Assembly: GCA_024698285.1 (NCBI GenBank) | Contig: JAILRJ010000044.1 | Coordinates: 7,134-71,133, forward strand | Length of the DNA stretch: 64,000 nt | Direction: 5' to 3' | Origin: Lachnospiraceae bacterium | Lineage (GTDB): Bacteria; Bacillota; Clostridia; Lachnospirales; Lachnospiraceae | Part shown: positions 1 through 64,000 of the stretch, one piece after another | Layout: each line of letters opens with the position of its first letter | Numbering within the stretch: position 1 is the stretch's first letter | The notes under the pieces: model-generated | What the model was told of the DNA's origin: nothing | The model's input: only the letters and a program-made list of their open reading frames with translations | The model's database searches: none | Made by a program: the position numbers and the translations under genes

Positions 1-664
1 ATATGTTCTTGAGATTCTGGTAGCAGAAATCTATGATCGATGTCCTGTCTTTGACCGGAAGTTCGTACAGCACTATTGTGTCGCACCCGACCATTTTTGC
101 CTCAAGGTCATCATCTTCATAAGACACTATGCCGCAGACCTCGTAGCGCTTCTCAAACGATGCGAACGCATCCGCGACCCTCTTTGCCTCATGCGTATCA
201 CCCGTAACGATCAGGCAGCGCTCCTTCGGATGTATCCAGAAGTAGAACTTCTCGCCCGCAAACGACATCAGCATGATAATGAGTATCTGTATTCCGAACA
301 CAAGGAAGAGAATACCTATGTTCTCGAGCCTGAACGTCGTGTTGTTGGCTTCGTTAGTTTTCATGATGGACAGTTCCAGATATGTCACAAGATCCGTGAA
401 AATGAGCGTTATCGATACCGAAAGCGCAACCTGTCCCCATTTCCTCCTTCCGGCATCGTACCTGCCGTAGATGAATGTTAGAAGGATCAGCATTATCACG
501 AATGTCGAGAGCGTTACAGCCGCCGTTCTCGAGAGTTTGATGATCTCGGGATTATCGATCGAGAACATCAAAAAGAACGTCGCAAGGCATGCGGCGTACA
601 TGACGGTCTCTATCAGAAACACTATGGAATGTTGAAATTTGGTGCAAAAATCATGTAATTTCAT
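1..664 (-). CDS. Polyprenyl-phosphate glycosylphosphotransferase (WcaJ/EpsE-like), N-terminal membrane and linker part only; the 3' end runs off the left edge
   Basis: Absent from the ORF track because it is open at the window edge. Reverse-complement reading from ATG 664-662 is stop-free to base 1: MKLHDFCTKFQHSIVFLIETVMYAACLATFFLMF...CLIVTGDTHEAKRVADAFASFEKRYEVCGIVSYEDDD... It has the same layout (several TM helices, then a Rossmann-like linker) as the N-terminus of the complete sugar transferase at 21571-22938. Its ATG abuts the TAA (665-667) of the upstream gene. The catalytic domain is not visible, so the call rests on architecture. Confidence 0.55.
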   Translation of the reverse strand, partial: MKLHDFCTKFQHSIVFLIETVMYAACLATFFLMFSIDNPEIIKLSRTAAVTLSTFVIMLILLTFIYGRYDAGRRKWGQVALSVSITLIFTDLVTYLELSIMKTNEANNTTFRLENIGILFLVFGIQILIIMLMSFAGEKFYFWIHPKERCLIVTGDTHEAKRVADAFASFEKRYEVCGIVSYEDDDLEAKMVGCDTIVLYELPVKDRTSIIDFCYQNLKNI

Positions 665-2128
665 TTACATTCCCTCATAAACTTCACGGATATATTCCTC
701 AAATCTCACATCTTTGTCATAGAGCATCGCATGCCTTACGCAGTCTTCCTTCGTATATGCAATGCCTTTTTGCGAGATGATCGTATCTATCGCAGCCACA
801 ACTCCCTGTACCGAATTGCGCTCCACGGAAATGCCGCACGAATCGTCAATCGATTCCGCACTTCCTCCCGATCTGTAAGTGATCACAGGAGTACCGCACG
901 CGAGCGCTTCGATATTGGTCGTCGGGAACGTATCTTCAAGTGTTAAATTGACGTATATGTCAGCCATGGAATAAAGTGCCGCAAGCTCTTCGGTGCTGTC
1001 CGTATGTCCGATACCGATTATCGATTCGGGAAGCGACGAGAGTTGCTCGTCATTAAGGCCGACAAGCACTATAACGCATCTCTCGCTGATGAGCTTGGAG
1101 AGATTGACGAACTGCATCAGTCCCTTTCTCTCGCGCCACGGATTGGCGACTCCGAGAAGAACGTTCTTGTTACGAAGGTTCAGGCTGTTTCTGAGTCTGA
1201 ATACAAGATTGTCATCCGTCCTCTCTTCGGCTATCGGATGGAACACCGACGTATCGATCCCCGTAGGGACGACTACCGTATGGTATTCCCCCATGAACGA
1301 CTGTTCCACACGGCTTTTGAGCCACTGTGACGGCGTCACGAGTGTGATATCTTCAAATCCCGTGAACAGTTCCTTTTTGTCGGCATAGTTTCTCTGCGAG
1401 TTGTCCTTTCCGACGGACTTCGGATACTCGGCGAGCTGCTCGCACGAATAGCATCCCGTAGTCCATTTCATGCATCCTATATATTCAAAATGGGAGCAGT
1501 GTCCCGTAAACGTCCAACAGTCATGCAGCGTCCAGATGATCCTGATATCGGTTTTTTTCAGGTATTCAAAAAGAACACGGATATTCAGGTAATATCCATG
1601 AACGTTATGAAGGTGGATTATATCCGGTTTGAATTCCTCGATCACATTTATGAACCCGACCGTTGCACGTTTCGAATAGAACCCGTGCCGATCCGTTATC
1701 CTCGACAGTCCGCCGTGGATATATACATCGAGATCCTGGCCGATCCTGTATCCGTTCATATACTCGGGATGACTGTCCCTTCCGTAGGCCACCATGCACT
1801 CGTATCCGTTTGCGGTAAGAGTATTGTAGAGCCCTTCGACAAGCCTTCCGACGGAGCCTGTACCGACTACCGTATTAACGAGCATGACCCTTCTGTTTTC
1901 AAGGTGGTTGAGGCTTCTTACCACCCTCTTTGCTTCCTTCGTGTACAGAAGATCGGGCTCCGGTTCGGACAGGTCCTGACCGATATAGGAATTCTCTATG
2001 TTATTGTCAAGCGAGATCACCGAGATGTCATTCTGCGCCATGATCATTTCCTGGCGTTCCCGCTCCAGTCGCTCCTGCTCGAGGCGTCTTGCTTCGGCAA
2101 GAGGATCGGTAATGTGTTTTCTTCTCAT
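665..2128 (-). CDS. Glycosyltransferase family 4 (GT-B) with an ~80-aa charged N-terminal extension
   Basis: 487-aa ORF. GT4-like core starts near MLVNTVVGTGSVGRLVEGL and has a Cys/His-rich segment HDCWTFTGHCSHFEYIGCMKWTTGCYSCEQ. The C-terminal half carries a sugar-nucleotide-binding pattern (FPTTNIEALACGTPVI). ATG at 2128 lies 6 nt after the upstream stop. Confidence 0.8.
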   Translation of the reverse strand: MRRKHITDPLAEARRLEQERLERERQEMIMAQNDISVISLDNNIENSYIGQDLSEPEPDLLYTKEAKRVVRSLNHLENRRVMLVNTVVGTGSVGRLVEGLYNTLTANGYECMVAYGRDSHPEYMNGYRIGQDLDVYIHGGLSRITDRHGFYSKRATVGFINVIEEFKPDIIHLHNVHGYYLNIRVLFEYLKKTDIRIIWTLHDCWTFTGHCSHFEYIGCMKWTTGCYSCEQLAEYPKSVGKDNSQRNYADKKELFTGFEDITLVTPSQWLKSRVEQSFMGEYHTVVVPTGIDTSVFHPIAEERTDDNLVFRLRNSLNLRNKNVLLGVANPWRERKGLMQFVNLSKLISERCVIVLVGLNDEQLSSLPESIIGIGHTDSTEELAALYSMADIYVNLTLEDTFPTTNIEALACGTPVITYRSGGSAESIDDSCGISVERNSVQGVVAAIDTIISQKGIAYTKEDCVRHAMLYDKDVRFEEYIREVYEGM

Positions 2129-2134
2129 ATATCT

Positions 2135-3796
2135 CTAGTTGTCGGTGTTCTCGTCCGTATCGTCGAGTATCAGTCTGATGACTCTCTCGTGCCCTTTTGA
2201 GAAATCCTTCTGAAGCTGGAGCCTTCTCATTTCTCTTCTCACATTCGGAGTGGACAGAAGCCATTCTATCGTCGACACAACCGTCTCGTCATCGGTCTCG
2301 TTTCCGATACCGAGGTTTATGAATCCGTTCTGTATGCCCGCGAAAACGTGCATCGCTTCACGGTCATTCTGTGCCAGTACTATAGCCGGAACTCCCATGC
2401 TCGCAAGCTCGTACACTGTACGTCCCTGACTCGTTATCGCAAGGTCCATCTTGCCCATATATGAGCTGACCCTTTTGACATCCTTGTGAACGAACACTCT
2501 GTCTTCCTCGCTCGTCGCTATCCTGTCGGCATAAGGGTATGCGAACCCGAGAAGGAAGTGGAAGTTGATATCGGGATTGGTCTTGTGAAGACGTTTGCAT
2601 ATCTTGTAAAGTCTTCCCGTCAGATCCGACGGATCAGCTCCTCCGAAGATCACGAGAACATTCTCGGCCTTCTCGGAGAATTCCTTGGGTCTTTCTTCCA
2701 AAAACTCGTCCCTGATGCAGAAATATTTACTTCCGTAATATTCGTTGTGAAGCTTGTCGCCCTTCTCATACAGGGCGTTTATTACGGCATCCGCGTACTT
2801 GGCTCCGGGACCTACGTCCTCGAAGTTAATGACGCGCTTTGCGTATTTAGTCACCATCAGCATATATTCGCTTGATGTATCGAGTATATCGTTAATAAGG
2901 ATATCAGGCTTCTCTTCGGCTAGCACCTTCTCAAAATGCGCCTCATCCCTGACCTTGATCACATTGAAGTTCGATTCCGTTATCTTCTCTATCCCGATGT
3001 CGGAATCTTCGGATGCCGCAAATACCACCTCATGGCCGGTAAGTTTGTAAGCAAGTGTAAGACATCTGTACACGTGCCCCATTCCGACCGATCTCTTTCC
3101 GACGGTACGGAACATGATCTTCTTGCGGCGAAGTATATTCTCACAGAGAACCCAGTCCGAGTATGTGTCTATATCAACCGCCTCGTCCTCGGCTATCTCG
3201 AATATGCTGACCTTCTTACCTATACGTCCTTCTGCGCTCACGCACTCTCTTCTCGTGATAAGGAATCCGCCGGTCTCCAGGTAGTTTGGCGGAAGCTCCT
3301 GCGAATTGAGACGCTTCTCATAGTTCTTGACGTATTCGCCCTTTTCGTTCACGCCCCATGACAGATGAGGTTTGTTGGTGGCAGAAAGAACAGTGTCGAA
3401 GTCGTGATTTTCGAAGTATTCGATCGCATCCCTGATCGTGGTGGATCTGAGCGTCGGGCTCGTTGCCTGCATCGTGATAACGATGTCGTATCTGATGCCC
3501 TTCTTCTCCTCCATGTAGCTGACCGCATGGAAGATAACGGGATCGAGCGTAACGGAATCGGTTGCAAGTTCCGCGGGTCTCGCTATGACCTCAACTCCGC
3601 GTTTTTGCACGATACCGCCGAGTTCCTCGTCGTCCGTCGATACGGCAACGTCAACATCCATGTGCATCGTTTCCCTGAGAGCCTTCGCATTATCGATGGA
3701 ATAAGCTATCAGCGGCTGTCCGCACATGATCCTGACGTTTTTTCTCGGTATTCTCTTGGACCCGCCTCTTGCGGGTATGACTATGAGCGTTTTCAT
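2135..3796 (-). CDS. Bifunctional fusion: CMP-nonulosonic acid cytidylyltransferase (NeuA/PseF-like) plus PseG-like UDP-sugar hydrolase domain
   Basis: 553 aa. The N-terminus MKTLIVIPARGGSKRIPRKNV...CGQPLIAYSI is the acylneuraminate cytidylyltransferase signature. From ~aa 235, FRTVGKRSVGMGHVYRCLTLAYKL matches the G-x-G-H-x-x-R-C-x-x-LA motif of PseG/SpsG-type GT28-like hydrolases, followed by GADPSDLT and QGRTVYELASMGVPAIVL. ATGA overlap with the upstream flippase stop. Confidence 0.8.
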   Translation of the reverse strand: MKTLIVIPARGGSKRIPRKNVRIMCGQPLIAYSIDNAKALRETMHMDVDVAVSTDDEELGGIVQKRGVEVIARPAELATDSVTLDPVIFHAVSYMEEKKGIRYDIVITMQATSPTLRSTTIRDAIEYFENHDFDTVLSATNKPHLSWGVNEKGEYVKNYEKRLNSQELPPNYLETGGFLITRRECVSAEGRIGKKVSIFEIAEDEAVDIDTYSDWVLCENILRRKKIMFRTVGKRSVGMGHVYRCLTLAYKLTGHEVVFAASEDSDIGIEKITESNFNVIKVRDEAHFEKVLAEEKPDILINDILDTSSEYMLMVTKYAKRVINFEDVGPGAKYADAVINALYEKGDKLHNEYYGSKYFCIRDEFLEERPKEFSEKAENVLVIFGGADPSDLTGRLYKICKRLHKTNPDINFHFLLGFAYPYADRIATSEEDRVFVHKDVKRVSSYMGKMDLAITSQGRTVYELASMGVPAIVLAQNDREAMHVFAGIQNGFINLGIGNETDDETVVSTIEWLLSTPNVRREMRRLQLQKDFSKGHERVIRLILDDTDENTDN

Positions 3797-5247
3797 CGAT
3801 CTTTACCCAAAAACCGCTTTTTTACATAATTTGCTAGCGTAATTATATCACGTCTGTTTATAATTGCAAAAACGGCAAATATCGCAACAGCAAGGATATA
3901 TCTTATTATCACGTCACGGATCGAATCACCGTACAGGTTCAGGAACAGAAGCCCCGTACCCATCATCACGATCATCGCAATGAACATGTATGCGTCATCA
4001 TAGACCTTCTCGCGAAGAACGAACCTGACCATAACAAAATGCATGACCATAAGAACGAGATAGCTCGCAAGTGTCGTATATGCGGCAGCTATATAGCCGT
4101 ACCGCGGTATGAACAGTGCGTTCAATATATAGTTGATACCGGCCGCGGCACATGATCCTACGGCTATGATCGGCGTCTTCTTTAAGAATATCTCCACGTT
4201 GACGTAGTTCGTATAGAAATACTGTGCCAGTGTTCCGAGCACTATCGGCGGTACAACAAACTTAGCCGTCCAGTACGTGTTGTTTGATATCGAAAGCAGC
4301 ATCAGCGCTTCCGGAGCCGCAACAATGAATGCGAACGACAGGAAACACCCGAGCATAACGAGCTTCTTCTGAATTCCTCTTATCTTCTCCCGTCCGCCCG
4401 CAAAAAGCGTTTCGTTAAACCACGGCAGCCATGCCTGTCCTATCGCGTTAGTAAATATCATCAAGAGCGTAGCAAAAGAATATCCGAATATGTACAATCC
4501 CGAATCCGCATCGCCGGCAATATCCTTGATCATTATCCTGTCCATCTGCGCCAGCAGTATGAGCGCGAGTGCATGCGGGATCATCGGCAGTCCGATCTTG
4601 AGCGCGTACGTCCAGTACTCTCTGTTGTAGAACACCTTTCCCTGCACTATAAAGCGGATGTAGAACACTATACCCATTATCGCCGTCGGGATTATGACAC
4701 CGAGTATCTTTCCGATGTATCTTGCATCCGAGAATACGAGCATCAGCGTGATCGACAGAGCCACCTGACCGACACACGTTATGACAGAGATCAGAATATT
4801 CTCTTTATACCGGTATTCGTACCTGCATTTCTGCATCATGTATTCCACGGACGGGGATACGCACAGGTATGCGAACAGACCCACGGCGAGCGGGACCTCA
4901 TAGTGGATCCACCCCGCAAGGGCTTCTCTGAATATGAACGCAAAAACGAGAAGTATGAGTCCGAACGAACTCGACAGTCCCTGAAGCGCGGACATATACT
5001 CATCGAACCTGTCGGCAAAATCAAGCTTTGCCCGTCCGATCGAATATACGACGCACAGACATGCAAAAACGTTAAAAACGTCTATCCATGAATTGTATGT
5101 ATTGGCCCGGCCGTAATCGGCCGTGGTCAGCATTCCGGTATATATAGGGGTTGTAATGATGGCAACGGCTCTTATCGATACATTGGCTATCGTGTACCAC
5201 ACACCCGACTTTACGACCTTATTGCCTTCCGATGCTGCACTATCCAT
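3793..5247 (-). CDS. wzx: Wzx-type oligosaccharide flippase (MOP superfamily), copy 1
   Basis: Polytopic membrane ORF. Its N-terminus VKSGVWYTIANVSIRAVAIITTPIYTGMLTTADYG is typical of polysaccharide flippases. I prefer the ATG at 5247 (MDSAASEGNK) over the track start at 5301, because it overlaps the upstream TAG by only 8 nt. Confidence 0.75.
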   Translation of the reverse strand: MDSAASEGNKVVKSGVWYTIANVSIRAVAIITTPIYTGMLTTADYGRANTYNSWIDVFNVFACLCVVYSIGRAKLDFADRFDEYMSALQGLSSSFGLILLVFAFIFREALAGWIHYEVPLAVGLFAYLCVSPSVEYMMQKCRYEYRYKENILISVITCVGQVALSITLMLVFSDARYIGKILGVIIPTAIMGIVFYIRFIVQGKVFYNREYWTYALKIGLPMIPHALALILLAQMDRIMIKDIAGDADSGLYIFGYSFATLLMIFTNAIGQAWLPWFNETLFAGGREKIRGIQKKLVMLGCFLSFAFIVAAPEALMLLSISNNTYWTAKFVVPPIVLGTLAQYFYTNYVNVEIFLKKTPIIAVGSCAAAGINYILNALFIPRYGYIAAAYTTLASYLVLMVMHFVMVRFVLREKVYDDAYMFIAMIVMMGTGLLFLNLYGDSIRDVIIRYILAVAIFAVFAIINRRDIITLANYVKKRFLGKDR

Positions 5248-6316
5248 TAACGAACATATTCTCCTGTAAGATCGTATCGTCCTCGATATCGACTGCGGCA
5301 ACGCATCCGGCTATTTTCTCCATACGTTCCGGCGATATTCCGGTACCCGGACGTTTGAATGTCAGCATTTCCTTTGTGATAACGCTTCCCTTCGGAATCC
5401 TGCACGCGGATACAACCGACCTTCTTGCGTTTTTCCTGGCGGCGCTTTCTGTCTCAAGGCTCACCAGATCCGCACTGCCTCTGAGCATATCCATTCTCTC
5501 TATCGACGAGAGTATCGCACGGGCATCATCGGGATCCATTGCGTGGTAGTGGTCGTTGCCTTTAAGCGTTTTGTCGAGAGTAAAGTGCTTCTCGACAAGC
5601 TGTGCACCGAGATTGTATGCGCACTTGATGACGTCGCATTCCGGCGTCGGTTTTGTATGATCCGAATATCCGATGTACAGATCGGGGAACTTTTCGGCAA
5701 GCGTTGCGATCTTGAGAAGATTTGCATCCTCAAGCGGCGTGGGGTATTCGAGCACACAGTGAAGGAGCGTTATCGGAGCATCGGTATTGCGTCTTATCGC
5801 GCTTACCGCCCGTTCTATCTCATCCTCGTTCGAGGCTCCGACAGACAGCAGGATCGGCTTGTTCTTCTTCGCCTGATACTCTATGAACGGAATGTTTGAA
5901 AGATCCGATGAAGATATCTTGTAAACGTTCATCAGTTCATTGAGATAGTCGGCCGACTCTATGTCAAACGCGGTCGAGAGGAATTCGATCCCGACGCTGT
6001 CGCTGTACTCTTTAAGTTCTTTGTACTCGTCATACCCGAACGAGTCGAACTTGGTGAACAGCTCATACTGCGATCTCGTCGGCTCTTCCGTGATATCCCA
6101 GTAATAAGGCGATGCCTTGGCCGCGAGAGTTCCGGCTTTGTACGTCTGGAACTTGACCGCATGTATGCCGGCTTCCTTCGCTTCCTTGATCATAAGTTTG
6201 GCGGCATCCATGTTAGAAATGCCGCGTACTTTTGCAATATCATAATAATTGACGCCTATCTCGGCTATAAGGACGAACCTGCCTTCGGCAAGTCTCCTCA
6301 TTATGGTACTTTCCAT
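5240..6316 (-). CDS. NeuB-family nonulosonic acid synthase (NeuB/PseI/LegI/SpsE-like) with C-terminal SAF domain
   Basis: 358 aa. Motifs: AVKFQTYK, ILLSVGAS, LLHCVLEYPTP, GYSDHT, VEKHFTLDK...GNDHYHAMDP, and a C-terminal SAF-like segment RRSVVSACRIPKGSVITKEMLTFKRPGTGI. Good SD (GAGGTG) before ATG 6316. Confidence 0.85.
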   Translation of the reverse strand: MESTIMRRLAEGRFVLIAEIGVNYYDIAKVRGISNMDAAKLMIKEAKEAGIHAVKFQTYKAGTLAAKASPYYWDITEEPTRSQYELFTKFDSFGYDEYKELKEYSDSVGIEFLSTAFDIESADYLNELMNVYKISSSDLSNIPFIEYQAKKNKPILLSVGASNEDEIERAVSAIRRNTDAPITLLHCVLEYPTPLEDANLLKIATLAEKFPDLYIGYSDHTKPTPECDVIKCAYNLGAQLVEKHFTLDKTLKGNDHYHAMDPDDARAILSSIERMDMLRGSADLVSLETESAARKNARRSVVSACRIPKGSVITKEMLTFKRPGTGISPERMEKIAGCVAAVDIEDDTILQENMFVNG

Positions 6317-6329
6317 GTTTCACCTCATA

Positions 6330-7976
6330 TCAGGGAACCTTATCATCGGGCATATCCGATATAAAGTAGCCCGCATCCAACGCCTTTTGGTACCTCTCAT
6401 ATCCTTTTTCGTAAAAGACAATGAGCTCGTTTAACATATCGTCGAACTCCTGAGTCCTCTCCCTCTTTCCCGAGAATATCTCATCGGCCTGATCCATGAG
6501 TTCGAATATCTTTACCTCGGAGCCCGCACGCTTGACCGCCTCAACATAGCTTGCCGCCGAATGAAGCGAATCAACCGGACCGAACGAGAGGATCGCATCG
6601 CGAAGATCATCGAATGATGTTATCCTCGTTATTCCGTCAATGAGCGCGAACGGAACGTTTCCGAATATTATCGAGCGTTTCCCGAGAAGCGCCGCCTCGT
6701 ATGCCGCCGTACCCGTTATCGTGATAACACCTTTTGCGTTCACGATCCACGGTTTGGGATCCTTGTAATAGTTGATCTGAACAAGGCGGACGTTGTGTAT
6801 CTCTTTAACCTTTTTATAGAACTCAAATCCTCTCTCGCCGAGCATCGCCTGATGTTCCTTGACATACAGTTTCCAGCCGATCGGGAGTGCTTTTGATACC
6901 TGCTCAATGAGATTGAGCTCATCAACATAGTACGAAGCCTTGACGAACACAGATGACTCCGGGATCAGATGAAGCGGCATGAACACATAGTCCTCGCCCT
7001 CAACAGGATCCTCGAAATATTTGTTCTTCCCGTACAGATATCTCTTCTTGAGTTCCTCTTCAAGATAGTAACGGATATACGGAAGCGACGGCGCGTAGAG
7101 CATCGGGCTCTTCTTCTTGAGTTTGAGGTTATGCTTCCTGATATCCATATCATAGAAATACTCGAGCTTTCCGTGCATAACCCGCGCGATCCAGATGAGT
7201 GAATCCCTCTCGTACTTGGATGTTACGCTCCCGGCAAACTCGCGGTTCATAATGGAGGACTCACGTCTGTAATTCTCGACGTATTCTATGCTCTCTCTTA
7301 TAGCACTGTCGGGATGTGATTTTATCTCATTGAACAGATGGACAAAATACGGATCTATCCCGAACGCATTCTGGAAGCTCGGATACTTGTAATAACCAAA
7401 CTTCGAATACTCGATCGTCATACACGGTATCTTCTTCCTGTAACATACCTCGCAGAGGATCGTGCGCTGAAGTTCCGCATTATCCATGTCAAATATCACG
7501 TCGGGCCGAAACTCCTCGATCAGTCCGATTATCTTCTTGTAGTTAAGTTCCAGCCAGTAAAGGTTCTCCGCATAGCTCGTGACCTTCCAGTACATTCGCC
7601 AGTGATAATGCCTCGTGTTCATCTGAGAGCTCATCAGCTGCATGTTCAGATTCTTGTAGTGGCTGTACTTCTCGTCTATCATCGACAGATATTCAAGATC
7701 ATAAGGTGCATCGGACTCCTTGAGGCCCTTTACGAACTGCTCGCATATATCCCTCACGTCGTAGATCTTAACGTCGGGCTCGAGCTTCTTGAACTCGTAG
7801 TACGTATGCTCGTTGTAATATGTCTTGTTGTAACTGCATTCGCTCGACATTATGAAAAATGCCGCGACCTCATTGTCCTCCTTGAGCTTTTCGGCCAGGA
7901 ACCACAACGGTTTGCAGTAGGTCTCACGACATATCATCAGTATTCTCTTGTTCTTGAATATAGAGTCTTTAACCAT
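6330..7976 (-). CDS. Capsule_synth-like (KpsS/KpsC-type) capsular polysaccharide biosynthesis protein; candidate ulosonic-acid transferase
   Basis: 548 aa, soluble. The segment YVFMPLHLIPESSVFVKASYY...LPIGWKLYVKEHQAML...VITITGTAAYEAALLGKRSIIFG resembles the conserved core of capsule-synthesis (KpsS/KpsC) retaining transferases. Family recognised by eye only. Confidence 0.5.
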   Translation of the reverse strand: MVKDSIFKNKRILMICRETYCKPLWFLAEKLKEDNEVAAFFIMSSECSYNKTYYNEHTYYEFKKLEPDVKIYDVRDICEQFVKGLKESDAPYDLEYLSMIDEKYSHYKNLNMQLMSSQMNTRHYHWRMYWKVTSYAENLYWLELNYKKIIGLIEEFRPDVIFDMDNAELQRTILCEVCYRKKIPCMTIEYSKFGYYKYPSFQNAFGIDPYFVHLFNEIKSHPDSAIRESIEYVENYRRESSIMNREFAGSVTSKYERDSLIWIARVMHGKLEYFYDMDIRKHNLKLKKKSPMLYAPSLPYIRYYLEEELKKRYLYGKNKYFEDPVEGEDYVFMPLHLIPESSVFVKASYYVDELNLIEQVSKALPIGWKLYVKEHQAMLGERGFEFYKKVKEIHNVRLVQINYYKDPKPWIVNAKGVITITGTAAYEAALLGKRSIIFGNVPFALIDGITRITSFDDLRDAILSFGPVDSLHSAASYVEAVKRAGSEVKIFELMDQADEIFSGKRERTQEFDDMLNELIVFYEKGYERYQKALDAGYFISDMPDDKVP

Positions 7977-8941
7977 CAGGGAAATCTCTCCAGTGTTGAA
8001 GCCGCTTCGGCCTGGCGGGTCTTCGTGTATGCCGCAAGGATCGCCGGTGCGCGAAGCGCCATAAATACCTTTATCTTAAGTGAGCGCGATACAAGCGGGT
8101 TCTTTGTCTTCGAAAGCGCTCTTACCTTATCCCGGTACCGGTTCAGATCGTCCGCATCGGGTTCGCCTCCGGCAAGTTCGTTCTGTATCGCCGTCACATA
8201 CTCGTAGAGCATGAAGTTGTCCGTCTCATTCGCAAGTTCGGGATGATTTTTTCTCAGGAACTCCTCCATAAGAACATCTGCCTCAATGTTCTTTCTGACC
8301 ATACCGCTTCTCTTCGAATTGCTCCCGGACCTCTCTCGGAAATGATACATCGGGGTCGGATCGTACACCACCTTGTCGGCCTTTGACAGAAGCGCATCTA
8401 CAACTATCCTGTCCTCAACCGTGATATCGGTTCTGAACGTCAGCCCTTCGAATATCTTTCTCGAATAGAGCTTGTCCCAGCAGTGCAGGAAAAATCCGTC
8501 GTGCCCGAGCGTCACCGCAACGGCTTCGGCGCCCGTCATAACCCTCGGGGATGCCGCCTCGTCATGAAGAGTCGTGTTCACGTACTCGTAAAATCGTCCG
8601 CATACCGCTATGTCAGCCGAATACTTCTCCATATTTCCGAGCATACTCTCGAACATCTCAGGCTCAATGTAATCGTCGGAATCGACAAACCCCAGATAAT
8701 CACCCGTCACTTCCGCCATCCCGCGGTTTCTCGCATCAGCGATACCGTTTGCCGGGCAGGTTATAAGTTTGATACGGGAATCTTCACCGGCCCATTTCCT
8801 GCAGATCTCCTCGGATCTGTCCGCACCGTGCCCGCATACTATGATAAGCTCGATATCCCTGTATGTCTGCGCAAGTACGCTCTTTATGCTCTCTTCGACG
8901 TAGCGTTCCACGTCGTATACGATCATGATGATACTTATCAT
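7976..8941 (-). CDS. Glycosyltransferase family 2 (GT-A)
   Basis: MISIIMIVYDVERYVEESIKSVLAQTYRDIELIIV...ARNRGMAEVTGDYLGFVDSDDY is the classic GT2 N-terminal fold with a DSD (DxD) motif. ATGA overlap with the upstream gene. Confidence 0.85.
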   Translation of the reverse strand: MISIIMIVYDVERYVEESIKSVLAQTYRDIELIIVCGHGADRSEEICRKWAGEDSRIKLITCPANGIADARNRGMAEVTGDYLGFVDSDDYIEPEMFESMLGNMEKYSADIAVCGRFYEYVNTTLHDEAASPRVMTGAEAVAVTLGHDGFFLHCWDKLYSRKIFEGLTFRTDITVEDRIVVDALLSKADKVVYDPTPMYHFRERSGSNSKRSGMVRKNIEADVLMEEFLRKNHPELANETDNFMLYEYVTAIQNELAGGEPDADDLNRYRDKVRALSKTKNPLVSRSLKIKVFMALRAPAILAAYTKTRQAEAASTLERFP

Positions 8942-10026
8942 CTCAATGCTCCGTTTACCGCTTCAAGATAAGCGTATCCTTTGCCCTCGTCGGGCTCTAT
9001 GTAGGCGCCTTCTCCCCATTCGTTCCATGCGTTCAGATAAACGAAATCGGCTTTGCGCCCCTCAACTTTCGTCCTTAATGTCCTAAGCGTCTCTTCGGTC
9101 AGTTTCGGGGATGTGCCCGTATATACGAGGCCCTTGTATCCTCTTCTCGGCGTGTTGTCCCAGTCGGGTATCACTCCGGGGAATTCGTTTTCGGCATAAT
9201 CACGCTGCGCGATCGCTTTCATGATCCGCTTGCCGCTTACGCGCCTTTCAAGTATATATCCTCTTTTTCCGCCGAATATCTTATTCCTTACCGTCCTTGC
9301 GAACGTTCCGAGATTGTATTGAAGTTTCCCGAATGCTCCGAGCCCGAATTTAAGCGTATAGCCGGGTTCGAAATAGTAATATGCGTCCACAAGACCGGAT
9401 CTTTCTTCCGAGCCTGCCGCTGTCTTTCCGGATATGACGTACACCCCGTCAAAACCGGCCTCCCCGGCCCACTCGTCAAATGCCTTTCTCATCTCGGCAA
9501 AGCACGGTATGTCAAACGTCTTGTATATCTGCCACACGGGACGGTTGTCGACTTTTATGTACCTGCTGTCGCGAAAATATGGCAGGAGGTAATCGAAATA
9601 CCGTCTCCAGTCTTCCCTGTTCCCGTATTCCTGTGCGATAAGCACTTTATCCGACAGGCCGTACCATGTCCTGGTCCACGTTTCGTTGGCCCAGCATATA
9701 TTGAACCTTATATCTATCTCGGGATGTTCAAGAAGTGTCTGAAGCGGCCCGGCCATCAGCGTCTTGCCGTTAAAATAATACTGGTACAGGCAGAAGCCGT
9801 ATATACCGTACTTCCTTGCAAGCTCGGCCTGATGCGTCAGCGTTTTGACAGCGTCCTTATCAAGATCGTAGTACTCGCCTCCGAGCGGCACCCTGGGCTG
9901 TCTGTGACCCTTATAGAGAGGCACTGCACGTTTGACCGCGACCCACTCCGTATATCCTTTGCCCCACCACTCGTCGTTCTCCGGGAACGTATGATACTGG
10001 GGCAGGTACATGCACATTACTTTCAT
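8938..10026 (-). CDS. WbsX-like / GH99-like domain protein
   Basis: N-terminus MYLPQYHTFPENDEWWGKGYTEWVAVKRAVPLYKGHRQPRVPL matches the highly conserved start of the Glyco_tran_WbsX family. Confidence 0.8.
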   Translation of the reverse strand: MKVMCMYLPQYHTFPENDEWWGKGYTEWVAVKRAVPLYKGHRQPRVPLGGEYYDLDKDAVKTLTHQAELARKYGIYGFCLYQYYFNGKTLMAGPLQTLLEHPEIDIRFNICWANETWTRTWYGLSDKVLIAQEYGNREDWRRYFDYLLPYFRDSRYIKVDNRPVWQIYKTFDIPCFAEMRKAFDEWAGEAGFDGVYVISGKTAAGSEERSGLVDAYYYFEPGYTLKFGLGAFGKLQYNLGTFARTVRNKIFGGKRGYILERRVSGKRIMKAIAQRDYAENEFPGVIPDWDNTPRRGYKGLVYTGTSPKLTEETLRTLRTKVEGRKADFVYLNAWNEWGEGAYIEPDEGKGYAYLEAVNGALR

Positions 10027-10048
10027 TGATCGGTACTCCGGGTGACGG

Positions 10049-11179
10049 TCACTGTTTCATCCAGACGGTCCTGTTCACGATATGCGTATAGCTTTGAATG
10101 AGCTTGACGACTTTGACGGACACATTCTCGTCGGCGTAATCTTCGGCTTCGACGACCTTCTCGCCGTTCTCGTACATTGAGGTGGCAAGATCGATGGCCT
10201 GACAAACGTCATCGCTTTTGATCCCGCCGATGACGATCGTACCTTTGTCTAGGACTTCGGGTCTCTCGGTAGAGGTACGTATGAGTACCGCCGGAAAATC
10301 AAGCATAGCCGACTCTTCCGACAAAGTCCCGGAATCCGACATTACGCAGTATGCGTTCATCTGAAGTTTGTTGTAGTCAAGAAAACCGAACGGTTTCATA
10401 TTCGACACGAGAGGATCGAACTTGAAGTTCCTCTTCTCGATAAACTTCGCGCTTCTCGGATGTGTGGAATAGATGACCGGCATCTTATACTTCTGCGCAA
10501 CGATATTGACCGCATTCATAAGATCCATGAAATTGTCTTCAAGGTCTATGTTCTCTTCCCTGTGTGCCGACAGCAGTATATACTTCTTCGGCTCAAGGTT
10601 CAGCCTTGTGAGAACATCGCTTGCCTCTATTCTGTCCATTGAAGCCTTTATGACTTCCTTCATCGGAGATCCCGTTACGAATATCGTCTTGCCGTCGATG
10701 CCTTCCGACAGGAGATATCTGCGGGAATGCTCGGTATACGGCATATTGATGTCTGAAATGTGATCGACGATCTTGCGGTTGATCATCTCGGAAACATTCC
10801 AGTCCCAGCAACGGTTCCCCGCTTCCATATGGAAGATGGGTATCTTAAGTCTCTTGGCGCTTATTGCCGAGAGAGCCGAATTGGTATCTCCGAGAACAAG
10901 GAGTGCATCGGGCCTCTCTTTTTCAAGAAGCTCGTAAGATCTTGCGATTATATTGCCCATGGTCTCTCCGAGGTTTGCGCCCGCTGCCTCGAGAAAATGA
11001 TCCGGACGCCTCAGGTTCAGATCCTCAAAGAATATCTCGTTGAGCGTATAGTCATAGTTCTGTCCGGTATGCACAAGGATATGATCAAAATACCTGTCGC
11101 AGCATTTGATCACCTCGGACAGCCTGATTATCTCCGGACGCGTGCCGACTATCGTACATACTTTCAGTTTGTCAGACAT
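10049..11179 (-). CDS. capG: UDP-N-acetylglucosamine/UDP-L-PneNAc 2-epimerase, CapG/FnlC/WbjD type
   Basis: KLKVCTIVGTRPEIIRLSEVI...HILVHTGQNYDYTLNEIFFEDLNLRRPDHFL...GDTNSALSAISAKRLKIPIFHMEAGNRC is the WecB-family non-hydrolysing epimerase pattern, of the type found next to capE/capF. I prefer ATG 11179 (SD GAGGTG) over the GTG at 11185. Confidence 0.85.
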   Translation of the reverse strand: MSDKLKVCTIVGTRPEIIRLSEVIKCCDRYFDHILVHTGQNYDYTLNEIFFEDLNLRRPDHFLEAAGANLGETMGNIIARSYELLEKERPDALLVLGDTNSALSAISAKRLKIPIFHMEAGNRCWDWNVSEMINRKIVDHISDINMPYTEHSRRYLLSEGIDGKTIFVTGSPMKEVIKASMDRIEASDVLTRLNLEPKKYILLSAHREENIDLEDNFMDLMNAVNIVAQKYKMPVIYSTHPRSAKFIEKRNFKFDPLVSNMKPFGFLDYNKLQMNAYCVMSDSGTLSEESAMLDFPAVLIRTSTERPEVLDKGTIVIGGIKSDDVCQAIDLATSMYENGEKVVEAEDYADENVSVKVVKLIQSYTHIVNRTVWMKQ

Positions 11180-11181
11180 AT

Positions 11182-12294
11182 TCACACCTCTTCGCGAAAC
11201 GTATCTCCCTTATCGGGATCGAATACCTCGTTGACCCACATAACGGTCACCATATCTTCGTTGCCTATGTTCTCGATGTTATGGGTATATCCGCACGGAA
11301 TGTCTACGACCTCGAGCTTATTGCCCGAAACGTGGTATTCCGTGATCTTGTCGCTGCCTATCCTGCGAAGCCTTATCACGCCTTCGCCCTTAACGACAAG
11401 GAATTTCTCGTTCTTCGTATTGTGCCAGTGATTGCCCTTGACGATTCCCGGATGCGAGATGTTCACCGACACCTGGCCTCTGTCGGGAGTCTTTAGAAAT
11501 TCCGTGAACGATCCTCTATCATCCTCGCGCATAACGAGCGGATACAGGAAATCATCCTCCGGTATATAGCTTAAATATGTGCTGTACAGTTTCTTGGAAA
11601 AGCCGTCCGAAAGATCCGGAAGCGACAAGTCCCGTCTCATCTCCGGAAACGACTTTATGAGATTTGCCACGTCACCGAGAAGGACGTCATGCACGCACGG
11701 AACATATCCGTATCCGTCCTTAACGTGCTGCTTATCCTCCATGCAAAGGAGCAGTTCATCAACGACATCATCTATGTATACAAGATGCAGGAGAGTAACC
11801 GGATCGTTGACCGTTATCGGAAGACCTCTTGCTATGTTGTGGCAGAACGTTGCGACCGCCGAATTGTAATTGGGGCGGCACCATTTACCGAACACGTTCG
11901 GGAATCTGTATATCACTGCCTTCCCGCCGTGCCTGTCGGAAAACTCCCTGACAAACTCCTCGCCGGCACGTTTGCTTATACCGTACGGATTATCAAGAGC
12001 GGCCTGGATCGAAGACGACACAACGATCTTCGCCCCGGGATTACCGACACTCTCAAGTGTATCAAGAAGGGTCTTCGTAAAATCACGATTCCCCTCCATG
12101 AATTCTTCTTCCCTCTCGGGCCTGTTGACGCCCGCGAGATGATAAACGATATCGGCATCCTTCGCATACTCCGACAGCTTTGCCGGATCGGTGTCGATAT
12201 CGTAAGAAAATACCGTATCCTCTCCCAGGCATGCCAGACGCTGTATTAAGTTTTTGCCGATAAATCCGCCTGCTCCCGTTACGAGGATATTCAA
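11182..12294 (-). CDS. capF: CapF/FnlB/WbjC-type bifunctional reductase/epimerase (SDR N-domain plus cupin C-domain)
   Basis: NILVTGAGGFIGKNL Rossmann start. The C-terminal cupin-like part reads GQVSVNISHPGIVKGNHWHNTKNEKFLVVKGEG. The likely start is TTG 12294-12292 (giving MNILVTGAGG), preceded by GGGAGA and overlapping the capE TGA. Confidence 0.8.
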   Translation of the reverse strand: MNILVTGAGGFIGKNLIQRLACLGEDTVFSYDIDTDPAKLSEYAKDADIVYHLAGVNRPEREEEFMEGNRDFTKTLLDTLESVGNPGAKIVVSSSIQAALDNPYGISKRAGEEFVREFSDRHGGKAVIYRFPNVFGKWCRPNYNSAVATFCHNIARGLPITVNDPVTLLHLVYIDDVVDELLLCMEDKQHVKDGYGYVPCVHDVLLGDVANLIKSFPEMRRDLSLPDLSDGFSKKLYSTYLSYIPEDDFLYPLVMREDDRGSFTEFLKTPDRGQVSVNISHPGIVKGNHWHNTKNEKFLVVKGEGVIRLRRIGSDKITEYHVSGNKLEVVDIPCGYTHNIENIGNEDMVTVMWVNEVFDPDKGDTFREEV

Positions 12295-13328
12295 TGTCCC
12301 GTCTCCCACTCTGCAAGCTCATCCCTGACATAGCTTATGGACATGAGCTTTTCCTTGACCTGTTCAACATTAAGAATAGTTGTATTGTTGGAATTAAACT
12401 CGGTGAGCTTAGCCCTCTCAACGCTTCCTTCCTTGAAGTACTTGTCGTAGTTGAGGTCTCTCTGATCCGCCGGAACGCGGTAGAAATCACCGAGATCGAA
12501 CGCCCTTGCGCATTCCTCGTTCGTAAGGAGCGTCTCGTACATCTTCTCACCGTGCCTGATACCGATGACTCTGACTTCGTTATCCGCGTTAAACAGTTCC
12601 TTCACCGCGGTTGCAAGAGTCTCTATCGTACACGCCGGTGCCTTCTGTACCATGATATCCCCCGCATCGGCGTTGCCGAATGCGAAAATCACAAGCTCCA
12701 CTGCCTCCTCAAGACTCATGATGAATCTCGTCATCGTAGGTTCCGTAACCGTAAGCGGAAGTCCCTGTTTGATCTGATCGATGAACAGAGGGATAACGGA
12801 GCCTCTCGAGCACATAACGTTACCGTATCTCGTTCCGCATATGAGAGTCCTGTCGGGATCGACCGTACGTGATTTTGCAACGAACACCTTCTCCATCATG
12901 GCTTTGCTCGTACCCATGGCATTAACGGGATACGCAGCCTTATCGGTCGAAAGACATATGACCTTTCTGACTCCGGCTTCGATCGCGCATGTGAGCACGT
13001 TATCGGTTCCGATGACGTTTGTCCTGACCGCTTCCATCGGGAAGAATTCGCAGCTCGGTACCTGCTTGAGGGCTGCGGCATGGAAAATGTAATCCACTCC
13101 GTGCATCGCATCGCGCACGCTCTGTATGTTCCTGACATCACCTATGTAGTATTTGATCTTAGGATTGTTGTAGTGATGACGCATGTCATCCTGCTTCTTC
13201 TCGTCTCTCGAGAAGATCCTGATCTCCCTGATGTCTGTCTCGAGGAATCTCCGAAGAACGGCGTTTCCGAACGATCCCGTTCCCCCGGTGATCAGAAGTG
13301 TTTTGTCTTTGAATATGCTCTCAGTCAT
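12291..13328 (-). CDS. capE: UDP-GlcNAc 4,6-dehydratase/5-epimerase (inverting), CapE/FnlA/PseB family
   Basis: FKDKTLLITGGTGSFGNAVLRRFL...IRIFSRDEKKQDDMRHHY...YYIGDVRN...IFHAAALKQVPSCEF is the hallmark of FnlA/CapE/PseB. I prefer ATG 13328 (MTESIFKDK), which overlaps the capD stop as ATGACTGA. Confidence 0.85.
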   Translation of the reverse strand: MTESIFKDKTLLITGGTGSFGNAVLRRFLETDIREIRIFSRDEKKQDDMRHHYNNPKIKYYIGDVRNIQSVRDAMHGVDYIFHAAALKQVPSCEFFPMEAVRTNVIGTDNVLTCAIEAGVRKVICLSTDKAAYPVNAMGTSKAMMEKVFVAKSRTVDPDRTLICGTRYGNVMCSRGSVIPLFIDQIKQGLPLTVTEPTMTRFIMSLEEAVELVIFAFGNADAGDIMVQKAPACTIETLATAVKELFNADNEVRVIGIRHGEKMYETLLTNEECARAFDLGDFYRVPADQRDLNYDKYFKEGSVERAKLTEFNSNNTTILNVEQVKEKLMSISYVRDELAEWETGH

Positions 13329-15246
13329 TTGTAGGCTCCCATTTGTGAGGTTTATTGTCGTATGATCTGTCAACGGGGATCGTCCCGTCGGGATTTCTCA
13401 TCTGATATGTGGGCACGATCTTCTTGACCCACTTGCGGATCGTCATGTCATCGGTCTCATCCTTTGACAGTTCGTTCATTATCTCGAGTTCTCTGAAGAA
13501 CTCTTCCTCATCGAATTCGATCGGCTTGCCTATATGGATCTTGCTGTTGGCCGTATCCTGCAGGCCCTCCTCCTCCATGAGCATCTCCTCATAGAGCTTC
13601 TCTCCGGGGCGAAGTCCCGTGAACTGTATCTGGATATCTTCTCCGGGAACGTATCCCGACAGACGTATCAGATTTATCGCAAGGTCGAGTATCCTTACCG
13701 GCTCACCCATCTCGAGAACGAATATCTCTCCGCCTTTTGCGTATGCACCGGCCTGAAGCACAAGAGATACCGCTTCGGGGATCGTCATGAAGTATCTGAT
13801 GATGTTCGGATGCGTTACCGTGACGGGTCCACCCTCTTCGATCTGCTTCTTAAAGAGCGGTATTACCGAACCGTTGCTTCCGAGTACGTTTCCGAACCTT
13901 ACCGCCACGAATTCGGTGTTGCTCTTCTGGTTGTAAGACTGGACGATCATCTCGCATATACGCTTGCTCGCACCCATGATGTTCGTCGGATTGACCGCCT
14001 TGTCCGTGGAGATCATGACGAATCTTCCCGTTCCGTAACGGGATGCAGCCTCCGCAAGCTTCCATGTGCCCATGACGTTGTTCTTGATCGCCTCGTTCGG
14101 AGAATCCTCCATCAGCGGAACATGCTTGTGGGCAGCCGCATGATAAACGATATCGGGATGATACTTCTCAAATACCGAATTGACCCTGTTCGTATTCCTG
14201 ACGCTTCCGATGAGCACTTTAAGGTCAAGTTCGGGATAATTTCTCGACAGCTCCTGCTGTATCGCATATGCGCTGTTCTCGTAAATATCGAATATGATCA
14301 GCTGCTTGGGTCTGTGGGTCGCTATCTGGCGGCACAGCTCGCTTCCTATCGATCCGCCTCCGCCCGTGACAAGGATGACCTTATCCTTAACGTAGCTCAT
14401 TACCGATTCGAGATCGATCTGAACCTGGTCGCGGCCGAGAAGATCGGCTATATCGACTTTACGAAGCTGGCTGACATTGACCTCCCCGTTAACGAGCTGG
14501 TACATTCCCGGAAGAGTCTTAAGCTCACACTTCGTCTGCTTGCATATCTCGAGTATCTCGCGGATGACTTTCTTCGAAGCGGTCGGCATCGCTATGATTA
14601 TCTCGTCGATGTCGTACTTGGCCGCGTTCTCTATGATCGCGTCTCTTCCGCCCACGACCTTGACGCCGTGTATGTAATTGCCTATCTTGGTCGAATCGTC
14701 ATCAATGACACACATCGCGTTCTTCTCGATGTAGCTTGAGGAACGCATCTCACGGATCAGCGAATTGCCCGCATCCCCGGCTCCGATTATCATTACGTTC
14801 ACACTCTTGGCGTTACTGACGCGTTTTTCTATGAACGTCCTGAAGACCCTGTAGAAAAACCTCGTGATCGCAACAAGTGCCAGCAGGAATCCGCCGAAGA
14901 ACACATAACAGCTTCTCGGATACGTCCATTTAAGCACCAGGTTTACGACCAACATCTGTATGACCGCCGAGAAGAAACATGCACCGAGTATCGAGAACAT
15001 CTCGGGTGCGCCCGCGTATTCCCACAGGCTCTGGTACAGATGGAACAGCCAGAACAGTATGAGCGTTAATATTATCGAATAGGGAAGGAATTTGGCAGCC
15101 GTCTCGCCGTATACCTTTTCGGGTATCTGGGTGACGGAAAAATCAAATCTCGCTATGAGTGCAAGATACGTTGCGACAACAACCGAAAGAGCGTCGCAAA
15201 TCATCAGCCCGATTCTTCTTATAACCAATTGTCTGCTTTTTATCAT
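13321..15246 (-). CDS. capD: Membrane-bound UDP-GlcNAc 4,6-dehydratase, CapD/WbpM/PglF family
   Basis: 641 aa. Four N-terminal TM helices, then MIIGAGDAGNSLIREM and VTGGGGSIGSELCRQI double Rossmann signatures, then YHAAAHKHVPLME. Confidence 0.9.
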   Translation of the reverse strand: MIKSRQLVIRRIGLMICDALSVVVATYLALIARFDFSVTQIPEKVYGETAAKFLPYSIILTLILFWLFHLYQSLWEYAGAPEMFSILGACFFSAVIQMLVVNLVLKWTYPRSCYVFFGGFLLALVAITRFFYRVFRTFIEKRVSNAKSVNVMIIGAGDAGNSLIREMRSSSYIEKNAMCVIDDDSTKIGNYIHGVKVVGGRDAIIENAAKYDIDEIIIAMPTASKKVIREILEICKQTKCELKTLPGMYQLVNGEVNVSQLRKVDIADLLGRDQVQIDLESVMSYVKDKVILVTGGGGSIGSELCRQIATHRPKQLIIFDIYENSAYAIQQELSRNYPELDLKVLIGSVRNTNRVNSVFEKYHPDIVYHAAAHKHVPLMEDSPNEAIKNNVMGTWKLAEAASRYGTGRFVMISTDKAVNPTNIMGASKRICEMIVQSYNQKSNTEFVAVRFGNVLGSNGSVIPLFKKQIEEGGPVTVTHPNIIRYFMTIPEAVSLVLQAGAYAKGGEIFVLEMGEPVRILDLAINLIRLSGYVPGEDIQIQFTGLRPGEKLYEEMLMEEEGLQDTANSKIHIGKPIEFDEEEFFRELEIMNELSKDETDDMTIRKWVKKIVPTYQMRNPDGTIPVDRSYDNKPHKWEPTND

Positions 15247-15293
15247 TAAACCAAAACTACCGTATTCATTTTTTATTTCAACAGTTCATTATA

Positions 15294-16448
15294 TCAAACC
15301 GACCTTGCTATTGCAATTAAAGCGAGCACGCACAGAAGGAACGGAGGCACTATGAAAAAGTTCTCCATGAACGATGCCGCAAGGAGCGCAAACACGCCTG
15401 CGACGGCCGAACCCGAAACGATGCCGGAACCCGCTTTTTCGCGAAGTTTTAAGAGTCTTTCGATCAGCATGAAGCATGTGATCGCAAACACGATGACTCC
15501 GTGAACGATCAGAATATCCAGAAGACCGTTGTGGACTTCGAACATTCCGCCCATCCAGTCAACGTTTATCGTATATGAACTTCCTATACCGGTCAGGGGA
15601 TGCAAAAGGAACGCATTCCAAAGGTCCGTCCATATCTCATCCCTTCCCGAGATGATGTCTTTGTAGAATATCCTCACGTCGAAGCTTGACGCGAATTTCC
15701 CGAGCCATACGTAAAGAAGCGATACACCTATCGCACCAAGCGTCATGGCAAGAGTCAGGAGCAAGTAAAACACTTTGTTCTTCCGAACCTTCAGCGGTAT
15801 CAGCATAAGGACGGCGAACACGACCAGTCCGAGGAGCGCACACCTTGCCCTGTACCATGCGATTATGTTGTAGGCCCATGCGAAGCAGAAGATCACAAAA
15901 CAAAGCAGGAACACCGCTCCGTTCTTAACATTTTCCTTAAGACGCTCCCTGAAAGCCAGAAGAGCCGTTATCGCAAACACGAATCCGGTGATCAGTACGA
16001 GCCCGCCGTAGTTCGTATTATAGCCTTTGAAATACCCCTTGACGTCAAATGTCCAGTAGAAGAAATAAAACCCTATATACACGCTCGAGAACCACACGAA
16101 CGGTTTCGAAAAACGGATCTTATCCGCAAGATATATGACGATGATAACGTCCGCAGCCGTAAGGAATGCACCTTTTCCCGATCCGATAACGATCAGATTG
16201 ATCCCCGCGATTACACACCCGCATGCCGCAAGCCAGAAATACGGATCACGCAGCGCATCCGAGGGCCTTACGTAGCATACGAACGTTACGGCGAGAGCCA
16301 GGAACGATATGAGCGTTCCGTACGGGGATACCGCCTCATACCAGACGTATTCGTTCCATTCCGGGATCGTAAGGACCAGGATCGCGGTAATGAGCGAAAG
16401 ATTTCCCAGAGTCATTCTTTTTTCAGTGATATTATCTCTTTCCACCAA
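15294..16448 (-). CDS. Wzy_C / O-antigen ligase-like polymerase, paralog 1
   Basis: Polytopic membrane ORF with FYKDIISGRDEIWTDLWNAFLLHPLTGIGSS...FEVHNGLLDILIVHG, typical of the Wzy_C domain. The start is uncertain: TTG 16448, GTG 16445 or ATG 16415. Confidence 0.7.
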   Translation of the reverse strand: MVERDNITEKRMTLGNLSLITAILVLTIPEWNEYVWYEAVSPYGTLISFLALAVTFVCYVRPSDALRDPYFWLAACGCVIAGINLIVIGSGKGAFLTAADVIIVIYLADKIRFSKPFVWFSSVYIGFYFFYWTFDVKGYFKGYNTNYGGLVLITGFVFAITALLAFRERLKENVKNGAVFLLCFVIFCFAWAYNIIAWYRARCALLGLVVFAVLMLIPLKVRKNKVFYLLLTLAMTLGAIGVSLLYVWLGKFASSFDVRIFYKDIISGRDEIWTDLWNAFLLHPLTGIGSSYTINVDWMGGMFEVHNGLLDILIVHGVIVFAITCFMLIERLLKLREKAGSGIVSGSAVAGVFALLAASFMENFFIVPPFLLCVLALIAIARSV

Positions 16449-17877
16449 ACTTATCCTTCACAAAGCCCGCGAGCCTTCCGACTATCGCGGCAACATATTT
16501 GTAATACAGCAGCACAAGAACAATAAGCAGTACCGGGCAGATATAATACCTTCCGGGTGCCTTTCCGATCATTGCGACGGATATCGCGATCAAAATTAGA
16601 TACGAAAGCGCATCGACCAGAAGATTGTTTCCGAGCGTAACGTATTTTCTTACAAACCTGTAAGCGAATGCCCACATCAGCGCATAACTTACCGCCGTTG
16701 CGACCGCGGCGCCCATTGCACCGAAATACGGAATGAACGCAAGGTTCATCGCAACGTTAGCGACTGCGCCTATCGAAGTTGCAACCCCCATCGACTTTGA
16801 ATCCTTATACGCAAGGCATATCGATCCGAGGAATCCCGTTAGTGCGCCGAATATGACCGATATCAGAAGCGGAGGTACGAATACCCAAGCCTCGTAGAAG
16901 TCCTTCCTGAACATGAACGTTGCGATCGGATTGACAAGAAGTATAAGGGCCGCGCATCCGATCACCATTACGGAATTGTATGTTCTGTACATCTGAGTGA
17001 AGAACTCGCTGCTCTTCTCATCCTTGTAGCTCTTCGTCGCGGACATCTGCCACGCCTGCGCGAAAATCCTCTGAAATACCATAAGTATCGCCGGTATCTT
17101 ATAGGCAACACCGTATACGCCGTTAACCGCAGCTCCGCAAAGCGCGAGAACTATATACCTGTCGGCCGCATTGTTTATCCAGCTTCCGGTCGAGTAAGCG
17201 ATAAGCGGGGCTGAGTATTTTATCATCTCGGCTCTCATCTCATCGTCGGTATTAAGGTTTTTGACTATACCCGCGCTTCTTCCGACAAGAAGCATGACCG
17301 ATGCGGCAACAAGATACGCAAGTATCTGCGAGAAGATATAGCCGTTAAGTCCTATCTTTATCACGAGAAGGAAGCATATATTCGATATTATCATCACGAC
17401 CGTGGAAGTTATGCTTCCGATAACGACAACCGGTACGGCTTCGCATCCCTGGAAGAACAAAACAAGGAATTCGTACAGCGAATTGGTGATAAACAAAAAA
17501 GCAAACAAGAGCACATACCACTTGATGTTCTCTCCGACAAACGCAAATGACATAATGCACAGGCCTACCACTATCGCATCGGCGCGGACCACATACGAAA
17601 GACCCGTGCGAAGTATGCTTCCTCTCCTGTCCTCGTTTTCTATCCCGAACCTCAGAGCCGCTTCGCCGATATTAAACGTAAGCGCGGGAACGAGCAGGAG
17701 GAGAGTCACCTGCATTATGTCTGCTATTCCGTATTCATATGTCGTAAGTACATCCGTATAAAGGGGAACGAGAAGAAAGACCAGTATCTTCGATACGAAA
17801 TTACTGACGGAGAACAGTGCGATATTACCGGCCAGATACCGGTAGCTGCCTTTTTCCTTTTTATCCTTTACTCCCAT
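16432..17877 (-). CDS. wzx: Wzx-type flippase (MOP superfamily), copy 2
   Basis: Polytopic, with YLAGNIALFSVSNFVSKILVFLLVPLYTDVLTTYEYG. I prefer ATG 17877 (MGVKDKK), one nt after the upstream TGA and preceded by AAGGAA. Confidence 0.75.
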   Translation of the reverse strand: MGVKDKKEKGSYRYLAGNIALFSVSNFVSKILVFLLVPLYTDVLTTYEYGIADIMQVTLLLLVPALTFNIGEAALRFGIENEDRRGSILRTGLSYVVRADAIVVGLCIMSFAFVGENIKWYVLLFAFLFITNSLYEFLVLFFQGCEAVPVVVIGSITSTVVMIISNICFLLVIKIGLNGYIFSQILAYLVAASVMLLVGRSAGIVKNLNTDDEMRAEMIKYSAPLIAYSTGSWINNAADRYIVLALCGAAVNGVYGVAYKIPAILMVFQRIFAQAWQMSATKSYKDEKSSEFFTQMYRTYNSVMVIGCAALILLVNPIATFMFRKDFYEAWVFVPPLLISVIFGALTGFLGSICLAYKDSKSMGVATSIGAVANVAMNLAFIPYFGAMGAAVATAVSYALMWAFAYRFVRKYVTLGNNLLVDALSYLILIAISVAMIGKAPGRYYICPVLLIVLVLLYYKYVAAIVGRLAGFVKDKFGGKR

Positions 17878-17878
17878 A

Positions 17879-19087
17879 TCATTCCTTAAAGTCGATCCGG
17901 CTGTTTGCAAGAAGAAGCAGCAACAGCAGGTTGACCGTGTAATTCGTCCATATCAGATCCACGTCGAAGAACGATTCGAAGAACACCGCGAAGACGGCCG
18001 TAAGTGCGCAAAGTGCGACTTTTCGCGAAGCGATCCCGTCGCGCAGTGCGAACAGACGTCTGAACATAAGAAACACCGTAAGCGCAAACACTGTAAGGCC
18101 GTGTATGACGAGGATGTTATACATCGCGTTGTGAACATTGAATTCAAAGAAGGACGTGATCGTAACATTTGTACCGATTCCCGTCAGGGGCTTTGACCTG
18201 AAGTAATTCCAGAACTCGAGCCATATCGCCTCACGCCCCGAGAAGATGTTCTTGTAGAAGAACGGCATCCTGAAGTTAACCCCGGTCGTTCCGAGCCAGA
18301 TGTAAAATGCCACAAACAGGAGCGATCCGAATGTCGCGAGGATACAGACCGTATAATAGAATCCCTTACGTTCCCAGAGCTTCTTCGGTATGACAAAACG
18401 GAGTATCATAAACGCCCCGAGCATGATGAACGCGCCCCGTGATCTGTGATAAAGGGCTATCTGGAAACACTTTACGAGTGCGATCGTTGTAAGAAGCCCT
18501 GCGATGATATGCTTCTCGTAAAGCTCATCAAAGAAAGGCAGGACGCACAGCATCGAGAACATCGTAAACGTCGCGGCCGTATTCGTGTTCATCGCGAACG
18601 ACGTGTAATCCGCGAACATCCACGTGTACACCCCGAAAAACCAGTATATGAGCATAAGTGTGTAGAGACTCCCGAACAGATATATCTGCCATTTCGCAAA
18701 CTTTATCTGCGACGACAGATACCATACGAGGGCAAAATCCGCCATGACGAAGAAACATCCGAGTCCGCTGTCCACGATCAGTATGTTTACGGCCGTGATG
18801 ACAACAAGCAGGAAAAGGGCGATAAAATCAATATCCCTCGCTTTTATCTTCCGGATGGGATTGACATTGACAAGCGCGATGGCTGCCAGAATGACAAACA
18901 CGAACACCCCCACGTATTTTTCCGTCAGTCCGTAAAACCTCGGAACGAAGAATGTGAGGGTATAGAACACAAAGAGACAAAGGATGAGAAGTGTATTTAT
19001 AACATCCCGTATCGTGCTCTCTTCTTTTATTTTTCCGAAACAAGCTTTGACAGTTTCGATACCAAAGCCGTGCTTACCGTTTTCCAT
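17879..19087 (-). CDS. Wzy_C / O-antigen ligase-like polymerase, paralog 2
   Basis: FFYKNIFSGREAIWLEFWNYFRSKPLTGIGTN...FNVHNAMYNILVIHG aligns by eye with paralog 1. I prefer ATG 19087 (SD GGGAGA) over TTG 19102. It overlaps the 3' end of the upstream GT4 gene by 61 nt. Confidence 0.7.
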   Translation of the reverse strand: MENGKHGFGIETVKACFGKIKEESTIRDVINTLLILCLFVFYTLTFFVPRFYGLTEKYVGVFVFVILAAIALVNVNPIRKIKARDIDFIALFLLVVITAVNILIVDSGLGCFFVMADFALVWYLSSQIKFAKWQIYLFGSLYTLMLIYWFFGVYTWMFADYTSFAMNTNTAATFTMFSMLCVLPFFDELYEKHIIAGLLTTIALVKCFQIALYHRSRGAFIMLGAFMILRFVIPKKLWERKGFYYTVCILATFGSLLFVAFYIWLGTTGVNFRMPFFYKNIFSGREAIWLEFWNYFRSKPLTGIGTNVTITSFFEFNVHNAMYNILVIHGLTVFALTVFLMFRRLFALRDGIASRKVALCALTAVFAVFFESFFDVDLIWTNYTVNLLLLLLLANSRIDFKE

Positions 19088-20025
19088 GAATGGTTCTCCC
19101 AATCAAACCCTGCCGACAGTCTTTCGGCATTGGGATTTTCCAGAAGATATCTTATCTTTGCGGCTATCTCTTCGGGATCGTCATACCGCCTGATCACATC
19201 CTCGTCCCGAATATTCCCAATTACTTCCAGGGCGCCCACCGCGCCTGAGCACAGGATAGGGCAACCGCACGAGAGTGCTTCCACAGGTGCCAGGCCGAAC
19301 GTCTCAAAGCAACTGTTCTGAACAAACAGCGCCGCCTCATCAAACAGCCTTACACCTTCGTCAAAGGGGACTATTCCCCTGTTATCGACATGATCATACG
19401 AATCTATCTCTTCGGAATCGGCACCTTTGTCCCCGATAACACACAGGTACAGTTTGTCATCATACTCTTTCCTAAGCTTCTCAACGGCCTCGCAGATGTA
19501 TTTGATCTTCTTACGGGGCATTCCGCCTCCGATAGAGAAGATCATGTGACGCTCCCTGTCCTCGCGTTTTTTCGAGTTGGAAAGAAGAGCACTGTCGATC
19601 CCGTTCGTTACATGATCGATCTTATCCGCATACATAGGATAATGGTCTTTTAGCCACTCGCCAAACCCGGCGCTCACGGCTATGACAAGATCCGCAAGCT
19701 CGAGGGTCTTCCTCTCGATCCTGTTCATCTCCTCATCGGGCTCGAGATTGATCCCGTTTTCATGCTCTACACATCCGTGCATTATGTATGCACTCGGTTT
19801 CTTCAGTATTTTAGCGGCTTTCAGGCCAAGTATGTTCTGTTTTGAGTATCCGGAGTACACAACAACGTCCGCCCGGATCGTATTCAAAATGATCTCGGGG
19901 ACGCGTGCGATCTTACCCCTTCTTTTCTGATAAAGGGTACCTTCGGGAAGATTCTCTATATAGTATTTGGTGACATTTGCGGGGCCCGTGCCCGAATAAT
20001 GGTCACCCGCCAGAAATATCCTCAT
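19027..20025 (-). CDS. Glycosyltransferase family 4
   Basis: 332 aa. The C-terminal half LFVQNSCFETFGLAPVEALSCGCPILCS is the GT4 E-x7-E region. ATGA overlap upstream. Confidence 0.75.
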   Translation of the reverse strand: MRIFLAGDHYSGTGPANVTKYYIENLPEGTLYQKRRGKIARVPEIILNTIRADVVVYSGYSKQNILGLKAAKILKKPSAYIMHGCVEHENGINLEPDEEMNRIERKTLELADLVIAVSAGFGEWLKDHYPMYADKIDHVTNGIDSALLSNSKKREDRERHMIFSIGGGMPRKKIKYICEAVEKLRKEYDDKLYLCVIGDKGADSEEIDSYDHVDNRGIVPFDEGVRLFDEAALFVQNSCFETFGLAPVEALSCGCPILCSGAVGALEVIGNIRDEDVIRRYDDPEEIAAKIRYLLENPNAERLSAGFDWENHSWKTVSTALVSKLSKLVSEK

Positions 20026-20828
20026 TTCGCCCGATCCTCTTTTATGCCGGCAAGGTATTCCTTACGGCCGCAAAACATCGCCGAAAGCGCCTCTTTCGTG
20101 CTCATATTGTCCGAATACAGGGCCTTCTTTCTTAGTGCGAACTGGATTATCAGCCCGAATGAGAACGGGCGAGACATCGCGGCGTAGTTCGCCCCCCTTG
20201 ATATGAAGAAATCCCTGTCGTATCCCTGAAACCACGTAGACTCCACGCTTCTGACCGCAGCGATCATCTCGGGAACATATACTATCTTCTTCCCGCGCTT
20301 AAGGCACTCGTACAGGAACAGATTCTCCTCCCCCATACGGTACTTTGCGCCCGCGCCGAACGACTCGTTAAACGATATGCCCTTGATGCCCTCTCTCCTG
20401 AATGCGATCTCCGGCGAGAATATCTTCATCACGGACAGATACCCCATTTTGCGGGGAGAATCGAAGATCGGCCTTTGCCTCTCGGGCCGTTTTATGAAGA
20501 AGACGATGACATCTGCATCGCTGTATTTGAGAAATGCATCGTCTATTATCCTGTCGTAATCCTTTACGTACTCCACATCGTTATCGCAGAGTATGCACAC
20601 GTCGCCCGAAGCTTTTGATATAGCCATGTTGCGGCTCTTTGAAAGACCGCGCTGCGTCGTCTCGATGTACGTCACGTTTACGGTCCCTTCCGGGGTATCG
20701 CGGACAACCTTCTTCTCACACTGCCTGTCGCACTGATTGATGACAACGCAGTCCGTATGGATGTTCAGGGTGTCGATATATGCTTCACTGTCAAGATGCA
20801 TTGCCGACAGCAGAACTTCTACGCTCAC
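20022..20828 (-). CDS. GT-A fold glycosyltransferase (family 2-like)
   Basis: 268 aa. VEVLLSAMHLDSEAYIDTLNI...LSKSRNMAISKASGDVCILCDNDVEY carries a DxD motif. The GTG start directly follows the upstream TGA. Confidence 0.6.
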   Translation of the reverse strand: MSVEVLLSAMHLDSEAYIDTLNIHTDCVVINQCDRQCEKKVVRDTPEGTVNVTYIETTQRGLSKSRNMAISKASGDVCILCDNDVEYVKDYDRIIDDAFLKYSDADVIVFFIKRPERQRPIFDSPRKMGYLSVMKIFSPEIAFRREGIKGISFNESFGAGAKYRMGEENLFLYECLKRGKKIVYVPEMIAAVRSVESTWFQGYDRDFFISRGANYAAMSRPFSFGLIIQFALRKKALYSDNMSTKEALSAMFCGRKEYLAGIKEDRAK

Positions 20829-21578
20829 TCAGACCCTCCTTGCGACGGCGCGAACCGCCCAGTGGCAGAAACAGTATATGCTGTAGAAAATATTAAGATG
20901 CTCCGTTTTGCGGTAAAGATTCCAGATGCGCCTTATCGCTTCGAGCTTGTTGGCCGATAGCGTACCTCCGGAACGGCGGTAGAGCGTCAGTGTCTCGTCG
21001 ATCCCGAAGCCCTCTCCCGTCTTCTTCAGGACACGCCACCACGTTGCCGTATCCTCGCTCTTGACATAAGGCATGTATATGTCGTCCTTCGAAAGTTTAT
21101 CGGTATCGAACATGACGGTGCTCGTGAAGATGGTCGTGTTCTTAAGCGCCTCTTTGTATGTAATCGTTGCGGGAACCCTGACAACGGTCCCGAGTCCCCT
21201 GCCTTTCTCGTCGGCGAATTCATATCCCGTAAACGAGAAAGCGGCATCTTTCTCTTTCATGAAAGCGACCTGCTTCTCAAGCTTGTCCTCTTTCCACAGA
21301 TCGTCGGCATCGATGAACGCGATATACCTTCCGCCGGCGGCTTCGATACCGGTATTCCTGGCTCCGGCAGCTCCCTTTTCCTTTGCGTTCGACATAAGCT
21401 TTATGCGTCCGTCGCCCAAATACGACCCGATGATCTTCCGGCTGTCATCGGTTGACGAGTCGTCCACAAGGATCAGTTCCAGGTCCGTATAACTTTGATT
21501 TAATACGCACATAATCGTGTCGGCAATGCACTCTCTGGCATTAAACACCGGCACGACTATGCTGACTGTACTATTCAT
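20829..21578 (-). CDS. Glycosyltransferase family 2
   Basis: VSIVVPVFNARECIADTIMCVLNQSYTDLELILVDDSSTDDS...ARNTGIEAAGGRYIAFIDADD. The start is ATG 21578 or GTG 21587. Confidence 0.85.
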   Translation of the reverse strand: MNSTVSIVVPVFNARECIADTIMCVLNQSYTDLELILVDDSSTDDSRKIIGSYLGDGRIKLMSNAKEKGAAGARNTGIEAAGGRYIAFIDADDLWKEDKLEKQVAFMKEKDAAFSFTGYEFADEKGRGLGTVVRVPATITYKEALKNTTIFTSTVMFDTDKLSKDDIYMPYVKSEDTATWWRVLKKTGEGFGIDETLTLYRRSGGTLSANKLEAIRRIWNLYRKTEHLNIFYSIYCFCHWAVRAVARRV

Positions 21579-22938
21579 TTTCCTCACCTGTCAAAGGAGC
21601 CGGATCATCCGCGACACCTTCGCTGCTTCCGATCATAAAGAGCGTCTTGACCGTCAGTATCAGAAGCCTAAGGTCCATCCAGACGGAAAAGTTCTCTATG
21701 TAGTAAAGATCCAGCTTCAGTTTGTCGTAAGGCCTCGTATTATATTTGCCGTAGACCTGTGCGTAACCGGTTATTCCCGCGACGACCTTTGTCCTGTATG
21801 AAAACTCCGGCATCTTCTCGGTATATTCTTTGATCTTCTCCGGTCGCTCCGGGCGAGGGCCCACAAACGACATGTCTCCGGCAAGAACGTTAAACAACTG
21901 AGGGAGTTCATCTATCCTGAGCTTTCTGATCACGTGCCCGACGGGAGTGATCCTGTTGTCATGCTTTGACGCAAGAACAGCCTTTCCGTCTTCCTCGGCA
22001 TGTTCTATCATGCTTCGAAACTTTATGATCCTGAACTGTTTCATGCCTCTCGTGCATCTCGTCTGCCGGTAGAAAACGCTTCCGCCGTCGCACACCTTTA
22101 CGGCTATTGCCGTGATAAGCATGATCGGTGATGTGATGATGATCATCAGCAGGGCAAAGATGACGTCAAACATCCTCTTGACCGTCCTCTGCTCGCCTTC
22201 TATCGGGTCGCTCTTCGTAAACAGAAGAGGCGTATCGAAAAGGTGCAGGTTCTGCGAACCTTTAAGAACGATATCCATTATCTTTGGACTGACGTATATG
22301 TCGACGTCGTTCTCGTAACAGCTCTTGAACACGGTGTTCCTCAGCTCGTTCGGGATATCCCAGAGCATCACGGCTTCATGCTTCGAAATCTCGCTGCATA
22401 TGGCATCCATGTCCTCGGAAACGCTCATCGCCTTCGTGACCGTGAACTGATGTCTCCTTGTTTTGAACTTGTCGATGATTATATCCTGACTGCTGCCGCC
22501 GTACACCAAAAGCACATCTATCGGCGGGAACAGCGCCCTGTATCCGAGTGTCGAGGCTATTATCCACAGCCCGATCGCAAAGCACTGCACGATCATTCCG
22601 ATAAGGAGCGGTATAACGGTCGGAAAACGATAGGCGAGAAGACATATGATCGCATAGAACAGGATATTCGTAACAAGAGTCGCAAATCCCTGGGACAGGG
22701 TCAGCTCGATCATCCTGAAGGAGCCTATCTTCAGGCCTCCGTACATGACCGAAGCGAAGAACAGCATCACCAGATAGATAACGGCGATGAATACATGTCC
22801 CCAGAAATAGAAAGCTTTGGGAATGCCGGTATTGTAATGCCAGAACCAAACGTACAGCATTATTCCGGTCTCGATCGCCAGGATCAAAAGCGATGTGACA
22901 AACAGATATACTCTTTTCTGAAACTGTTTACGGTTCAA
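21571..22938 (-). CDS. Undecaprenyl-phosphate hexose-1-phosphate transferase (WcaJ/CpsE/EpsE-type, polytopic)
   Basis: 455 aa. The C-terminal catalytic domain reads KRMFDVIFALLMIIITSPIML...GGSVFYRQTRCTRGMKQFRIIKFRSM...[24 protein letters not shown]...GITGYAQV. Confidence 0.9.
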   Translation of the reverse strand: MNRKQFQKRVYLFVTSLLILAIETGIMLYVWFWHYNTGIPKAFYFWGHVFIAVIYLVMLFFASVMYGGLKIGSFRMIELTLSQGFATLVTNILFYAIICLLAYRFPTVIPLLIGMIVQCFAIGLWIIASTLGYRALFPPIDVLLVYGGSSQDIIIDKFKTRRHQFTVTKAMSVSEDMDAICSEISKHEAVMLWDIPNELRNTVFKSCYENDVDIYVSPKIMDIVLKGSQNLHLFDTPLLFTKSDPIEGEQRTVKRMFDVIFALLMIIITSPIMLITAIAVKVCDGGSVFYRQTRCTRGMKQFRIIKFRSMIEHAEEDGKAVLASKHDNRITPVGHVIRKLRIDELPQLFNVLAGDMSFVGPRPERPEKIKEYTEKMPEFSYRTKVVAGITGYAQVYGKYNTRPYDKLKLDLYYIENFSVWMDLRLLILTVKTLFMIGSSEGVADDPAPLTGEENE

Positions 22939-22944
22939 AACAGA

Positions 22945-23820
22945 CTACTCCCTGCGCGTCAGGAGCAGGAAGAGCGCATAGATACACCCTGCGGCAAGCC
23001 ACGGTACAGCTATCCGGCTTCCGCCGAAAATCGGACGACCCGACCTTCGTGCATATATCACAAGACGCCCCAGGTATTTGATCTTGAGTATCCCCGGCGG
23101 CGTGATAAAGGCTCTCTGCTCATAATAAAGGTAAAAAGCGTTAACGTTTTCCTGTCGAAGCTTTTTAACCGTTTTTGTGTAACCGGCCCCGGTTATCTCG
23201 CACACGGTCACTATCCGCGGCAGAACGGCCAGAACACATATCTCATCTATTTTATCATAAATATAGTCTTCGGGTACATATTTTTCGCCTTCGATCTCGG
23301 GAAACGGAAACCGTTTCAAAAGACCGGTCTCATACATAAGCGTTGTCTCTCCGGCAAACCCCGCCCTGTACAGTCCGAACAGGGTGGATCTTTCCACCTT
23401 CGGAAAATCACTCGATCCGAGCAGTTTCTCACTCGTGCATCCTTTATGTGCCACCACTCCGCCGATCTTTTCGTTTTCGGTCTCATTCTTCTTCGCATCA
23501 TCGTATGCCGCAAGAAGATCCGAGACGGCAGTCGGCGTCAGATAATCATCCGAGTCCAGGCAGAGGAAAAGAGGTGTTTCGCACATAGCCACACCGGTGT
23601 TGTGAGCCCGCATCTTTCCGCCGTTTTCCCTGTACCTGTAGCGTATCGGAATAAGTCCTTCATCGATCCACTTTTTGACCTCGTCATCGGTCCCGTCGGT
23701 AGATCCGTCATCGACTATCAGCCATTCAAAATCTTTAGACGTCTGGACCGTTAAACTCTTATATGCACGCGCGAGAAGTTCTCTTCTGTTGTATGTCGGA
23801 GTAAAAACGGTAAGCCTCAT
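22945..23820 (-). CDS. Glycosyltransferase family 2 with C-terminal membrane anchor
   Basis: MRLTVFTPTYNRRELLARAYKSLTVQTSKDFEWLIVDDGSTDGT...LCLDSDDY, with a hydrophobic C-terminus VPWLAAGCIYALFLLL. Confidence 0.85.
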   Translation of the reverse strand: MRLTVFTPTYNRRELLARAYKSLTVQTSKDFEWLIVDDGSTDGTDDEVKKWIDEGLIPIRYRYRENGGKMRAHNTGVAMCETPLFLCLDSDDYLTPTAVSDLLAAYDDAKKNETENEKIGGVVAHKGCTSEKLLGSSDFPKVERSTLFGLYRAGFAGETTLMYETGLLKRFPFPEIEGEKYVPEDYIYDKIDEICVLAVLPRIVTVCEITGAGYTKTVKKLRQENVNAFYLYYEQRAFITPPGILKIKYLGRLVIYARRSGRPIFGGSRIAVPWLAAGCIYALFLLLTRRE

Positions 23821-24710
23821 TTGAGCCTCCTGTAACTGAACCTGTGCTCGACACCGGTATAATCTACAAGCTCATGCTCGACCGGCTCGGCAAGGTCATA
23901 TCTGAATACGATATGTGTCGGAGTCTGTCCTATCTCATACAGTCCGGCCTTTTTGACGAAAGCCGTCTGCGGATGGCCTTTTGTAAGGACAACGTACTGT
24001 GTATCAGTAGCGTCAAGTGCAGCGCAAAGTTCCTCCTCATCCACCCTCTGATTCCTGACAAGGAGCGCCAGAAGCACATTTTGAGGCCTGGTCTCGTCCT
24101 CAAGCATCTCATCCGTATAAGAATAGTTCACGGCATATATGTAATCCTCCCTGTCAACACACAGGAGCATCTTCGGATCGTACTGGCGTATTTCCATATT
24201 GTATTCGTATTCGAAGAACGCCTTTGCATACTCCGTTTGTGAGTCTTCATGTATCATCTCCGATATCGTGATAAGTTCATCCGGTATCCTGTATATGTTC
24301 TGTGCGATTTTTATACCTTCTCCGTACACAAAGTTTCCGCCGAATATGAACATGGCCGCCGTGAGAGCGACGATAAGAGCCCTCTGTTTTTTCAGGCCGT
24401 CATCGTATATGAGCGTTGTTGCGACATACGGGACGATAATTATGACCGGTGCGATCCAGAACAGCCTGTAATACTCGCTGTTAACGTCAAATATCTTATC
24501 GAGGACGAGCGGTGTTACCGGATTGAACACCGTGACAACGAGCATGACCGCCTGAGGTATGAAGAGCTGCCTGTCCTTTTTGCTCCCTTTTACGAGAATG
24601 AACAGGATCGCGATCAGGTACAGCGCAAAGAAGCCCGTCCCGGCCGTATACAGCCCTAGGCACTTGGCAAGATACCCTATTCCGTTTTCAAATACATTCA
24701 CACCCTGCAT
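23817..24710 (-). CDS. Uncharacterised membrane protein (about 5 TM helices plus a ~165-aa C-terminal soluble domain), block member E
   Basis: 297-aa ORF with a hydrophobic N-terminal half, ATG start and ATGA overlap with the downstream GT2. I recognise no catalytic motif. Confidence 0.6.
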   Translation of the reverse strand: MQGVNVFENGIGYLAKCLGLYTAGTGFFALYLIAILFILVKGSKKDRQLFIPQAVMLVVTVFNPVTPLVLDKIFDVNSEYYRLFWIAPVIIIVPYVATTLIYDDGLKKQRALIVALTAAMFIFGGNFVYGEGIKIAQNIYRIPDELITISEMIHEDSQTEYAKAFFEYEYNMEIRQYDPKMLLCVDREDYIYAVNYSYTDEMLEDETRPQNVLLALLVRNQRVDEEELCAALDATDTQYVVLTKGHPQTAFVKKAGLYEIGQTPTHIVFRYDLAEPVEHELVDYTGVEHRFSYRRLK

Positions 24711-24712
24711 AT

Positions 24713-25771
24713 CTACCTCGGAAACGTATAGACAGCAAACCAGCCCTTAACGTAAAGCACATACACGAGCATCATCACAAGTTCAGGAAGAATACATACA
24801 AGTATCTTCGGCAGTATCTTCAGCCTCTTTTGAAGGATCGCATACGGTATAAAGAGTATGCAGACCTCGGCGGGGATCACCATATTGGCCGTTGAACTTA
24901 CGGTGGCGGTCCCGAGGCAGACAACGAACAGTTTCAGGAACAGGCCTGTAGGTTTCTCTTCGTATACGGCCTGCATATACAGTATGAAGATCAGAAGCAC
25001 GGAAACATTCCCCACGACCGATTTGCCCTCATACGTTCTTGTCAACAGGAAGTTGGACGTTGTGTAAATGCTTATGAACAGGAAGTTTACAAGCACCATC
25101 ATCACATACATCGAAAATGCACGTCCGTGTTCCTTGAAGAATGACCTTGCAACATGAACGTACAAAATGTTCACTATGATCATAACGGCCGATGCCATGA
25201 CCGTCTTTGTCACGACAAGTGCCGGAAGGGATGTAAGACTGCATATGACGGCGTCATTAACGTAATACGTTGAGAAAACGTAACGAAGTTCAAAATGATC
25301 GAGCCATGCACCGGTAAACGGGTCGTATACATTGATCATATTCGTGTCAACGTTGGTTGTTACGCCCGCAACGTAATATGCGGCATCGAGCGTGAAATTG
25401 TACGTTATCGCAACAAGTATGACCGATATCGCGATCACTGCGACAACGCCGGTCCAGAATAAGCGGTTCTGCCCGATCTCGGTTTTGATCTCGGCGATCT
25501 TATCTTTCCATGCCTTCCTGAACAGTATCGCCGATACGACAGGAATGAGCGCGCACGGCACTACCCACATCCGGGCCAGAAGCGAAAGCGGCCTATATGT
25601 GAGCATAACGGGCAGGCAGACAAGTGCAAAGAGCGCGTAATACGCGAAAAATCCCACTGCGGCCGTAACGGCCAGAGATCCGATCTTTCCTTTCCTTACC
25701 GCGAAAAAGCTGCCGAATGCCAGATACAATATGAAATTGACAACAAGTAATAACGCTGCCTTTAAGATCAT
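24713..25771 (-). CDS. Uncharacterised polytopic membrane protein (about 10 TM helices), block member D
   Basis: 352-aa ORF, almost entirely hydrophobic helices, with one loop TLDAAYYVAGVTTNVDTNMINVYDPFTGAW. No Wzy_C, MOP or MBOAT signature seen. Confidence 0.6.
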   Translation of the reverse strand: MILKAALLLVVNFILYLAFGSFFAVRKGKIGSLAVTAAVGFFAYYALFALVCLPVMLTYRPLSLLARMWVVPCALIPVVSAILFRKAWKDKIAEIKTEIGQNRLFWTGVVAVIAISVILVAITYNFTLDAAYYVAGVTTNVDTNMINVYDPFTGAWLDHFELRYVFSTYYVNDAVICSLTSLPALVVTKTVMASAVMIIVNILYVHVARSFFKEHGRAFSMYVMMVLVNFLFISIYTTSNFLLTRTYEGKSVVGNVSVLLIFILYMQAVYEEKPTGLFLKLFVVCLGTATVSSTANMVIPAEVCILFIPYAILQKRLKILPKILVCILPELVMMLVYVLYVKGWFAVYTFPR

Positions 25772-25775
25772 CTTC

Positions 25776-27029
25776 CTATTCCGTCAGTTCATCGGCACTG
25801 ATCACAAACACCTTTTCGGCATCAACTGTTCCGTTTGAGGTAAGAGTGCGCATGGCACCCGCAGACTCCTCATCTTCCCCGTACACATACCATTTTGTGA
25901 CCGAAGTTCCGTACTTTCCGATAAAATCCGCAAGGTCATCGGCATTGGCCGACGATCCGCCTCCTATAAACGAAAGAGTCCCGTCGCTTCCCCGGAGCAG
26001 ATACCCCTCCACCTTACCTTCCGCACCGACGAACTCGTACATGGCGCATCTGCTGTTCATATCTTCCTGGAGGTTAAGCGTTGCCGCATACAGACTGTTT
26101 ATCTTGCCGTTTAATACGACTATAGTCCCTATGAGCGCTACGGCGAGCACACCAAGTGCTATCGCAAGATTCCTCGCATTTATTATCCTGTGATTTTTCA
26201 TGTCCCATTCCTCCAACAGTTCGTCGTTTATTTCGTTTTCATCTGCCCGGACCTTATCCGGCAGAGCTTTCATGCATGCATTCAAGATCACCGAAGCCGT
26301 TCCCAAAAGACCGTGTATTATAAATACCCATGTTCCGGACCACGACAGAAGAAGCGTTGCCGGTATCAGGACCTGCGACTGATATCCGAACAGATTGAGA
26401 AGCGATACGGCAACGAACGATACAAACCTTTTATATCCGTCCGTCACCTCGAATATCACCGCAGCATAACAAACATAATAAAAAGTTATGAGCGTCGCCG
26501 GGAGCACACCGAATATGAGATTCAGCGGATGAACCCCCGTTATCCGCGATAAGAGCCCGACGATCAGCATCATCGGATCGGCGGTAAACATACGTCCGGA
26601 ATCGAATACCTTTGCAGCGGCTCTGACACCTTCGAGTACATGCGCATTTTCAAACGCATACGATACGGCTCCGTATACCTGCAGGGCTGTTATCAAAGCG
26701 CAAACGGCCGTCATCGCCGCGCTCTTTTGATCAAAGTGAGGCCAAAGAACTTTAAGACCGGAACCGGTACGCTTCTTCATAACGATTCCCGACACCGCTA
26801 TGACGATAAGCGCGCAAAGCGCAACGATCGCCGTGACATTTGCCGGAAGATGCGCAGCCCCACCGATAAGACAGGCTGCCATCGCCGTCACGATAAGGAT
26901 ACATCCGCCCGATGCTATCCGAAGCGGCAGCGTGGATTCTCTTCTAAGCTTTGCCATGACTGTATCTGTCCACGAACCGAGCAGGAAAGACAATATAAAG
27001 AACAGGATAAATACCGCAATACTCATCAT
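25776..27029 (-). CDS. Uncharacterised polytopic membrane protein with a ~110-aa C-terminal soluble domain, block member C
   Basis: I prefer ATG 27029 (MMSIAVFILFF), which shares one base with the upstream TGA (TGATG). Multiple TM helices are followed by a final TM and the globular tail CAMYEFVGAEGKVEGYLLRGSDGTLSFIGGG... Confidence 0.6.
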   Translation of the reverse strand: MMSIAVFILFFILSFLLGSWTDTVMAKLRRESTLPLRIASGGCILIVTAMAACLIGGAAHLPANVTAIVALCALIVIAVSGIVMKKRTGSGLKVLWPHFDQKSAAMTAVCALITALQVYGAVSYAFENAHVLEGVRAAAKVFDSGRMFTADPMMLIVGLLSRITGVHPLNLIFGVLPATLITFYYVCYAAVIFEVTDGYKRFVSFVAVSLLNLFGYQSQVLIPATLLLSWSGTWVFIIHGLLGTASVILNACMKALPDKVRADENEINDELLEEWDMKNHRIINARNLAIALGVLAVALIGTIVVLNGKINSLYAATLNLQEDMNSRCAMYEFVGAEGKVEGYLLRGSDGTLSFIGGGSSANADDLADFIGKYGTSVTKWYVYGEDEESAGAMRTLTSNGTVDAEKVFVISADELTE

Positions 27030-27712
27030 CAGGGATCTCTCACCTCCCTGTACAGGCGGCACCCTTCATTCTCAAGGACAAGTTCGTATCCGCACTTTGT
27101 GATCGGAACCTCGGGCCATATGTCGACCGGAAGCACAACATATTCGAATCCTTCACGGTGTGCTATGCCGGCTATCTTCTTCATATCCGGATGTATACCG
27201 TCAAGTTCGGTGCGGATCACACTCTCATCGGATCCCTTCAGAATATCCGATGACAGGACAAACCTTGACGAATATGCGGCAAAATACGGCGCCCTGTCAT
27301 AAGGCACAAGCACGCGTGCATCTCCTTCGGGAATGCCGTTCATCGCATCGACAAGATATGCCGGTATGTGCATTTCGTTTTCCGCCTTCTCGCAAAGCTC
27401 TCCGGAGAACACCAGCTTGCCCGATGAAGTAACGGCAAGGATCGACAGGCATGCGGCAAACAAAACGGCCGCCGCTTTCAAAACAGGTTTTGCGTATCCT
27501 GCGCCGGCCACCCTGTCGATAACTTCCGAGACAGCCAGTCCGATCGTCGATAAAGGCGACATTACCGTAAACATGTTTCTGTAACGCCTTTTTTCGCTCA
27601 AGCATATCAGAAGGATGAAAAGTGAAGCCGCAACGAACAGCACGACTGCATTCCCTTCCCCGATAAAGCTCCTGAAAGCGGTATGAAGTTTATAAAAAAG
27701 TTCTCTTATCAT
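27029..27712 (-). CDS. Uncharacterised membrane-anchored protein (about 3 TM helices plus a ~120-aa soluble domain), block member B
   Basis: 227-aa ORF. ATG 27712 lies 23 nt inside the 3' end of the upstream gene. No recognisable motif. Confidence 0.55.
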   Translation of the reverse strand: MIRELFYKLHTAFRSFIGEGNAVVLFVAASLFILLICLSEKRRYRNMFTVMSPLSTIGLAVSEVIDRVAGAGYAKPVLKAAAVLFAACLSILAVTSSGKLVFSGELCEKAENEMHIPAYLVDAMNGIPEGDARVLVPYDRAPYFAAYSSRFVLSSDILKGSDESVIRTELDGIHPDMKKIAGIAHREGFEYVVLPVDIWPEVPITKCGYELVLENEGCRLYREVRDP

Positions 27713-29219
27713 GTGTAAAATACCGTATCAGCAGCACGATCGCGAAGAAATATGCCATGATGTAAACCGGAAAATAGTATTTGAAATACGAGGCCGGAGC
27801 AAGCACGAACACTATGAACCAGTGCGCCATAAGGCCACCGGATACAAAGAACCCGAACCATTTCCTTCCAAAAAGGCAAATTAAGCACATAAGCGCGCAA
27901 AACAAGACCGGAATGAACAGATTGTACGAAAGTGATTTTACGATGCTGACCGCAAGGGCAGCGAGTGCCTTGATACCGAGGCCGGAATAATTAATGTGAT
28001 AGGGCATTGCCGCATAACAAAAGGCGCCTATGCGGGTTCTTGCGAACACCCCGGGATTATTAACGAATATCCTCTTTACGGCCTGCGTGAACTCATAGTA
28101 TTCGGTGTACCCCGCATCCTCTCTTACTCCCAGGAATTCTTCCTTGTACAGTATGAGAACATCCTCGTAATTGATATCCTCGTAATGCTCGTTTATCTTC
28201 TCTATGGCATCGAGCGAGATATATCTGTCGACGATCTCAAGATCGGCCGCATTTGCCGTCGTATCAAGCCCGTTCCTGAACATGTTCGTTATCGTGTATG
28301 CGTAGAAGGGCTTCATCCTGTCGTTGGCGGCGCCCGAAAGATCGTCTCCCATACCGTTCTGGGGTATCGAGATCACAAACTGCACAGCCGCATATGCGAT
28401 GATGATAACGGCAGCGGCCTTGACGTTTCTAAGCCTCGGGTACGCGATGAACATGAGGATCGGAACAAGCACAAGAAGGTATATACCTTCGGTCCTCCAC
28501 TGCGTCAGTACCGCTCCCGACAGAAGAACGAACAGTATTCCCGATGTTGTGATATCCCTGTTTTCGAGCCTGTCAAACGAGAGCTTGCAAAACAGCGCCA
28601 GATATATGAGGAAGTATACCGGAAGCCTGTGTGCGCTCGTCGTGTAGGCGATCACCGGATAGAGAAGGAACAGCACATACATGAACATGCCGGCCTTTTT
28701 GCCGAAATACCTTTTTGAGCGCATCACACAGTATCCGACAACAAAGAATTCTATTATTACCTTCGTAAATATAGGGCCGTATTTGAAAGGGACAAGCATC
28801 AGTGAAACGATATAGAAGTACACGGTCATGTAGTTAAACCATGTGTCGTGGATAAGCGCCGTTGCGTCGCTTAAGATCGAATACTCGTCATTTGTAACAT
28901 AGCCCGAGGGAAGTTTGATCACAAGACATATCACTATGACCGGAAGATAGAGTGCGGCGCATTTTAATATTTCCACGAGTTCCTGCCGTTTCTCCCCTTT
29001 TGAGAATATGCACGTGAATATGAACCGAAACAGTGCATAGAGAACGAGAAGGGCAAGTATCTTACATACAGCGTAATCCGTAACGGCCGATGTATACCCG
29101 TTATCCGTTGCCGCGGGAAAAGTAAATATCCTCTTATCGGTTATAAACGTTGCCGACGCCATCAAAACGGCAAGAACTGCCAGTAAGATATATGTTTTTC
29201 TGTACGCGGTCCGATCCAA
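27690..29219 (-). CDS. Uncharacterised large polytopic membrane protein with GT-C-like layout, block member A (first gene of the operon)
   Basis: 509-aa ORF. TTG start at 29219 is preceded by GGGGAG with an 8-nt spacer. It has 12 or more hydrophobic helices, an acidic first loop (VTNDEYSILSD) and a ~115-aa soluble loop (IPQNGMGDD...NNPGVF). The GT-C assignment is architectural inference only. Confidence 0.55.
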   Translation of the reverse strand: MDRTAYRKTYILLAVLAVLMASATFITDKRIFTFPAATDNGYTSAVTDYAVCKILALLVLYALFRFIFTCIFSKGEKRQELVEILKCAALYLPVIVICLVIKLPSGYVTNDEYSILSDATALIHDTWFNYMTVYFYIVSLMLVPFKYGPIFTKVIIEFFVVGYCVMRSKRYFGKKAGMFMYVLFLLYPVIAYTTSAHRLPVYFLIYLALFCKLSFDRLENRDITTSGILFVLLSGAVLTQWRTEGIYLLVLVPILMFIAYPRLRNVKAAAVIIIAYAAVQFVISIPQNGMGDDLSGAANDRMKPFYAYTITNMFRNGLDTTANAADLEIVDRYISLDAIEKINEHYEDINYEDVLILYKEEFLGVREDAGYTEYYEFTQAVKRIFVNNPGVFARTRIGAFCYAAMPYHINYSGLGIKALAALAVSIVKSLSYNLFIPVLFCALMCLICLFGRKWFGFFVSGGLMAHWFIVFVLAPASYFKYYFPVYIMAYFFAIVLLIRYFTHDKRTFL

Positions 29220-29261
29220 CGTTCATTCTCCCCTTGTTTTCGATGTTAACGATCTGCCGTA

Positions 29262-29290
29262 TTGCATTTAAAACCAATGATAAGTATACT
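29262..29290 (+). promoter_or_regulatory. Sigma-A type promoter for rfbD
   Basis: TTGCAT (29262-29267), 17-nt spacer, TATACT (29285-29290). The SD GAAGGGA lies upstream of ATG 29326. Confidence 0.6.
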
Positions 29291-29311
29291 ATATTTTGTG
29301 GTTACAGGTAA
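29283..29311 (-). promoter_or_regulatory. Possible sigma-A promoter for the 29-kb polysaccharide operon
   Basis: On the minus strand: TTACCT (29311-29306), 17-nt spacer, TATACT (29288-29283). The -35 is weak. The -10 lies in the palindrome AGTATACT shared with the rfbD promoter. Confidence 0.3.
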
Positions 29312-29325
29312 AGAAGGGATAAGAT

Positions 29326-30189
29326 ATGAAAAAGATAATCGTGACCGGCAGCAACGGTCAGCTAGGGCGCGCCGTTAACGCACTTTGCGGCAATGGCGGC
29401 GAATATGAACTGATAAATACGGACTTCGGTGTTCCGGGCATTCGGGATATCGATATAACCGATCTGGACGGTGTTCTTGCGATATGCCGCGAGATCAGAC
29501 CCTATGCGATAATAAACTGTGCGGCTCTCACGAACGTCGACGGATGTGAGGTGCAGGTGGACAGCGCATACCGCATCAACGCGCTCGGGCCGAAGAATCT
29601 TGCGATCGCTTCGCGCGAGACGGGTGCAAAGCTCGTTCATATATCGACCGACTATGTGTTTGCGGGCGATGCAAACACTCCGTATACCGAATTCGACACA
29701 CCGGCTCCCAAAAGCATGTACGGCAGGACAAAGCTTGCGGGGGAGGACTTTGTAAAGCAGTTTGCCGAAGACTTCTTCATCATCCGTACCGCATGGCTGT
29801 ACGGTGACGGAAAGAACTTCGTTAAGACGATGCTCCGCCTGTCCGAGACTCATGATACCGTAAGTGTCGTCAACGACCAGGTCGGCTCGCCGACAAGTGC
29901 CGATGAGCTCGCAAAGGCGATATTCTCGCTCATACCGACTGAGAATTACGGTATATTCCACGGGACGTGCGAAGGAGTCTGTTCATGGGCCGACTTTACA
30001 AAAGAGATATTCCGCCTTGCCGGAAAGAAGACAACGGTCAATCCGGTCACAAGTGAAGAGTACAAAGAGATGAACCCGGCTTCGGCCGACAGACCTCATT
30101 ATTCGGTTCTTGAAAATTATATGCTAAAACTCACCGGTCTCTATACTTTTGCCGACTGGGAGAAAGCGATCGCGCTTTATCTGGCATAG
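29326..30189 (+). CDS. rfbD: dTDP-4-dehydrorhamnose reductase
   Basis: MKKIIVTGSNGQLGRAV...IINCAALTNVDGCE...HISTDYVFAGD...PYTEFD...PKSMYGRTKLAGE is the RmlD signature. It is the only plus-strand gene in the window. Confidence 0.9.
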   Translation: MKKIIVTGSNGQLGRAVNALCGNGGEYELINTDFGVPGIRDIDITDLDGVLAICREIRPYAIINCAALTNVDGCEVQVDSAYRINALGPKNLAIASRETGAKLVHISTDYVFAGDANTPYTEFDTPAPKSMYGRTKLAGEDFVKQFAEDFFIIRTAWLYGDGKNFVKTMLRLSETHDTVSVVNDQVGSPTSADELAKAIFSLIPTENYGIFHGTCEGVCSWADFTKEIFRLAGKKTTVNPVTSEEYKEMNPASADRPHYSVLENYMLKLTGLYTFADWEKAIALYLA

Positions 30190-30213
30190 TTTGAAAATAC
30201 GCGTTTGGGCGAA

Positions 30214-30243
30214 CAAAAAAGCTCCGTTCTCACGGAGCTTTTT
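30214..30243. terminator. Bidirectional rho-independent terminator shared by rfbD and the HPr-like gene
   Basis: AAAAAAA-GCTCCG-ttctca-CGGAGC-TTTTT. A perfect 6-bp GC-rich stem is extended by A/T pairing, and a U-run follows on both strands. Confidence 0.8.
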
Positions 30244-30255
30244 GCTATACTCGTT

Positions 30256-30519
30256 TTATTCACCCAATCCTCTGTCCACGGCATTGATCAATGCCTGGAG
30301 CGCTTCCGACTCATCGTCGCCTTCACATACGAACTCTATTTCATCACCGCACTTTACACAGGCGCCAAGTACACTTAAAACACTCTTGGCATTTGCGGTG
30401 CTCTCCCGGAAGGAAAACGTGATCAGCGATTTGTACTTCATCGCTTCCTTGCACAGTATTCCGGCCGGTCTTAAATGCAGGCCCGTAGGGTTCTTGATAA
30501 CGACCCTCTGACTAACCAT
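30256..30519 (-). CDS. ptsH: HPr-family phosphocarrier protein
   Basis: MVSQRVVIKNPTGLHLRPAG (His-15 context) and NAKSVLSVLGA (Ser-46 context). I prefer ATG 30519, because the track's TTG start at 30537 sits inside the SD GGAGGAA. Confidence 0.8.
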   Translation of the reverse strand: MVSQRVVIKNPTGLHLRPAGILCKEAMKYKSLITFSFRESTANAKSVLSVLGACVKCGDEIEFVCEGDDESEALQALINAVDRGLGE

Positions 30520-30567
30520 AAGAGCAACTTCCTCCAATCTTCGTCAATATCCTTCCCCCAAAGAAGT

Positions 30568-30596
30568 ATTATACCATATTTCGACTGATTCCACAA
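30568..30596 (-). promoter_or_regulatory. Sigma-A promoter with extended -10 for the HPr-like gene
   Basis: Minus strand: TTGTGG (30596-30591), 17-nt spacer ending in TGG, TATAAT (30573-30568), giving TGnTATAAT. It lies immediately downstream of the cdaR stop. Confidence 0.65.
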
Positions 30597-30600
30597 GGTG

Positions 30601-31935
30601 CTACTCTGCTATGGCAGCCCCCGCCGTCGGCATCACATCTGCGGAATCTTCCCCGCCGCCCACACGGTCCACAACGACCATGAGCGTAACCGGAGCCGAC
30701 TGTGACACACCTGTAGGGAAGTCGAAAGCAACCGTTCCGTCGCACTCGCCCGTAGGTACCACACCCGCCTCATGTCCGCCTCTGGGAACAAGAGACGTCG
30801 CATCTATGCTACCGATCGCAAGATCACCGCTGTATCTGTCGAACTCATCGCCTATACCTTGTATTTCCACGGATAATGTCGATCCGATGTCCACTATGTT
30901 GGCAACATATCCGTCCGGAACGTTGTCGATCGTAATATTGGACAGCGGCACATCGATCACTTTGTGCTGATTCTGTGCAATACCGACCGTAACCTTTACA
31001 TCCGTCACAACATCCGGTGATGCAAAGATCACGCCCGTGGGCAGGTAATTGGCAATGCTTACCGTCTTTTCCACGTCTGTCGAAGCACCCTCGACCGACA
31101 CCTCATCGGGAGAGATGTATATAACGTTCATGTCGTCATAGTTCTCACCCTTACCCGCGATCACAACGCTCGAAGGATCCGTCAGAACAGACCCGGTAGT
31201 TCCGAATCCGGCAGCCGGCTCACCCGAGTATCCGCTTGATATCGGGATCGTCTTGGTGGAATAGATGATGTATTTGATCTCCGTGACAGTCCTTGACAGT
31301 TTGATCCTGTCATCGTCGATCCTTTCGTTATTCTCGTCAAGCGCAAACAGAGGTTCAGTTGCCGAAAAATCACGGTTGATGCCTTTGATGTCCGCAACCG
31401 CCATTATCTTGGTAACCCGGGCGATTACCGATTCGGGACCGCTCACGGTAATCGTCGAGAGAGCGTTCTCCACCCCTCCGAGGATATATCCTTCGGCGGG
31501 CTCGCCTTCATACCCTATCGATACCGGAAGTTCCTTCTCGGCGATATTCTCTATCTTAAGCTTAAGACTCGATTCCCTTGTCGTTACCGATTCGATCCTG
31601 TCGGAAAATCTTGTGCTTCGAACCTCTATCGGGATCGTATCGAGTGATGTGAGCATTCGCATATCCGCCGTGGCTTTGATATAATCGCGGCTCATCCCGT
31701 CAATGACTGACCTGTGAGCCGTAACCACGACATTTATACTGTTCGAATCCTCGAGGATATCGTAGCATTTTCCCTGCGAAGACAGGACATCCTCATTTGT
31801 AACTTCAACCGGTATTCCGGTATATGTCTTGCTTATAACGGGATCGTCAACATTTACGACCACTAGCCATAAGACGAAAGCACCGAGGACGGAGACTATC
31901 TTAAGGCCGAGGTTTTTTGTCAGCAGATTCTTCAT
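30601..31935 (-). CDS. cdaR: YbbR-domain protein, CdaR (regulator of diadenylate cyclase CdaA)
   Basis: N-terminus MKNLLTKNLGLKIVSVLGAFVLWLVVVNVDDPV, then repeated YbbR-like beta modules. ATGA overlap with cdaA. Confidence 0.85.
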   Translation of the reverse strand: MKNLLTKNLGLKIVSVLGAFVLWLVVVNVDDPVISKTYTGIPVEVTNEDVLSSQGKCYDILEDSNSINVVVTAHRSVIDGMSRDYIKATADMRMLTSLDTIPIEVRSTRFSDRIESVTTRESSLKLKIENIAEKELPVSIGYEGEPAEGYILGGVENALSTITVSGPESVIARVTKIMAVADIKGINRDFSATEPLFALDENNERIDDDRIKLSRTVTEIKYIIYSTKTIPISSGYSGEPAAGFGTTGSVLTDPSSVVIAGKGENYDDMNVIYISPDEVSVEGASTDVEKTVSIANYLPTGVIFASPDVVTDVKVTVGIAQNQHKVIDVPLSNITIDNVPDGYVANIVDIGSTLSVEIQGIGDEFDRYSGDLAIGSIDATSLVPRGGHEAGVVPTGECDGTVAFDFPTGVSQSAPVTLMVVVDRVGGGEDSADVMPTAGAAIAE

Positions 31936-32807
31936 GCGTCGGCCTTTCTCTTAAACAGTCTGAATGATTTCTTCTCTTCGTAGGTCTTGCCCTGAATGCT
32001 TCTGAGCATTTCCTTGAGTTCATCCATGTCCACGTTTCTTGTAAGTTTTCCTTCGTATGCAACCGAAACCCTTCCGGTCTCTTCCGAAACGATAACGGTC
32101 ATAGAGTCCGTCACTTCGGATATGCCGACACCTGCGCGATGTCTCGTTCCGAGTTCCTTGGACAGTTCCATATTCTCCGACAGAGGCAGGTAACATGTTG
32201 CCGATACAAGGCGGTTACCCTGCACGATAACGGCTCCGTCATGGAGCGGAGTGTTGTGTTCGAAAATATTTATAAGAAGCTGGCTTGAAATAGCGGAATC
32301 CAGCATGATACCCGTGTTCTCGTAATCGGTGAGAGGATCGTTCTGTGCGATGACAATGAGCGCACCCGTCTTGGCCCTTCCCATCTCAAAAGAACCTCTT
32401 GCGATCTCATTGATCGTCTCATCAGAGAATCGCTCGCCTATTATCCTGTTGTCAAACTGGAAGATGGATGAAAGCACCTTACGGCGTCCGAGCTGTTCGA
32501 GTGCTTTACGAAGTTCCGGCTGGAACACGACTACCATTGCGGTCACGGCAACTCCGAATATGTTCTTCGCGATCCACAGTATCGTTGTCATCGAGAACAT
32601 CGCTGCAACCATGACAAAAACAAGGATAAAAACTATACCCTTGAGAAGTGACCACGCTTTTGACTCTTTGATCCACGCAAGTACCCTGTACAAAAGTACG
32701 GATATGATAAGGACCTCGACTATGTCGGTCCACTTGATGGACGGGATTGACAGCCAGGTAACGTATCTTTCTATAAATGAGGTTATGGATTCAATAAGCT
32801 CAGACAT
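31932..32807 (-). CDS. cdaA: Membrane-bound diadenylate cyclase CdaA (DisA_N/DAC domain)
   Basis: Three N-terminal TM helices, then TGALIVIAQND...NTPLHDGAVIV...GTRHRAGVGISEVTDSMTVIVSEETG. Confidence 0.95.
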   Translation of the reverse strand: MSELIESITSFIERYVTWLSIPSIKWTDIVEVLIISVLLYRVLAWIKESKAWSLLKGIVFILVFVMVAAMFSMTTILWIAKNIFGVAVTAMVVVFQPELRKALEQLGRRKVLSSIFQFDNRIIGERFSDETINEIARGSFEMGRAKTGALIVIAQNDPLTDYENTGIMLDSAISSQLLINIFEHNTPLHDGAVIVQGNRLVSATCYLPLSENMELSKELGTRHRAGVGISEVTDSMTVIVSEETGRVSVAYEGKLTRNVDMDELKEMLRSIQGKTYEEKKSFRLFKRKADA

Positions 32808-33788
32808 TTAGAAATCATCCTCGTCATCATAATCCGGCTCTTCCCGGCGCGAAACTCTTCTTGATCTCATTCTGCCGGCCGGGGCCTCGGCAGTGATCTT
32901 GGGAATGGCCTTAACGTAATAATAATATTCGTCATCCTCAAACTGAACGTGTTCGGCCCTTGAATAATCAACACTGAATATAAAGAACTGGAATATCAGA
33001 ACAATGATCGTCGAAATGACCATGCTGACAAATGCTCCTCCGATACCGACATCGGCGTCGAGCACCGCACCGGTAACGATAAGTACGACAAAGCAGACGA
33101 TCATGCCCGCACCGAGTGCTATCTGCCATGAGTAATTGATCTTCAGTTTTCTTATCATGTACACAACTATTATTGTTGCGGCAAATGTCACTATCATTGT
33201 GATCATAAGCTCATTCTTGAGAATACCGTCTATGACCGTCTTAAAACCGCCCATCATTCCCTCTATGTCAAGGTCTCCGGATCCGGCACCTTCAAGCGAC
33301 TCCTGATTCTCGCTGACGTAATGGAGAATGAAATACACGGCCGTACCGCAACCTACCGATATCGATGATATCGGATTTCCCACAAAGCCCATCGCAAGGG
33401 GCATAACGTAGGGAATATGCATTGCAAACATGACCGGCGTCAAAAGAACCGCTATCGCATCCTTCGGTGTAAACCTGAAATACAACGCATACATTATGAT
33501 AAATATGAACAGCACGACAACCGCGCACTCGAGTGAAAGCGCATACATATGTGCCACTATAACGAATCCGGCAAGTATGACTATAACGTTTGTCGGCAGG
33601 AACGAGCACAAAAGGGAAAGTATGAGCACGATCGCGGGATTTTTGAGTTTACTCATGAATCCCACACTGCTGTTTATGAAAAGGAGTGCAAACAGCATCG
33701 CGAGAAACTTGAGCGTCGGGACTATATAAGCCTCAAAACGTGTGTAGAACCGCGCGAGCTGCTCTTTGGCTATCAGTAAAGACTCCAT
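32808..33788 (-). CDS. Uncharacterised polytopic membrane protein with acidic C-terminal tail
   Basis: 326-aa ORF with about 8 hydrophobic helices and the tail RREEPDYDDEDDF. Its stop abuts the cdaA start. Confidence 0.6.
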   Translation of the reverse strand: MESLLIAKEQLARFYTRFEAYIVPTLKFLAMLFALLFINSSVGFMSKLKNPAIVLILSLLCSFLPTNVIVILAGFVIVAHMYALSLECAVVVLFIFIIMYALYFRFTPKDAIAVLLTPVMFAMHIPYVMPLAMGFVGNPISSISVGCGTAVYFILHYVSENQESLEGAGSGDLDIEGMMGGFKTVIDGILKNELMITMIVTFAATIIVVYMIRKLKINYSWQIALGAGMIVCFVVLIVTGAVLDADVGIGGAFVSMVISTIIVLIFQFFIFSVDYSRAEHVQFEDDEYYYYVKAIPKITAEAPAGRMRSRRVSRREEPDYDDEDDF

Positions 33789-33790
33789 TA

Positions 33791-34198
33791 TTATTGTTTC
33801 CTTCCTCTGCGGTTAATGTTAAGCATCTGCAAAAGAGCCCGAAGAAGCTGATTATACTGCTTAACATGCCGTTTTGCCCTGTGGTATCTGTAACTGTATA
33901 CGAAATACGAAATGACAAGATATATGGCAAGGACAAGGCAGTACTTGGACAGTATGTCCTTCAGGAACTCAAGGATGTCCATCTTGTAGAAATCTTCAAG
34001 AAATGTCTCTATGTTATATAAAACATACATAGCCACCGCCAGGGCAAACCCGACGGTGGCGTATATAGCTGATTTTAACAGTTGGAAACTGATGTAGTCG
34101 CCCCGAAAGTATCCGGATATCGCGATATCCTTCTTCCCCTCGTGCTCCTCGTATGCTGCCATACGGGTCATCAGCCTTATTCGTTCTTCATTGAGCAT
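33791..34198 (-). CDS. Uncharacterised small 2-TM membrane protein
   Basis: 135-aa ORF, tightly packed between yvyF and the 326-aa membrane protein. Confidence 0.5.
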   Translation of the reverse strand: MLNEERIRLMTRMAAYEEHEGKKDIAISGYFRGDYISFQLLKSAIYATVGFALAVAMYVLYNIETFLEDFYKMDILEFLKDILSKYCLVLAIYLVISYFVYSYRYHRAKRHVKQYNQLLRALLQMLNINRRGRKQ

Positions 34199-34202
34199 AT
34201 TA

Positions 34203-34613
34203 TCACTGATTCAAGAATCTCATCTTGTTCTCATGGGTCTGAGTCTTTACGGGCTTGGGAGCTTCCGCCTCGGGTCTGCGTCCTGCCTCGGATAAGCTGT
34301 TGATCATCGAGGCCTTACACTTCTCGCAGAAGCGGCCCGTCGTGATAGGTGCACCGCACGTCTCGCAGAATGCGCCTATATCAACACCGGATGAGAACTC
34401 AAGTCTCTCTTCCCTGATCCACTGTCTGATCTGACTCTCTTCGACATCACAATTCTCGCAAACGCTCTTTATCGTTGCGTTACGGTTATCAAACAGATAC
34501 TTCTTGACTTCCTGGAACTTCTTCTCAAGTTCTTCCCTGCACTGGGGGCAGATTGCCGGACCGCTGATATAATTGAACAGTCTCCTGCACATCTTACAAT
34601 TCTTAACATCCAT
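34203..34613 (-). CDS. yvyF: YvyF-like zinc-ribbon flagellar-region protein
   Basis: MDVKNCKMCRRLFNYISGPAICPQCREELEKKF...FCETCGAPITTGRFCEKC contains two CxxC pairs. ATG 34613 is preceded by GGAGGA with an 8-nt spacer. It lies downstream of comFC, as in Bacillus subtilis. Confidence 0.7.
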   Translation of the reverse strand: MDVKNCKMCRRLFNYISGPAICPQCREELEKKFQEVKKYLFDNRNATIKSVCENCDVEESQIRQWIREERLEFSSGVDIGAFCETCGAPITTGRFCEKCKASMINSLSEAGRRPEAEAPKPVKTQTHENKMRFLNQ

Positions 34614-34647
34614 TACATGATTCCTCCTAAAACTTATATCTTCGGGC

Positions 34648-35364
34648 TCAACAGCCCCTTCCGATGCAAAGCGAGACAAAGTACACTCTCCCTATGCCTG
34701 CCCCCTTCAGGCATCCCGCAACGGCATCAACTGTTGCCCCGGTCGTATATATGTCATCCACGATCAAGACTGAAGAATATTTTACACTATTTTCCGATAC
34801 AATAAAAGCCTTTTTGAGATTATTTTGGCGCGATGCGGCACTGAGGTTTTTCTGGACTTTGGTTGCGGTTTTTCGTATCACGAGGTGATCACAGACGGGA
34901 ATTTTAAGCCTCTTTGACAGCTCCTTTGCAAGAAGATATGCCTGGTTGTATCCGCGCTTTGACAAGCGCTTTTTATGAACAGGTACAGGCACTATCGCTT
35001 CGACATTCCAGCTTCTTATCTTCCGTTCAAGACGATCATACATCTTTTCGCCGTAGAATACGGCGTACTCCCTTTTGCCGTTGTATTTGAACCTGTACAT
35101 GCTCTTGCTCATGTACTCGTCATAAACAAATACGGCACGACCCTCGTCGTAAACATGTTCGGATCTTGCGCAGTCCCGGCAGTACTCCTCATCCTCGTTT
35201 ACGGGCTTACCGCATTTCATGCAGTATGGCTCTTCGACATACGGCAGCTTCTTCTCGCAGTCCGGGCATATACGGCCCTTTGAAGGCGCTATTTTATTAC
35301 ATATCGGGCATATCGGCGGAAATACCGCATCAATCAATATGCCCGGAAGCTTTTTTATATTCAT
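34648..35364 (-). CDS. comFC: ComF family protein (ComFC, phosphoribosyltransferase-like)
   Basis: N-terminal Cys clusters FPPICPICNK...CPDCEKKL...CMKCGKP...CRDC, and the C-terminal PRTase motif VLIVDDIYTTGATV. Confidence 0.9.
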   Translation of the reverse strand: MNIKKLPGILIDAVFPPICPICNKIAPSKGRICPDCEKKLPYVEEPYCMKCGKPVNEDEEYCRDCARSEHVYDEGRAVFVYDEYMSKSMYRFKYNGKREYAVFYGEKMYDRLERKIRSWNVEAIVPVPVHKKRLSKRGYNQAYLLAKELSKRLKIPVCDHLVIRKTATKVQKNLSAASRQNNLKKAFIVSENSVKYSSVLIVDDIYTTGATVDAVAGCLKGAGIGRVYFVSLCIGRGC

Positions 35365-37578
35365 TCAGATCAGTTCACTCATCTCGCGGATCGCTTCGTC
35401 AAGGCTCGTATACCTCTTCAGCTCGTCTCCGTTCTTTACCATCTTCTCGACCGTCTCTATGCTTCCGACGATACAAACGCATTTCCTGGCCCTTGTCACG
35501 GCCGTATACAGGAGGTTTCGGTTAAACAGCTGTTTCGGTCCGGTAAGTAGCGGAATGATGACAGCCGGATATTCGCTTCCCTGTGATTTGTGTATCGTTA
35601 CGGCATACGCAAGTTCGAGTTCATCAAGGTTCGCAAATGGATACCGCACCCTGTGATCCTCGTCATAGATCACCTCGACGGTCTCCGAGTATTCATCGAT
35701 ACGGTCGATGTATCCCATATCCCCGTTAAACACGCCCAGTCCCTTGTCGGCGACTATCCCGTATTTCGTCGTAACTTCCCACTCGAGCTGATAGTTATTG
35801 CGTATCTGCATGACCTTGTCGCCTTCGCGGTATATGGTCTGTCCGATCTGCTTTTCGCGTTTTCCCGCACCGGCAGGGTTCAGGTATCTCTGGAGTATCG
35901 GGTTGAGACTTTCCACTCCGAGCGGTCCTTTTCTCATCGGTGTCAGCACCTGTATGTCAAACGGTCTGGCATGCACGTAACCCGGCAGTTTGTCCTTTGC
36001 AAGAACTACGATATTGTTGAGGATCATGTCGGTAGAGTCGCGTCTCAGCATGAACAGATCACTGCTGTTGTTATCAAGTTTAGGCATTATTCCCGCGTTT
36101 ATCTCGTGTGCTCCGACTATGATGTCGCTCTTCTTCGACTGTCTGAATATCCTGTCAAGCTTGACTACCTTGAAACACTCGGATGCGATAAGATCCTTGA
36201 GCACGCTTCCGGGCCCGACCGACGGAAGCTGGTTCGTGTCTCCGACCATGATCAGCCTCGTTCCTGGAACAAGCGCCGCAAGAAGTGCTTTGAATAAAGG
36301 CAAATCCGTCATCGACATTTCGTCGACAATAACCGCATCTACTTCAAGAGGATTGTCCTCGTTATACTCGTACGAAAATGATTTTCTGTCACCTCCGGGT
36401 GACAGGCCCAAAAGCCTTTGTATGGTGGAACTCTCGTATCCGCTCGTCTCCGTCATCCTCTTGGCCGCTCTTCCCGTAGGCGCGCACAGGACAAATTCGT
36501 CCCCCGAGGCGCGAAGATACCTGATTATGACGTTTATGATCGTTGTCTTTCCCGTTCCGGGTCCGCCGGTAATGATACTTACACCGTTTGAAAGGGCCGC
36601 CACAACCGCTTCCCTCTGCCTGTCCTCGAGAGGTGTCTCTTCGTCCTCAAACTTCCTCACACGATCTTCGATGCGTCCCGTGTCCGGATCAAGTGTCTGA
36701 TCAAGGTCGCAAAGGGTCCTTGCGCACCCGATCTCCATGTAGTAAAAGGCAGGGGCATACACACGTATCCCGTCTTCTTTTTTCTTGATTATGAGCTTTC
36801 GCTCCATACCGAGGTTATCGCACTGTGTAGAAACGTCTTCGGCGGACAGTTCCAGAAGTGCGGCAGACCTGTTTATAAGATCTTCCCGAGGAAGATAGAC
36901 ATGACCTTCCGATACTGCACAAGAAAGGGTGTAGAGGATACCGCTTCGGACCCTGTATTCGGATCCTTTCGCTATGCCCGCTGCCATGGCGATGCCGTCT
37001 GCGGTCACAAAACCGATGCCCTCTATGTCTTCGGCGAGTCTGTACGGATTCTCCTCCATGACCTTGTATACTTCGCCTCCGTACTGCCTGTATATCTTTG
37101 TGGCAAGGTTGTTGGATATACCGAACTTCTGCAGGAACATCGCAGCCTTTCGAAGCTGCACGCCTTCGGACACGAACGCTCCGATCTCCTGGGCCAGTCT
37201 CGGAGAAATGCTGCTGACCTTCGAGAGCATCTCCGGCTCTTCTTCCATAACCCTGAAAGTATCGGTACCGAACGCATCGACTATCTTCTTTGCTCTTGCC
37301 GGGCCTATGCCCTTAACCGCACCCGAGGAAAGATAGCGCAGTATCGAGTCCTCGTCATCCGCCACCGACAGCTCATATGATGTAAAAGCGAACTGTCTTC
37401 CGTATACGGAGTGGGAAACGTACTGCCCGGAAAGCTTAACGCTCATCCCTTCTCCGGCGGCATGCAAATCACCGACACAGGTTATGTCTTCTGTGTCGGT
37501 GGTAAGTTCGAATACCGTATATCCGTTATCCTTATTGGAATAAACGATGTGCTCGATGTAACCGGAAATTGTTTCCAT
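35365..37578 (-). CDS. recD2: RecD2-type SF1B ATP-dependent DNA helicase
   Basis: 737 aa. Walker A reads ITGGPGTGKTT, followed by LCAPTGRAAKRM, IVDEMSM, MVGDTNQLPSVGPG and the C-terminal AVTIHKSQGSEY...YTAVTRAR. Confidence 0.95.
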   Translation of the reverse strand: METISGYIEHIVYSNKDNGYTVFELTTDTEDITCVGDLHAAGEGMSVKLSGQYVSHSVYGRQFAFTSYELSVADDEDSILRYLSSGAVKGIGPARAKKIVDAFGTDTFRVMEEEPEMLSKVSSISPRLAQEIGAFVSEGVQLRKAAMFLQKFGISNNLATKIYRQYGGEVYKVMEENPYRLAEDIEGIGFVTADGIAMAAGIAKGSEYRVRSGILYTLSCAVSEGHVYLPREDLINRSAALLELSAEDVSTQCDNLGMERKLIIKKKEDGIRVYAPAFYYMEIGCARTLCDLDQTLDPDTGRIEDRVRKFEDEETPLEDRQREAVVAALSNGVSIITGGPGTGKTTIINVIIRYLRASGDEFVLCAPTGRAAKRMTETSGYESSTIQRLLGLSPGGDRKSFSYEYNEDNPLEVDAVIVDEMSMTDLPLFKALLAALVPGTRLIMVGDTNQLPSVGPGSVLKDLIASECFKVVKLDRIFRQSKKSDIIVGAHEINAGIMPKLDNNSSDLFMLRRDSTDMILNNIVVLAKDKLPGYVHARPFDIQVLTPMRKGPLGVESLNPILQRYLNPAGAGKREKQIGQTIYREGDKVMQIRNNYQLEWEVTTKYGIVADKGLGVFNGDMGYIDRIDEYSETVEVIYDEDHRVRYPFANLDELELAYAVTIHKSQGSEYPAVIIPLLTGPKQLFNRNLLYTAVTRARKCVCIVGSIETVEKMVKNGDELKRYTSLDEAIREMSELI

Positions 37579-37584
37579 CAGATC

Positions 37585-37929
37585 CTACAGCGCATTGTTC
37601 CTCTTCATCTGCTCATACAGCTGCTGGGCCAGAGAGTTGTTGTTGCCCCCGCTCTGATTGACGATGCTCTTGCTGTACTCGGCGATGAGATTCTCCTTGT
37701 AATAATCGACCAGCGTATTATTCGGGTCGGAATCATCATCTTTGGGAACCATCGCTTTCTCCATATTCTTGAAGACCTGTTCATAGAAATATGCCTCGAA
37801 CTGCTTGCAGGCCTCGAGAAGCTCGTCGTCACTCTTCCTGCTGTTATTGCCGTTAAGCGTCCTCTCGAGATTGCTTGCCTTGGTCGCCGTCGATGTCAGA
37901 TAATCATTGTATAAGCTTCCTATATCCAT
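37585..37929 (-). CDS. Rod-binding protein (FlgJ N-terminal-like)
   Basis: 114 aa. CKQFEAYFYEQVFKNMEKA matches the rod-binding domain core. It lies immediately downstream of flgG. Confidence 0.7.
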   Translation of the reverse strand: MDIGSLYNDYLTSTATKASNLERTLNGNNSRKSDDELLEACKQFEAYFYEQVFKNMEKAMVPKDDDSDPNNTLVDYYKENLIAEYSKSIVNQSGGNNNSLAQQLYEQMKRNNAL

Positions 37930-37934
37930 TCAAA

Positions 37935-38753
37935 TTACCTCTTAAGATCGTTTGCAACCTGGAGCATCGAATCCGAAGTCGTGATGACTTTTGAATTGAG
38001 CTCGTATGCACGCTGTGCGATGATCAGGTTTACCATCTCATCAGCAACCTGTACGTTTGAAGACTCCAGATATCCCTGTCTGACGATGGACTTGGTGAGT
38101 GCTCCGTTCGTTGCCTCGTTAAGTGCGGGGCCGGACGCCTCAGTAGGCTGATACATCGTGCCTCCGACCTTGAACAGTCCGCTCGCATTCTGGAACTGGA
38201 ACAGGCCTATCTGCATTCCCGGGATCGGCTGAAGGTTGTTGTTCGCATCGGGATATGTAAGCTGTCCGTTTGCGTCAACCGAAACCTTGCTCGAAATGTA
38301 ATCCGCGGGGATAACGATCGGCTGATTGTTCGTGTTCAGAACCGGATAACCGTCCGAGTTCGTCAGATACATCTGATTACCGGGGCCTATAGCAAAGTGA
38401 AAATCACCGTTTCTCGTATATACCGTCTTGCCGTTGTCATTGAGAGCGAAGAAGCCTTCACCGCTTATCGCGAAGCTCGTTGAACTCTCAGACGCCTGGA
38501 ACGCACCCTGCGTAAACTCCGATGTGATCGATGCGTTACGAACACCGAGTCCGACCTGCGCGCCTACGGGCTTCTGGATACCGTTGGCTGTTGTCGTTCT
38601 TGTCTGTATCTCCTGGTAAAGAAGCGATTTGAATTCGTTCTGTTCCGTCTTGTATCCGACGGTATTGACATTCGCCAGGTTGTTGGCGATCGTATCTACG
38701 TTAGTCTGCTGGGCCATCATTCCCGATGCGCCGCTCCAAAGTGCTCTTACCAT
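37935..38753 (-). CDS. flgG: Flagellar basal-body rod protein FlgG (FlhP-like)
   Basis: MVRALWSGASGMMAQQTNVDTIANNLANVNTVGYK...YLESSNVQVADEMVNLIIAQRAYELNSK. Confidence 0.9.
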   Translation of the reverse strand: MVRALWSGASGMMAQQTNVDTIANNLANVNTVGYKTEQNEFKSLLYQEIQTRTTTANGIQKPVGAQVGLGVRNASITSEFTQGAFQASESSTSFAISGEGFFALNDNGKTVYTRNGDFHFAIGPGNQMYLTNSDGYPVLNTNNQPIVIPADYISSKVSVDANGQLTYPDANNNLQPIPGMQIGLFQFQNASGLFKVGGTMYQPTEASGPALNEATNGALTKSIVRQGYLESSNVQVADEMVNLIIAQRAYELNSKVITTSDSMLQVANDLKR

Positions 38754-38796
38754 ATCTGCCTCCTTATTAACTGTGAACTGTTACCGGCTGACCTTA

Positions 38797-39570
38797 TCAG
38801 ACTTTGCCAAGCTGATTGACTGCTATATCAAGGGTCTCGTTATGTGCCTGGATCATCTTCTGATTTGTCTCATATGCACGCTGGTAATTGATCAGATTGA
38901 CCATTTCCTTTGCAGCCTGCACATTTGACGCCTCAAGCATTCCGTTATATACAGTTGCGGTTGATTCTATGGGGGTTGCTCCTTCGACTATATCGAAGTA
39001 GTTCTCTCCGTACTTCTCCAGATAGTTGTAATCCTCAAAATCCTGAACCTGGATCTGGGCAACCGCGTTTCCGTTCTGATAAATGGTTCCGTCGAGTCCG
39101 ACCGAAGACTCAACTAGCGGATCGAGAATGATGTGACTGCCGTTTATATCGAGTACGAAGTCACCGTTCTTGTTAACGAGTTCACCTTTGGTGTTGACAA
39201 TGAAATCGCCTGCTCTTGTATATTTCGTGGATACTTCTCCGGCTTTGCTCGTGAACTCTATGGCAAAGAATCCTTTGCCCGCAAGGCACATGTCATACTG
39301 ATTCCCGGTCGTTACAAACGATCCCTCCGAAAAATCCCTGTATGTCTCACCTATCTTGACTCCGAGGTTCATGGCCCCGAGCTTCCTTGCCGCAAACGGC
39401 TCGGATGTATCTTTGATCTTATATGCAAGAACATCGTAGAACGCTTCGGATGTAGACCCCTCGGCCTTGAATCCGGTAGTCGACGAGTTGGCCAGATTGT
39501 TGGCCAGCACATCAACCCTGCGCTGTTCGTTGATCATTCCCGTTGCTGATGTGTACAGTCCCTTTACCAT
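38797..39570 (-). CDS. flgF: Flagellar hook-basal body rod protein (FlgF/FlhO-like)
   Basis: MVKGLYTSATGMINEQRRVDVLANNLANSSTTGFK...LEASNVQAAKEMVNLINYQRAYETNQK. Confidence 0.85.
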   Translation of the reverse strand: MVKGLYTSATGMINEQRRVDVLANNLANSSTTGFKAEGSTSEAFYDVLAYKIKDTSEPFAARKLGAMNLGVKIGETYRDFSEGSFVTTGNQYDMCLAGKGFFAIEFTSKAGEVSTKYTRAGDFIVNTKGELVNKNGDFVLDINGSHIILDPLVESSVGLDGTIYQNGNAVAQIQVQDFEDYNYLEKYGENYFDIVEGATPIESTATVYNGMLEASNVQAAKEMVNLINYQRAYETNQKMIQAHNETLDIAVNQLGKV

Positions 39571-39606
39571 AAATACACTCCCCTATATCCGGTATCAGTA
39601 CCTGTT

Positions 39607-40605
39607 CTAGTCTACGTTATCCGTGTAGCCTGCGAGGAACTCGACATATTTACCCGTTCCTATCGCAACCGCCGTCATCGGATCCTCGGCTGTCATGGTG
39701 TTGATACCCGTCTTGTATGCGATCAGATCCTCCAGTCCCCTTAAGAGGCTTCCGCCGCCCGTTAAGACTATACCTCTTGCCGCTATATCAGCCGCAAGTT
39801 CCGGCGGTGTCTTCTCAAGTACCGAATGAATCGCTTCGACTACCTGACCTGTCGTATCTCTAAGTGCTTCCTCGGTCTCTTCCGATGAAACCTTAACGGT
39901 TCTCGGAAGGCCTGTTACGAGGTTACGGCCCGTAACCTCAAGGTATTCTATCTCCGGGCGTTTGAACGCCGTACCTATCTTGATCTTGATGTCCTCGGCG
40001 GTATTGTCTCCGATGAGAAGGTTGTGCTTTTTTCTCATGTATCTGACTATCGCTTCGTCAAAATCATCTCCCGCGACTTTGATCGAAGTCGAAACAACGG
40101 CCCCTCCGAGTGAGATTACAGCTATATCCGTTGTTCCGCCGCCTATATCGACTATCATGTTACCGCAGGGTCTGCCGATATCTATGCCGGCTCCTATCGC
40201 CGCAGCTATCGGTTCTTCTATGATCTCAACATATCTGGCTCCCGCCTGGTATGTCGCATCCTCAACCGCTTTCTTCTCAACTTCGGTTACTCCCGACGGT
40301 ACGCATACGCTTATTCTCGGCTTCCTGAAGTTCTTCCTGCCCACAGCCTTCTGTATGAAGTACTTGAGCATCTTCTCGGTAGTGGTGTAATCCGATATGA
40401 CTCCCTGTCTGAGCGGCCTTATCGCCACTATGTTACCGGGGGTACGGCCAAGCATCATCCTGGCCTCTTCACCGATCGCCCTTATCGTATTAGTATCCGT
40501 ATCAAGAGCGATAACCGAGGGTTCTTTGAGCACTACTCCCCGGCCTCTGACATACACGAGAACACTTGCCGTGCCGAGATCGATTCCTATATCCGAATAA
40601 AGCAT
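39607..40605 (-). CDS. mbl: MreB/Mbl-family actin-like rod-shape protein
   Basis: DIGIDLGTASVLVYVRGRGVVLKEPSVIA...GRTPGNIVAIRPLRQGVISDY...VDIGGGTTDIAVISLGG. The order mbl-flhO-flhP matches B. subtilis. Confidence 0.95.
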   Translation of the reverse strand: MLYSDIGIDLGTASVLVYVRGRGVVLKEPSVIALDTDTNTIRAIGEEARMMLGRTPGNIVAIRPLRQGVISDYTTTEKMLKYFIQKAVGRKNFRKPRISVCVPSGVTEVEKKAVEDATYQAGARYVEIIEEPIAAAIGAGIDIGRPCGNMIVDIGGGTTDIAVISLGGAVVSTSIKVAGDDFDEAIVRYMRKKHNLLIGDNTAEDIKIKIGTAFKRPEIEYLEVTGRNLVTGLPRTVKVSSEETEEALRDTTGQVVEAIHSVLEKTPPELAADIAARGIVLTGGGSLLRGLEDLIAYKTGINTMTAEDPMTAVAIGTGKYVEFLAGYTDNVD

Positions 40606-40667
40606 TTCATTCCCCTTTCAACGCTTATATTTTCGAGTTCACATAATTAATGCATGTTATCCGATAT

Positions 40668-40696
40668 AGTATAACCCAAATCGCCCTGATTTTCAA
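40668..40696 (-). promoter_or_regulatory. Sigma-A promoter for the mbl-flagellar rod-recD2 string
   Basis: Minus strand: TTGAAA (40696-40691), exact 17-nt spacer, TATACT (40673-40668). The SD AAAGGGGA lies before ATG 40605. Confidence 0.7.
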
Positions 40697-40721
40697 TTGT
40701 AAAAGTTCTGATTTTGCGTAT

Positions 40722-40769
40722 AAAAAAGCAGCATAAAACAGGATCGGTTCCGTCCGTTTTACGCTGCTT
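40722..40769 (-). terminator. Rho-independent terminator ending the 23-kb upstream gene string
   Basis: Minus-strand RNA: AAGCAGCGUAAAAC-(16-nt loop)-GUUUUAUGCUGCUU followed by UUUUAUA. The ~14-bp stem includes one G-U pair. It lies 58 nt after the stop at 40827. Confidence 0.85.
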
Positions 40770-40826
40770 CCCTGCATGTCTAACATATATATCGGACAAA
40801 ATTACGGAAACTTTAGCGTTTATTGT

Positions 40827-41855
40827 TTACAGGTAATCTTCCGAGAAGCCGTCGCCTTCGCTGCTCGATCCGGTATCGCTGCTGCTGCTTGATTCGCTGC
40901 TGCTGCTCGATTCCTCGTGACTCTCTTCGTGGCTCTCTTCATGACTTTCCTCATGATGTTCTTCGTGGCTCGATTCACCGCCGCCACCTCCTCCGCCATC
41001 GGAACTTCCTCCGGAATCGGATGAAGAATATGAGGCTCCTCCGCCTCCGCCACCGTCAGAGCTTCCGCCGCTGTCATGATCGTCTCCGCCGTAAGGATCG
41101 GGGGATGCCGTCCATGATACGTTCGTAACTCCCGCCGAAGGTGATGTACTCTGCGGAAGAGATGATATGGTCTGCGTCGCCGCAGGTGTACTGCTCTTTG
41201 CGCCCGACTGTATGGCGGCCATCACCTGCTCGGGTGTCGTACCCGCTGCATTTGACTGTCCCCTCACTTCTTCCGAATTGTTTCTGACACCCGCAACACC
41301 TTTACCGCTGTTTGCGGCTGCTGCTGTTGCTGCGTTTGTATTCTTTGCGTTCACGTTATTTCCGATCAGAACGGTTATGCCGTTACTTGTTGCTACCGTC
41401 CCCACCGTCTCGGGATCCGCGGACACTATCTCACCTTTTTCGTTTATCGTAAGACCGAGCTGCGCAAGCTTCTTTGACGCCACACTTCTCTCCGTCTCCT
41501 CTTTCCTGTCATCGTTTTCACGATAAGGATCGGATGCCTCAACATCATCGACCGAACCGTAATCAACCCACTCGGATCCGTCCCATACTTCGAGAATACC
41601 GTCGACAACACGCACGGCCGTATCGGATCCCTGTCCGGAGCCGCCCTGTCCGTTTTGGCCCGAGGCCTGTCCCGCATATTCTTCCTGCTGCGCCTCGAGA
41701 CGTTCTATCGTGCTTTTGTATTCAGCTGTTTTGTGGCTGTATACCACACCCGTTGCAGTCGCCGTGACCGCAGCGCCCGACACGACACAAACGGCAGCCG
41801 TGACCGCAGCTTTTGTCGTAAGGTTCGGTATCAATGCAAGCAGAAAATTCTTCAT
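40827..41855 (-). CDS. Membrane-anchored or secreted low-complexity acidic protein with Ser/Gly/His/Glu-rich C-terminus
   Basis: 342-aa ORF with strong SD (AAGGAGAG) and an N-terminal hydrophobic anchor LTTKAAVTAAVCVVSGAAVTATATGVV. The C-terminus reads ...SGGSSDGGGGGGASYSSSDSGGSSDGGGGGGGESSHEEHHEESHEESHEESHEESSSSSESSSSSDTGSSSEGDGFSEDYL. Confidence 0.65.
   Translation of the reverse strand: MKNFLLALIPNLTTKAAVTAAVCVVSGAAVTATATGVVYSHKTAEYKSTIERLEAQQEEYAGQASGQNGQGGSGQGSDTAVRVVDGILEVWDGSEWVDYGSVDDVEASDPYRENDDRKEETERSVASKKLAQLGLTINEKGEIVSADPETVGTVATSNGITVLIGNNVNAKNTNAATAAAANSGKGVAGVRNNSEEVRGQSNAAGTTPEQVMAAIQSGAKSSTPAATQTISSLPQSTSPSAGVTNVSWTASPDPYGGDDHDSGGSSDGGGGGGASYSSSDSGGSSDGGGGGGGESSHEEHHEESHEESHEESHEESSSSSESSSSSDTGSSSEGDGFSEDYL
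40908..40977 (-). repeat. Imperfect 12-nt tandem coding repeats (HEES units)
   Basis: The plus strand reads ttcctcgtgact ctcttcgtggct ctcttcatgact ttcctcatgatg ttcttcgtggct, encoding (S)HEE(S/H) repeated about 5 times. Flanking Ser and Gly runs extend the low complexity to about 40830-41090. Confidence 0.7.
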
Positions 41856-41872
41856 GATCTCTCCTTATATCC

Positions 41873-43765
41873 TCAGTTTGCAGCCGGAATGATCCCCAGT
41901 GCCGTCATGTCATCTATGATGACACCCCAGGTGACCGTACCGTCGTCGTTGTCCTTTCCGCATATCACATCATATCCTGCCTGATTCGGATGGTATCCGT
42001 CCGGGAAGTACTTCTTGAAGTTCGAATGCTTCTCGGGTGTCGGATCGGCATTCGGATCATTGTTCCTGTTCGGCAGTCCCATAGGATCGAGTATATCGTC
42101 ATAAAGGTTTATGAAATAAACGTTCTTGCCCAGCGTATTCTTGTAGTAGTTCGATACGCTCTTCTGAATATAGCAGTAATCGTCAAGAACCTTTCCGGTA
42201 CTCAGGTTTTTCGTGATCGTTCCCGGTCCGCTTATCCACCATGCACGAAGAGGTGAGAGCACCATTATCTCGGCGTTGGGATATTCGTTTACAAGCTTCT
42301 TTATAGTTCTGTCGACACCTATGCAGTATGACTTGTCGGCATCGTAATAGGTGACTCCGAATTCGTTTGTGATAAAGCCGGTTCCGTCCTTGTTCTCACC
42401 GAATATTGCCGTATTCTCATGTAACCCTTCTCCCTGATCCTTGTACGCCCAGTCATTGACTCCAGCCATCAGGAAAATATAATCGGGATCCTTGCCCTGG
42501 CTTGTCGCGGTCTCGATCGCGATATCGGCAAGATCCGGCATGTTGTAAAGGTTAGCTCCGGGCTCCGAATATGTCGCGCCGCCGTTTGCAACGAGCGTAC
42601 AGTCAACCCTTGCATTAAGCCTTGATGCAAGTCTCTTTCCGATCTGAACGCTCGGCTGTCTGCTGACCTGCTTGTAATCCGACGGTTTCGACGGTCCGTG
42701 TTCTATATTGACACCATCCTTTATCGTCATTCCCATCATTATGCTGTCGCCGATAAAGTAAGCGCTGTATGTCGTAGTCGGATTTGAAGGATCGGGCGGA
42801 TTCGTCGGATCACCTTCCACGGCCACTATGACATCTCTTGCGAAGTTTCTGATCTCCAAACTCTCGCTCGAATTCTCGGCGGCCTTCTTTGCGACATAAT
42901 AAGGATTACGTCCAACGATCGGTCCGTACAGGTAAACGTCTTCATCGGTCGAAGCTTTATGAAGCCTGATGTATCCTCTGAAGTATTTGTTGACATTATA
43001 GTCGACGATATCATAAAGAGAGTTGGCAAATACCGTCTTATCACCGTCGATCCTCAGCACATGATCGGCTCCACCCCTGACATAACAGGAAGCCTTGAGG
43101 ACAAGCTGATCCTCAAGCGTCATGTGTTTTTTGCTTCCCGAATTCCAGTTTCTTGAAAGTATGTGAAGATGTCCGTACTCCTCAACGGAATACTCCGTAA
43201 TGTTGTCGTCGTTCTTGAGTCCGTTTTCTTTGATATCCGTGAGGATGCTGAGCGAACATCTTATACCTCCGCTCTTTTCCTCCGTGGGCGGTTTGATCGC
43301 AAATCCTTCGTATCCTAGTATGTTGTCAAATCCATCGAGCCTTCTTACCGAATACCTTGTAACTTCGATCGTCTCGGGTTCGCCGGTCTGTCCGGTCTGG
43401 CCCGAAAATCCCCCTCCCTCGGGGCTCTCCTGCGTTACCCGCTTTATCACTTCCCATACGGCCATTCCGACGGGATAGCAGTTCTCATCCGTGATCTCCT
43501 TGTTGTACCTGATCGCCGTGATAAACTTTGACGAACGTTTTACCGTAACCTCGTATTCCCTTTCGTTTGACGTGGGAGAAAGTGCCACCGGTACACCGTC
43601 AAGCTCAATTCCCAGCTTATCATTGTCGTAACCGGAAGGGACCGTTATCTTTACGGTCGAATTGTCCGCATAAGCGTTTATTACAAAAAAAATGCTGACA
43701 ACGACTACCATTGTCAGTAATATGAATACTTTTTTCAAGATTGTAAACGGCCTTGTTACACTCAT
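41873..43765 (-). CDS. Secreted protein with an N-terminal domain of unknown function (~380 aa) and a C-terminal SGNH/GDSL hydrolase domain
   Basis: I prefer ATG 43765 (MSVTRPFTILKKVFILLTMVVVVSIFFVINAYA, a signal peptide), one nt after the upstream TGA. SGNH blocks: YFIGDSIMMG (Ser), ANGGATY (Gly), MAGVNDW (Asn), DGYHPN (Asp-x-x-His). Confidence 0.75.
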   Translation of the reverse strand: MSVTRPFTILKKVFILLTMVVVVSIFFVINAYADNSTVKITVPSGYDNDKLGIELDGVPVALSPTSNEREYEVTVKRSSKFITAIRYNKEITDENCYPVGMAVWEVIKRVTQESPEGGGFSGQTGQTGEPETIEVTRYSVRRLDGFDNILGYEGFAIKPPTEEKSGGIRCSLSILTDIKENGLKNDDNITEYSVEEYGHLHILSRNWNSGSKKHMTLEDQLVLKASCYVRGGADHVLRIDGDKTVFANSLYDIVDYNVNKYFRGYIRLHKASTDEDVYLYGPIVGRNPYYVAKKAAENSSESLEIRNFARDVIVAVEGDPTNPPDPSNPTTTYSAYFIGDSIMMGMTIKDGVNIEHGPSKPSDYKQVSRQPSVQIGKRLASRLNARVDCTLVANGGATYSEPGANLYNMPDLADIAIETATSQGKDPDYIFLMAGVNDWAYKDQGEGLHENTAIFGENKDGTGFITNEFGVTYYDADKSYCIGVDRTIKKLVNEYPNAEIMVLSPLRAWWISGPGTITKNLSTGKVLDDYCYIQKSVSNYYKNTLGKNVYFINLYDDILDPMGLPNRNNDPNADPTPEKHSNFKKYFPDGYHPNQAGYDVICGKDNDDGTVTWGVIIDDMTALGIIPAAN

Positions 43766-43766
43766 T

Positions 43767-44789
43767 TCAGAAATCCCCGAATCCCATCTCCCCGGCTTTC
43801 GCAACCCAGGTCGCCGCATCCGCATTTTCGACGTACAGATAATTACTGCCGTCCTCGGCATACGCATACACGACGCCGGCAAAGCCTTCAGGCTGCTCCT
43901 CTTTTGTCTTTCCGGCATCATCAAACTCACCGCTGTATGTCACTTCACCTACCGTAACATCCAGACGGTTTACATAATGCCCATCATTAATATAGCCGTT
44001 AACAACAATTATGTCAACCCCTTCGGGATCAAACTGCCTGTAACAATACTTCCCTTCTGACTTTTTGTCCGTAACTTCGACACTTCCTACACTCACTCCT
44101 CCGAAAGATATATCGCACAGATACCTGACATCCTGAGATGTTATAACCGCGCGCGTCGCAAGCTGATCCGAGGAAACCTCGGCAAAAAGCGCATCACCCG
44201 AATACTCCGTGTTCGACGTGAATGTTCCGTTATCAATATAGAAGCTCTTCTTCCAGTCATCCGATCCGATGATCTCTTTTGCCGCCTCCGGCGAAAAATC
44301 GCCCGATCCGCAATCCTTCAGCGCTTCTACAAGACTTGTCAAAAGTTCTCCCGCCTTGTCGTCATCGGCGTCGGTTATCCTAAGCGTCACGGAACTTAAC
44401 AGATTACCGTGCTCCTCGGTCGGGTCCGTTCTGTAAAGCATGAACAGGGCTTCCCTCTGCGATACGGTATCTCCGGCCTTCCCGCAAAGATCCGCGTAGT
44501 CTTTGTACTCGTCCTCGGTCATCTTATAGTTTCCGGCAAACTCTTTGTATATTGCGATCCTGCGATCGTCATCCGCCGATGCGAGCGCATTCCTGTAATC
44601 TTCTTCCGTGACAAGAACCGTCTCTTTTTCCCCGGACGAAGCGGCGCTTTCCTCGCCTGATGCTTCGGCAACACCAGACGCTTGTTCGGGCGCCTCTGCT
44701 TTGCCCGAACACGCCGACAGCATGACCGATACCGCGAACACTGCGGCGGCGATCCCTATTATATTTTTCTTTCGATTATCGATTCTCAT
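43767..44789 (-). CDS. Lipoprotein of unknown function
   Basis: I prefer ATG 44789: MRIDNRKKNIIGIAAAVFAVSVMLSAC with the lipobox LSAC. The mature part has no motif I recognise. Confidence 0.65.
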   Translation of the reverse strand: MRIDNRKKNIIGIAAAVFAVSVMLSACSGKAEAPEQASGVAEASGEESAASSGEKETVLVTEEDYRNALASADDDRRIAIYKEFAGNYKMTEDEYKDYADLCGKAGDTVSQREALFMLYRTDPTEEHGNLLSSVTLRITDADDDKAGELLTSLVEALKDCGSGDFSPEAAKEIIGSDDWKKSFYIDNGTFTSNTEYSGDALFAEVSSDQLATRAVITSQDVRYLCDISFGGVSVGSVEVTDKKSEGKYCYRQFDPEGVDIIVVNGYINDGHYVNRLDVTVGEVTYSGEFDDAGKTKEEQPEGFAGVVYAYAEDGSNYLYVENADAATWVAKAGEMGFGDF

Positions 44790-44790
44790 T

Positions 44791-45921
44791 TTACCCGAAT
44801 ATCGTGCGGTAGCCCGACTCTGCCACCGATCGTTCATTTACCGCGCTTATGTACTTTGTGCACTTTGCGCGTTTATCCGCCATCTGCTCTTCGCTCATAT
44901 GATACAGTTCGTCGATGGCCCTTGCAAATGCGGCCTTGTCTTTGAGAGGACATACATAACCGCATCCGTTCTCGTCAAGATCCATCCACGGTGTTGTATC
45001 GCTTATTACCGGAATGCATCCGGCGGACAGACTCTCGGCAACAACGTGCCCGTAGTTCTCTCCGAGCGTCGGAAACATAAATGCATCATAGTTTGCAAAT
45101 ATCTCCGGAACACTCTCGCTGTCGGCCTCTCCCTTGTATTCCCATTCAAAGCCCGGACGTATCTTCTTAAGCTCATCAAGTTTTTGCGAACATTCGCGAA
45201 GATAATCCGCATCCTCGCATGTACCGTATACATCAAGTCTTATCGCGTGATCATCATCGACTTTTCCGATCATGTCGGGAATGACTGTCAGATTTTTCTT
45301 GCGTGAGATTCGCGAGATAAAGCACATTTTCAGAAGGCCTTCCTCTTTGATGCGCTTATGCTCGGTAAGCCCCCGTCTCGGAAGATCCGTAGCGATAACG
45401 CATACACTGTCTTTCCCGATAACGTTCTTCAGTTCCTTCTCCTCCCTTTCGGACGAGACGGACCAGGTAACGTATTCAAACAGACCTGCCATCTTCATAT
45501 ATCGGATGAACAGGCGCTTCTTAAATCCTTTTATCTTAAACGCTTTGGGAGAAAAGGACCCCATGGACGCGACAAACAGCGGCGCCGTGATCTTCCCCAC
45601 CTTCTTAAGTTTCATCGCGATACGGGCATAATCTCCGTACGGGCCGCACACATACACGACATCCGCATCCGCTGCCAATCTTTCGATATCTTCGGCGGTA
45701 AACGCTTTCGTGTACCAGACCTTTGCGGATCCGACCGTATTATATTCGCCCGCCGTGATGTCGGGGTACGGTCTGTCATCTCCGTGATCGCGGTCAAGGC
45801 ACATGATCCGGAGATCGTATTCGCCGCCCATCCACTGCGTGAGGTTGACGATCGACCTTACCGGCCCGCCGTCACGGTATCCGGGCAGATATCTTCCCGT
45901 TATGATCAAAATCTTACGCAT
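44791..45921 (-). CDS. Glycosyltransferase family 4
   Basis: MRKILIITGRYLPGYRDGGPVRS..., and C-terminal FMFPTLGENYGHVVAESLSAGCIPVIS (E-x7-E region). Confidence 0.75.
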   Translation of the reverse strand: MRKILIITGRYLPGYRDGGPVRSIVNLTQWMGGEYDLRIMCLDRDHGDDRPYPDITAGEYNTVGSAKVWYTKAFTAEDIERLAADADVVYVCGPYGDYARIAMKLKKVGKITAPLFVASMGSFSPKAFKIKGFKKRLFIRYMKMAGLFEYVTWSVSSEREEKELKNVIGKDSVCVIATDLPRRGLTEHKRIKEEGLLKMCFISRISRKKNLTVIPDMIGKVDDDHAIRLDVYGTCEDADYLRECSQKLDELKKIRPGFEWEYKGEADSESVPEIFANYDAFMFPTLGENYGHVVAESLSAGCIPVISDTTPWMDLDENGCGYVCPLKDKAAFARAIDELYHMSEEQMADKRAKCTKYISAVNERSVAESGYRTIFG

Positions 45922-45923
45922 AA

Positions 45924-46784
45924 TCAGAGTCGTCCCTGTTTCTCATTCTCGTATATCTTCGCGTCAACAAGAAATCGGTACCAGTATGCCTGCATGAAGC
46001 AGAATATCTTTCCCTCCCTGCCGTCAAGAAATCCGAGACGGATGTAGTATCTGTAGAAATAATACGCATACGCCCTGAATCCGGCGGGTAGTCTGTAATA
46101 TATCTTCCAGCGCAGGAACCTCTTGAACTTCGCCTTCGCGTCAAGAGCATGTTCGCCGCCGAGTCCGGTTGAACCCGAAAAAGCGAGGCTGTTGAAATAG
46201 TCCTGCATCTCTCTCGTGGAGTAATTGTTGTGCTTGTCTATCCATGCGGACAGCCCTTTGTCGTCATGATGCAGGCTGTCATGCCGTACTTCGACGCTTC
46301 GGCCCTCATAGAGTACGCAGTGCTCGTCCATGCAGCGATCCTCGATGTTTCCTTTGCCGTATTTGAAGAGAAGGAGCTTTCGAAGCGGATACACTCCGCC
46401 GTGACGGATCGCGCGCCCCATAAAGTTTACCTCGAATCTGACCACGATGCCGTTAACATCGGTGTCCTCGTTCTCGTTGCAGAGCTTGTCTATCTCCGCC
46501 GCCGACTCTTTCGTCAGCTCCTCATCGGCGTCGATACGAAATACCCACTTTGTCGTGATATTCCCGTGCTCCATCCCGTAGAGAAACTGCTTCGCATAAA
46601 GGAACGGTTTGAGTTCGTTGACAAGAACATCTGCACCAAGATCCTTTGCGATCGATACCGTATCATCGGAGCTTCCCGAATCAACGACTATGATCCTTCT
46701 GACTATCGGCTTTATCGACTCTATGCACTTTTGGATGTTTACTTCCTCATTCTTCGTCAGAATGATCGCAGTGATATCAGCCAT
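45924..46784 (-). CDS. Glycosyltransferase family 2
   Basis: ITAIILTKNEEVNIQKCIESIKPIVRRIIVVDSGSSDDTVSIAKDLGADV...RIDADE. Confidence 0.8.
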   Translation of the reverse strand: MADITAIILTKNEEVNIQKCIESIKPIVRRIIVVDSGSSDDTVSIAKDLGADVLVNELKPFLYAKQFLYGMEHGNITTKWVFRIDADEELTKESAAEIDKLCNENEDTDVNGIVVRFEVNFMGRAIRHGGVYPLRKLLLFKYGKGNIEDRCMDEHCVLYEGRSVEVRHDSLHHDDKGLSAWIDKHNNYSTREMQDYFNSLAFSGSTGLGGEHALDAKAKFKRFLRWKIYYRLPAGFRAYAYYFYRYYIRLGFLDGREGKIFCFMQAYWYRFLVDAKIYENEKQGRL

Positions 46785-46785
46785 T

Positions 46786-47976
46786 TTATCCTACGCACTC
46801 CTTCAGCATCTTCTCTATCAGATCGATATGACGCGTCTTCGTGAAATGTTCATCGTAATAGCTTCGTGAAGCCTCGCCCATACGGCGAAAATCACCCGAC
46901 TTGGCCATTTTGTCCGCGATATCGGCAAGCGCCTTCTCATCCTCTGCCGGCGCACACATGCCGCATCTGCTCTCGTCAACGACCGCTTTTGTCTCTCCGT
47001 TTGCCGCCGCTATGACCGCCCTGCCCGCTGCCATATAAGACTGGATCTTCCCCGGAAGCGTATAGCTTATAAGGTCGTTATCGGCAAGCGTTACTATCAT
47101 CGCATCAGCCATCGCATAAAACTTCGGCATACTCTCAACCGGAAGCCTGCCATAGAACGTAACCTTATCATTAAGATTCATATCGTCACACAGTTTCTTG
47201 CATTCATCGAGTGCAAAACCGTCTCCGACGATATGCCATCTGATCCTTTCGTCGCGTACGAGCGCAGCCGCTTTTATGATCGTATCCACGCTCTGCATGT
47301 TTCCGACATTTCCGGCAAATACATAATCGATGTTATCCGTCTCTTCCTTTGCGGCAACATCGGAAAACAACTCATCCGCAAACTGCGGTATATGGACATA
47401 CTTGCCCGAACCGATCCCGAGTTCTTCCCTGAAGTACGTCTCAAACATTCGGGATGTATAACCCGTCACATTCGCTCCCTTATAGATGCGTATGCTTACG
47501 GATCTCATGAATCTGTAGAACATGCCGTTCTTATCGATCCCGAGACTCGCCAGACTTGCCGGCCAAAGATCGAGGCAGTAAAGAGCGAGGTTCTTCGTTC
47601 TTCCGAACCACTTTGCCACATACGCTGGTATGGCCATCAGGACCGGAGATAACTGATAGACGAATATCACATCAAAGTCCTTCTTCATGAATAGGGCCTT
47701 AATGCATCCGTGCCACACGAAGGACACATAGTTGCGTGCAAGTCCGACTTTGCCGGGGGTCCTCGGACGCTCCTTGACGCGTATTATATGCACACCGTTT
47801 ACCGTCTCGTCTCTGTGCTCTTTGCCCTTGTATTCCTCCGGGATAACACCCATCGGGTAATTGGGAAGTCCCGTAAGAACGGTTACATCGTGTCCGCGCC
47901 TTACAAGTTCTTCACAGACCTCATGTATCCTGAACGGTTCCGGATGATAATACTGACATACTACCAATATCTTCAT
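46786..47976 (-). CDS. WbuB/CapL-like GT4 glycosyltransferase (family that includes L-FucNAc transferases)
   Basis: MKILVVCQYYHPEPFRIHEVCEELVRRGHDVTVLTGLPNYPMG is the characteristic WbuB/WcaI-type N-terminus. Confidence 0.7.
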   Translation of the reverse strand: MKILVVCQYYHPEPFRIHEVCEELVRRGHDVTVLTGLPNYPMGVIPEEYKGKEHRDETVNGVHIIRVKERPRTPGKVGLARNYVSFVWHGCIKALFMKKDFDVIFVYQLSPVLMAIPAYVAKWFGRTKNLALYCLDLWPASLASLGIDKNGMFYRFMRSVSIRIYKGANVTGYTSRMFETYFREELGIGSGKYVHIPQFADELFSDVAAKEETDNIDYVFAGNVGNMQSVDTIIKAAALVRDERIRWHIVGDGFALDECKKLCDDMNLNDKVTFYGRLPVESMPKFYAMADAMIVTLADNDLISYTLPGKIQSYMAAGRAVIAAANGETKAVVDESRCGMCAPAEDEKALADIADKMAKSGDFRRMGEASRSYYDEHFTKTRHIDLIEKMLKECVG

Positions 47977-48917
47977 TGTCTGTCGTCACGCTTTTCTTTC
48001 TTGCCCTTCGCTTCCAGGTACTCTCTTACCTCATCGCCTATGGCACTTCGAAACGTCCTCGGGTCGTATCCGAAATCACGCGAAGCCTCCTCGTGAGGAT
48101 ACACTCTCGGCTCGCACAGCCTCTGGACTTTTTCGCGAAGGTCTATCTTTCCTATCGATACGAGATAGAAAAACCATGCACCCGCATAGGCAATCGGGAA
48201 CGGGACACTTACAAACCTCATTCTCTTCGACAGATATGCACCCATTTCGATCAGCATATCCCGAAGCGTTATCTCCTCTCCGCCCGAGAGAATATAATCG
48301 TGTCCGCCCGTTATCTTCTCGCTCACAAGAACATCGTAATAAGCCTTTCCGAGATCGGCGAAATGAACCGGCTGAAGTTCGTACTCGGCATTGTTGACAA
48401 CCGGCATGAACGGGAGCTTATCAACCATCCTTATAAACGATGCCACGTTATGATCGTTTATCGTTCCGTATATCATCGTCGGACGAAGTATCGTCAGAAT
48501 TATATTTTTGCTCTTCGACATCATGTATACGAAATCGTCTATGTTCCTGTATTCCTCACCGGCCTCTTTGTACTTGGAATAGATGCCTGTGGTGTGAACG
48601 CATATCATCCTTCTGACAAAGTTGTTTGCCGCCGCATGTACTATCTGTCTCGACCAGTGGATCCCGGCTATATGAACGATCGTATCGACACCGAGGAATG
48701 CCTCTCCGAGAAACAGTTCATCCTCCAGATCGCCGTACATACACTGGACATCAAAAGAGGGAAGGATATCTTTATCCCTCTCCCGCTCTTTGTGAAGAAG
48801 AAGCCGTATCCCTCCGGGAAACATCTTCCTGATCTTCTCCTGATTCTGTTCCAGGCGGTAGGCAAATGCCTGTCCCGATTTGCCGGTTATCCCGGTTATG
48901 GCCAGTATCTCATCCAT
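47973..48917 (-). CDS. NAD-dependent epimerase/dehydratase family SDR (CapN-like position)
   Basis: ILAITGITGKSGQAF glycine-rich start and a YSKYK catalytic motif region. ATGA overlap with the downstream GT and an 8-nt overlap with the upstream sugar transferase. Confidence 0.7.
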   Translation of the reverse strand: MDEILAITGITGKSGQAFAYRLEQNQEKIRKMFPGGIRLLLHKERERDKDILPSFDVQCMYGDLEDELFLGEAFLGVDTIVHIAGIHWSRQIVHAAANNFVRRMICVHTTGIYSKYKEAGEEYRNIDDFVYMMSKSKNIILTILRPTMIYGTINDHNVASFIRMVDKLPFMPVVNNAEYELQPVHFADLGKAYYDVLVSEKITGGHDYILSGGEEITLRDMLIEMGAYLSKRMRFVSVPFPIAYAGAWFFYLVSIGKIDLREKVQRLCEPRVYPHEEASRDFGYDPRTFRSAIGDEVREYLEAKGKKEKRDDRQ

Positions 48918-49512
48918 TCTTCGGTCCCCCTTCGCTCACGCCCTCTGCCTTTGCCACCGCAAAGAACGTTCCGAAAAAGCACTTTAAATCGAACGCAAAA
49001 CTTAATTTTTTGACATACTCGCCGTCATATGCCGCCTTGACGTCGATCGGAAGTTCATCTCTTCCGTTTATCTGAGCCCATCCGGTAAGTCCCGGCTTCA
49101 CGTCGTTCGCTCCGTACTTGTCCCGCTCATCGAGAAGATCATACTGATTCCACAGAGCGGGGCGCGGTCCGACAAAACTCATCTGTCCGGCAAATATGTT
49201 GAAAAGCTGGGGTATCTCATCGATAGAATATTTCCTGATCGCCTCCTGAAAAGGTGACAGGAGCGATGCGGCGTTCTTGAGTTCATGCGTCGGTGTATCC
49301 TTCGGCGCGCTCACCGGCATCGAACGGAACTTTATTATCATGAAATGGGATCTGTGTATCCCGACACGTTTCTGTTTGAAGAACACCGGTCCCGGTGAGT
49401 CGATCTTGATCATCACGGCGACAACGAGCATCGGTATCGCGGCAACTATGATACCTATCCCCGACAGTACGATATCGATGATCCTCTTAATGACGTTTTT
49501 GTAAATGCTCAT
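48910..49512 (-). CDS. Small monotopic phosphoglycosyl transferase (PglC/CapM/WbaP-C-terminal type)
   Basis: 200 aa: [44 protein letters not shown]...FMIIKFRSM...[21 protein letters not shown]...[14 protein letters not shown] overlap with the uvrA stop. Confidence 0.9.
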
Positions 49513-52358
49513 TTTGATTTATCCCGTTTTAAGAGCGGAGCCACATATGCTCCGGTATATGATCTCTTGTCCTTGGCAACTTCCTCGGGCGTGCCTTTCG
49601 CTATGACCTGTCCGCCTCCGTCTCCGCCTTCGGGTCCGAGATCGATGATGTAGTCCGCGGTCTTGATCACGTCGAGATTATGCTCGATAACAACGACGGT
49701 GTTACCGCCTTCCGTAAGTCTCTGGAGTATCTCGACAAGCTTGTGTACATCCGCGAAATGAAGTCCGGTCGTCGGTTCGTCAAGGATATATATGGTCCTG
49801 CCCGTACTTCTTCTCGACAGTTCCGTCGCAAGTTTGATACGCTGCGCCTCTCCTCCCGACAGTGTCGTTGAAGGCTGTCCGAGCTTGATGTATCCGAGTC
49901 CGACCTCGTTAAGTGTTTCTATCTTTCTTCTTATTGCCGGAATGTTCTCGAAGAACGGCAATGCCTCTTCCACGGTCATGTCGAGAACATCGTAAATGTT
50001 CTTTCCCTTGTACCTGACCTCGAGAGTTTCCCTGTTGTATCTCTTTCCCTTGCAGACCTCACACGGCACATACACATCGGGAAGGAAATGCATCTCGATC
50101 TTTATTATACCATCTCCGCTGCAGGCTTCGCATCTTCCGCCTTTTACGTTGAACGAAAATCGTCCCTTCGCGTATCCTCTTTCCTTCGCATCTCTTGTCG
50201 TTGCGAACAGATCCCTTATAAGGTCGAACGCTCCGGTATACGTTGCGGGATTGGATCTGGGTGTTCTTCCTATCGGAGACTGGTCTATCGCAATTATCTT
50301 GTCCAGTTCCTTAATCCCGTCGATCCCGTCATGCTTTCCGGGTATTGTCCTTGCCCTGTTAAGATCACGGGCGAGGCGTTTATACAGTATCTCGTTTATG
50401 AGCGAGCTCTTTCCGGATCCCGATACTCCCGTGACGCATGTAAATACTCCGAGGGGTATATCCACGTTTATGCCCTTGAGGTTATTCTCGCATGCTCCTT
50501 TTATCTTCAGGAACTTCTTGGGCTTACGGCGCTTGGCCGGAACGGGTATGAACAGTTCGTGACTGAGGTATCTTCCGGTCACGGAATCTTTGCACTTCAT
50601 GATGTCGGAAACGCTGCCGCAGGCAACGACCTTGCCGCCCTCGCTTCCCGCTCCCGGTCCAATATCCACTATATGATCCGCCGCCATCATGGTCTCTTCG
50701 TCATGTTCGACCACGATAAGGCTGTTCCCGAGATCTCTGAGATTGGCAAGAGCACCGAGCAGTTTTCCGTTATCCCTCTGGTGCAGTCCGATGCTCGGCT
50801 CGTCAAGTATATACGCTACGCCTACAAGACCCGAACCTATCTGTGTCGCAAGTCTTATTCTCTGGGCTTCTCCGCCCGAGAGCGATCCCGTTGCTCTTGC
50901 AAGCGTCAGGTAGTCAAGTCCGACCTCAACGAGGAACCCGAGTCTGGCCTTTATCTCTTTCAGAATTCTGGCTCCGATGAGTTCCTGCTGTTTCGTAAGT
51001 TTCAGACCGTCAACAAAATCCTTAAGCTTTACTATCGACATATTCGTCATCTCGTGGATGTTGAGTCCTCCGACGGTCACAGCCAGCGCACCGGGCTTGA
51101 GCCTCATGCCGTGGCAGGCATCACACGGTGTGAATCTCATGAACGTTTCGTATTCGGCTTTGGAACTTTCTGAAGCGGTCTCTCTGTATCTTCTCTCGAC
51201 ATTTTTGATGATACCCTCAAAGGGAACATCATAAACGCCCTCTCCGCGCATACCCTTATAGGATACTTTCAGGACTTCTCCGCCCGTTCCGTCGATGATA
51301 AGATCGTGTATCTTTTTCGGGTATTTTTCAAACGGTGTATCAAGACTGAACTTGTATTTTTTCCGCATGGCATCGAGTGTCGCATACGTGAAACTGCTCT
51401 TGTCGTTACATGACTGCCATCCCGGAACGGCTATCGCTCCTTCCATGATCGAAAGCGACTTATCGGGAATGATCAGGTCCTCATCGAATCTCATCTTGTA
51501 TCCGAGTCCCGCACACTCCGGGCATGCACCGAACGGATTGTTGAACGAGAAACTTCTCGGTTCAATCTCGTCAATGCTTATATTACAGTCCGGACATGAA
51601 AAGCTCTGGGAGAAAGTCAGCATCTTGCCGTCAATCACGTCAACATATACGAGTCCGTCCGACAGTTGCATGACGGTCTCTATCGAGTCCGTCAGTCTTT
51701 TGTTGATGCCTTCTTTGACCACAAGTCTGTCGACGATTATCTCGATATTGTGCTTAATATTCTTGTCGAGCTTTATATCCTCGGAAAGCTCATACATATT
51801 GCCGTCAACACGTACTCTTACATAACCGCTCTTTGCGGCGCGCTCGAACACTTTTGAATGCTCACCTTTACGGCCCCTGACTACAGGAGCAAGAAGCTGG
51901 ATCTTCGTTCCTTCCGGAAGACTCATGACAAAATCCGTCATCTGGTCAACGCTTTGGCGCTTTATCTCCTTGCCGCAGTTCGGACAATGCGGCGTACCTA
52001 TCCTTGCATACAAAAGACGGAAATAATCATATATTTCCGTTACGGTCCCCACGGTAGATCTGGGGTTCTTGTTCGTTGATTTCTGATCTATCGATATAGC
52101 GGGAGGAAGTCCCTCTATCGAATCAACTTCGGGCTTTTCCATCTGGCCCAGAAACTGCCTTGCATAGGACGACAGCGATTCCATGTATCGTCTCTGTCCT
52201 TCCGCATAGATGGTGTCAAACGCCAGTGATGATTTTCCGGACCCGGAAAGTCCAGTCAGTACGACCAGTTCATTTCTGGGGATGTCTATATCGATATCTT
52301 TGAGATTATGCTCTTTTGCGCCCCTGATGCGTATCATGGGGATCTTTTTTTCAGCCAT
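49509..52358 (-). CDS. uvrA: Excinuclease ABC subunit A
   Basis: 949 aa. [50 protein letters not shown], zinc-finger Cys pairs and a second Walker [11 protein letters not shown]. Confidence 0.98.
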
Positions 52359-53874
52359 CGTATGTTACCTCAAACGTTTCAAGAAGATACGTCTTACCGT
52401 CGGTCTCACTGTATGCGAACAGATCGATCTGCGACTGTACCATGAACCTTCTCTGAATGCTCAGCGAGAATCTGTTCACTCCCTCTTCCTCAGACTGCCT
52501 GTGAAGCAGACAGTAATCCGTTTCGATGCATTCGTCATCCGTCTTGGCATATACATCGATCTTACCGAGATCCTCCGGAGCGTTAACCACTCCTTCGATC
52601 TTGAATATCGAAGTCATGTCGTTTGGATCGAGCACGATCTTCGATCCTTCAACTCTTCCGCCCGAAACGGAAGTGACATCGTATGTAACACCCGGATTGT
52701 CGCTGTATACTCCGTCGCCTTTATAGGGAGGTTCGTAATAGTACCCGGAAAAATCACTCGTTATCGGCATCTCGCTCGATATAGAACGTTCCGCCGTCTC
52801 GAAGACGACCATATCGGGAAACGTCAGATTCACGAAATACTGAACGTAATCGCTGTTCTGTCTGTGAACAAAATATACCTCCTTAAAACGGTTATCGTAA
52901 AACTTCTGGTACGACTGGAAATAACTGTCGGTAAAGACAAGAAGTCTTCTGTTGTTCGGTGCGCTCTCGTTAATATGATGCGTGTAGAACGTGTCGGTAC
53001 TGCAGTCCATTGAAGGCTTCAAAAGTTCCGTGTAATCCGCGGTAAGATCGTCCCTGAGCGAGTAGAGCGGCACATCCTCGTCTATGGAAAACTTCGCATT
53101 ATCAAGTGTGTCAACATGGACGGTGTTAAGATCGAAGTTGTCCCTGCAAAGCGGCGGAACGTCATCAAACCATTCCCTGATCTTTTCGTCGATCAGTTCG
53201 TGACCTATGAACGCGCCCCTGTCGTTCCAGTGTGTAACGTCATAGAGTTTGTTGTACAAAAGATCGTCACCTTTGGCCGCCTCAAGTTCGTCTCTCGGAT
53301 CGATATAGCATACTCCCGACGATGCCATCTTCGAATCGAGATACGAAAGCACCGATTCGTTTTCGTTATTGACGTGAACCGTTTTCGGGAAATATTCGGG
53401 ATATATCGTCTTCTTGTCGGGGCAAACGAAATACAGGAACTTTATATCCTTGGACTGTAAATAGTCATTCGTCTTCTCCAGAAACTCCACCATTGAATCA
53501 ATGTATTCCTTATCGGTGTTGAGTCTCTGATATGCCGCGATATAATCCTTGTCCTTGTAATATATATGGCCATCCTCGCCCCACATGAACAGCGGGTTGA
53601 CCATTGCGCCGAACAGGGCGTTGTTAGCTTCGGTATAAACAGCGATTGCTCCCTCTCTGAAACCGATCCTGTCGTTTACATAGTCGTATACCGATTTCAT
53701 ATAATCTTCCGAGAACTCGAACTCGGGCCACTCCTCGAGCATCTTGTTCTCATACTCGCTCGTCTGGTTCTTCTTAAGGTTCATGAAGAACACCGGCAAC
53801 ACAAGGAGCAGGCAGAACAGGGTGATAAATACCACTGACGGTATGCTGTTTTTGTCGATCTTAAGCTTACCCAT
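52351..53874 (-). CDS. AlgJ/AlgX/DHHW-like extracytoplasmic O-acyltransferase partner of MBOAT, with an extra C-terminal domain
   Basis: 507 aa with an N-terminal signal anchor ([19 protein letters not shown]). [19 protein letters not shown] resembles the D-x-x-H-W catalytic block of AlgJ/AlgX-type SGNH-like proteins. It lies directly downstream of an MBOAT gene. The ~130-aa C-terminal part is unassigned. Confidence 0.55.
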
Positions 53875-53877
53875 AGA

Positions 53878-55332
53878 TTAAAACTGAAAATATATAAACG
53901 GTGAATACGTTGTGTTGACTATGAATATGAAACTGATAACGAGAAGCATAAGAAGGCAGGCATGCCTTGCGATCCTCGGAACCTTTTTGTCGCTGTCGGT
54001 AAATTCGGCGATACGCGCACTTACAAATCTCGGTAATACCTGTGCCCACGGAACACATGCCAAGAGAGCTATTATCAGGAAGAACGCAAGTCTCGCATCA
54101 AGGAAAAATCCGAGTGAGAACGCATTATAATCGTGATGTTCAAGGTGGAACATTACCTTTATGTATGACAGCGCCTGCGCGATATCCTCGATCTTGAACA
54201 TGACCCATCCGATCGATACCGCGAGTATCGTGTAGCCCCATTTAAGTGCGGAAGATACAAATGCCGGAAGTGCAAACGGAAGCTTCTTTCCCTTAAGAGC
54301 ACGCTCGATCAGCATAAACAGTCCGTGCCACAGTCCCCATACGACAAATCCCCATGCGGCCCCGTGCCACAGTCCCGTGGCAAGGAAAACGATCAGAAGA
54401 TTGACGTACACGTTACCGCGTCTGTTACCTCCGAGCGGAATGTACAGGTAATCCCGAAACCAGCTTCCGAGCGTGATATGCCATCTTCTCCAGAACTCCG
54501 TTACGGATTTTGAAATATACGGATAATTGAAGTTCTCGGCAAATTCGAATCCGAACATCTTTCCGAGACCCACAGCCATATCGGTATATCCAGCAAAATC
54601 GAAATAGATCTGAAGCGTATAAAGAACCGCACCGAGCCATGCCACCTGTGTAGACATGCCCGACGTATCCATAGCAAATATCTTATCGCATACTTCACCG
54701 ATCGTATTGGCTATTATCGCCTTCTTCGCAAGACCGACTATGAACCGCTCGATACCCTTTACGAACTGGTCCGTCGTTGCCGACAGTTTTTCAAGAGAAT
54801 CCTTTACATCCGCAAATCTTATGATCGGTCCCTGAAGGAGCTGTGCAAACATGGTGATATAAAGCGCGAACTTAAGCGGGTCCTTTGTTGCGATCCTATT
54901 CGGACCTTCATCGGCACCCGCACGGTAAACATCAGTTATGTATGATATGCATTGGAATGTGTAGAAAGAAATTCCGAGAGGCAGGATGATCTTCGGGATC
55001 ACCGCATCCTTACCGAATATCCCGTTATATGTTTCCACAAAGAAACCCGTGTATTTGAACCAGATCAGGGAGCCGATATTGACGAGCACTCCGACCGCAA
55101 GAGCGATCTTCTGATGTGTCCTTGTACCGAGAGAGGATATAACGATACCCGCCGCAAAGTTAAACACTATCGATGCGATAAGATATATGAGATGCTTCGG
55201 TCCCCCGCATGCATAAAAGCCGAGGCTCGCAACAAGAAGCCATATACCTCTCGCCTTTTGCGGCAGTATATAATAGCCGAGCAGAGTCGCCGGCAGAAAC
55301 ATACAAAGGAATGTAACCGAACTAAATACCAT
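53878..55332 (-). CDS. MBOAT-family membrane O-acyltransferase (AlgI/DltB/PatA-like)
   Basis: 484 aa, polytopic. MVFSSVTFLCMFLPATLLGYY start and ...FWRRWHITLGSWFRDYLYIPLGGNR with the conserved MBOAT His. Confidence 0.9.
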   Translation of the reverse strand: MVFSSVTFLCMFLPATLLGYYILPQKARGIWLLVASLGFYACGGPKHLIYLIASIVFNFAAGIVISSLGTRTHQKIALAVGVLVNIGSLIWFKYTGFFVETYNGIFGKDAVIPKIILPLGISFYTFQCISYITDVYRAGADEGPNRIATKDPLKFALYITMFAQLLQGPIIRFADVKDSLEKLSATTDQFVKGIERFIVGLAKKAIIANTIGEVCDKIFAMDTSGMSTQVAWLGAVLYTLQIYFDFAGYTDMAVGLGKMFGFEFAENFNYPYISKSVTEFWRRWHITLGSWFRDYLYIPLGGNRRGNVYVNLLIVFLATGLWHGAAWGFVVWGLWHGLFMLIERALKGKKLPFALPAFVSSALKWGYTILAVSIGWVMFKIEDIAQALSYIKVMFHLEHHDYNAFSLGFFLDARLAFFLIIALLACVPWAQVLPRFVSARIAEFTDSDKKVPRIARHACLLMLLVISFIFIVNTTYSPFIYFQF

Positions 55333-56093
55333 TATCTGATCTTTTCCAATTCATTCTTGAGCTTCTCGGGAGACCATCTGGAAACGGTAACACCCGACTG
55401 CTTCTTGCCTCTACGCATGAGCTGAGCGACCTGCTTTAAGTATTCAACGGTCACCTTAGAGGACAGTTTCGATTCGCCTGCGGGACGAGCCTGGAACTTG
55501 TACGGTATCTCGACAACGCTCTTGTACGTACCCATAGCAAGCACTTCGACCATTATCTTCCACCCTATCGGCTGCAGGTCGGCGCCTTCTATCACCGCAC
55601 GTCTGAACATGAACAGTCCGCTCGTCGGATCGGTGATCTTGCGAAGCGAAGGCAGTGCGATCTTTCCGATGTAACGTGCGACTCCCGAAACGAGCTTTCT
55701 GTACGGCCCGAGTCCCCCGTCGCTTCCGCCCGGTATGAACCTTGAAGGCACACAGAAATCCGCTCCCGTCTCCATGACAGCATACATGCTCTTAAGAATT
55801 GCAGGCGGATGCTGAAGGTCCGCATCCATTACGGCTATATAGTCGCCGCTTGCAAGCGAAAATCCCTTAAGCACAGCTGTCGCAAGCCCTTTTTCCGTCT
55901 CGCGGTGTTCCATCCGGACGTTGTGATTTTCGCCCATAACTCTTTTGATCGCCTCAGGCGTATCATCCGTGGAATCGTCGATAAATATAACCTCGTACTC
56001 TATCCCGCGGAGTGCGTAATCTATCTGGTTAACGAGATTGCCGACGTTCTCGGACTCGTTATATGTCGGTACTACTATTGATATCCTGCCCAA
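55332..56093 (-). CDS. GT2 polyprenol-phosphate glycosyltransferase-like (DPM1/GtrB/ArnC-like catalytic domain, no TM segment)
   Basis: ISIVVPTYNESENVGNLVNQI...YEVIFIDDSTDDTPE...VMDADLQHPP. TTG start at 56093 is preceded by GGAGGA with a 7-nt spacer and directly follows the uvrB TAA. Confidence 0.8.
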   Translation of the reverse strand: MGRISIVVPTYNESENVGNLVNQIDYALRGIEYEVIFIDDSTDDTPEAIKRVMGENHNVRMEHRETEKGLATAVLKGFSLASGDYIAVMDADLQHPPAILKSMYAVMETGADFCVPSRFIPGGSDGGLGPYRKLVSGVARYIGKIALPSLRKITDPTSGLFMFRRAVIEGADLQPIGWKIMVEVLAMGTYKSVVEIPYKFQARPAGESKLSSKVTVEYLKQVAQLMRRGKKQSGVTVSRWSPEKLKNELEKIR

Positions 56094-58073
56094 TTACAGA
56101 TCCTCCAAATGCTTTTTGAGATCTATCATCTTGTCACGAAGAGTTGCCGCGGTTTCGAAATCGAGTTCCGCAGCGGCACGCCTCATGCCCTTTTCCACAC
56201 TTGCAATAAGCTTCTTAAGCTCCTTCTCGTCCATGGATTCTGGATCCTTGGCAAATCCCGCCTCCTCTTTGGCGATCTCCTTGTGAATACTGATAAGATC
56301 GCGGACCGCCTTCCTGATCGTAGTCGGAGTGATACCGTTCTCCTTGTTGTATTCATCCTGGATACGGCGTCTTCTCTCGGTCTCGTCTATCGCCGCCTTC
56401 ATCGAATCGGTCATCGTATCGGCGTACATGATTATGCGTCCGTCGCTGTTTCTGGCGGCTCTTCCGATAGTCTGTATGAGCGACGTACGGGATCTTAAGA
56501 ACCCTTCCTTGTCCGCATCCAGCACCGCAACAAGTCCTATCTCGGGTATATCGAGGCCCTCACGAAGCAGATTGATACCGACAAGCACATCAAACACGTC
56601 AAGTCTCATGTCGCGTATGATCTTGGCACGCTCAAACGTGTCTATATCAGAATGAAGATAACGTACACGTATTCCGACATCCTTCATGTATGCCGTAAGA
56701 TCCTCGGCCATCTTCTTGGTGAGCGTTGTGACAAGTACTTTGTTGCCCGCTTTGACCTCTTTGCGGATCTCGCCGATAAGATCGTCTATCTGCCCCTTCG
56801 TGGGCTTGACCGTAACTTCCGGATCGAGAAGACCCGTCGGCCGGATGATCTGTTCGGCTCTGTCGAGTTCGTGCTCTTCCTCGTACGGTCCGGGGGTTGC
56901 CGACACGAACATCATCTGGTCTATTTTACCTTCAAACTCGCCAAAGTTCAAGGGACGGTTGTCCTTCGCGGAAGGCAGTCTGAAGCCGTAATCCACAAGC
57001 GATGTCTTCCTCGCACGGTCGCCGTTATACATCGCTCCGAGCTGAGGAATCGTCATATGAGATTCATCGACGATGATAAGGTAATCATCGCCGAAATAGT
57101 CCATCAGGGTATAAGGCGGATCGCCCGCTTTGGCGCCGGTCAGATGCCTTGAATAGTTCTCGATTCCCGAGCAGAATCCGGTCTCCTGAAGCATCTCTAT
57201 ATCAAATCTCGTTCTCTCGCTTATACGCTGCGCCTCGATCAGCTTATCCTCGCTCTTAAAGAATCTCACCTGTTCGGCAAGTTCCTCTTCGATCGTAGAC
57301 ACCGCCCGTGCAAGCTTGTCCTTCGGGATGACGTAATGGGAAGCCGGGAATATCGCAAAGTGGTTAAGCGTTGAGTGGACCTTACCTGTCAGGGGATCGA
57401 ACTCGGATATCCTGTCGATCTCATCGCCGAAGAATTCCACCCTGATCCCGTACTCACTCTCCCATGCGGGAAAGACTTCCACGGTATCGCCCATAACACG
57501 GAAGCGCCCGCGGGCAAAATCGATCTGGTTGCGCTCGTAACTTATCTCGATAAGTTCACGGACAACATCGTCCCTGTCCTTTTGCATACCGGGACGGAGC
57601 GAAACGCACATGTTCTGATAATCGGAAGGAGATCCTATGCCGTATATGCATGAAACCGACGCAACGACAATGACATCTCGTCTTTCCGACAGCGATGTCG
57701 TCGCGGAGAGTCTGAGCTTATCGATCTCGTCGTTTATCGACGAATCCTTCTCGATATACGTATCAGACGACGGTATATATGCCTCGGGCTGGTAATAGTC
57801 GTAATAGGATACAAAATACTCCACCGCGTTTTCGGGGAAGAATTCTTTCATCTCCGAATACAACTGCCCGGCGAGTGTTTTGTTGTGGCTGACGATCAGC
57901 GTAGGCTTATTAAGCGCCGCAATGACATTGGCCATCGTAAATGTCTTACCTGACCCCGTTACGCCAAGAAGAGTTTCAAACTGGTTACCCTGTCTGAAAC
58001 CCTCAACAAGCTTTGCTATGGCCTGCGGCTGGTCGCCGGTAGGCTGATATTCCGAGTGAAGCTTAAATTCCAT
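56094..58073 (-). CDS. uvrB: Excinuclease ABC subunit B
   Basis: [25 protein letters not shown]...[17 protein letters not shown]..., and a C-terminal UVR domain ([21 protein letters not shown]). Confidence 0.98.
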
Positions 58074-58095
58074 TATGTGTCAGATCCTCCTAAGA

Positions 58096-59280
58096 TCATC
58101 GTTTAAAGCGAAACAGTCCGGGCATTTTCCAGATCCTGCTGCCCCGCACGAAAGCAGCAACCATAATACCAAAGAAGACTGCTATATAGAACGGGAAAGA
58201 TCCCATTCCGAGCGCCTGTCCCAAAATACCGCAGATAATGGGACCCGTCACTATAGCCAGACTGGCGAATGCCATCTGGGTTCCGATTATCGCAAGAGAA
58301 CGGCTCTTGCCGAAGTTCTCGGGAGCAAGATAGTTGAAGTTCGGGAACATCGGTCCGTTTCCGAGTCCGATCATCATGAGGGCAATGATCGTGACCGTGT
58401 TGTTTGGGATAAATATCAGCATAAGGATAGCCGTCCCAAGCGTTATCAGACCGAGCTTAACAATCTGCCAGCTGTGAAGTTTCCTGGTCAGGAATCCCGA
58501 TATAAGTCTTCCGAGAGTCATGCCCAGATAGTAGAACGTCACGGAACCCGCGGCAAGTTCGTTGCTTACATGCCTGTGTTCAACAAGAAACGTACTGCTC
58601 CAGTTTCCGACCGAAGATTCGATGACGCATGACGTTACAAACAGAAGCCACATGACCTTGACACCTTTGATAGAAGCCGCTTCCCTTATGGACAGCGTCT
58701 CATATTTCTCTTCCTCTTGTGCATCCGTTTTGTGAACTTTTTTCCATATCGGAAGGGTGACAATCAGTAATAACGCGAGCCCCATCTGTATGAAAGAGGC
58801 GATCCTGTAACCGGTCCTCCAATCCATTCCGTTTCCGAACACAAGCGTCATTATAAAAGGACTGACCGTAACGCCGATCCCGTAGAAGCAGTGCAGAAAA
58901 CTCATCTGTGATGCGCTGTAATGCAAAGCAACATAGTTATTGAGCGCCGTATCTATCGATCCCGCTCCGAGTCCGAGAGGTACTGCCAGAACACATAAAT
59001 ATATAAAGCTTCCCGACATACTGAATCCGAACAACGATAAGGCCGTGATCAGCGTGCATATGGCAGTCAGCTTATTCGTCCCGAGCAGTTTTATGAGCCT
59101 TGCGCTCATAAGACTTGAAATCACCGTCATTCCGGAACAAATGCCCGTGACTATTCCGCCCGTCGATAAAGGCAGGCCGAATTCGGTATAGATCGAGGGC
59201 CACGAGGCTCCGAAAAGGGAGTCCGGAAGTCCGAGTCCGATAAAAGCCAGATATATAACCGTTATCAGTAGGGTTGCCAT
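58096..59280 (-). CDS. MFS transporter
   Basis: 394 aa with about 12 TM helices and the N-terminus MATLLITVIYLAFIGLGLPDSLFGASWPS. Substrate unknown. Confidence 0.8.
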   Translation of the reverse strand: MATLLITVIYLAFIGLGLPDSLFGASWPSIYTEFGLPLSTGGIVTGICSGMTVISSLMSARLIKLLGTNKLTAICTLITALSLFGFSMSGSFIYLCVLAVPLGLGAGSIDTALNNYVALHYSASQMSFLHCFYGIGVTVSPFIMTLVFGNGMDWRTGYRIASFIQMGLALLLIVTLPIWKKVHKTDAQEEEKYETLSIREAASIKGVKVMWLLFVTSCVIESSVGNWSSTFLVEHRHVSNELAAGSVTFYYLGMTLGRLISGFLTRKLHSWQIVKLGLITLGTAILMLIFIPNNTVTIIALMMIGLGNGPMFPNFNYLAPENFGKSRSLAIIGTQMAFASLAIVTGPIICGILGQALGMGSFPFYIAVFFGIMVAAFVRGSRIWKMPGLFRFKR

Positions 59281-61574
59281 ATTTTAGACATCCTCCGTCT
59301 GTATTCTTTTCGCATTGAATCTCTCAACGTTCTTGTATCCGTTCCCTCGCGACCGGTGACCTGATCTTCGGAATCGGAAGTGCCCTTTTTCCGGTATTTG
59401 ATCCTGTAATAAATGTCAAATGCCGCGCGCACCTCTTTCGCGTATTTTTCAGGAATATACGGTACGTAGTCGGACAGTACACCCCTGTCCTCAATATCCG
59501 CACCCGCTGCGGATCTTATCATACTCCTTATGTCATCAACATCCATTATAAGTTTTTCGTTTGCATCGGCTCTTCTGTACTTTACTGCCTTATAAGCAAA
59601 CATTCCCGTGATCATCAGGACCGCCGTCAATATTACTGCTGCGACTATGACAAGAACCGCGCGAAGGACTCTCATAAGAGAATTCATATTGCCCTGTATT
59701 TGTCTCTCCGGCTCTGATCCTTCCGAAACAGATGACGGAATATTGTCGGGTATATAAGGGGCCGCCGCCTTCTGACCTGATTTTCCCGATGAACTGTAAA
59801 CAGGCTCTCTGTGCCATGTTCTCTCCTGTGCGGTCGACATACCTGAAGTCGGTTCAAAACCTATCCATCCGAATCCGGAAATATATGCTTCGGGCCAGAC
59901 ATGAGCTTCGCTTGCACGAACCTCGTATTCCTCCTGCCCGTCAAAAGGAAACGTGTATCTGTATCCTCCGTCAAGTCTCGCGGGTATTCCCGAAAGGCGA
60001 AGGAGCATCACCATCGATGACGCAAAATGTACACAGTACCCCTGTCCGGACTCAAACATAAATCTATCCGCAATCCTGCTCATTCCTTCGGCACTGCCGG
60101 TACTTCCTCCTCCGTTCGTTCCGGTATCCGTACGGTATTTATATTGACGCAGATAGTATTCTATCGCCCTGCATTTATCGTAATCGTCGGAATATTCCCC
60201 GGTTATATTTGAAGCGAGTTCCTTCATCCTGTCGGTTGCGCCGCCCGTATCAAGATACTCTTCGAGTGATTCATCCGAATCCTGCCATGCGGCGTATTCG
60301 TCTTCACCGACCGTCCCCGCAAGTCTTACCGCGAACACATTATATGCATACTCGGACATTTCCGCAAAGCTTACGGACTTCTTAGATATCTGTCCGGGTG
60401 ATGATACGATCAGTTCCTCAAGATAAGGGCTTCCATAGTCTATGTCAAGATAATCCGATACTATGCGATACCCTTTTTTATGATACTCTCCGGGATTTCC
60501 GGAAAGAGGATTGCCCTTTTCATCGGTAATCTTTATCGGACACGACGGAAGTATCTCATCTTCCGTTTTCAGATACGCATATCTGATATCAAGATTCGCT
60601 TTTCTCGCAAAAAGGTCAGCCCGGTCATGATCCACTTTCCGCGAATGCATTGCGAAGAGAAAATCGAGAAGCCGGCTGTGATCCGGCATCTTTTCGCCGG
60701 CAAGATAAATTGTCCGGCGTCTCATAACATTCTGTCCGCTTCCCTCGGACCTGTAAGTAAACGTCGTGCTGTCCGGTGTCTTAATTTCGAGCTCTGTCCG
60801 CTCCGACGAACGTATTGAGTCCCCGTTCTGATCAAACGAACTGTATCCGGTGCTGTATGCGGAAAGAGCAAACATATCCGAAAAACGGTAGGATATCGAC
60901 CACCCTATCTCCTTTGTCTTCTCCACGGCTCTTTTCCCGGCATTTATGAGCGGTTTCCAGTTTATCGGTTCGCTCCTTGACGGGATAATAAGAAGACATA
61001 CCATGAGCACTATGAAAAAGGCAAACGGATAACGGCTTTCTTCCCTATACCCGATCAGTCCGGCAAGATGCGACAGCACAAGGACAAACAATGCAGCATA
61101 CACAACTTTCCACGTAAACGCGGGATCTTCCAACGAACCTCTTGCATAGATCCAGGCAAAGATCATGACAGCCGATGAAGCCGCACAAAGAATCGCTTCC
61201 GGATGAAGTCTTTTAGGACACAGTCTTATTATTGCCCAAAGCATATAAACATATAACGCGATATTACCGTCCCAAAGGATGAACGACATAAGTATCGCAA
61301 GAGACAAAACGGCAAAAACAGCAAGTCTCTCCCCGGCAAACATACGGAAAACGCAGAGGATCAGTGAATAGCATAAGGAAAATGCGGCCGCACTCCATAT
61401 GACGGTTCGCACCGAAACGGATTCCGGATCATACCCTGACATGATATATACCGCAACAACTGCGGCACACGATACGAGTACGGTCAGTGCCGTCCCGATG
61501 TCATCCGGCAATGACGCAAAAATCTTCGCCGGGCCATCTGTCTTCGCTGACGACAACAGTTGTTTCATCCCCAT
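59265..61574 (-). CDS. Transglutaminase-like membrane protein (TgpA-like, with DUF4129-like cytoplasmic tail)
   Basis: 769 aa with N-terminal TM helices. The core reads GQGYCVHFASSMVMLLRLSGIPAR...EAHVWPEAYISGFGWIGFEPT (Cys, His, acidic residue). A late TM is followed by a charged tail. SD GGAGGA precedes ATG 61574. Confidence 0.85.
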   Translation of the reverse strand: MGMKQLLSSAKTDGPAKIFASLPDDIGTALTVLVSCAAVVAVYIMSGYDPESVSVRTVIWSAAAFSLCYSLILCVFRMFAGERLAVFAVLSLAILMSFILWDGNIALYVYMLWAIIRLCPKRLHPEAILCAASSAVMIFAWIYARGSLEDPAFTWKVVYAALFVLVLSHLAGLIGYREESRYPFAFFIVLMVCLLIIPSRSEPINWKPLINAGKRAVEKTKEIGWSISYRFSDMFALSAYSTGYSSFDQNGDSIRSSERTELEIKTPDSTTFTYRSEGSGQNVMRRRTIYLAGEKMPDHSRLLDFLFAMHSRKVDHDRADLFARKANLDIRYAYLKTEDEILPSCPIKITDEKGNPLSGNPGEYHKKGYRIVSDYLDIDYGSPYLEELIVSSPGQISKKSVSFAEMSEYAYNVFAVRLAGTVGEDEYAAWQDSDESLEEYLDTGGATDRMKELASNITGEYSDDYDKCRAIEYYLRQYKYRTDTGTNGGGSTGSAEGMSRIADRFMFESGQGYCVHFASSMVMLLRLSGIPARLDGGYRYTFPFDGQEEYEVRASEAHVWPEAYISGFGWIGFEPTSGMSTAQERTWHREPVYSSSGKSGQKAAAPYIPDNIPSSVSEGSEPERQIQGNMNSLMRVLRAVLVIVAAVILTAVLMITGMFAYKAVKYRRADANEKLIMDVDDIRSMIRSAAGADIEDRGVLSDYVPYIPEKYAKEVRAAFDIYYRIKYRKKGTSDSEDQVTGREGTDTRTLRDSMRKEYRRRMSKIWQPY

Positions 61575-62571
61575 ATCCGCTCATCCTCCTTTCCTCGGAT
61601 AGTCTGTGCATCCTGTCTTTCTCATCCTCGGAACGGTAGATCATACCTTGAGATACGTCTTCGTAAAATCCTCTGAAGCTGTCGTAGGAACCTACATGTC
61701 TCTCGGTTATCTTACCGGACGGATATATGATGAGAACCGGCATGTTGCGTTTTGCAAAATACCATGCCGCGGAGACCGCAAATTCCAGAAAAGCATCTCT
61801 GCGCCGCAGATACTCCGTATCCCAGTCTCGATCCGTAATATATGATGCTTCCAGAACCATTGTCACTGTTCTCGTATCCTGCTTATCCGGCACTCTGACC
61901 ATGAGTTTGTCCAGTTTTGCGGAAACTTTCCAGTTTATGCTTCGAGGTGCATCGCCGGGCACGTAGTTGCGCATGTCATTTCCGGGTATCATCTCGATCT
62001 TCATGTCGCTCTTTATCCCGACCGAATTGATCGTGTTTTCTATATCCAGATATCCGTTCGCCGCATCGGTTATGTTGGGCGATACTATGGCCCTGAAGTG
62101 ATACGGAACGTCAAACTCGACGGTCATTATCGAAAAGGCATCGGACAGGCCTATACTCCTGACTCCGATATAATAAGCTCCTCCAAAAAGGCAGGATGCC
62201 TTTGCGTGAAGAGTGATCTTACTTCGCGGACCCACCGAAACCCTCTGTCCGTCTGCGATCCCTTCATGATCACATCTGTCTGAATACAACGTGAGTATCA
62301 TATTGTGTATCGGGAGAAATAGGGAATTGTCAAACGTCACGGTCATATCGTGAGAATCGCCTTTTACCACGCGATGCGAATCAAGTTCCTGATATACCGA
62401 CAAAAAGCGATAGCTTAGTACTATACACACAAACGAAACCGGAAGCAGCAGCACGAAACCGCCAAGAAGAATAAAAGGAAGCAGGCCTCCGTAGAAGCTT
62501 GCAAAGACTGTACATAATGCGAGTATAAGGAAATATACGATCAAGTCCTTTTTATCAAAGCAGATATGCAT
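61501..62571 (-). CDS. DUF58 domain protein (vWA-like, MoxR partner)
   Basis: Two N-terminal TM helices. MRNYVPGDAPRSINWKVSAKLDKLMVR matches the R-x-Y-x-x-GD-x-x-R-x-I-x-W-K-x-SA-(K/R) DUF58 block. Confidence 0.85.
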   Translation of the reverse strand: MHICFDKKDLIVYFLILALCTVFASFYGGLLPFILLGGFVLLLPVSFVCIVLSYRFLSVYQELDSHRVVKGDSHDMTVTFDNSLFLPIHNMILTLYSDRCDHEGIADGQRVSVGPRSKITLHAKASCLFGGAYYIGVRSIGLSDAFSIMTVEFDVPYHFRAIVSPNITDAANGYLDIENTINSVGIKSDMKIEMIPGNDMRNYVPGDAPRSINWKVSAKLDKLMVRVPDKQDTRTVTMVLEASYITDRDWDTEYLRRRDAFLEFAVSAAWYFAKRNMPVLIIYPSGKITERHVGSYDSFRGFYEDVSQGMIYRSEDEKDRMHRLSEERRMSGYGDETTVVVSEDRWPGEDFCVIAG

Positions 62572-62583
62572 TGACGGTCCTCA

Positions 62584-63525
62584 TCATGAAGGAACTTTAA
62601 CATGATCTGTGATACGGCGGATCACCTGCTCCTGTGACGTACGGTTCATACGTGCCTGCGCCGTCAGCACAAGCCTGTGAGGAAGCGTAAGTGTAGCCGC
62701 ATTTATTATATCCTCCGGGATACAGTAATCCCTTCCGGAAAGGGTCGCATATGACTGCGCACATCGCAGCAGGGCAAGAAGTGCTCTCGGGGAGGCACCG
62801 CATGAAATGTCAGCATCCGATCTCGTTGCCTCGACTATCATAACGGCATGATCTATCAGCTTGTCGTTGACCGTTACCTTTTTGACAACACTCCTCATTT
62901 CCATAACATCCGGACCAGTAAGTACGGCCGCGGTCGCTTCATGAAGAGTTCCTTCAAGAAAACCCGATGCCATGTTTACGGCATCCTCCTTTTTCGGATA
63001 ACCGATCGAAAGCTTCATCATGAACCTGTCAAGCTGGGCTTCCGGCAACGGATAGCAACCCGCGGTCTCCATCGGATTCTGCGTTCCGATCACCATAAAA
63101 GGATCCGGAAGCGGCATGTTCTTTCCGTCTATCGTGACGCTCTGCTCCTCCATTGCCTCAAGCAGCGCCGACTGTGTCTTGGGTGATGTTCTGTTAAGCT
63201 CATCGGCAAGCACGATGTTGTTCATCACCGGTCCCGGGACAACTTCAAATTCACCGGTCTTGGAATTGTAGACCGACACTCCGGTAATATCTCCGGGCAT
63301 CGTATCGGGAGTACACTGGATACGCGCAAACGAGAGAGAAAGGGAATCGGCGAGCGCCCTTGCAAGCGATGTCTTTCCGACTCCGGGAACGTCCTCAACG
63401 AGAACATGACCGCCGGCCAGAAGCGCTATTATGAGCCTGTCGATCATCCCGCTCTTTCCGACTATCCTTTTTTCTATATTGGATCTTAAGAGTCCGATCT
63501 TTTCGGAAGCAGTCTTTGTATCCAT
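62584..63525 (-). CDS. MoxR-family AAA+ ATPase
   Basis: I prefer ATG 63525 (MDTKTASEKI), one nt after the upstream TAA. GHVLVEDVPGVGKTSLARALA is the Walker A, LADELNRTSPKTQSALLEAMEE is Walker B/sensor, and FMVIGTQNP follows. Confidence 0.9.
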   Translation of the reverse strand: MDTKTASEKIGLLRSNIEKRIVGKSGMIDRLIIALLAGGHVLVEDVPGVGKTSLARALADSLSLSFARIQCTPDTMPGDITGVSVYNSKTGEFEVVPGPVMNNIVLADELNRTSPKTQSALLEAMEEQSVTIDGKNMPLPDPFMVIGTQNPMETAGCYPLPEAQLDRFMMKLSIGYPKKEDAVNMASGFLEGTLHEATAAVLTGPDVMEMRSVVKKVTVNDKLIDHAVMIVEATRSDADISCGASPRALLALLRCAQSYATLSGRDYCIPEDIINAATLTLPHRLVLTAQARMNRTSQEQVIRRITDHVKVPS

Positions 63526-63526
63526 C

Positions 63527-64000
63527 TTACTTCTCCATTGCTCTGTATCTGTCGTAACGTTCTTTTGCTTCTCTTGCTCCCTGGGCAAAGAGCTTCTTCG
63601 CATTTTCGGGGAATGTCTTTCCGAGTGACGAATACCTTGTCTCTCCGGCAAGGAACTCCTCGTAATCGAGCGTCGGCTCTTTGGAGTCTACGACAAGCGG
63701 CTGAGGAAGTCTCGGATCATAATGGTAAAGTGTCCAGTATCCGCTCTGAACGGCACGCTTCATCTCTTCCTGTGCGGCACCCATTCCGGCTTTGATACCG
63801 TGGGTTATGCAAGGTGTGTATGCGATTATGATCGAAGGACCGTCATATTCCTCGGCTTCCTTCAATACCTTGATCAGCTGATTGGGATTGGCTCCCATAC
63901 TTACCGATGCGACATACACATTTCCGTATGTCATGAATATGGCTCCGAGATCCTTCTTCTTGGTAGTCTTTCCCGAGGAAGCGAACTGTGCAACGGCTCC
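63527..64000 (-). CDS. nifJ: Pyruvate:ferredoxin (flavodoxin) oxidoreductase, C-terminal end (5' part beyond the right edge)
   Basis: The reading frame stays open past the track's ATG 63934 to base 64000 (...GAVAQFASSGKTTKKKDLGAIFMTYGNVYVASVSMGANPNQLIKVLKEAEEYDGPSIIIAYTPCITHG...), which is typical of the PFOR TPP-domain C-terminus. Confidence 0.85.
   Translation of the reverse strand, partial: GAVAQFASSGKTTKKKDLGAIFMTYGNVYVASVSMGANPNQLIKVLKEAEEYDGPSIIIAYTPCITHGIKAGMGAAQEEMKRAVQSGYWTLYHYDPRLPQPLVVDSKEPTLDYEEFLAGETRYSSLGKTFPENAKKLFAQGAREAKERYDRYRAMEK

What the first reader, a model, noticed from the sequence alone, without database searches (positions are those of the whole stretch)
2135..6316. 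Nonulosonic-acid branch (NeuB-family synthase plus cytidylyltransferase::PseG-like fusion) with no aminotransferase or N-acetyltransferase in the operon
Seen: a NeuB-family synthase (5240-6316) and a single 553-aa protein that fuses a NeuA/PseF-type cytidylyltransferase to a PseG-type UDP-sugar hydrolase domain (GMGHVYRCLTLA motif). Established: pseudaminic acid synthesis needs PseB, PseC (aminotransferase), PseH (acetyltransferase), PseG, PseI and PseF. PseB catalyses the same inverting 4,6-dehydration as CapE/FnlA, which is present at 12291-13328. Seen: no DegT/PseC-like aminotransferase and no GNAT or left-handed-helix acetyltransferase occur anywhere in this 29-kb operon, nor a NeuC-type hydrolysing epimerase distinct from capG. 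Inference, option 1: the missing steps are encoded elsewhere or just left of the window. Inference, option 2: the PseG-like domain hydrolyses a CapE/F/G-derived UDP-6-deoxy-L-HexNAc and the synthase condenses it with PEP. That would give a mono-amino 9-deoxy nonulosonic acid; as far as I recall this is the fusaminic-acid type, which is poorly understood biosynthetically.
Basis: partly seen in the sequence, partly recalled or inferred. Interest (0 to 1): 0.7.

Follow-up and report, generated by a model that had tools for sequence, protein, structure and literature searches.

The report
Nonulosonic-acid cassette lacking amination genes
A rumen Lachnospiraceae surface-polysaccharide locus carries a widespread but uncharacterised three-activity cassette for a sialic-acid-like nine-carbon sugar that works without the usual amino-group-adding enzymes, so its product is probably a mono-amino sugar whose structure is still unknown.

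Summary
Window 5240-6316 encodes a NeuB-family synthase. Window 2135-3796 encodes a 553-aa fusion of a CMP-nonulosonate cytidylyltransferase with a PseG-like UDP-sugar hydrolase, and the catalytic His is conserved. No DegT-type aminotransferase or N-acetyltransferase is detectable in the 64-kb window, in any frame, or in 9.3 kb left of it in a 99.4%-identical strain.

The fusion itself is common: 616 clusters at 50% identity score E<=1e-30. It almost always sits next to a synthase from one distinct NeuB-family clade. That clade is separate from NeuB and PseI and is sister to the SpsE/Leg-type group.

Nine distant loci carry fusion plus synthase with no 4,6-dehydratase or aminotransferase nearby. 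One lineage fuses a GalE-type 4-epimerase onto the protein. I therefore read the pair as a self-contained, amination-free cassette that makes a mono-amino nonulosonic acid.

In Lachnospiraceae, CapE and CapG always accompany the cassette, even where CapF and CapD are missing. Distant relatives lack both. A cultured isolate carrying the module exists, so the product can be determined directly.

The parts
2135..3796 (-). 553-aa bifunctional protein: CMP-nonulosonate cytidylyltransferase fused to a PseG-like UDP-sugar hydrolase
   Evidence: Pfam and NCBIfam hits. PDB sequence hits to NeuA enzymes at 56-88 bits and to C. jejuni PseG. The same architecture is found in more than 150 clusters at 50% identity.
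3131..3796 (-). Cytidylyltransferase domain (residues 1-222; IPARGGSKRIPRKN motif)
   Evidence: TIGR03584 PseF 123 bits over residues 5-219; CTP_transf_3 76 bits. V. cholerae NeuA 6ifd 88 bits.
2351..3121 (-). PseG-like hydrolase domain (residues 226-482). The putative catalytic His240 codon is at 3077-3079.
   Evidence: TIGR03590 PseG 137.7 bits, model positions 2-277 of 280. The His aligns with the GFGH His of 3hbm and is invariant in alignment A1.
5240..6316 (-). NeuB-family PEP-condensing nonulosonate synthase of a distinct, fusion-associated clade
   Evidence: The NJ tree places it with all fusion-linked synthases, apart from NeuB and PseI and sister to the SpsE/Leg-type group. The sub-clade signature is GVNYYDIA in place of GVNH(E/N)G.
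3793..5247 (-). Wzx-type flippase between synthase and fusion. It overlaps both neighbours (8 nt and 4 nt).
   Evidence: Polysacc_synt 63 bits. Called as 484 aa in relatives. Kept at this position in all module variants examined.
6330..7976 (-). 548-aa conserved protein of unknown family with a GT-B fold. It is a candidate nonulosonate transferase or an epimerase-like enzyme.
   Evidence: No Pfam or NCBIfam hit. 550 homologues, hypothetical proteins in every source that names them, nearly all from Lachnospiraceae. AF2 model pLDDT 85.5. The Foldseek top 50 are all UDP-GlcNAc 2-epimerase-family structures, but with TM-scores of only 0.2-0.35. Profile comparisons were inconclusive.
12291..13328 (-). 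CapE/FnlA orthologue: UDP-GlcNAc inverting 4,6-dehydratase / 5-epimerase
   Evidence: FnlA 535 bits against PseB 320 bits. S. aureus Cap8E 3vvb 522 bits.
11182..12309 (-). CapF orthologue: 4-reductase with a C-terminal cupin domain
   Evidence: Polysacc_synt_C 168 bits and WbcJ-type reductase 401 bits. Cap5F 2zkl 445 bits. Absent from variant L114-116.
10049..11185 (-). CapG orthologue: non-hydrolysing UDP-HexNAc 2-epimerase
   Evidence: S. aureus CapG 7ya2 597 bits against MnaA 5enz 137 bits. wecB model 227 bits, NeuC model 73 bits.
13321..15246 (-). CapD/PglF-like membrane-anchored UDP-GlcNAc 4,6-dehydratase; first gene of the module
   Evidence: Polysacc_synt_2 413 bits plus CoA_binding_3. 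Absent upstream of CapE in L112 and L114-116.
7976..10026 (-). Two glycosyltransferases: GT2 at 7976-8941 and a WbsX-family enzyme at 8938-10026
   Evidence: Conserved in all module variants.
665..2128 (-). GT4 glycosyltransferase immediately downstream of the fusion
   Evidence: Glycos_transf_1 and Glyco_transf_4. It follows the fusion in all relatives examined.
1..664 (-). 5' part of a Bac_transf (polyprenyl-phosphate sugar-phosphate transferase) gene, cut by the window edge
   Evidence: L026 is 99.4% identical to the window and continues with a 455-aa Bac_transf gene directly after the GT4.
15288..15316 (-). Promoter-like site (TTGCAA-17-TATAAT with an upstream TG) overlapping the 3' end of the Wzy ORF and the Wzy/CapD gap. 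It is a possible start of the CapD-to-GT4 transcription unit.
   Evidence: Consensus scan only. This is not evidence of function.

Best explanation
Layer 1 (what I commit to). The synthase (5240-6316) and the fusion protein (2135-3796) form a self-contained terminal cassette for a nonulosonic acid that needs no 4-amination or N-acetylation step.

Proposed steps, all inferred from family membership rather than shown:
1. The PseG-like domain hydrolyses a UDP-2-acetamido sugar to the free sugar, using the conserved His as base.
2. The NeuB-family enzyme condenses that sugar with PEP to a 5-acetamido-3,5-dideoxy(-9-deoxy?)-non-2-ulosonic acid.
3. The N-terminal domain of the fusion activates the product with CTP.
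4. A transferase adds the CMP-sugar to an undecaprenyl-linked repeat unit. That unit also uses CapD- and CapE/F/G-derived sugars. It is exported by the Wzx that sits inside the cassette. The transferase may be the GT-B protein at 6330-7976 or the GT4 at 665-2128.

The product is therefore a mono-amino nonulosonic acid, not pseudaminic or legionaminic acid.

Layer 2 (the input sugar, unresolved).
- I slightly favour a UDP-HexNAc from the general pool, at about 0.35. UDP-GalNAc is the best-hinted candidate because one lineage fuses a GalE-type 4-epimerase to the same protein. UDP-ManNAc or UDP-GlcNAc are alternatives. This route would give an isomer of, or the same sugar as, Neu5Ac.
- A CapE-derived 6-deoxy-L-HexNAc gets about 0.30.
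For: Distribution of the pair:
- The fusion architecture is widespread and conserved: 616 clusters at 50% identity with E<=1e-30, and more than 150 full-length matches down to 32% identity.
- In nine metagenome loci with a full-length fusion, the adjacent gene is a synthase of the same clade. These score 294-520 bits to the window synthase, against 109-139 bits for context-defined PseI.
- None of these nine loci has a CapE/PseB/PglF-type dehydratase or a DegT gene within 7-10 kb. A Pfam count over 83 neighbouring ORFs shows no DegT among the recurrent families.

Contrast with canonical loci:
- Canonical Pse loci in the same data set (L090, L052, L069) carry PseB, PseC, PseF, PseG and PseI, unfused.

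Fused-domain (Rosetta-stone) evidence:
- P0136/P0403 (847 aa) is a GalE-type SDR fused to the cytidylyltransferase and the PseG-like domain.
- The SDR has the motifs SSAAVYG and YALSK. Its best PDB hit is UDP-glucose 4-epimerase 4zrm (234 bits), followed by 6dnt and 6wj9/6wjb. PDB labels those two only as NAD-dependent epimerase/dehydratases; I recall them as UDP-GlcNAc 4-epimerases.
- It sits next to a same-clade synthase in a small locus with no dehydratase or aminotransferase.

Other support:
- Sialyltransferase-family genes lie beside the cassette in L033 (GT52, 55 bits) and L035 (polyST-like, 35 bits).
- The window and its left flank have no DegT or hexapeptide-repeat acetyltransferase homologue in any frame. 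No GNAT family appeared in the Pfam scans of the called ORFs either.
- A PseG-family enzyme working with an SpsE-type synthase outside the Pse pathway has a precedent in B. subtilis (PMC7439481).
Against: - No biochemical data exist for any member of this synthase clade or for the fusion.
- Two unfused clade members (L047, L050) do sit beside a DegT aminotransferase. The clade is therefore not uniformly amination-free.
- B. subtilis shows that an early pathway gene can be unlinked from the late genes (from memory, not checked). Aminotransferase and acetyltransferase genes elsewhere in this genome therefore cannot be excluded.
- In the Lachnospiraceae lineage, CapE and CapG are always adjacent, even where CapF and CapD are absent. 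That argues for a CapE-linked input rather than a pool sugar.
- The metagenome loci give only about 10 kb of context on each side.
- All domain scores fall below the NCBIfam equivalog cut-offs, so the chemistry is inferred by family, not by orthology.
Confidence: 0.6

Rival explanations
1. CapE, with or without CapF and CapG, makes a UDP-6-deoxy-L-HexNAc. This serves both as a glycosyl donor and, after hydrolysis by the PseG-like domain, as the substrate of the synthase. The product would be a 5-acetamido-3,5,9-trideoxy-nonulosonic acid, the same class as fusaminic acid but probably with a different configuration.
For: - CapE and CapG orthologues accompany the cassette in every Lachnospiraceae variant examined whose upstream region was retrieved: L028, L030, L112, L114-116 and L118. 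L031 shows CapF and CapG at its locus edge.
- Both stay intact, at 88-89% identity, in the variant that has lost CapF and CapD. This suggests a role independent of UDP-L-FucNAc synthesis.
- The native substrate of PseG derives from the same inverting dehydratase chemistry as CapE. This is established for PseB and CapE and is my own knowledge.
- The F. nucleatum 25586 O-antigen contains D-QuiNAc, 6-deoxy-L-AltNAc and the mono-amino 9-deoxy fusaminic acid. That composition parallels CapD + CapE... + cassette (PMC13014188).
Against: - Without CapF, the L114-type locus encodes no 4-reductase in the retrieved locus, yet its synthase (82% identical) and fusion (86%) are no more diverged than in loci that have CapF.
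- The nearest synthases outside the module, L041 (70% identity) and L033 (65%), have no CapE/F/G within 10 kb. Seven other distant fusion loci also lack them.
- CapE/F/G here are close orthologues of the S. aureus enzymes (445-597 bits). Making UDP-L-FucNAc for one of the four glycosyltransferases is a sufficient role for them.
- The synteny is seen only within one related lineage, so it may simply reflect a shared repeat-unit structure.
Confidence: 0.3
2. The cassette is the late half of an ordinary pseudaminic or legionaminic acid pathway. The aminotransferase and N-acetyltransferase would be encoded elsewhere in the genome, for example in a flagellin glycosylation island. CapE or CapD would serve as the dehydratase.
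For: [quoted passage not shown]
- In B. subtilis the Leg dehydratase gene spsM is, as I recall, unlinked from spsC-G (own knowledge; the pathway itself is in PMC7439481).
- Clade members L047 and L050 lie next to DegT genes.
- The organism is flagellated: rod genes lie at 37935-39570.
Against: - No DegT or hexapeptide-repeat acetyltransferase homologue (tblastn), and no GNAT or hexapeptide family in the Pfam scans of the called ORFs, in the 64-kb window or in 9.3 kb to its left.
- Nine independent distant loci also lack them.
- The synthase lies outside the context-defined PseI clade (26-31% identity) and outside the Leg-context group (35-37%).
- All scores are below the equivalog cut-offs.
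- The triple fusion pairs the hydrolase with a 4-epimerase, not with amination enzymes.
Confidence: 0.15
3. The PseG-like domain is not a hydrolase feeding the synthase. It could be a GT-B glycosyltransferase. Alternatively, the pathway makes a non-amino acid such as Kdn from a neutral sugar.
For: - Only a weak Pfam Glyco_tran_28_C signal (E=0.018).
- One source names a homologue 'glycosyltransferase'.
- All scores are below the equivalog cut-offs.
Against: - The match covers the whole PseG model and the catalytic His is invariant.
- The domain is consistently fused or adjacent to the two enzymes that flank the hydrolase step in known pathways.
- The synthase keeps the RPG arginine that aligns with the corresponding Arg of N. 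meningitidis NeuB. I recall that residue contacting the N-acetyl group of the substrate; this is my recollection, not a test.
Confidence: 0.07

Closest known systems
Bacillus subtilis SpsE / SpsF / SpsG (late steps of the UDP-linked legionaminic acid pathway, PMC7439481)
   Same: It has the same three activities: a NeuB-family synthase, a cytidylyltransferase and a PseG-family protein, encoded together in a Firmicute. SpsE is the best solved-structure match of the window synthase (1vli, 141 bits). The SpsE/Leg-type group is the sister of the window clade.
   Different: SpsF and SpsG are separate proteins. The pathway needs the aminotransferase SpsC and the acetyltransferase SpsD, and the product is a 5,7-diamino sugar. 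The window synthase is only 32% identical to SpsE and carries an insertion in the GVNH(E/N)G motif.
Pseudaminic acid pathway PseB-PseC-PseH-PseG-PseI-PseF (C. jejuni / H. pylori)
   Same: It uses a PseG-type UDP-sugar hydrolase with the same catalytic His, a PseF-type cytidylyltransferase and a NeuB-family synthase. A CapE/PseB-type inverting dehydratase lies in the same locus.
   Different: There is no PseC and no PseH. The synthase is outside the PseI clade (26-31% identity to context-defined PseI). PseF and PseG are fused. All model scores are below the equivalog cut-offs.
NeuC-NeuB-NeuA sialic acid pathway
   Same: No amination steps are needed, and the product is a mono-amino 5-acetamido nonulosonic acid. 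Sialyltransferase-family genes (GT52, polyST-like) lie next to related cassettes.
   Different: There is no NeuC-type hydrolysing 2-epimerase; a PseG-type hydrolase stands in its place. The synthase is 33% identical to N. meningitidis NeuB and belongs to another clade.
[quoted passage not shown]
   Same: It is the only described class of mono-amino 9-deoxy nonulosonic acid. It occurs in a repeat unit with D-QuiNAc and a 6-deoxy-L-HexNAc (PMC13014188), which mirrors the CapD + CapE... + cassette gene content.
   Different: None of the papers found describes its biosynthetic genes, so no sequence comparison was possible. By my own reasoning, CapF/CapG products (L-talo, L-galacto) would give a different configuration from the L-altro precursor that fusaminic acid requires.
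Staphylococcus aureus Cap5/8 D-E-F-G (UDP-D-FucNAc / UDP-L-FucNAc synthesis)
   Same: The window's CapD-CapE-CapF-CapG block has the same gene order (S. aureus order from memory), and CapE/F/G are close orthologues (CapE 522, CapF 445, CapG 597 bits to the solved S. aureus proteins).
   Different: As far as I know, the S. aureus capsule locus has no nonulosonic acid genes. Here the block is joined to the cassette, and variants lacking CapD and CapF exist.

Membership tests
Pseudaminic acid biosynthesis (PseBCHGIF) | PLP-dependent 4-aminotransferase PseC (DegT family) | tested here: not met
   No DegT family in the Pfam scans of the locus or the rest of the window. No six-frame tblastn hit with five DegT/PseC seeds in the window or the 18-kb L026.
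Pseudaminic acid biosynthesis (PseBCHGIF) | N-acetyltransferase PseH | tested here: not met
   No GNAT or hexapeptide family in the Pfam scans. No tblastn hit with two PseH-position proteins or three hexapeptide proteins. The tblastn seeds are weakly conserved, so this part rests mainly on the Pfam scans.
Pseudaminic acid biosynthesis (PseBCHGIF) | PseI-type synthase | tested here: not met
   TIGR03586 scores 222.7 bits against a 340.25 cut-off. The tree places the protein outside the context-defined PseI clade, at 26-31% identity.
Pseudaminic acid biosynthesis (PseBCHGIF) | PseG UDP-sugar hydrolase with a catalytic His | tested here: inconclusive
   There is a full-length match to TIGR03590, but at 137.7 bits against a 153.55 cut-off. 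The His is conserved and invariant. Substrate specificity is unknown.
Pseudaminic acid biosynthesis (PseBCHGIF) | PseB inverting 4,6-dehydratase | tested here: inconclusive
   The dehydratase in the locus is a CapE/FnlA orthologue (FnlA 535 bits against PseB 320 bits with a 407.75 cut-off; Cap8E 522 bits). It is reported to perform the same first reaction (own knowledge).
Sialic acid biosynthesis (NeuC-NeuB-NeuA) | Hydrolysing UDP-GlcNAc 2-epimerase NeuC | tested here: not met
   The only Epimerase_2 gene is a CapG orthologue (7ya2, 597 bits). The NeuC model scores 73 bits against a 235.9 cut-off. The unknown protein at 6330-7976 has an epimerase-like GT-B fold but no sequence-level match.
Sialic acid biosynthesis (NeuC-NeuB-NeuA) | NeuB-type N-acetylneuraminate synthase | tested here: not met
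   TIGR03569 scores 296.6 bits against a 399.65 cut-off. The protein is 33% identical to N. meningitidis NeuB and sits in a separate clade.
Legionaminic acid biosynthesis, B. subtilis Sps type | SpsC aminotransferase and SpsD acetyltransferase | tested here: not met
   Same searches as for PseC and PseH.
Legionaminic acid biosynthesis, B. subtilis Sps type | SpsE / SpsF / SpsG-type late enzymes encoded together | tested here: inconclusive
   All three activities are present, but SpsF and SpsG are fused. The synthase is sister to SpsE, not within its group (32% identity). No SpsG sequence was available for comparison.
Fusaminic-acid-type (mono-amino 3,5,9-trideoxy) nonulosonic acids | Chemical structure of the product; the biosynthetic genes are not described | not testable with these tools
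   None of the papers found describes the genes.
UDP-L-FucNAc pathway CapE/CapF/CapG | Three consecutive orthologues of the S. aureus enzymes | tested here: met
   Hits of 522, 445 and 597 bits to the solved S. aureus proteins across their full length, in the same gene order.

The most novel reading that the evidence does not exclude
The fusion-plus-synthase pair would define a fourth, amination-free route to nonulosonic acids: UDP-HexNAc, then a PseG-type hydrolase, then a dedicated NeuB-clade synthase, then CMP activation. Its product would be a sugar not yet described. One candidate is a Neu5Ac stereoisomer built from GalNAc, suggested by the GalE fusion. The other is a new 3,5,9-trideoxy isomer built from a CapE-derived L-sugar. 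It would be displayed on the surface polysaccharides of abundant rumen and gut Lachnospiraceae and of many other bacteria.
Probability: 0.4. Interest if true: 0.75.

Novelty: new variant of a known kind. Interest (0 to 1): 0.55.

Why it matters
Nonulosonic acids shape how bacterial surfaces are seen by hosts, phages and lectins such as Siglecs. Current genome-based prediction of their type recognises only the Neu, Leg and Pse gene sets.

The cassette described here is very common. It covers hundreds of 50%-identity clusters and several hundred near-identical copies in rumen metagenomes. It is auto-annotated as a pseudaminic acid hydrolase, yet it lacks the genes that make pseudaminic acid.

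If its product is a mono-amino sugar, many 'Pse' annotations are wrong, and a new sialic-acid-like epitope may be widespread in gut commensals. It would also offer the first genetic handle on the poorly understood mono-amino 9-deoxy (fusaminic) class, or on a NeuC-independent route to sialic-acid isomers.

A cultured isolate (GCA_900168235.1) carries the module, so the question can be tested directly.

Tried and rejected
It returned only relatives of 67% identity or less, not the window's own genome. The left flank therefore rests on a 99.4%-identical MAG contig that ends about 9.3 kb out.
- A 44-sequence fusion alignment was too diverse for the locus scan. A 12-sequence alignment worked.
- I tested the idea that the 357-aa SDR left of the window is PseB. 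It is a GDP_Man_Dehyd/RmlB-type enzyme followed by an NTP_transferase, so I rejected it.
- I tested the idea that CapG could be a housekeeping MnaA that makes UDP-ManNAc. It is a close CapG orthologue (597 bits against 137 for MnaA), so this is unlikely.
- Assigning the 548-aa unknown protein failed. It has no Pfam or NCBIfam hit. The fold search gives only a low-TM resemblance to 2-epimerases. hhalign against CapG, polyST-like and fusion profiles shows only the generic GT-B C-terminal motif.
- The plasmid collection holds only canonical, unfused Pse loci at 25-35% identity.
- Cluster look-ups gave names for one of ten fusion representatives, a Clostridium sp.. No Fusobacterium link could be made.
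- By eye, the 300-aa protein in L120 resembled Cst-II/Maf-type transferases. A PDB sequence search found nothing, so I make no claim.
- Literature searches found no paper on the fusion, on this synthase clade, or on fusaminic acid biosynthesis.
- Promoter and terminator scans were at background level.

Full report
**Observation**

The region lies in a long run of minus-strand polysaccharide genes. The organism is a flagellated Firmicute: the window also holds CdaA, YbbR, MreB and flagellar rod genes. All close relatives are rumen or gut Lachnospiraceae MAGs.

- Window 5240-6316 encodes a NeuB-family synthase: Pfam NeuB 249 bits plus SAF.
- Window 2135-3796 encodes a 553-aa protein with two domains. 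Residues 5-219 match PseF/CTP_transf_3. Residues 226-482 match the whole PseG model.
- The motif GMGHVYRCLTLA is present. Its His aligns with the GFGH His of C. jejuni PseG.
- All NCBIfam scores fall below the equivalog cut-offs: PseF 123 against 206, PseG 138 against 154, NeuB 297 against 400, PseI 223 against 340.
- The upstream genes are close orthologues of S. aureus CapE, CapF and CapG (522, 445 and 597 bits to the solved proteins). A CapD/PglF-like dehydratase precedes them.

**Absence of amination genes**

- Pfam scans of all sizeable ORFs across the locus and most of the window found no DegT aminotransferase, GNAT or hexapeptide acetyltransferase.
- A six-frame tblastn of the full 64 kb used five DegT/PseC seeds, two PseH-position proteins and three hexapeptide acetyltransferases. 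It found nothing at E<=0.01.
- The genes from 665 to 15246 abut or overlap, so no gene is hidden between them.
- A MAG contig 99.4% identical to window 1-8671 extends 9.3 kb further left. It carries Bac_transf, GT2, two GT4, Wzx, a UDP-sugar dehydrogenase, YdjC, an RmlB-type dehydratase and an NTP_transferase, and again no aminotransferase.
The rest of the genome could not be searched.

**The fusion is common**

- The protein has 3634 homologues with E<=1e-10 among the candidates scored. The best 120 are all 76-99% identical and about 550 aa long.
- In the library clustered at 50% identity, 616 representatives score E<=1e-30. More than 150 match full-length down to 32% identity.
- The His is invariant in a 44-sequence sample.

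**The Lachnospiraceae module and its variants**

- Relatives with 77-94% identical fusions keep the order (CapD)-CapE-CapF-CapG-(GT)-WbsX-GT2-unknown(~540 aa)-NeuB-Wzx-fusion-GT4-Bac_transf.
- One of these, L112, is a cultured isolate, GCA_900168235.1.
- A variant found on 22 contigs from several samples (L114-116) lacks both CapD and CapF cleanly. It keeps CapE (88% identical), CapG (89%), the same glycosyltransferase set and the cassette.
- This variant cuts both ways. The cassette does not need CapF in cis. Yet CapE and CapG stay intact without CapF, which hints at a CapF-independent role.

**Distant contexts**

- A metagenome scan returned loci that I annotated with my own ORF calls and phmmer seeds.
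- In nine loci with a full-length fusion (L033-L037, L039-L041, L043), the adjacent gene is a synthase scoring 294-520 bits to the window synthase.
- None of the nine has a CapE/PseB/PglF-type dehydratase or a DegT gene within 7-10 kb. A Pfam census of 83 neighbouring ORFs agrees.
- Canonical Pse loci from the same scan (L090, L052, L069) show unfused PseB-PseC-PseF-PseG-(PseH)-PseI. Their PseI scores only 109-139 bits to the window synthase.
- Sialyltransferase-family genes sit next to the cassette in L033 (GT52) and L035 (polyST-like).
- Two unfused members of the clade (L047, L050) do have an adjacent DegT plus a DUF4910 protein. The clade is therefore not uniformly amination-free.

**Phylogeny of the synthase**

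- An NJ tree of 54 NeuB-family sequences was labelled by gene context and included N. meningitidis NeuB and B. subtilis SpsE. It puts the window synthase in a distinct clade holding all fusion-linked synthases (43-82% identity).
- That clade is sister to the SpsE/Leg-context group (32-40% identity). It is separate from NeuB (33%) and from context-defined PseI (26-31%).
- The window belongs to a sub-clade with an 8-residue insertion and a His-to-Tyr change in the GVNH(E/N)G motif.
- Its nearest relatives outside the Lachnospiraceae module, L041 (70%) and L033 (65%), have no CapE/F/G nearby.

**A fused-domain (Rosetta-stone) clue**

- One lineage (P0136/P0403, 847 aa) adds an N-terminal SDR to the fusion.
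- The SDR has the Ser/Tyr/Lys pattern of 4-epimerases, not the dehydratase motif.
- Its best solved relatives are UDP-glucose 4-epimerase 4zrm (234 bits), then 6dnt and 6wj9. PDB labels those two only as NAD-dependent epimerase/dehydratases; I recall them as UDP-GlcNAc 4-epimerases.
- The next gene is a same-clade synthase, 52% identical to the window's. The small locus holds no dehydratase or aminotransferase.
- This suggests that in that lineage the hydrolase substrate is the 4-epimerase product, plausibly UDP-GalNAc.
- By my own stereochemical reasoning, D-GalNAc shares the C2-C4 configuration of the Pse precursor 2,4-diacetamido-2,4,6-trideoxy-L-altrose. A PseG-type enzyme acting on it is therefore chemically reasonable. 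This is inference, not a test.

**Interpretation**

I commit, at about 0.6, to reading the synthase plus fusion as a self-contained, amination-free cassette that yields a CMP-activated mono-amino nonulosonic acid for a Wzx/Wzy-type heteropolysaccharide.

The input sugar is open:
- A pool UDP-HexNAc, about 0.35. Support comes from the distant loci, the GalE fusion, and the CapF-less variant with an undiverged cassette.
- A CapE-derived 6-deoxy-L-HexNAc, about 0.30. Support comes from the invariable CapE/CapG linkage in this lineage. There is also a chemical precedent. The F. nucleatum 25586 repeat unit contains D-QuiNAc, 6-deoxy-L-AltNAc and fusaminic acid (PMC13014188).

A standard Pse or Leg product made with unlinked amination genes keeps about 0.15. 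The B. subtilis Sps pathway shows that a PseG-family protein can work in a Leg pathway (PMC7439481). As I recall, its dehydratase gene lies elsewhere in the genome.

**The unknown 548-aa protein (6330-7976)**

- It is conserved with the module, and among the sources that name it, it is almost only in Lachnospiraceae.
- Its AF2 model is confident (pLDDT 85.5) and has a GT-B fold.
- The 50 best PDB matches are all UDP-GlcNAc 2-epimerase-family structures, including NeuC and CapG. However, TM-scores are only 0.2-0.35 and profile comparisons are uninformative.
- It may be the nonulosonate transferase or an epimerase-like enzyme. I leave this open.

**Novelty and limits**

I found no paper describing the fusion, this synthase clade or the genes for fusaminic acid. 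The system is best filed as a new variant of known nonulosonic acid pathways.

Every enzymatic step is inferred from family membership. Contexts in metagenome loci are limited to about 10 kb per side. The tree is a simple distance tree without support values. No whole genome could be searched.

Noticed in passing
L120 3037-5580 and L121 1541-4084 (proteins P0136/P0403): An 847-aa triple fusion: a GalE-type 4-epimerase SDR, a cytidylyltransferase and a PseG-like hydrolase. It is followed by a same-clade NeuB gene in a minimal locus without a dehydratase or aminotransferase.
   Followed up: partly
window 6330-7976: A conserved 548-aa protein with no family assignment. The AF2 model is confident, and its nearest solved folds are UDP-GlcNAc 2-epimerases (including NeuC and CapG) at low TM-score. 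Invariant Asp, Glu and His residues are listed for alignment A4. Whether they lie at epimerase-like positions is my by-eye impression and was not checked.
   Followed up: partly
L114, L115, L116 (1574-3738): A module variant on 22 contigs in which CapD and CapF are cleanly absent. CapE and CapG remain intact and adjacent, and no 4-reductase is visible in the locus.
   Followed up: partly
window 5240-6316 (synthase residues ~22-35): The synthase sub-clade that includes the window replaces the conserved GVNH(E/N)G motif with GVNYYDIA plus an 8-residue insertion. The whole fusion-linked clade shares an SPxYWD motif.
   Followed up: no
window 15294-29219: Upstream of the module lies a second and possibly third glycan gene set. 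It has two Wzy_C-domain genes plus a weak third, a Wzx, several GT2/GT4 genes, an internal Bac_transf (21571-22938), DUF6077 (24713-25771) and four membrane-like ORFs without family hits. The '29-kb operon' is therefore composite. Together with the left flank there are at least three Wzx genes in about 40 kb.
   Followed up: no
window 44791-49512 and 52351-56093: There is a further small glycan locus (GT1, GT2, GT4, an unknown gene and a short 200-aa Bac_transf) directly upstream of uvrA. An AlgX-like SGNH protein, an MBOAT acyltransferase and a GT2 are wedged between uvrA and uvrB.
   Followed up: no
L117 3716-8288 and L112 7274-8938: Foreign genes are inserted inside the module in some relatives. 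In L117, a transglutaminase, an unknown gene and a MoxR ATPase lie between NeuB and Wzx. In L112, a RecQ helicase lies between WbsX and GT2.
   Followed up: no
L047 and L050: Unfused members of the same synthase clade sit with a DegT aminotransferase, a separate cytidylyltransferase and a DUF4910/DUF2172 aminopeptidase-like protein. In L047 the PseG-like protein carries an unassigned ~200-aa N-terminal extension.
   Followed up: partly
L041 6634-8624: Two xylose-isomerase-like TIM-barrel (AP_endonuc_2) genes lie next to the synthase of the closest non-module relative. Their role is unknown.
   Followed up: no
window 15288-15316 (minus strand): A near-consensus extended -10 promoter-like site lies in the short gap before CapD. 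It could mark the start of the CapD-to-GT4 unit.
   Followed up: no

Follow-up and report, generated by a model that had tools for sequence, protein, structure and literature searches.

The stretch of DNA analyzed here (64,000 nucleotides from a rumen Lachnospiraceae bacterium, hereafter the window) carries, at positions 40827-49512, an operon for glycan assembly that contains no gene for glycan export, which raises the question of how its product would leave the cell. The first-pass annotation, made from the sequence alone, offered two answers: the oligosaccharide may borrow the export machinery of a polysaccharide locus to the left, or the operon may serve protein O-glycosylation, with a Ser-rich protein encoded at its end as the acceptor. 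We consider it probable, from gene content and gene order in relatives, that the first five genes initiate a conventional Wzx/Wzy heteropolysaccharide pathway and carry out its early assembly steps, the rest of the pathway being encoded in the left locus, and that the last three genes are a separate add-on cassette.

Organization of the operon downstream of uvrA

Open reading frames and domain assignments gave the gene order originally described: the genes downstream of uvrA, all on the minus strand, encode in turn a small phosphoglycosyl transferase (PGT), a short-chain dehydrogenase/reductase (SDR), a GT4 (GT4a), a GT2 (GT2b) and a second GT4 glycosyltransferase (GT4b), a lipoprotein, an SGNH protein, and a Ser-rich protein (Table 1). 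The absence of flippase and polymerase genes from this stretch was borne out, and all eight products are non-polytopic, with at most one hydrophobic segment each. The spacing is as tight as first described, with junctions from -8 to +17 nt, three of them overlapping: uvrA/PGT -4 (ATGA), PGT/SDR -8, SDR/GT4a -4, GT4a/GT2b +1, GT2b/GT4b +2, GT4b/lipoprotein +1, lipoprotein/SGNH +1, and SGNH/Ser-rich +17 nt. The proposed strong terminator was also recovered, as a hairpin with a U-run approximately 50-110 nt past the last stop codon; a simple terminator scan did not pick up this operon-end hairpin. Translational coupling to uvrA was another early claim; the 4-nt overlap is peculiar to this genome, and in relatives a gap of a few to about 60 nt separates uvrA from the PGT gene, although the two are same-strand neighbours throughout the subclade.

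Table 1. Features of the uvrA-linked operon and of the left-hand locus in the window.
Feature	Position	Strand	Evidence or remark
uvrA	49509..52358	-	upstream neighbour; stop overlaps PGT start by 4 nt (ATGA)
Small monotopic PGT, PglC/CapM/WreU type, 200 aa	48910..49512	-	PF02397 7.5e-56
SDR, atypical	47973..48917	-	weak NAD-binding matches, all under Pfam cut-offs
GT4a, WbuB/WcaI-like subfamily	46786..47976	-	NF007640 WcaI family 1.5e-34, under its cut-off
GT2b glycosyltransferase, 286 aa	45924..46784	-	PF00535 1.3e-13
GT4b, second GT4, 376 aa	44791..45921	-	PF00534 3.8e-15
Lipoprotein, 340 aa (trio gene 1)	43767..44789	-	start ATG 44789; lipobox LSAC
Secreted SGNH protein, 630 aa (trio gene 2)	41873..43765	-	PF13472 2.8e-11, over cut-off
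N-terminally anchored Ser/Gly/acidic protein (trio gene 3)	40827..41855	-	conserved islands and Gly/Ser/Asp/Glu/His-rich tail
Intrinsic terminator, operon end	40715..40776	-	hairpin -28.6 kcal/mol, z = -5.0 vs shuffles, then U-run
Wzy1, Wzy_C protein	17879..19102	-	PF04932 31.0 bits, just under 31.7-bit cut-off
CapD/PglF-type membrane UDP-GlcNAc 4,6-dehydratase	13321..15246	-	PF02719 1.1e-123; PglF (WlaL) 1.7e-90
CapE/CapF/CapG (FnlA/B/C), UDP-L-FucNAc-type sugar genes	10049..13373	-	CapE 3.7e-156, Cap5F 1.8e-132 (PDB); Epimerase_2 1e-85
Wzx2, Wzx-type flippase	3793..5301	-	PF01943 3.8e-17

The five-gene core

The PGT matches PglC structures over its full length (4.6e-35), including the Asp-Glu motif SIDEIPQL. 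The SDR is most similar to NDUFA9/HpnA-like proteins, and its homology to CapN or WreQ is not demonstrated. The TGxTGKSG and YSKYK motifs are invariant in its family, and among the best 120 of 1775 homologs, those with a name are listed as 'hypothetical protein' or under a generic epimerase name. None of 150 other genera of the family yielded the SDR at 1e-25, which makes it genus-restricted and leaves no deeper comparative series. It is always paired with a small PGT and adjoins CapD in G022, G015, G019, and L026. The scan of the left locus turned up no aminotransferase, so a reductase is expected as the consumer of the CapD product. The SDR is proposed to be a 4-ketoreductase for this product, which it would reduce either as the UDP-sugar, like CapN, or once linked to the lipid, like WreQ.

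GT4a alone among the window proteins aligns end to end with the GT4 enzyme at the wbuB position of Escherichia coli O108 (3e-17), although with an identity of just 23%, and is proposed to transfer the FnlABC-derived L-sugar, the role of CapL or WbuB. The N-terminal part of GT2b resembles SunS/GmaR GT-A domains. GT2b and GT4b move as a sub-block, lying upstream of the PGT gene in G015 and missing from L027; G019 has only a GT4b fragment, at a contig start. The orientation of GT4b is reversed in G062, G014, and G023. A phase-variable inversion of this gene is not supported: convincing inverted repeats flank neither the reversed copy of G023 nor the copy of the window.

Proposed partners in the left-hand locus

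The left-hand polysaccharide cluster lies 26-48 kb from the core on the same contig. One block of it encodes CapD, CapE/F/G, one Wzx, and Wzy_C proteins and lacks an initiating transferase; PF02397 had no match in the window's CapD-to-GT4z block. The small PGT, the sole initiator candidate left for this block, is therefore proposed as the initiator of its glycan ('cluster 2'). CapD, which has four N-terminal hydrophobic segments, may supply the substrate of the PGT and SDR, and CapE/F/G may supply the donor for GT4a. Elsewhere in the genome, the other five of six PF02397 genes encode large multi-TM forms, each in its own locus, and PF00953 has a single match, on contig C107; with the genome 81% complete, the PGT and flippase counts are lower bounds.

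For export, Wzx2 is proposed as the flippase by elimination only, because the three PF01943 (Wzx) genes on the same contig (C2) match its three PGTs in number. Wzy1 is the putative polymerase for the core's repeat unit; the proposal rests on one contig, that of L026, where a Wzy1 ortholog (62% identity) lies directly 3' of GT4b, and Wzy_C sequence as such cannot separate a polymerase from a ligase or an oligosaccharyltransferase. Contig C53, with matches to PF02706 (Wzz) and PF03816 (LCP), provides candidates for chain-length control and wall attachment of the core glycan.

Position of the core in relatives

In relatives, a PGT-SDR-GT4 block, with or without GT2-GT4, is located within or beside a Wzx/Wzy polysaccharide locus. 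The gene order in L026 is PGTbig-GT2x-GT2y-GT4y-Wzx1-Wzy2-CapD-(PGT-SDR-GT4a-GT2b-GT4b)-Wzy1-FnlA-FnlB-FnlC-WbsX-GT2c-unk548, the core being given in parentheses, and all these genes are orthologous to window genes (38-85% identity). In three genomes of the same genus (G022, G015, and G019) the core lies directly upstream of CapD-FnlABC, and in G022 and G019 mbl stands directly 3' of uvrA. The reverse arrangement is found in the uvrA-linked genomes G062, G005, and G009, in which the left locus is organized as in the window: CapD abuts FnlA, and the small PGT, SDR, and GT4a are not encoded there. The SDR occurs in 16 of 41 genus genomes, one copy each (the G004 copy is split over two contig ends), and this copy is either uvrA-linked, with CapD abutting FnlA, or CapD-linked, with uvrA abutting mbl.

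The suggestion that export is borrowed from the left locus thus gains support in a stronger form: the core, which adjoins CapD-CapE/F/G in relatives, is followed by a Wzy1 ortholog in L026, and occurs once in each SDR-bearing genome, in one place or the other, appears to be a relocated part of that very locus. The SDR and GT4a trees lack resolution at the decisive nodes and do not give the direction of relocation. All SDR-bearing genomes have FnlB/CapF, but nearly all others do as well (40 of the 41 genus genomes in total), so a co-occurrence test has no discriminating power. A contiguous complete locus in G022 and G019 was considered and rejected: past unk548 the gene content is different, with genes for an MMPL-like protein and a 1250-1314-aa protein and no Wzx2 ortholog. 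The uvrA-mbl interval holds unrelated cargo in other species.

The block is not uniform. G026 retains SDR-GT4-GT2-GT4 and has lost the PGT, which means that the block can persist without its own initiator or that it decays there, and L027 has three core genes only. It is nevertheless scarcely credible that the core is silent or decaying in the uvrA-mbl hot spot as a mere remnant, with the left locus served by another of the six PGTs: these two genomes, the three inversions of GT4b, and the number of PGTs would fit it, but the five ORFs are intact with 64-92% identity across 11 species and invariant catalytic motifs, SDR-bearing genomes carry one copy, and each of the remaining five PGTs is of the large multi-TM form and tied to its own locus.

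The three terminal genes

The lipoprotein has only 23 homologs among 5.8 billion proteins. Its AF2 model (pLDDT 85.6) comprises a helical domain and a beta-hairpin-repeat domain, for which the fold search returned no PDB match at E<=0.001 and a weak OspA/MORN/TPR-like resemblance.

The SGNH protein is taken to be 630 aa long instead of the 685 aa of its ORF, because a start at ATG 43765 is followed by a signal peptide ending in ..AYA. It consists of beta-rich N-terminal domains and a C-terminal SGNH esterase/acyltransferase domain, in which blocks I, II, III, and V (FIGDSIM, ANGG, AGVNDW, and PDGYHP) can all be recognized and are conserved among its relatives. The fold search, dominated by the esterase domain, showed resemblance to carbohydrate O-acetylesterases/acyltransferases and gave no match for the N-terminal domains. 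Residues ~138-320 are found again at the C-terminal ends of unrelated surface proteins in other organisms, being common to amidases, BspA-LRR proteins, and SpoIID-like proteins; a single-sequence search of the organism's own genome with this segment found only the SGNH protein itself, so the idea of wall binding rests only on that recurrence.

The Ser-rich anchored protein has 13 homologs only, which share the TM segment, the VRVVDGILEVWDGSxW motif, and a C-terminal EGDGFSE; of the 92 residues at its C-terminal end, 83 are S, G, E, D, or H.

Among the 11 genus genomes with a uvrA-linked core whose flanks were retrieved, the trio is present in 2 and absent from 9, and it is also missing from L026, L027, G022, G015, and G019. 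In L033 and L035 it forms a unit of its own with no GT genes nearby. It lies 3' of GT4b in G000, G001, and L036 and 3' of GT4b-DUF6020 in L032 and L034, and in GCA_016648615 it is preceded by a GT-C-like membrane protein with a weak PMT_2 match. Most likely, as this distribution suggests, the trio is an independent and uncommon envelope cassette, which in a few species came to lie 3' of the block. With low confidence, we suggest that it edits O-acyl groups of a surface glycan or of the wall outside the cytoplasm.

Alternative readings of the operon

All eight genes might instead form one unit, in which the trio would process or anchor the core's glycan outside the cytoplasm, for example through O-acetylation or de-O-acetylation by the SGNH protein with the lipoprotein and the acidic protein as a scaffold. 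The 1-17 nt gaps, the single terminator, the position of the trio after GT4b (G000, G001, and L036) or GT4b-DUF6020 (L032 and L034), and an SGNH fold like that of carbohydrate esterases/acyltransferases with intact catalytic blocks are consistent with this arrangement. However, every GT-linked trio belongs to one subclade, so that one insertion event at the uvrA-mbl hot spot may account for all of them; the trio is missing from most genomes with the core, it stands alone in L033 and L035, and a strong promoter-like site (11/12 matches) is located at 44017-43989, inside the lipoprotein gene. On balance, we regard a single eight-gene unit as rather unlikely.

A more elaborate view of the trio as a self-contained envelope cassette of rumen Lachnospiraceae, not described before, seems to us quite improbable. 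Here the Ser/Gly-rich protein would be glycosylated by a GT-C-type enzyme (DUF6020/PMT_2-like, using a polyprenyl-phosphate sugar) or would act as a covalent polysaccharide anchor, and the new ~138-320 domain would direct the SGNH protein to the wall.

The O-glycosylation pathway offered as the second answer in the first-pass annotation would be self-contained: a lipid-linked tetrasaccharide would be flipped, and a PglL-like Wzy_C protein would then transfer it as a whole to the Ser-rich anchored protein. A small PGT of the PglC type is indeed found in pgl systems, the operon does encode a Ser/Gly-rich and probably extracytoplasmic protein, the two Wzy_C paralogs on the contig are not separable by sequence into polymerase and ligase, and elsewhere the trio is preceded by DUF6020 (L032 and L034) or a weakly PMT_2-like protein (GCA_016648615), both GT-C-like membrane proteins. 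Nevertheless, the trio and the GT genes are not conserved together, as shown by the nine of 11 core-bearing genus genomes and the five further genomes lacking the trio and by its occurrence apart from GT genes in L033 and L035, which is the observation that the annotation itself had named as refuting its reading. In other genomes, moreover, the core is embedded among CapD/FnlABC/Wzy/WbsX heteropolysaccharide genes, and each of the two L026 clusters has a single Wzy_C gene, as polymerases would have. Taken together, this makes the acceptor idea very improbable.

Comparison with known systems

The closest parallels are with the Staphylococcus aureus cap5/cap8 loci, for which the CapD-CapN-CapM-CapL sequence has been reconstituted (PMC6441080). 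Shared features are a CapD/PglF dehydratase in the membrane, very strongly matching CapE and CapF orthologs, a ~200-aa monotopic PGT beside a ~300-aa reductase-like SDR, a GT-B enzyme as the candidate L-FucNAc transferase, and, as proposed here, Wzx/Wzy-type export. Unlike the single S. aureus operon, the genes here occupy two sites separated by 26-48 kb, the SDR cannot be firmly tied to CapN by homology, CapABC are not adjacent (Wzz and LCP are on another contig), and there are extra glycosyltransferases and a NeuB/CMP-transferase branch, the sugars here being predicted from genes.

As in QuiNAc initiation by Rhizobium etli WreV/WreU/WreQ, a small PGT is paired here with a putative 4-reductase that would follow a 4,6-dehydratase. 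For WreU and WreQ, their order of action on the lipid has been described (PMC11257628), and transfer of the keto-sugar followed by its lipid-linked reduction may alternatively apply in the present case; that system, in contrast, is a Gram-negative O-antigen pathway.

The combination of fnlA, fnlB, and fnlC with a GT4 (here the WbuB-like candidate GT4a) is shared with the E. coli fnlABC-wbuB O-antigen clusters (e.g., O108 and O26). Glycan synthesis from these clusters is initiated by WecA, encoded outside the cluster, whereas the proposed initiator here is a PglC-type PGT.

The pgl systems of Campylobacter and Neisseria also have a PglF-like dehydratase and a PglC-like PGT. In contrast to them, the PglE aminotransferase, the PglD acetyltransferase, and an identifiable oligosaccharyltransferase are absent here, relatives have the core inside a polysaccharide locus that includes a polymerase gene, and the candidate acceptor is not conserved with the core.

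A probable split locus and its implications

In the pathway we propose, CapD would make UDP-4-keto-6-deoxy-GlcNAc, which the small PGT and the SDR would convert to Und-PP-D-FucNAc or Und-PP-D-QuiNAc, in the order CapN-then-CapM or WreU-then-WreQ. GT4a would then add the L-FucNAc-type sugar made by CapE/F/G, GT2b and GT4b would extend the repeat unit, and WbsX, GT2c, NeuB/CMP-transferase, and GT4z of the left locus may finish it, after which Wzx2 would flip the repeat unit and Wzy1 would polymerize it. The block is absent beside CapD, where it usually stands, and in one subclade of this rumen Lachnospiraceae genus it resides within the variable uvrA-mbl interval, to be read, presumably, with uvrA. 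The split locus is otherwise ordinary.

The apparent anomaly of a glycan module without export is removed if one functional locus is split in two, and the case illustrates how such an anomaly can arise, by movement of an initiation block to a variable interval behind a housekeeping gene. The trio and the putative wall-targeting domain add small, rare families. For the annotation of rumen Lachnospiraceae, a genus-restricted SDR hitherto listed as a 'hypothetical protein' receives a working assignment as the probable 4-ketoreductase partner of a PglC-type PGT and is linked to the CapD and CapE/F/G genes. It also follows, as a warning, that when a locus is divided in this way, glycan prediction based on gene clusters will get both parts wrong.

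Gene content and boundaries of the operon downstream of uvrA

The window spans positions 7134-71133 of contig C2 in a MAG (2.0 Mb, 81% complete) in which the minus-strand genes uvrB, GT2, MBOAT, AlgX-like and uvrA are followed by a core block of five glycan-assembly genes, headed by a small phosphoglycosyl transferase (PGT), and by a trio encoding a lipoprotein, an SGNH protein and a Ser/Gly-rich anchored protein. Starts of the lipoprotein and SGNH protein were placed at ATG codons, correcting the longest ORFs. From uvrA to the Ser-rich gene, intergenic distances are -4, -8, -4, +1, +2, +1, +1 and +17 nt; the operon ends in a hairpin (-28.6 kcal/mol, z = -5.0) with a U-run, and mbl, with a promoter-like site of its own, lies 221 nt beyond. 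None of the eight operon products is polytopic. The gene string, tight junctions, terminator and lack of exporter genes described in the first-pass annotation stand after checking of ORFs, junctions and hairpin. In this genome the overlap with uvrA is confirmed; what relatives retain is only same-strand adjacency. Nothing beyond location in a variable interval indicates a DNA-repair connection of the core block.

Positions of the features in the window
Feature	Position	Strand	Remarks
Large PGT gene	~21637-23007	minus	448-457 aa
Ser/Gly-rich anchored protein	40827-41855	minus	
SGNH protein	41873-43765	minus	630 aa; start ATG 43765; signal peptide ending AYA
Unannotated SGNH-protein domain	42806-43354		residues ~138-320, ~180 aa
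Lipoprotein	43767-44789	minus	start ATG 44789; lipobox LSAC
Sigma-70-like near-consensus site	43989-44017	minus	TTGACA, 17 nt spacer, TATATT
GT4b	44791-45921	minus	
GT2b	45924-46784	minus	
GT4a	46786-47976	minus	
SDR	47973-48917	minus	
Small PGT	48910-49512	minus	200 aa; PF02397 7.5e-56
uvrA-mbl interval	39607-49512		
GT2-MBOAT-AlgX-like genes	52351-58073		

The sigma-70-like site is internal to the lipoprotein gene, in its 3' part and 224 nt ahead of the start of SGNH; it could serve as a separate promoter for the SGNH and Ser-rich genes. The GT2-MBOAT-AlgX-like genes between uvrB and uvrA are kept in both genus subclades and in the related stretch L027 (set compared: window, L004-L018, L021, L022 and L027), with MBOAT and AlgX 46-84% identical vs 76-93% for uvrA and uvrB; the complete set was not detected in L019 (partial), L023 and L024.

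Two clusters in the left part of the window

To the left, the window contains more than one locus. Cluster 1 (PGTbig-GT2x-GT2y-GT4y-Wzy1-Wzx1-Wzy2) is headed by the large PGT gene, the real gene here; a plus-strand ORF (22243-23754, 503 aa, no Pfam match) overlies its 5' half. Another large PGT lies just beyond the window edge, and the whole contig (C2) holds three PGTs, three PF01943 flippases and two Wzy_C genes. Cluster 2 reads CapD-FnlA-FnlB-FnlC-WbsX-GT2c-unk548-NeuB-Wzx2-CMP-transferase-GT4z. No PF02397 gene was found in it, and the single PF00953 gene of the genome is on contig C107; cluster 2 therefore combines sugar-nucleotide enzymes, GTs and a flippase with no initiator. The uvrA-linked block is the converse, having an initiator and GTs without flippase or polymerase. 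The exporter-less module is probably half of a Wzx/Wzy polysaccharide locus that is conventional apart from being split. A scan of the left locus detected no aminotransferase. A further polysaccharide locus in the same genome (C53:335-18328) contains a large PGT, a weak Wzy_C match, a Wzz and an LCP gene; no other chain-length regulator or LCP ligase was found in the assembly.

Position of the core block in related genomes

In L026, a stretch in which each gene is orthologous to a window gene (SDR 62% identical), the order is PGTbig-GT2x-GT2y-GT4y-Wzx1-Wzy2-CapD-PGT-SDR-GT4a-GT2b-GT4b-Wzy1-FnlA-FnlB-FnlC-WbsX-GT2c-unk548, with the entire core block directly after CapD. Eleven fetched genus loci have the window arrangement (uvrA-PGT-SDR-GT4a-GT2b-GT4b-...-mbl), seven have mbl immediately after uvrA, and three carry other inserts. 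G022 and G019, both from the uvrA-mbl group of seven, and also G015 have a homologous block directly upstream of CapD-FnlA-FnlB-FnlC-...-WbsX. The left locus of three uvrA-linked genomes (G062, G005 and G009) exactly matches that of the window, CapD abutting FnlA, and no small PGT was found there. The SDR occurs in 16 of 41 genus genomes, always as a single copy (split across two contig ends in G004), and in 0 of 150 other genera of the family. A three-gene PGT-SDR-GT4a version lies behind uvrA in L027, GT2b-GT4b precedes the PGT in G015, and only a GT4b fragment does so in G019, at a contig start; these layouts divide the block into two sub-blocks, with PGT-SDR-GT4a as the constant unit. In the SDR and GT4a trees, CapD-linked versions fall on both deep branches, a topology that fits either direction of the move; on the simpler reading, the block would have moved from beside CapD to behind uvrA.

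Several local variants were observed. Where the window has NeuB-Wzx2-CMP-transferase after unk548, G022 and G019 (L042 4313-10637, L043 4660-11089) encode an ~850-880-aa protein with 10-11 TM segments and another of 1250-1314 aa, so the distal half of the locus varies between species. G026 (L009 8341-8364) has lost the small PGT, its SDR starting ~22 nt after uvrA with SDR-GT4-GT2-GT4 intact; its FnlB is unusually divergent (51% identity). In three species, G062 (L006), G014 (L007) and G023 (L010), GT4b is the one gene of the block that runs in the opposite orientation, and in G062 it also lies ~4 kb from GT2b with unrelated genes between; no inverted repeats flanking GT4b were found. Within the genus, the uvrA-mbl interval (window vs L006-L025) is a hot spot of variation: seven genomes have nothing in it, 11 have the glycan block, and others have unrelated cargo (a 479-aa NTPase-like gene; a 743-755-aa secreted protein with a CapA-like protein and a MATE transporter; and the genes named below for trio-less species). 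None of these intervals showed mobile-element genes.

Distribution and features of the trio

The first-pass annotation had read core and trio as a possible O-glycosylation pathway, with the Ser-rich protein at the operon end as acceptor. The trio genes always occur together, and GT genes are not always alongside: the trio follows GT4b in the window genome, G001 and L036, GT4b-DUF6020 in L032 and L034, and a weak PMT_2-like membrane protein on a GCA_016648615 contig, and stands alone among unrelated genes in L033 and L035. Of the 11 core-bearing genus genomes sampled, nine lack it; the GT4b-mbl interval of these trio-less species is empty or holds unrelated cargo (a SleB-like hydrolase, a FliB-like gene, an alcohol dehydrogenase, an S1-domain protein). 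The trio is thus not conserved with the GT genes, an outcome that the first-pass annotation had itself named as refuting; it argues against the Ser-rich protein as acceptor and disfavours the O-glycosylation pathway. The membrane proteins directly before the trio are polytopic and GT-C-like (DUF6020, 516 aa, L032 5497-7047 and L034 5622-7172; 530 aa on the GCA_016648615 contig); the one DUF6020 gene of the window genome is away from the trio (C41:4355-5554).

The trio comprises three very small, so far unexplained families: the Ser-rich protein has 13 homologs and the lipoprotein 23 (among 5.8 billion clusters), the SGNH protein ~11 full-length relatives (among 1.84 billion representatives), and the trio occurs in two other species (among 185,579 reference genomes). 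The SGNH domain retains every catalytic block and resembles carbohydrate O-acetylesterases/acyltransferases. The additional domain of this protein, without Pfam annotation, recurs in other organisms at the C-termini of BspA-LRR, SpoIID/SH3_3, Amidase_3, Big_2/Flg_new and transglutaminase/CAP proteins, a pattern suggesting a possible new wall-binding or wall-targeting module; a search found no further copy in its own genome. No PDB structure was related in fold to the lipoprotein model (pLDDT 85.6). In the Ser-rich protein, the anchor, islands and EGDGFSE end are conserved, and the Gly/Ser/acidic tract between them is variable.

Enzyme assignments and proposed pathway

CapD matches PglF (1.7e-90), has four N-terminal hydrophobic segments and is, by sequence, a PglF/CapD-type dehydratase. 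FnlA matches S. aureus CapE (3.7e-156) and FnlB Cap5F (1.8e-132). The small PGT aligns full-length with PglC and has the Asp-Glu motif, and the Gly-rich NAD motif and YSKYK are invariant in the SDR family. GT4a aligns end-to-end with the E. coli O108 GT4 at the wbuB position (3e-17), the only window protein compared to do so; GT4b, GT4y and GT4z gave no such alignment. WbuB-group GTs transfer L-FucNAc-type sugars (PMC7685785). In S. aureus, UDP-D-FucNAc made by CapD and CapN is moved onto Und-P by CapM, and CapL adds L-FucNAc, the product of CapE/F/G (PMC6441080). In R. etli, WreU transfers the keto-sugar first and WreQ then reduces it on the lipid (PMC11257628).

As the probable half of a conventional polysaccharide locus, the core block may build Und-PP-D-FucNAc/QuiNAc-L-FucNAc-X-Y. 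Once completed, this lipid-linked unit would be flipped by Wzx2 and polymerised by Wzy1 before its attachment; candidates for the last steps are the Wzz and LCP genes on C53. The core itself holds little that is new.

Follow-up and report, generated by a model that had tools for sequence, protein, structure and literature searches.

The uvrB and uvrA genes of Firmicutes form a LexA-regulated operon, as exemplified by dinA/uvrB-uvrA of Bacillus subtilis. A LexA-regulated uvrBA operon is likewise described for C. difficile (PMC4234289). In the 64-kb stretch of Lachnospiraceae DNA analyzed here (hereafter called the window), the same two genes occur in the same order and on the same strand, but three envelope genes spanning 3.7 kb are nested between them, and uvrA is joined to a glycan cluster. 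The locus raises the question of whether these envelope genes take part in a DNA-damage response or simply share a transcript with their neighbors.

All genes concerned lie on the minus strand, in the order MFS, uvrB, GT2, MBOAT, AlgJ/PatB-like, uvrA, phosphoglycosyl transferase (PGT), and further glycan genes. The MFS transporter gene (58096..59280; Pfam MFS_1, E=1.6e-41) precedes a full-length uvrB gene (56094..58073; 659 aa; Pfam UvrB_inter, UvrB, Helicase_C, ResIII, and UVR), whose product is 88-93% identical to that of clade relatives. The intervening genes encode a GT2 glycosyltransferase with a TTG start (55332..56093; 253 aa; Pfam Glycos_transf_2, E=3.5e-30), an MBOAT membrane-bound O-acyltransferase (53878..55332; 484 aa; Pfam MBOAT, E=2.6e-29), and a PatB1/AlgJ/AlgX-like SGNH-type O-acetyltransferase partner (52351..53874; 507 aa; Pfam ALGX, E=1.5e-8), hereafter the PatB-like protein. 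The uvrA gene (49509..52358; 949 aa; Pfam UvrA_inter, UvrA_DNA-bind, and ABC_tran) encodes a class I UvrA in which the UvrB-binding domain is present, and the small PGT gene follows (48910..49512; 200 aa; Pfam Bac_transf, E=7.5e-56). As read from the sequence, MFS and uvrB are separated by 22 nt, the uvrB stop codon TAA directly abuts the GT2 TTG (gap 0), GT2 and MBOAT overlap by 1 nt (TAATG), MBOAT and the PatB-like gene are 3 nt apart, the PatB-like gene overlaps uvrA by 8 nt (ATGGCTGA), and uvrA overlaps the PGT gene by 4 nt (ATGA). The gene identities and junctions given in a preliminary description of this DNA all hold, as the open reading frame coordinates match and Pfam agrees gene by gene.

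Compact spacing is general in the window, where 44 of 51 neighboring minus-strand ORF pairs are no more than 25 nt apart, and abutting co-directional genes run on upstream (MFS, transglutaminase, DUF58, MoxR, and PFOR). The locus stands out not for its close packing as such but for which genes separate uvrB from uvrA. Because compact co-directional spacing prevails throughout the window, spacing alone cannot delimit a transcription unit, and promoters within coding sequence must exist somewhere. The genes could thus be adjacent yet transcriptionally independent, with promoters in the coding sequences of MFS, uvrB, uvrA, and perhaps others, and with tight junctions that reflect only a compact genome. 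The close packing of even unrelated neighbors, such as PFOR/MoxR and MFS/uvrB, favors this reading, which on the whole we consider rather doubtful for reasons that begin with the junctions themselves.

Of 14 close relatives, 13 share the 1-nt overlap of GT2 with MBOAT, and 13 share the 8-nt overlap of the PatB-like gene with uvrA; the GT2 TTG start, together with a GGAGGA sequence located within the 3' end of uvrB, is likewise kept in 13 of 14. At the uvrA junction, the arrangement TTTGAGGT-N8-ATG is kept in all 15 clade members. The Shine-Dalgarno (SD) sequences of GT2 and uvrA are carried inside the respective preceding genes. The exact overlaps, the GT2 TTG, and the embedded SD sequences persist over approximately 14 species in which synonymous sites are saturated; the junction geometry is kept against a background identity of only about 0.5 at synonymous codons. 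The conservation of the PatB-like/uvrA overlap, with its SD sequence in the upstream gene, argues against independent units. The 8-nt overlap presupposes that the first uvrA ATG is the start. This ATG and the GAGGT upstream of it are kept in 15 of 15 clade members, whereas a second ATG, 21 nt downstream, is kept in only 12 of 15. The public gene call for the closest relative (L175) starts uvrA at the second ATG, which leaves a 13-nt gap instead.

Comparative synteny, the check proposed in the preliminary description, reveals an old and inherited layout. A total of 24 species-level Lachnospiraceae genomes, most of which come from ruminants (rumen and gut group), have the order uvrB-GT2-MBOAT-PatB-like-uvrA, and nine further species carry uvrB-GT2-uvrA. 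By relatedness, the five-gene order was seen in 14 close species, one further relative, and 12 more divergent species. In most other Lachnospiraceae, uvrB lies directly beside uvrA. Within a uvrA-seeded Lachnospiraceae sample, uvrB was found no more than 10 kb upstream at 65 loci and was mostly directly adjacent, which bears out the earlier statement that uvrBA adjacency is the norm; some of these loci have gaps of approximately 0.5-2 kb holding small unrelated ORFs, and only two have a GT2 gene in this position. The arrangement had been presented as an unusual regulatory linkage, with an ancestral and widespread layout named as half of what would speak against that view. It is in fact ancestral and widespread in the clade, and we conclude that it is an inherited, conserved operon variant rather than a quirk of one genome. 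Nothing was found to favor mis-assembly or a chimeric contig as the source of the glycan genes between these two, and the chance of it is negligible, given that more than 20 independent assemblies, made in different studies, show this gene order, that contigs from an independent DNA run (X3) cross every junction, and that GC content and skew are uniform over the region.

The five-gene species form a single clade on a neighbor-joining tree of UvrB (bootstrap 30/40, 75%). Counting against a simple history, the UvrA tree fails to recover the clades (bootstraps of 8/30 and 0/30), and the GT2 tree places non-linked GT2s between the two uvr-linked groups instead of joining these as sisters. The distribution suggests a history in which, in one Lachnospiraceae lineage, a DPM1-like GT2 gene would first have entered the ancestral uvrB-uvrA operon; the MBOAT and PatB/AlgJ-like pair would have followed, and in the sub-clade of the window uvrA would in addition have come to abut the PGT-initiated glycan cluster.

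The predicted functions of the inserted genes point to modification of wall polymers. The GT2 is of the DPM1-like polyprenol-phosphate hexose synthase type, and its catalytic domain is strongly similar to that of an archaeal member of the DPM1/Ppm1 polyprenol-phosphate mannose synthases (P. furiosus dolichol-phosphate mannose synthase 5mlz; phmmer E=1.2e-62 over residues 3-227); its best NCBIfam matches (PgfS, ArnC, and AglJ) are all far under cut-off. A GT2 beside a YfhO-type GT-C enzyme is a known architecture for multi-component transmembrane glycosylation, in which a CsbB/GtrB-type GT2 acts with a flippase and the GT-C (PMC5836110, PMC8035078). Orthologs in Lachnospira fit this pattern, as they adjoin a YfhO GT-C gene and have no uvr linkage. 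In contrast to the CsbB/GtrB-type and DPM1/Ppm1 proteins, the GT2 of the window lacks a transmembrane domain, including the C-terminal one, and no YfhO homolog is detectable within the window. The enzyme would make a polyprenol-phosphate sugar for glycosylating a wall polymer outside the membrane.

Pairs of MBOAT and SGNH proteins are a known route for acylating wall polymers, and the window pair resembles PatA/PatB, B. cereus PatA1/PatB1, AlgI/AlgJ/AlgX, and DltB/DltD in combining an MBOAT with a membrane-anchored extracytoplasmic SGNH-like partner (PMC12148441). The MBOAT matches DltB structures 6bug and 8jem (E of about 6e-26), scores 166 bits against the NCBIfam DltB model (short of its cut-off of 375), and shows a WRRWHITLG His motif in the alignment. 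Three parts make up the PatB-like protein: a membrane helix at the N terminus, the catalytic domain, and a beta-sandwich at the C terminus. Its AlphaFold model (pLDDT 84.5) finds B. cereus PatB1 as the best Foldseek match (5v8d; E=1.6e-11, TM-target 0.70), with DHHW protein 4nzk, AlgJ 4o8v, and AlgX 4knc among the other top matches. The fold thus agrees with PatB1, AlgJ, and AlgX, and the Asp/His/Ser catalytic candidates (D212, H215, and S317) are invariant. The partner in the window differs from those of known pairs in being longer (507 aa), in its beta-sandwich, and in belonging to a narrow family of 198 members among 5.8 billion proteins, exclusively from Lachnospiraceae. These two proteins would act as a two-component O-acyltransferase decorating a wall glycan, and the position of such a pair inside uvrBA is new.

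Downstream of uvrA, the PGT is the initiating enzyme of a glycan pathway, and NCBIfam EPS_sugtrans matches its C-terminal domain. The genes that follow on the same strand encode an NAD-dependent epimerase/dehydratase-like protein (47973..48917; 314 aa; weak Pfam 3Beta_HSD, NAD_binding_10, and Epimerase matches), whose position is kept in 14 relatives; a WcaI-like GT4 glycosyltransferase (46786..47976; Pfam Glyco_trans_1_4 and Glycos_transf_1; NCBIfam WcaI subfamily E=1.5e-34, under cut-off); a second GT2 (45924..46784; 286 aa; Pfam Glycos_transf_2, E=1.3e-13); a GT4 of 376 aa (44791..45921; Pfam Glycos_transf_1, E=3.8e-15); and a protein that has a lipoprotein-type signal peptide in its N-terminal sequence (MRIDNRKKNIIGIAAAVFAVSVMLSAC from codon 17) and lacks any Pfam or NCBIfam match (43767..44837). 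This last gene is followed, 50 nt beyond its stop codon, by a terminator-like hairpin from the terminator scan (43695..43717, minus strand; 10-bp stem, then T8). Between uvrB and this hairpin, none of the short junctions holds a minus-strand site of comparable strength; the hairpin likely marks the 3' end of a gene string beginning at or before uvrB.

The upstream side is less uniform. The MFS gene is a neighbor specific to the species or strain of the window; it is absent upstream of uvrB in all 10 clade relatives with upstream sequence and in L175 as well, and the MFS/uvrB junction recurs in a related strain from run X3. Unlike the Firmicutes operon, the window has no intergenic promoter region upstream of uvrB. 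A candidate extended -10 element, TGgTATTAT (58163..58171, minus strand), read from the sequence within the MFS 3' end, lies approximately 90 nt upstream of the uvrB ATG, comparable to the distance of the LexA box in relatives (93-106 nt upstream of uvrB). It was missed by the consensus promoter scan because its -35 is poor, and its role as the uvrB promoter is speculative.

The preliminary description also suggested a shared stress response. Functional coupling of this kind would make envelope glycan O-acetylation and glycosylation a deliberate DNA-damage response, induced through LexA together with uvrB and uvrA, possibly so that the wall better resists autolysins, lysozyme, or lysis by prophage while the SOS response is on. 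The position weight matrix search for LexA boxes proposed there found no LexA/Cheo box in the 64-kb window (best score 9.0, versus at least 15.7 for real boxes), and of the 10 close relatives whose sequence extends upstream, 7 likewise have none; the suggestion is therefore weak for this genome. Elsewhere the picture differs. Clostridial-type boxes (GAACAAATGTTC/T; cf. PMC4234289) occur upstream of uvrB at 29 of 65 Lachnospiraceae loci, and several clade relatives have a GAAC-N4-GTT(C/T) box approximately 75-300 nt upstream of uvrB. Boxes are present in five-gene species L086, L087, and L094, more weakly in L100 and L102, and in uvrB-GT2-uvrA species L065, L111, and L139. In all of these they precede uvrB only and never uvrA. 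In L086, L087, L094, L065, L111, and L139, the locus has a single box, ahead of uvrB, so that lifting LexA repression must increase read-through into the envelope genes.

There is a precedent for a damage-induced wall gene in B. subtilis, where tagC (dinC), a gene of the teichoic-acid locus, is LexA-regulated. This LexA-controlled wall-glycopolymer gene resembles the situation predicted for L086, L087, L094, and L111, but tagC has its own LexA-regulated promoter, whereas induction here would come only by read-through from uvrB, and the species of the window lacks any LexA box. TagC-GFP is among the fluorescent strains of a paper using single-cell SOS reporters (PMC10197577). Retention of the linkage over 24 + 9 species also speaks for functional coupling, and the split uvr-linked groups on the GT2 tree could reflect insertions that happened at this junction more than once. 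However, the small unrelated ORFs found between uvrB and uvrA in other Lachnospiraceae indicate that this junction simply tolerates insertions, and in Lachnospira the GT2 functions, as does a distantly related MBOAT, with no link to uvr genes. Taken with the missing boxes, these observations make a deliberate damage response distinctly unlikely.

Also bearing on both alternatives is a block within uvrB (codons ~373-388; 56908..56954, minus strand) that emerged from the promoter scan and from synonymous conservation and is conserved at the nucleotide level. This 47-nt block, CCC TTGAAC TTTnnnGAGTTTGARGG TAAAAT AGACCAG ATGATGTT, can be read as a sigma-70-type promoter, TTGAAC-17-TAAAAT (-35 at 56951-56946, -10 at 56928-56923), approximately 820 nt upstream of GT2, although only 9 of 12 positions agree with the consensus. 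In synonymous conservation the block ranks first among 2,213 windows across 15 species (0.98 versus 0.50; z=5.8) and first among 1,216 across 24 species (z=5.7), with no RNA structure signal (z=-0.8) and no Rfam match. The motif occurs in 23 of 24 five-gene species versus 2 of 67 others, an association that amounts to one evolutionary event rather than 23 independent ones because the five-gene species are one clade. Outgroups show a milder elevation (0.59 versus 0.40), so part of the signal may reflect another family-wide constraint. A weaker case is a perfect extended -10, TGgTATAAT, within uvrA (50104..50112, minus strand), approximately 600 nt upstream of the PGT start; 11 of 15 clade-1 species share it, codon position included. 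Its conservation peak (z=3.1) is confined to clade 1 and is gone once group 2 is added. As a possible internal promoter for the glycan genes beyond uvrA, it is a weak candidate.

The elements within uvrB (strong) and uvrA (weaker) could partly decouple downstream genes, as independent units would predict, and the uvrB element points to selection for expression that does not rely on the uvrB promoter, which counts against a LexA-driven response. Transcription from it would still carry GT2 through uvrA on one transcript, however, and no positionally conserved promoter-like motif exists in the 3.7 kb of GT2, MBOAT, and PatB-like sequence ahead of uvrA. In addition, uvrA has no LexA box of its own in any linked arrangement, whereas uvrA genes unlinked to uvrB in other lineages often do. 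Metatranscriptome data (assembled contigs) match several genes of the locus; no contig crosses a junction or marks a 5' end.

The recurrence of gene order and overlaps across relatives makes co-transcription likely; combined with translational coupling at some of the junctions, it offers the most economical reading. A polycistronic unit would extend from uvrB, or here perhaps from further upstream, to the terminator near 43.7 kb, with ribosomes handed on at the uvrB/GT2, GT2/MBOAT, PatB-like/uvrA, and uvrA/PGT junctions. The element within uvrB probably feeds the envelope genes and uvrA apart from the uvrB promoter. We favor, with a probability of roughly 0.6, an inherited operon variant in which envelope genes entered an ancestral uvrB-uvrA operon and hitch-hike on its expression. 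The linkage would then be structural, on a constantly needed housekeeping transcript, and this is preferred over a dedicated DNA-damage program because this genome has no LexA box.

The sequence of this genome gives no sign of wall modification switched on by DNA damage. Instead, the block within uvrB may give the wall genes and uvrA expression that is independent of the uvrB promoter. In relatives that carry a LexA box, SOS induction would raise expression of the envelope genes too, as a by-product.

All genes of the locus lie on the minus strand. From 5' to 3', they are an MFS transporter gene (58096-59280), uvrB (56094-58073), a GT2 gene (55332-56093), an MBOAT gene (53878-55332), an ALGX-domain gene that we call PatB-like (52351-53874), uvrA (49509-52358), and a small phosphoglycosyl transferase (PGT) gene with a Bac_transf domain (48910-49512). 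The open reading frame (ORF) list of the window reproduces each of these coordinates as reported in the preliminary description, Pfam agrees with the gene identities assigned there, and the junctions read from the sequence have the geometry it described. Specifically, 22 nt separate the MFS gene from uvrB, the uvrB stop codon TAA is followed directly by the TTG start of GT2, GT2 and MBOAT meet at TAATG, 3 nt lie between MBOAT and the PatB-like gene, the latter overlaps uvrA by 8 nt (ATGGCTGA), and uvrA and the PGT gene share ATGA. The canonical Firmicute adjacency of uvrB and uvrA is therefore absent, as 3.7 kb and three genes intervene. The 8-nt overlap holds only when the first ATG of uvrA is taken as the start; this codon and a GAGGT 5' of it are kept in all 15 species of the clade formed by the window and its 14 close relatives. 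The second ATG is not conserved among these species but was nevertheless chosen in one public annotation. Contigs from an independent DNA run cover every junction, so the layout is not an assembly artefact.

Junction-based evidence for an operon must be weighed against the general compactness of the window: of 51 pairs of adjacent minus-strand ORFs, 44 are no more than 25 nt apart, some of them unrelated (PFOR/MoxR and MFS/uvrB, for example). We scored the conservation of the junctions among the 14 close relatives. The gap between uvrB and GT2 ranges from 0 to 19 nt, the TTG start of GT2 is kept in 13 of 14 species, and the final codons of uvrB encode a GGAGGA 5' of GT2. The 1-nt GT2/MBOAT overlap is likewise found in 13 of 14, as is the 8-nt PatB-like/uvrA overlap, which sits inside an invariant TTTGAGGT-N8-ATG. 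The MBOAT/PatB-like and uvrA/PGT junctions are variable, although never longer than 32 nt. Because the background synonymous codon identity of the same genes is about 0.5, the retained junctions are maintained by selection, and together they make a good, if indirect, case for a translationally coupled operon. Assembled contigs from ruminant metatranscriptomes include pieces of MBOAT, PatB-like, uvrB, uvrA, and MFS at 95% identity or more; these are short pieces, none of which spans a gene junction or marks a 5' end, and they are compatible with expression in vivo. Judging from the conserved junctions, co-transcription and coupling of the genes from uvrB to uvrA are likely.

Both repair proteins are full length, with all domains above the Pfam gathering thresholds. 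UvrB (659 aa) has the helicase core, the UvrA-interaction domain, and the UVR motif, and UvrA (949 aa) is a class I protein with two ABC modules and the UvrB-binding and DNA-binding insertion domains. Residues 3-227 of GT2 match the catalytic domain of the Pyrococcus dolichol-phosphate mannose synthase (5mlz; E=1.2e-62), whose membrane domain is absent from GT2. An invariant MDADLQHPP motif supplies the DXD expected of a DPM1/Ppm1-type GT-A domain, and the NCBIfam matches (PgfS, ArnC, and AglJ), although all sub-threshold, are all to polyprenol-phosphate sugar synthases. A tblastn search found no homologue of a YfhO-type GT-C partner in the window; such a partner may have its gene in another part of the genome. 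In nine Lachnospira loci (L110 and L113-L120 of our protein-seeded scans), a GT2 orthologue that is 67-69% identical occurs with no uvr genes nearby, in a cluster with YfhO, an uncharacterised 412-aa protein, an epimerase, and a phosphohexomutase. The combination of YfhO and GT2 corresponds to a three-component glycosylation architecture (PMC5836110, PMC8035078), and this context supports a role for GT2 as a supplier of lipid-linked sugar.

The MBOAT protein scores 103 bits against the Pfam model (cut-off 27), its WRRWHITLG histidine motif aligns with that of a Lachnospira MBOAT, and it matches DltB structures (E about 6e-26). It is not a DltB equivalog, since it reaches 166 bits against an NCBIfam cut-off of 375 and the locus carries neither dltA nor dltC. 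The PatB-like protein has no match in the PDB by sequence, but an AlphaFold model built from 25 homologues (pLDDT 84.5) matches the folds of Bacillus cereus PatB1, a DHHW-family protein, AlgJ, and AlgX, with probability 1.0 and TM-target values of 0.62-0.70 for PatB1, AlgJ, and AlgX. The original label "AlgJ-like" was thus apt. The model places an N-terminal membrane helix at residues 8-29 and a C-terminal beta-sandwich. Residues D212, H215, and S317 are invariant in the 25 sequences, and we take them to be the Asp-His...Ser triad by analogy with the AlgX/AlgJ residues rather than by superposition. Established MBOAT-SGNH pairs (PatA/PatB, AlgI/AlgJ) combine an MBOAT bearing the histidine motif with an adjoining membrane-anchored SGNH-like partner, and both are present here. 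We therefore regard the two proteins as a putative MBOAT-SGNH wall-polymer acyltransferase of the PatA/PatB kind (PMC12148441). The PatB-like family is very narrow, with 198 matches at E ≤1e-5 among 5.8 billion proteins, and all named matches are "hypothetical protein" entries from Lachnospiraceae.

Envelope functions also account for most of the remaining window. The PGT gene 3' of uvrA is followed by an epimerase-like gene, GT4, GT2, and GT4 genes, and a gene (43767-44837) with a lipoprotein-like signal peptide, the lipobox LSAC, and no family match; a terminator-like hairpin (43717-43695) comes after these glycan genes. Beyond the hairpin is a 685-aa ORF (41873-43930) with a C-terminal GDSL/SGNH domain; because its annotated start overlaps the hairpin, the real start probably lies further 3'. 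MreB and flagellar rod genes occupy about 38-40.6 kb. A large surface-polysaccharide region (665-29219) carries two Polysacc_synt (Wzx-type) flippases, two Wzy_C proteins, WbsX, GT2 and GT4 transferases, a cytidylyltransferase-domain protein, a UDP-GlcNAc 2-epimerase, sugar-nucleotide enzymes, three proteins of the Polysacc_synt_2 dehydratase/epimerase family, DUF6077, and several large proteins without Pfam matches. At the other end (59265-64000), 5' of the MFS gene, same-strand genes abut one another: a C-terminal fragment of PFOR (window end to about 63527) and genes for a MoxR AAA ATPase (62584-63651), DUF58 (61501-62571), and a transglutaminase-domain membrane protein (59265-61574), all on the minus strand. 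MoxR, DUF58, and transglutaminase genes form a classic trio.

To place the arrangement in context, we scanned for uvrA with one genome per species and obtained 80 Lachnospiraceae loci at 67-80% identity. In most, uvrB adjoins uvrA directly; about fifteen lack uvrB in the 10 kb searched, a GT2 separates the two genes in two loci, and in some, small unrelated ORFs fill gaps of about 0.5-2 kb. These inserted ORFs (97-218 aa) differ among ten loci (L013, L015, L046, L051, L058, L061, L063, L064, L069, and L073), with one recurrent family of ~100 aa that starts M(L/E)RDE...EISxR, and the uvrB/uvrA junction seems to tolerate insertions. A search seeded with the PatB-like protein recovered 14 species, mostly ruminant MAGs with 86-93% identical uvrA, and the order uvrB-GT2-MBOAT-PatB-like-uvrA-PGT-epimerase-GT4-GT2 is identical in all 14; the closest protein relative (90% identical) shares the same gene context. 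Seeding with a GT2 alignment added 12 more divergent species in which the five genes keep their order (uvrA 77-81%, MBOAT 50-55%, and PatB-like 45-55% identical) and, together with the two from the uvrA scan, brought the uvrB-GT2-uvrA group to nine species. The expectation that uvrB and uvrA are normally adjacent thus stands for most Lachnospiraceae in the uvrA scan, but not for 24 five-gene and nine uvrB-GT2-uvrA species. The linkage had been described as unusual; the synteny comparison indicates that the uvrB-GT2-MBOAT-PatB-like-uvrA arrangement is ancestral in its clade. Our literature search found no paper that combines uvrBA with a glycosyltransferase in one operon or describes the present layout.

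The gene trees do not agree on how this arrangement arose. In the neighbour-joining tree of UvrB, the 24 five-gene species form one clade without intruders (30 of 40 bootstraps), nested in a larger clade of all 31 GT2-containing species (19 of 40). The UvrA tree recovers neither clade, with 0 of 30 bootstraps uniting all species with uvr-linked GT2, and the GT2 tree places unlinked GT2s between the two uvr-linked groups, which are not sisters. Given this conflict, a single history of nested insertion is the simplest reading of the trees but is not established, and GT2 may instead have been captured repeatedly at the same uvrB/uvrA junction, which would imply selection for linkage. The Lachnospira GT2 cluster sometimes adds a distant MBOAT and an uncharacterised 363-aa partner. 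We rejected this trio as the same pre-formed module and do not treat the components as orthologous, since the MBOATs are 31% identical and the partners have no significant BLASTP similarity. A MAG labelled Treponema sp. (L108) carries a GT2 that is 73% identical to that of the window and nested in the five-gene GT2 clade; no uvr gene lies within 6 kb of it, and the finding reflects either mis-binning of a Lachnospiraceae contig or a transfer. Overall, we favour an inherited operon variant whose genes are co-transcribed and translationally coupled, with a probability of roughly 60%.

A shared stress response had been suggested for the repair and envelope genes, together with a search for LexA/DinR boxes. 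Clostridial LexA operators resemble GAACAAATGTT(C/T) (PMC4234289), and the canonical Firmicute uvrBA operon has a GAAC-N4-GTTC (Cheo) box 5' of uvrB that the window lacks. Such boxes occur 75-340 nt 5' of uvrB in 29 of 65 Lachnospiraceae loci, against a chance expectation of about 0.02 boxes per locus estimated from pattern degeneracy. We built a position weight matrix (PWM) from these 29 boxes, and its scan across the whole 64-kb window, like the exact and one-mismatch patterns, found no LexA box: the highest-scoring PWM site, at 19303, reaches 9.0, compared to at least 15.7 for the training boxes. A one-mismatch site inside the MFS gene (58345-58356) was rejected with a PWM score of 3.5. None of the relatives has an MFS gene 5' of uvrB, and the 3' end of this gene contains a possible extended -10 element on the minus strand (TGgTATTAT, 58171-58163).

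Among relatives, uvrA genes unlinked to uvrB often carry their own LexA box. In eight loci from Lacrimispora, Hungatella, Blautia-like, and related species (L003, L005, L006, L008, L011, L018, L027, and L031), no uvrB is present within 10 kb of uvrA, which has a GAAC-N4-GTT(C/T) box 58-148 nt upstream. The GT2-containing arrangements with a box 5' of uvrB (L086, L087, L094, L065, L111, and L139, and more weakly L100 and L102) are different, as no GT2-containing arrangement has a box before uvrA. With the sole box 5' of uvrB, SOS derepression must cross the envelope genes to reach uvrA in those species. A dedicated shared stress response is therefore not supported in this genome, whose window has no LexA box, and in some relatives it could arise only as a by-product of read-through. 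Locus L084 has a strong LexA-type box at 2077-2096 (TTGAGAACAATTGTTCAATA, PWM 21.4), 1.5 kb 5' of uvrB and inside or beside a 682-aa ORF. The literature offered no directly usable account of dinC/tagC with LexA.

Promoters internal to the operon were sought as motifs recurring at the same alignment position in the 15 close species. No recurrent promoter-like motif was found in GT2, MBOAT, or PatB-like (at most 6 of 15 species), whereas uvrB has one in 11 of 12 and uvrA one in 11 of 15. A separate scan of synonymous sites from uvrB through GT4 (2213 windows) gave a single outlier, uvrB codons 374-385, with a codon identity of 0.98 versus 0.50 ± 0.08 (z=5.8), which remains the outlier with 24 species (0.85, z=5.7). 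The conserved 47-nt block (minus strand, 56954-56908) reads CCC TTGAAC TTTnnnGAGTTTGARGG TAAAAT AGACCAG ATGATGTT, that is, TTGAAC and TAAAAT 17 nt apart and then an in-frame ATGATG. It is fixed in 23 of 24 five-gene species and occurs in none of the nine uvrB-GT2-uvrA species and in 2 of 58 others (L009 and L016). Outgroups have a milder synonymous elevation at this position (0.59 versus 0.40), so part of the constraint may be of earlier origin.

RNA structure does not explain the block (folding z=-0.8), and Rfam gave no match at E ≤1 in 43-64 kb, including the block. An internal translation start at M386-M387 is also unlikely, given that the SD-like GAAGG, about 14 nt upstream, is too distant. 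The block has the hexamers, the 17-nt spacing, and the synonymous constraint of a sigma-70-type promoter, and it is best read as a candidate internal promoter about 820 nt 5' of GT2; a -35 element of GAAC plus TTT would also fit an ECF-type promoter. Such a promoter would allow GT2, MBOAT, PatB-like, and uvrA to be expressed independently of the uvrB promoter. The motif in uvrA, a perfect extended -10 (TGgTATAAT, minus strand, 50112-50104) about 600 nt 5' of the PGT gene, recurs at the same codon in 11 of the 15 close species. Its synonymous peak (z=3.1) is confined to the 15-species clade and disappears when the more divergent five-gene species are added, and we treat it as a weak lead to a further internal promoter.

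A bolder scenario, which we consider improbable, is that the repair operon of this ruminant-gut clade serves as a scaffold for wall-decoration genes under two-tier control. A LexA-repressed promoter 5' of uvrB would raise wall O-acylation and glycosylation along with repair upon damage, a selected promoter embedded in uvrB would otherwise keep the wall genes and uvrA on, and the DPM1-like GT2 might have been captured repeatedly at the uvrB/uvrA junction. Each component belongs to a known kind, and the novelty lies in the nested architecture and in the selected element within uvrB. If the envelope genes are only hitch-hiking, the locus is an ordinary, neatly documented case of gene-order evolution. 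In practice, neither annotation pipelines nor regulon predictions for Lachnospiraceae should presume that uvrA lies directly 3' of uvrB or carries an SOS box of its own. If our reading is true, the locus would be a clear case in nature both of nested insertions tolerated by an operon and of a promoter kept within conserved coding sequence by synonymous-site selection. If the envelope genes do ride the uvrBA transcript, DNA damage would alter how the wall is acetylated and glycosylated in those relatives with a LexA box, and the changed wall could affect the sensitivity of these abundant rumen fibre-degraders to lysozyme and phage.
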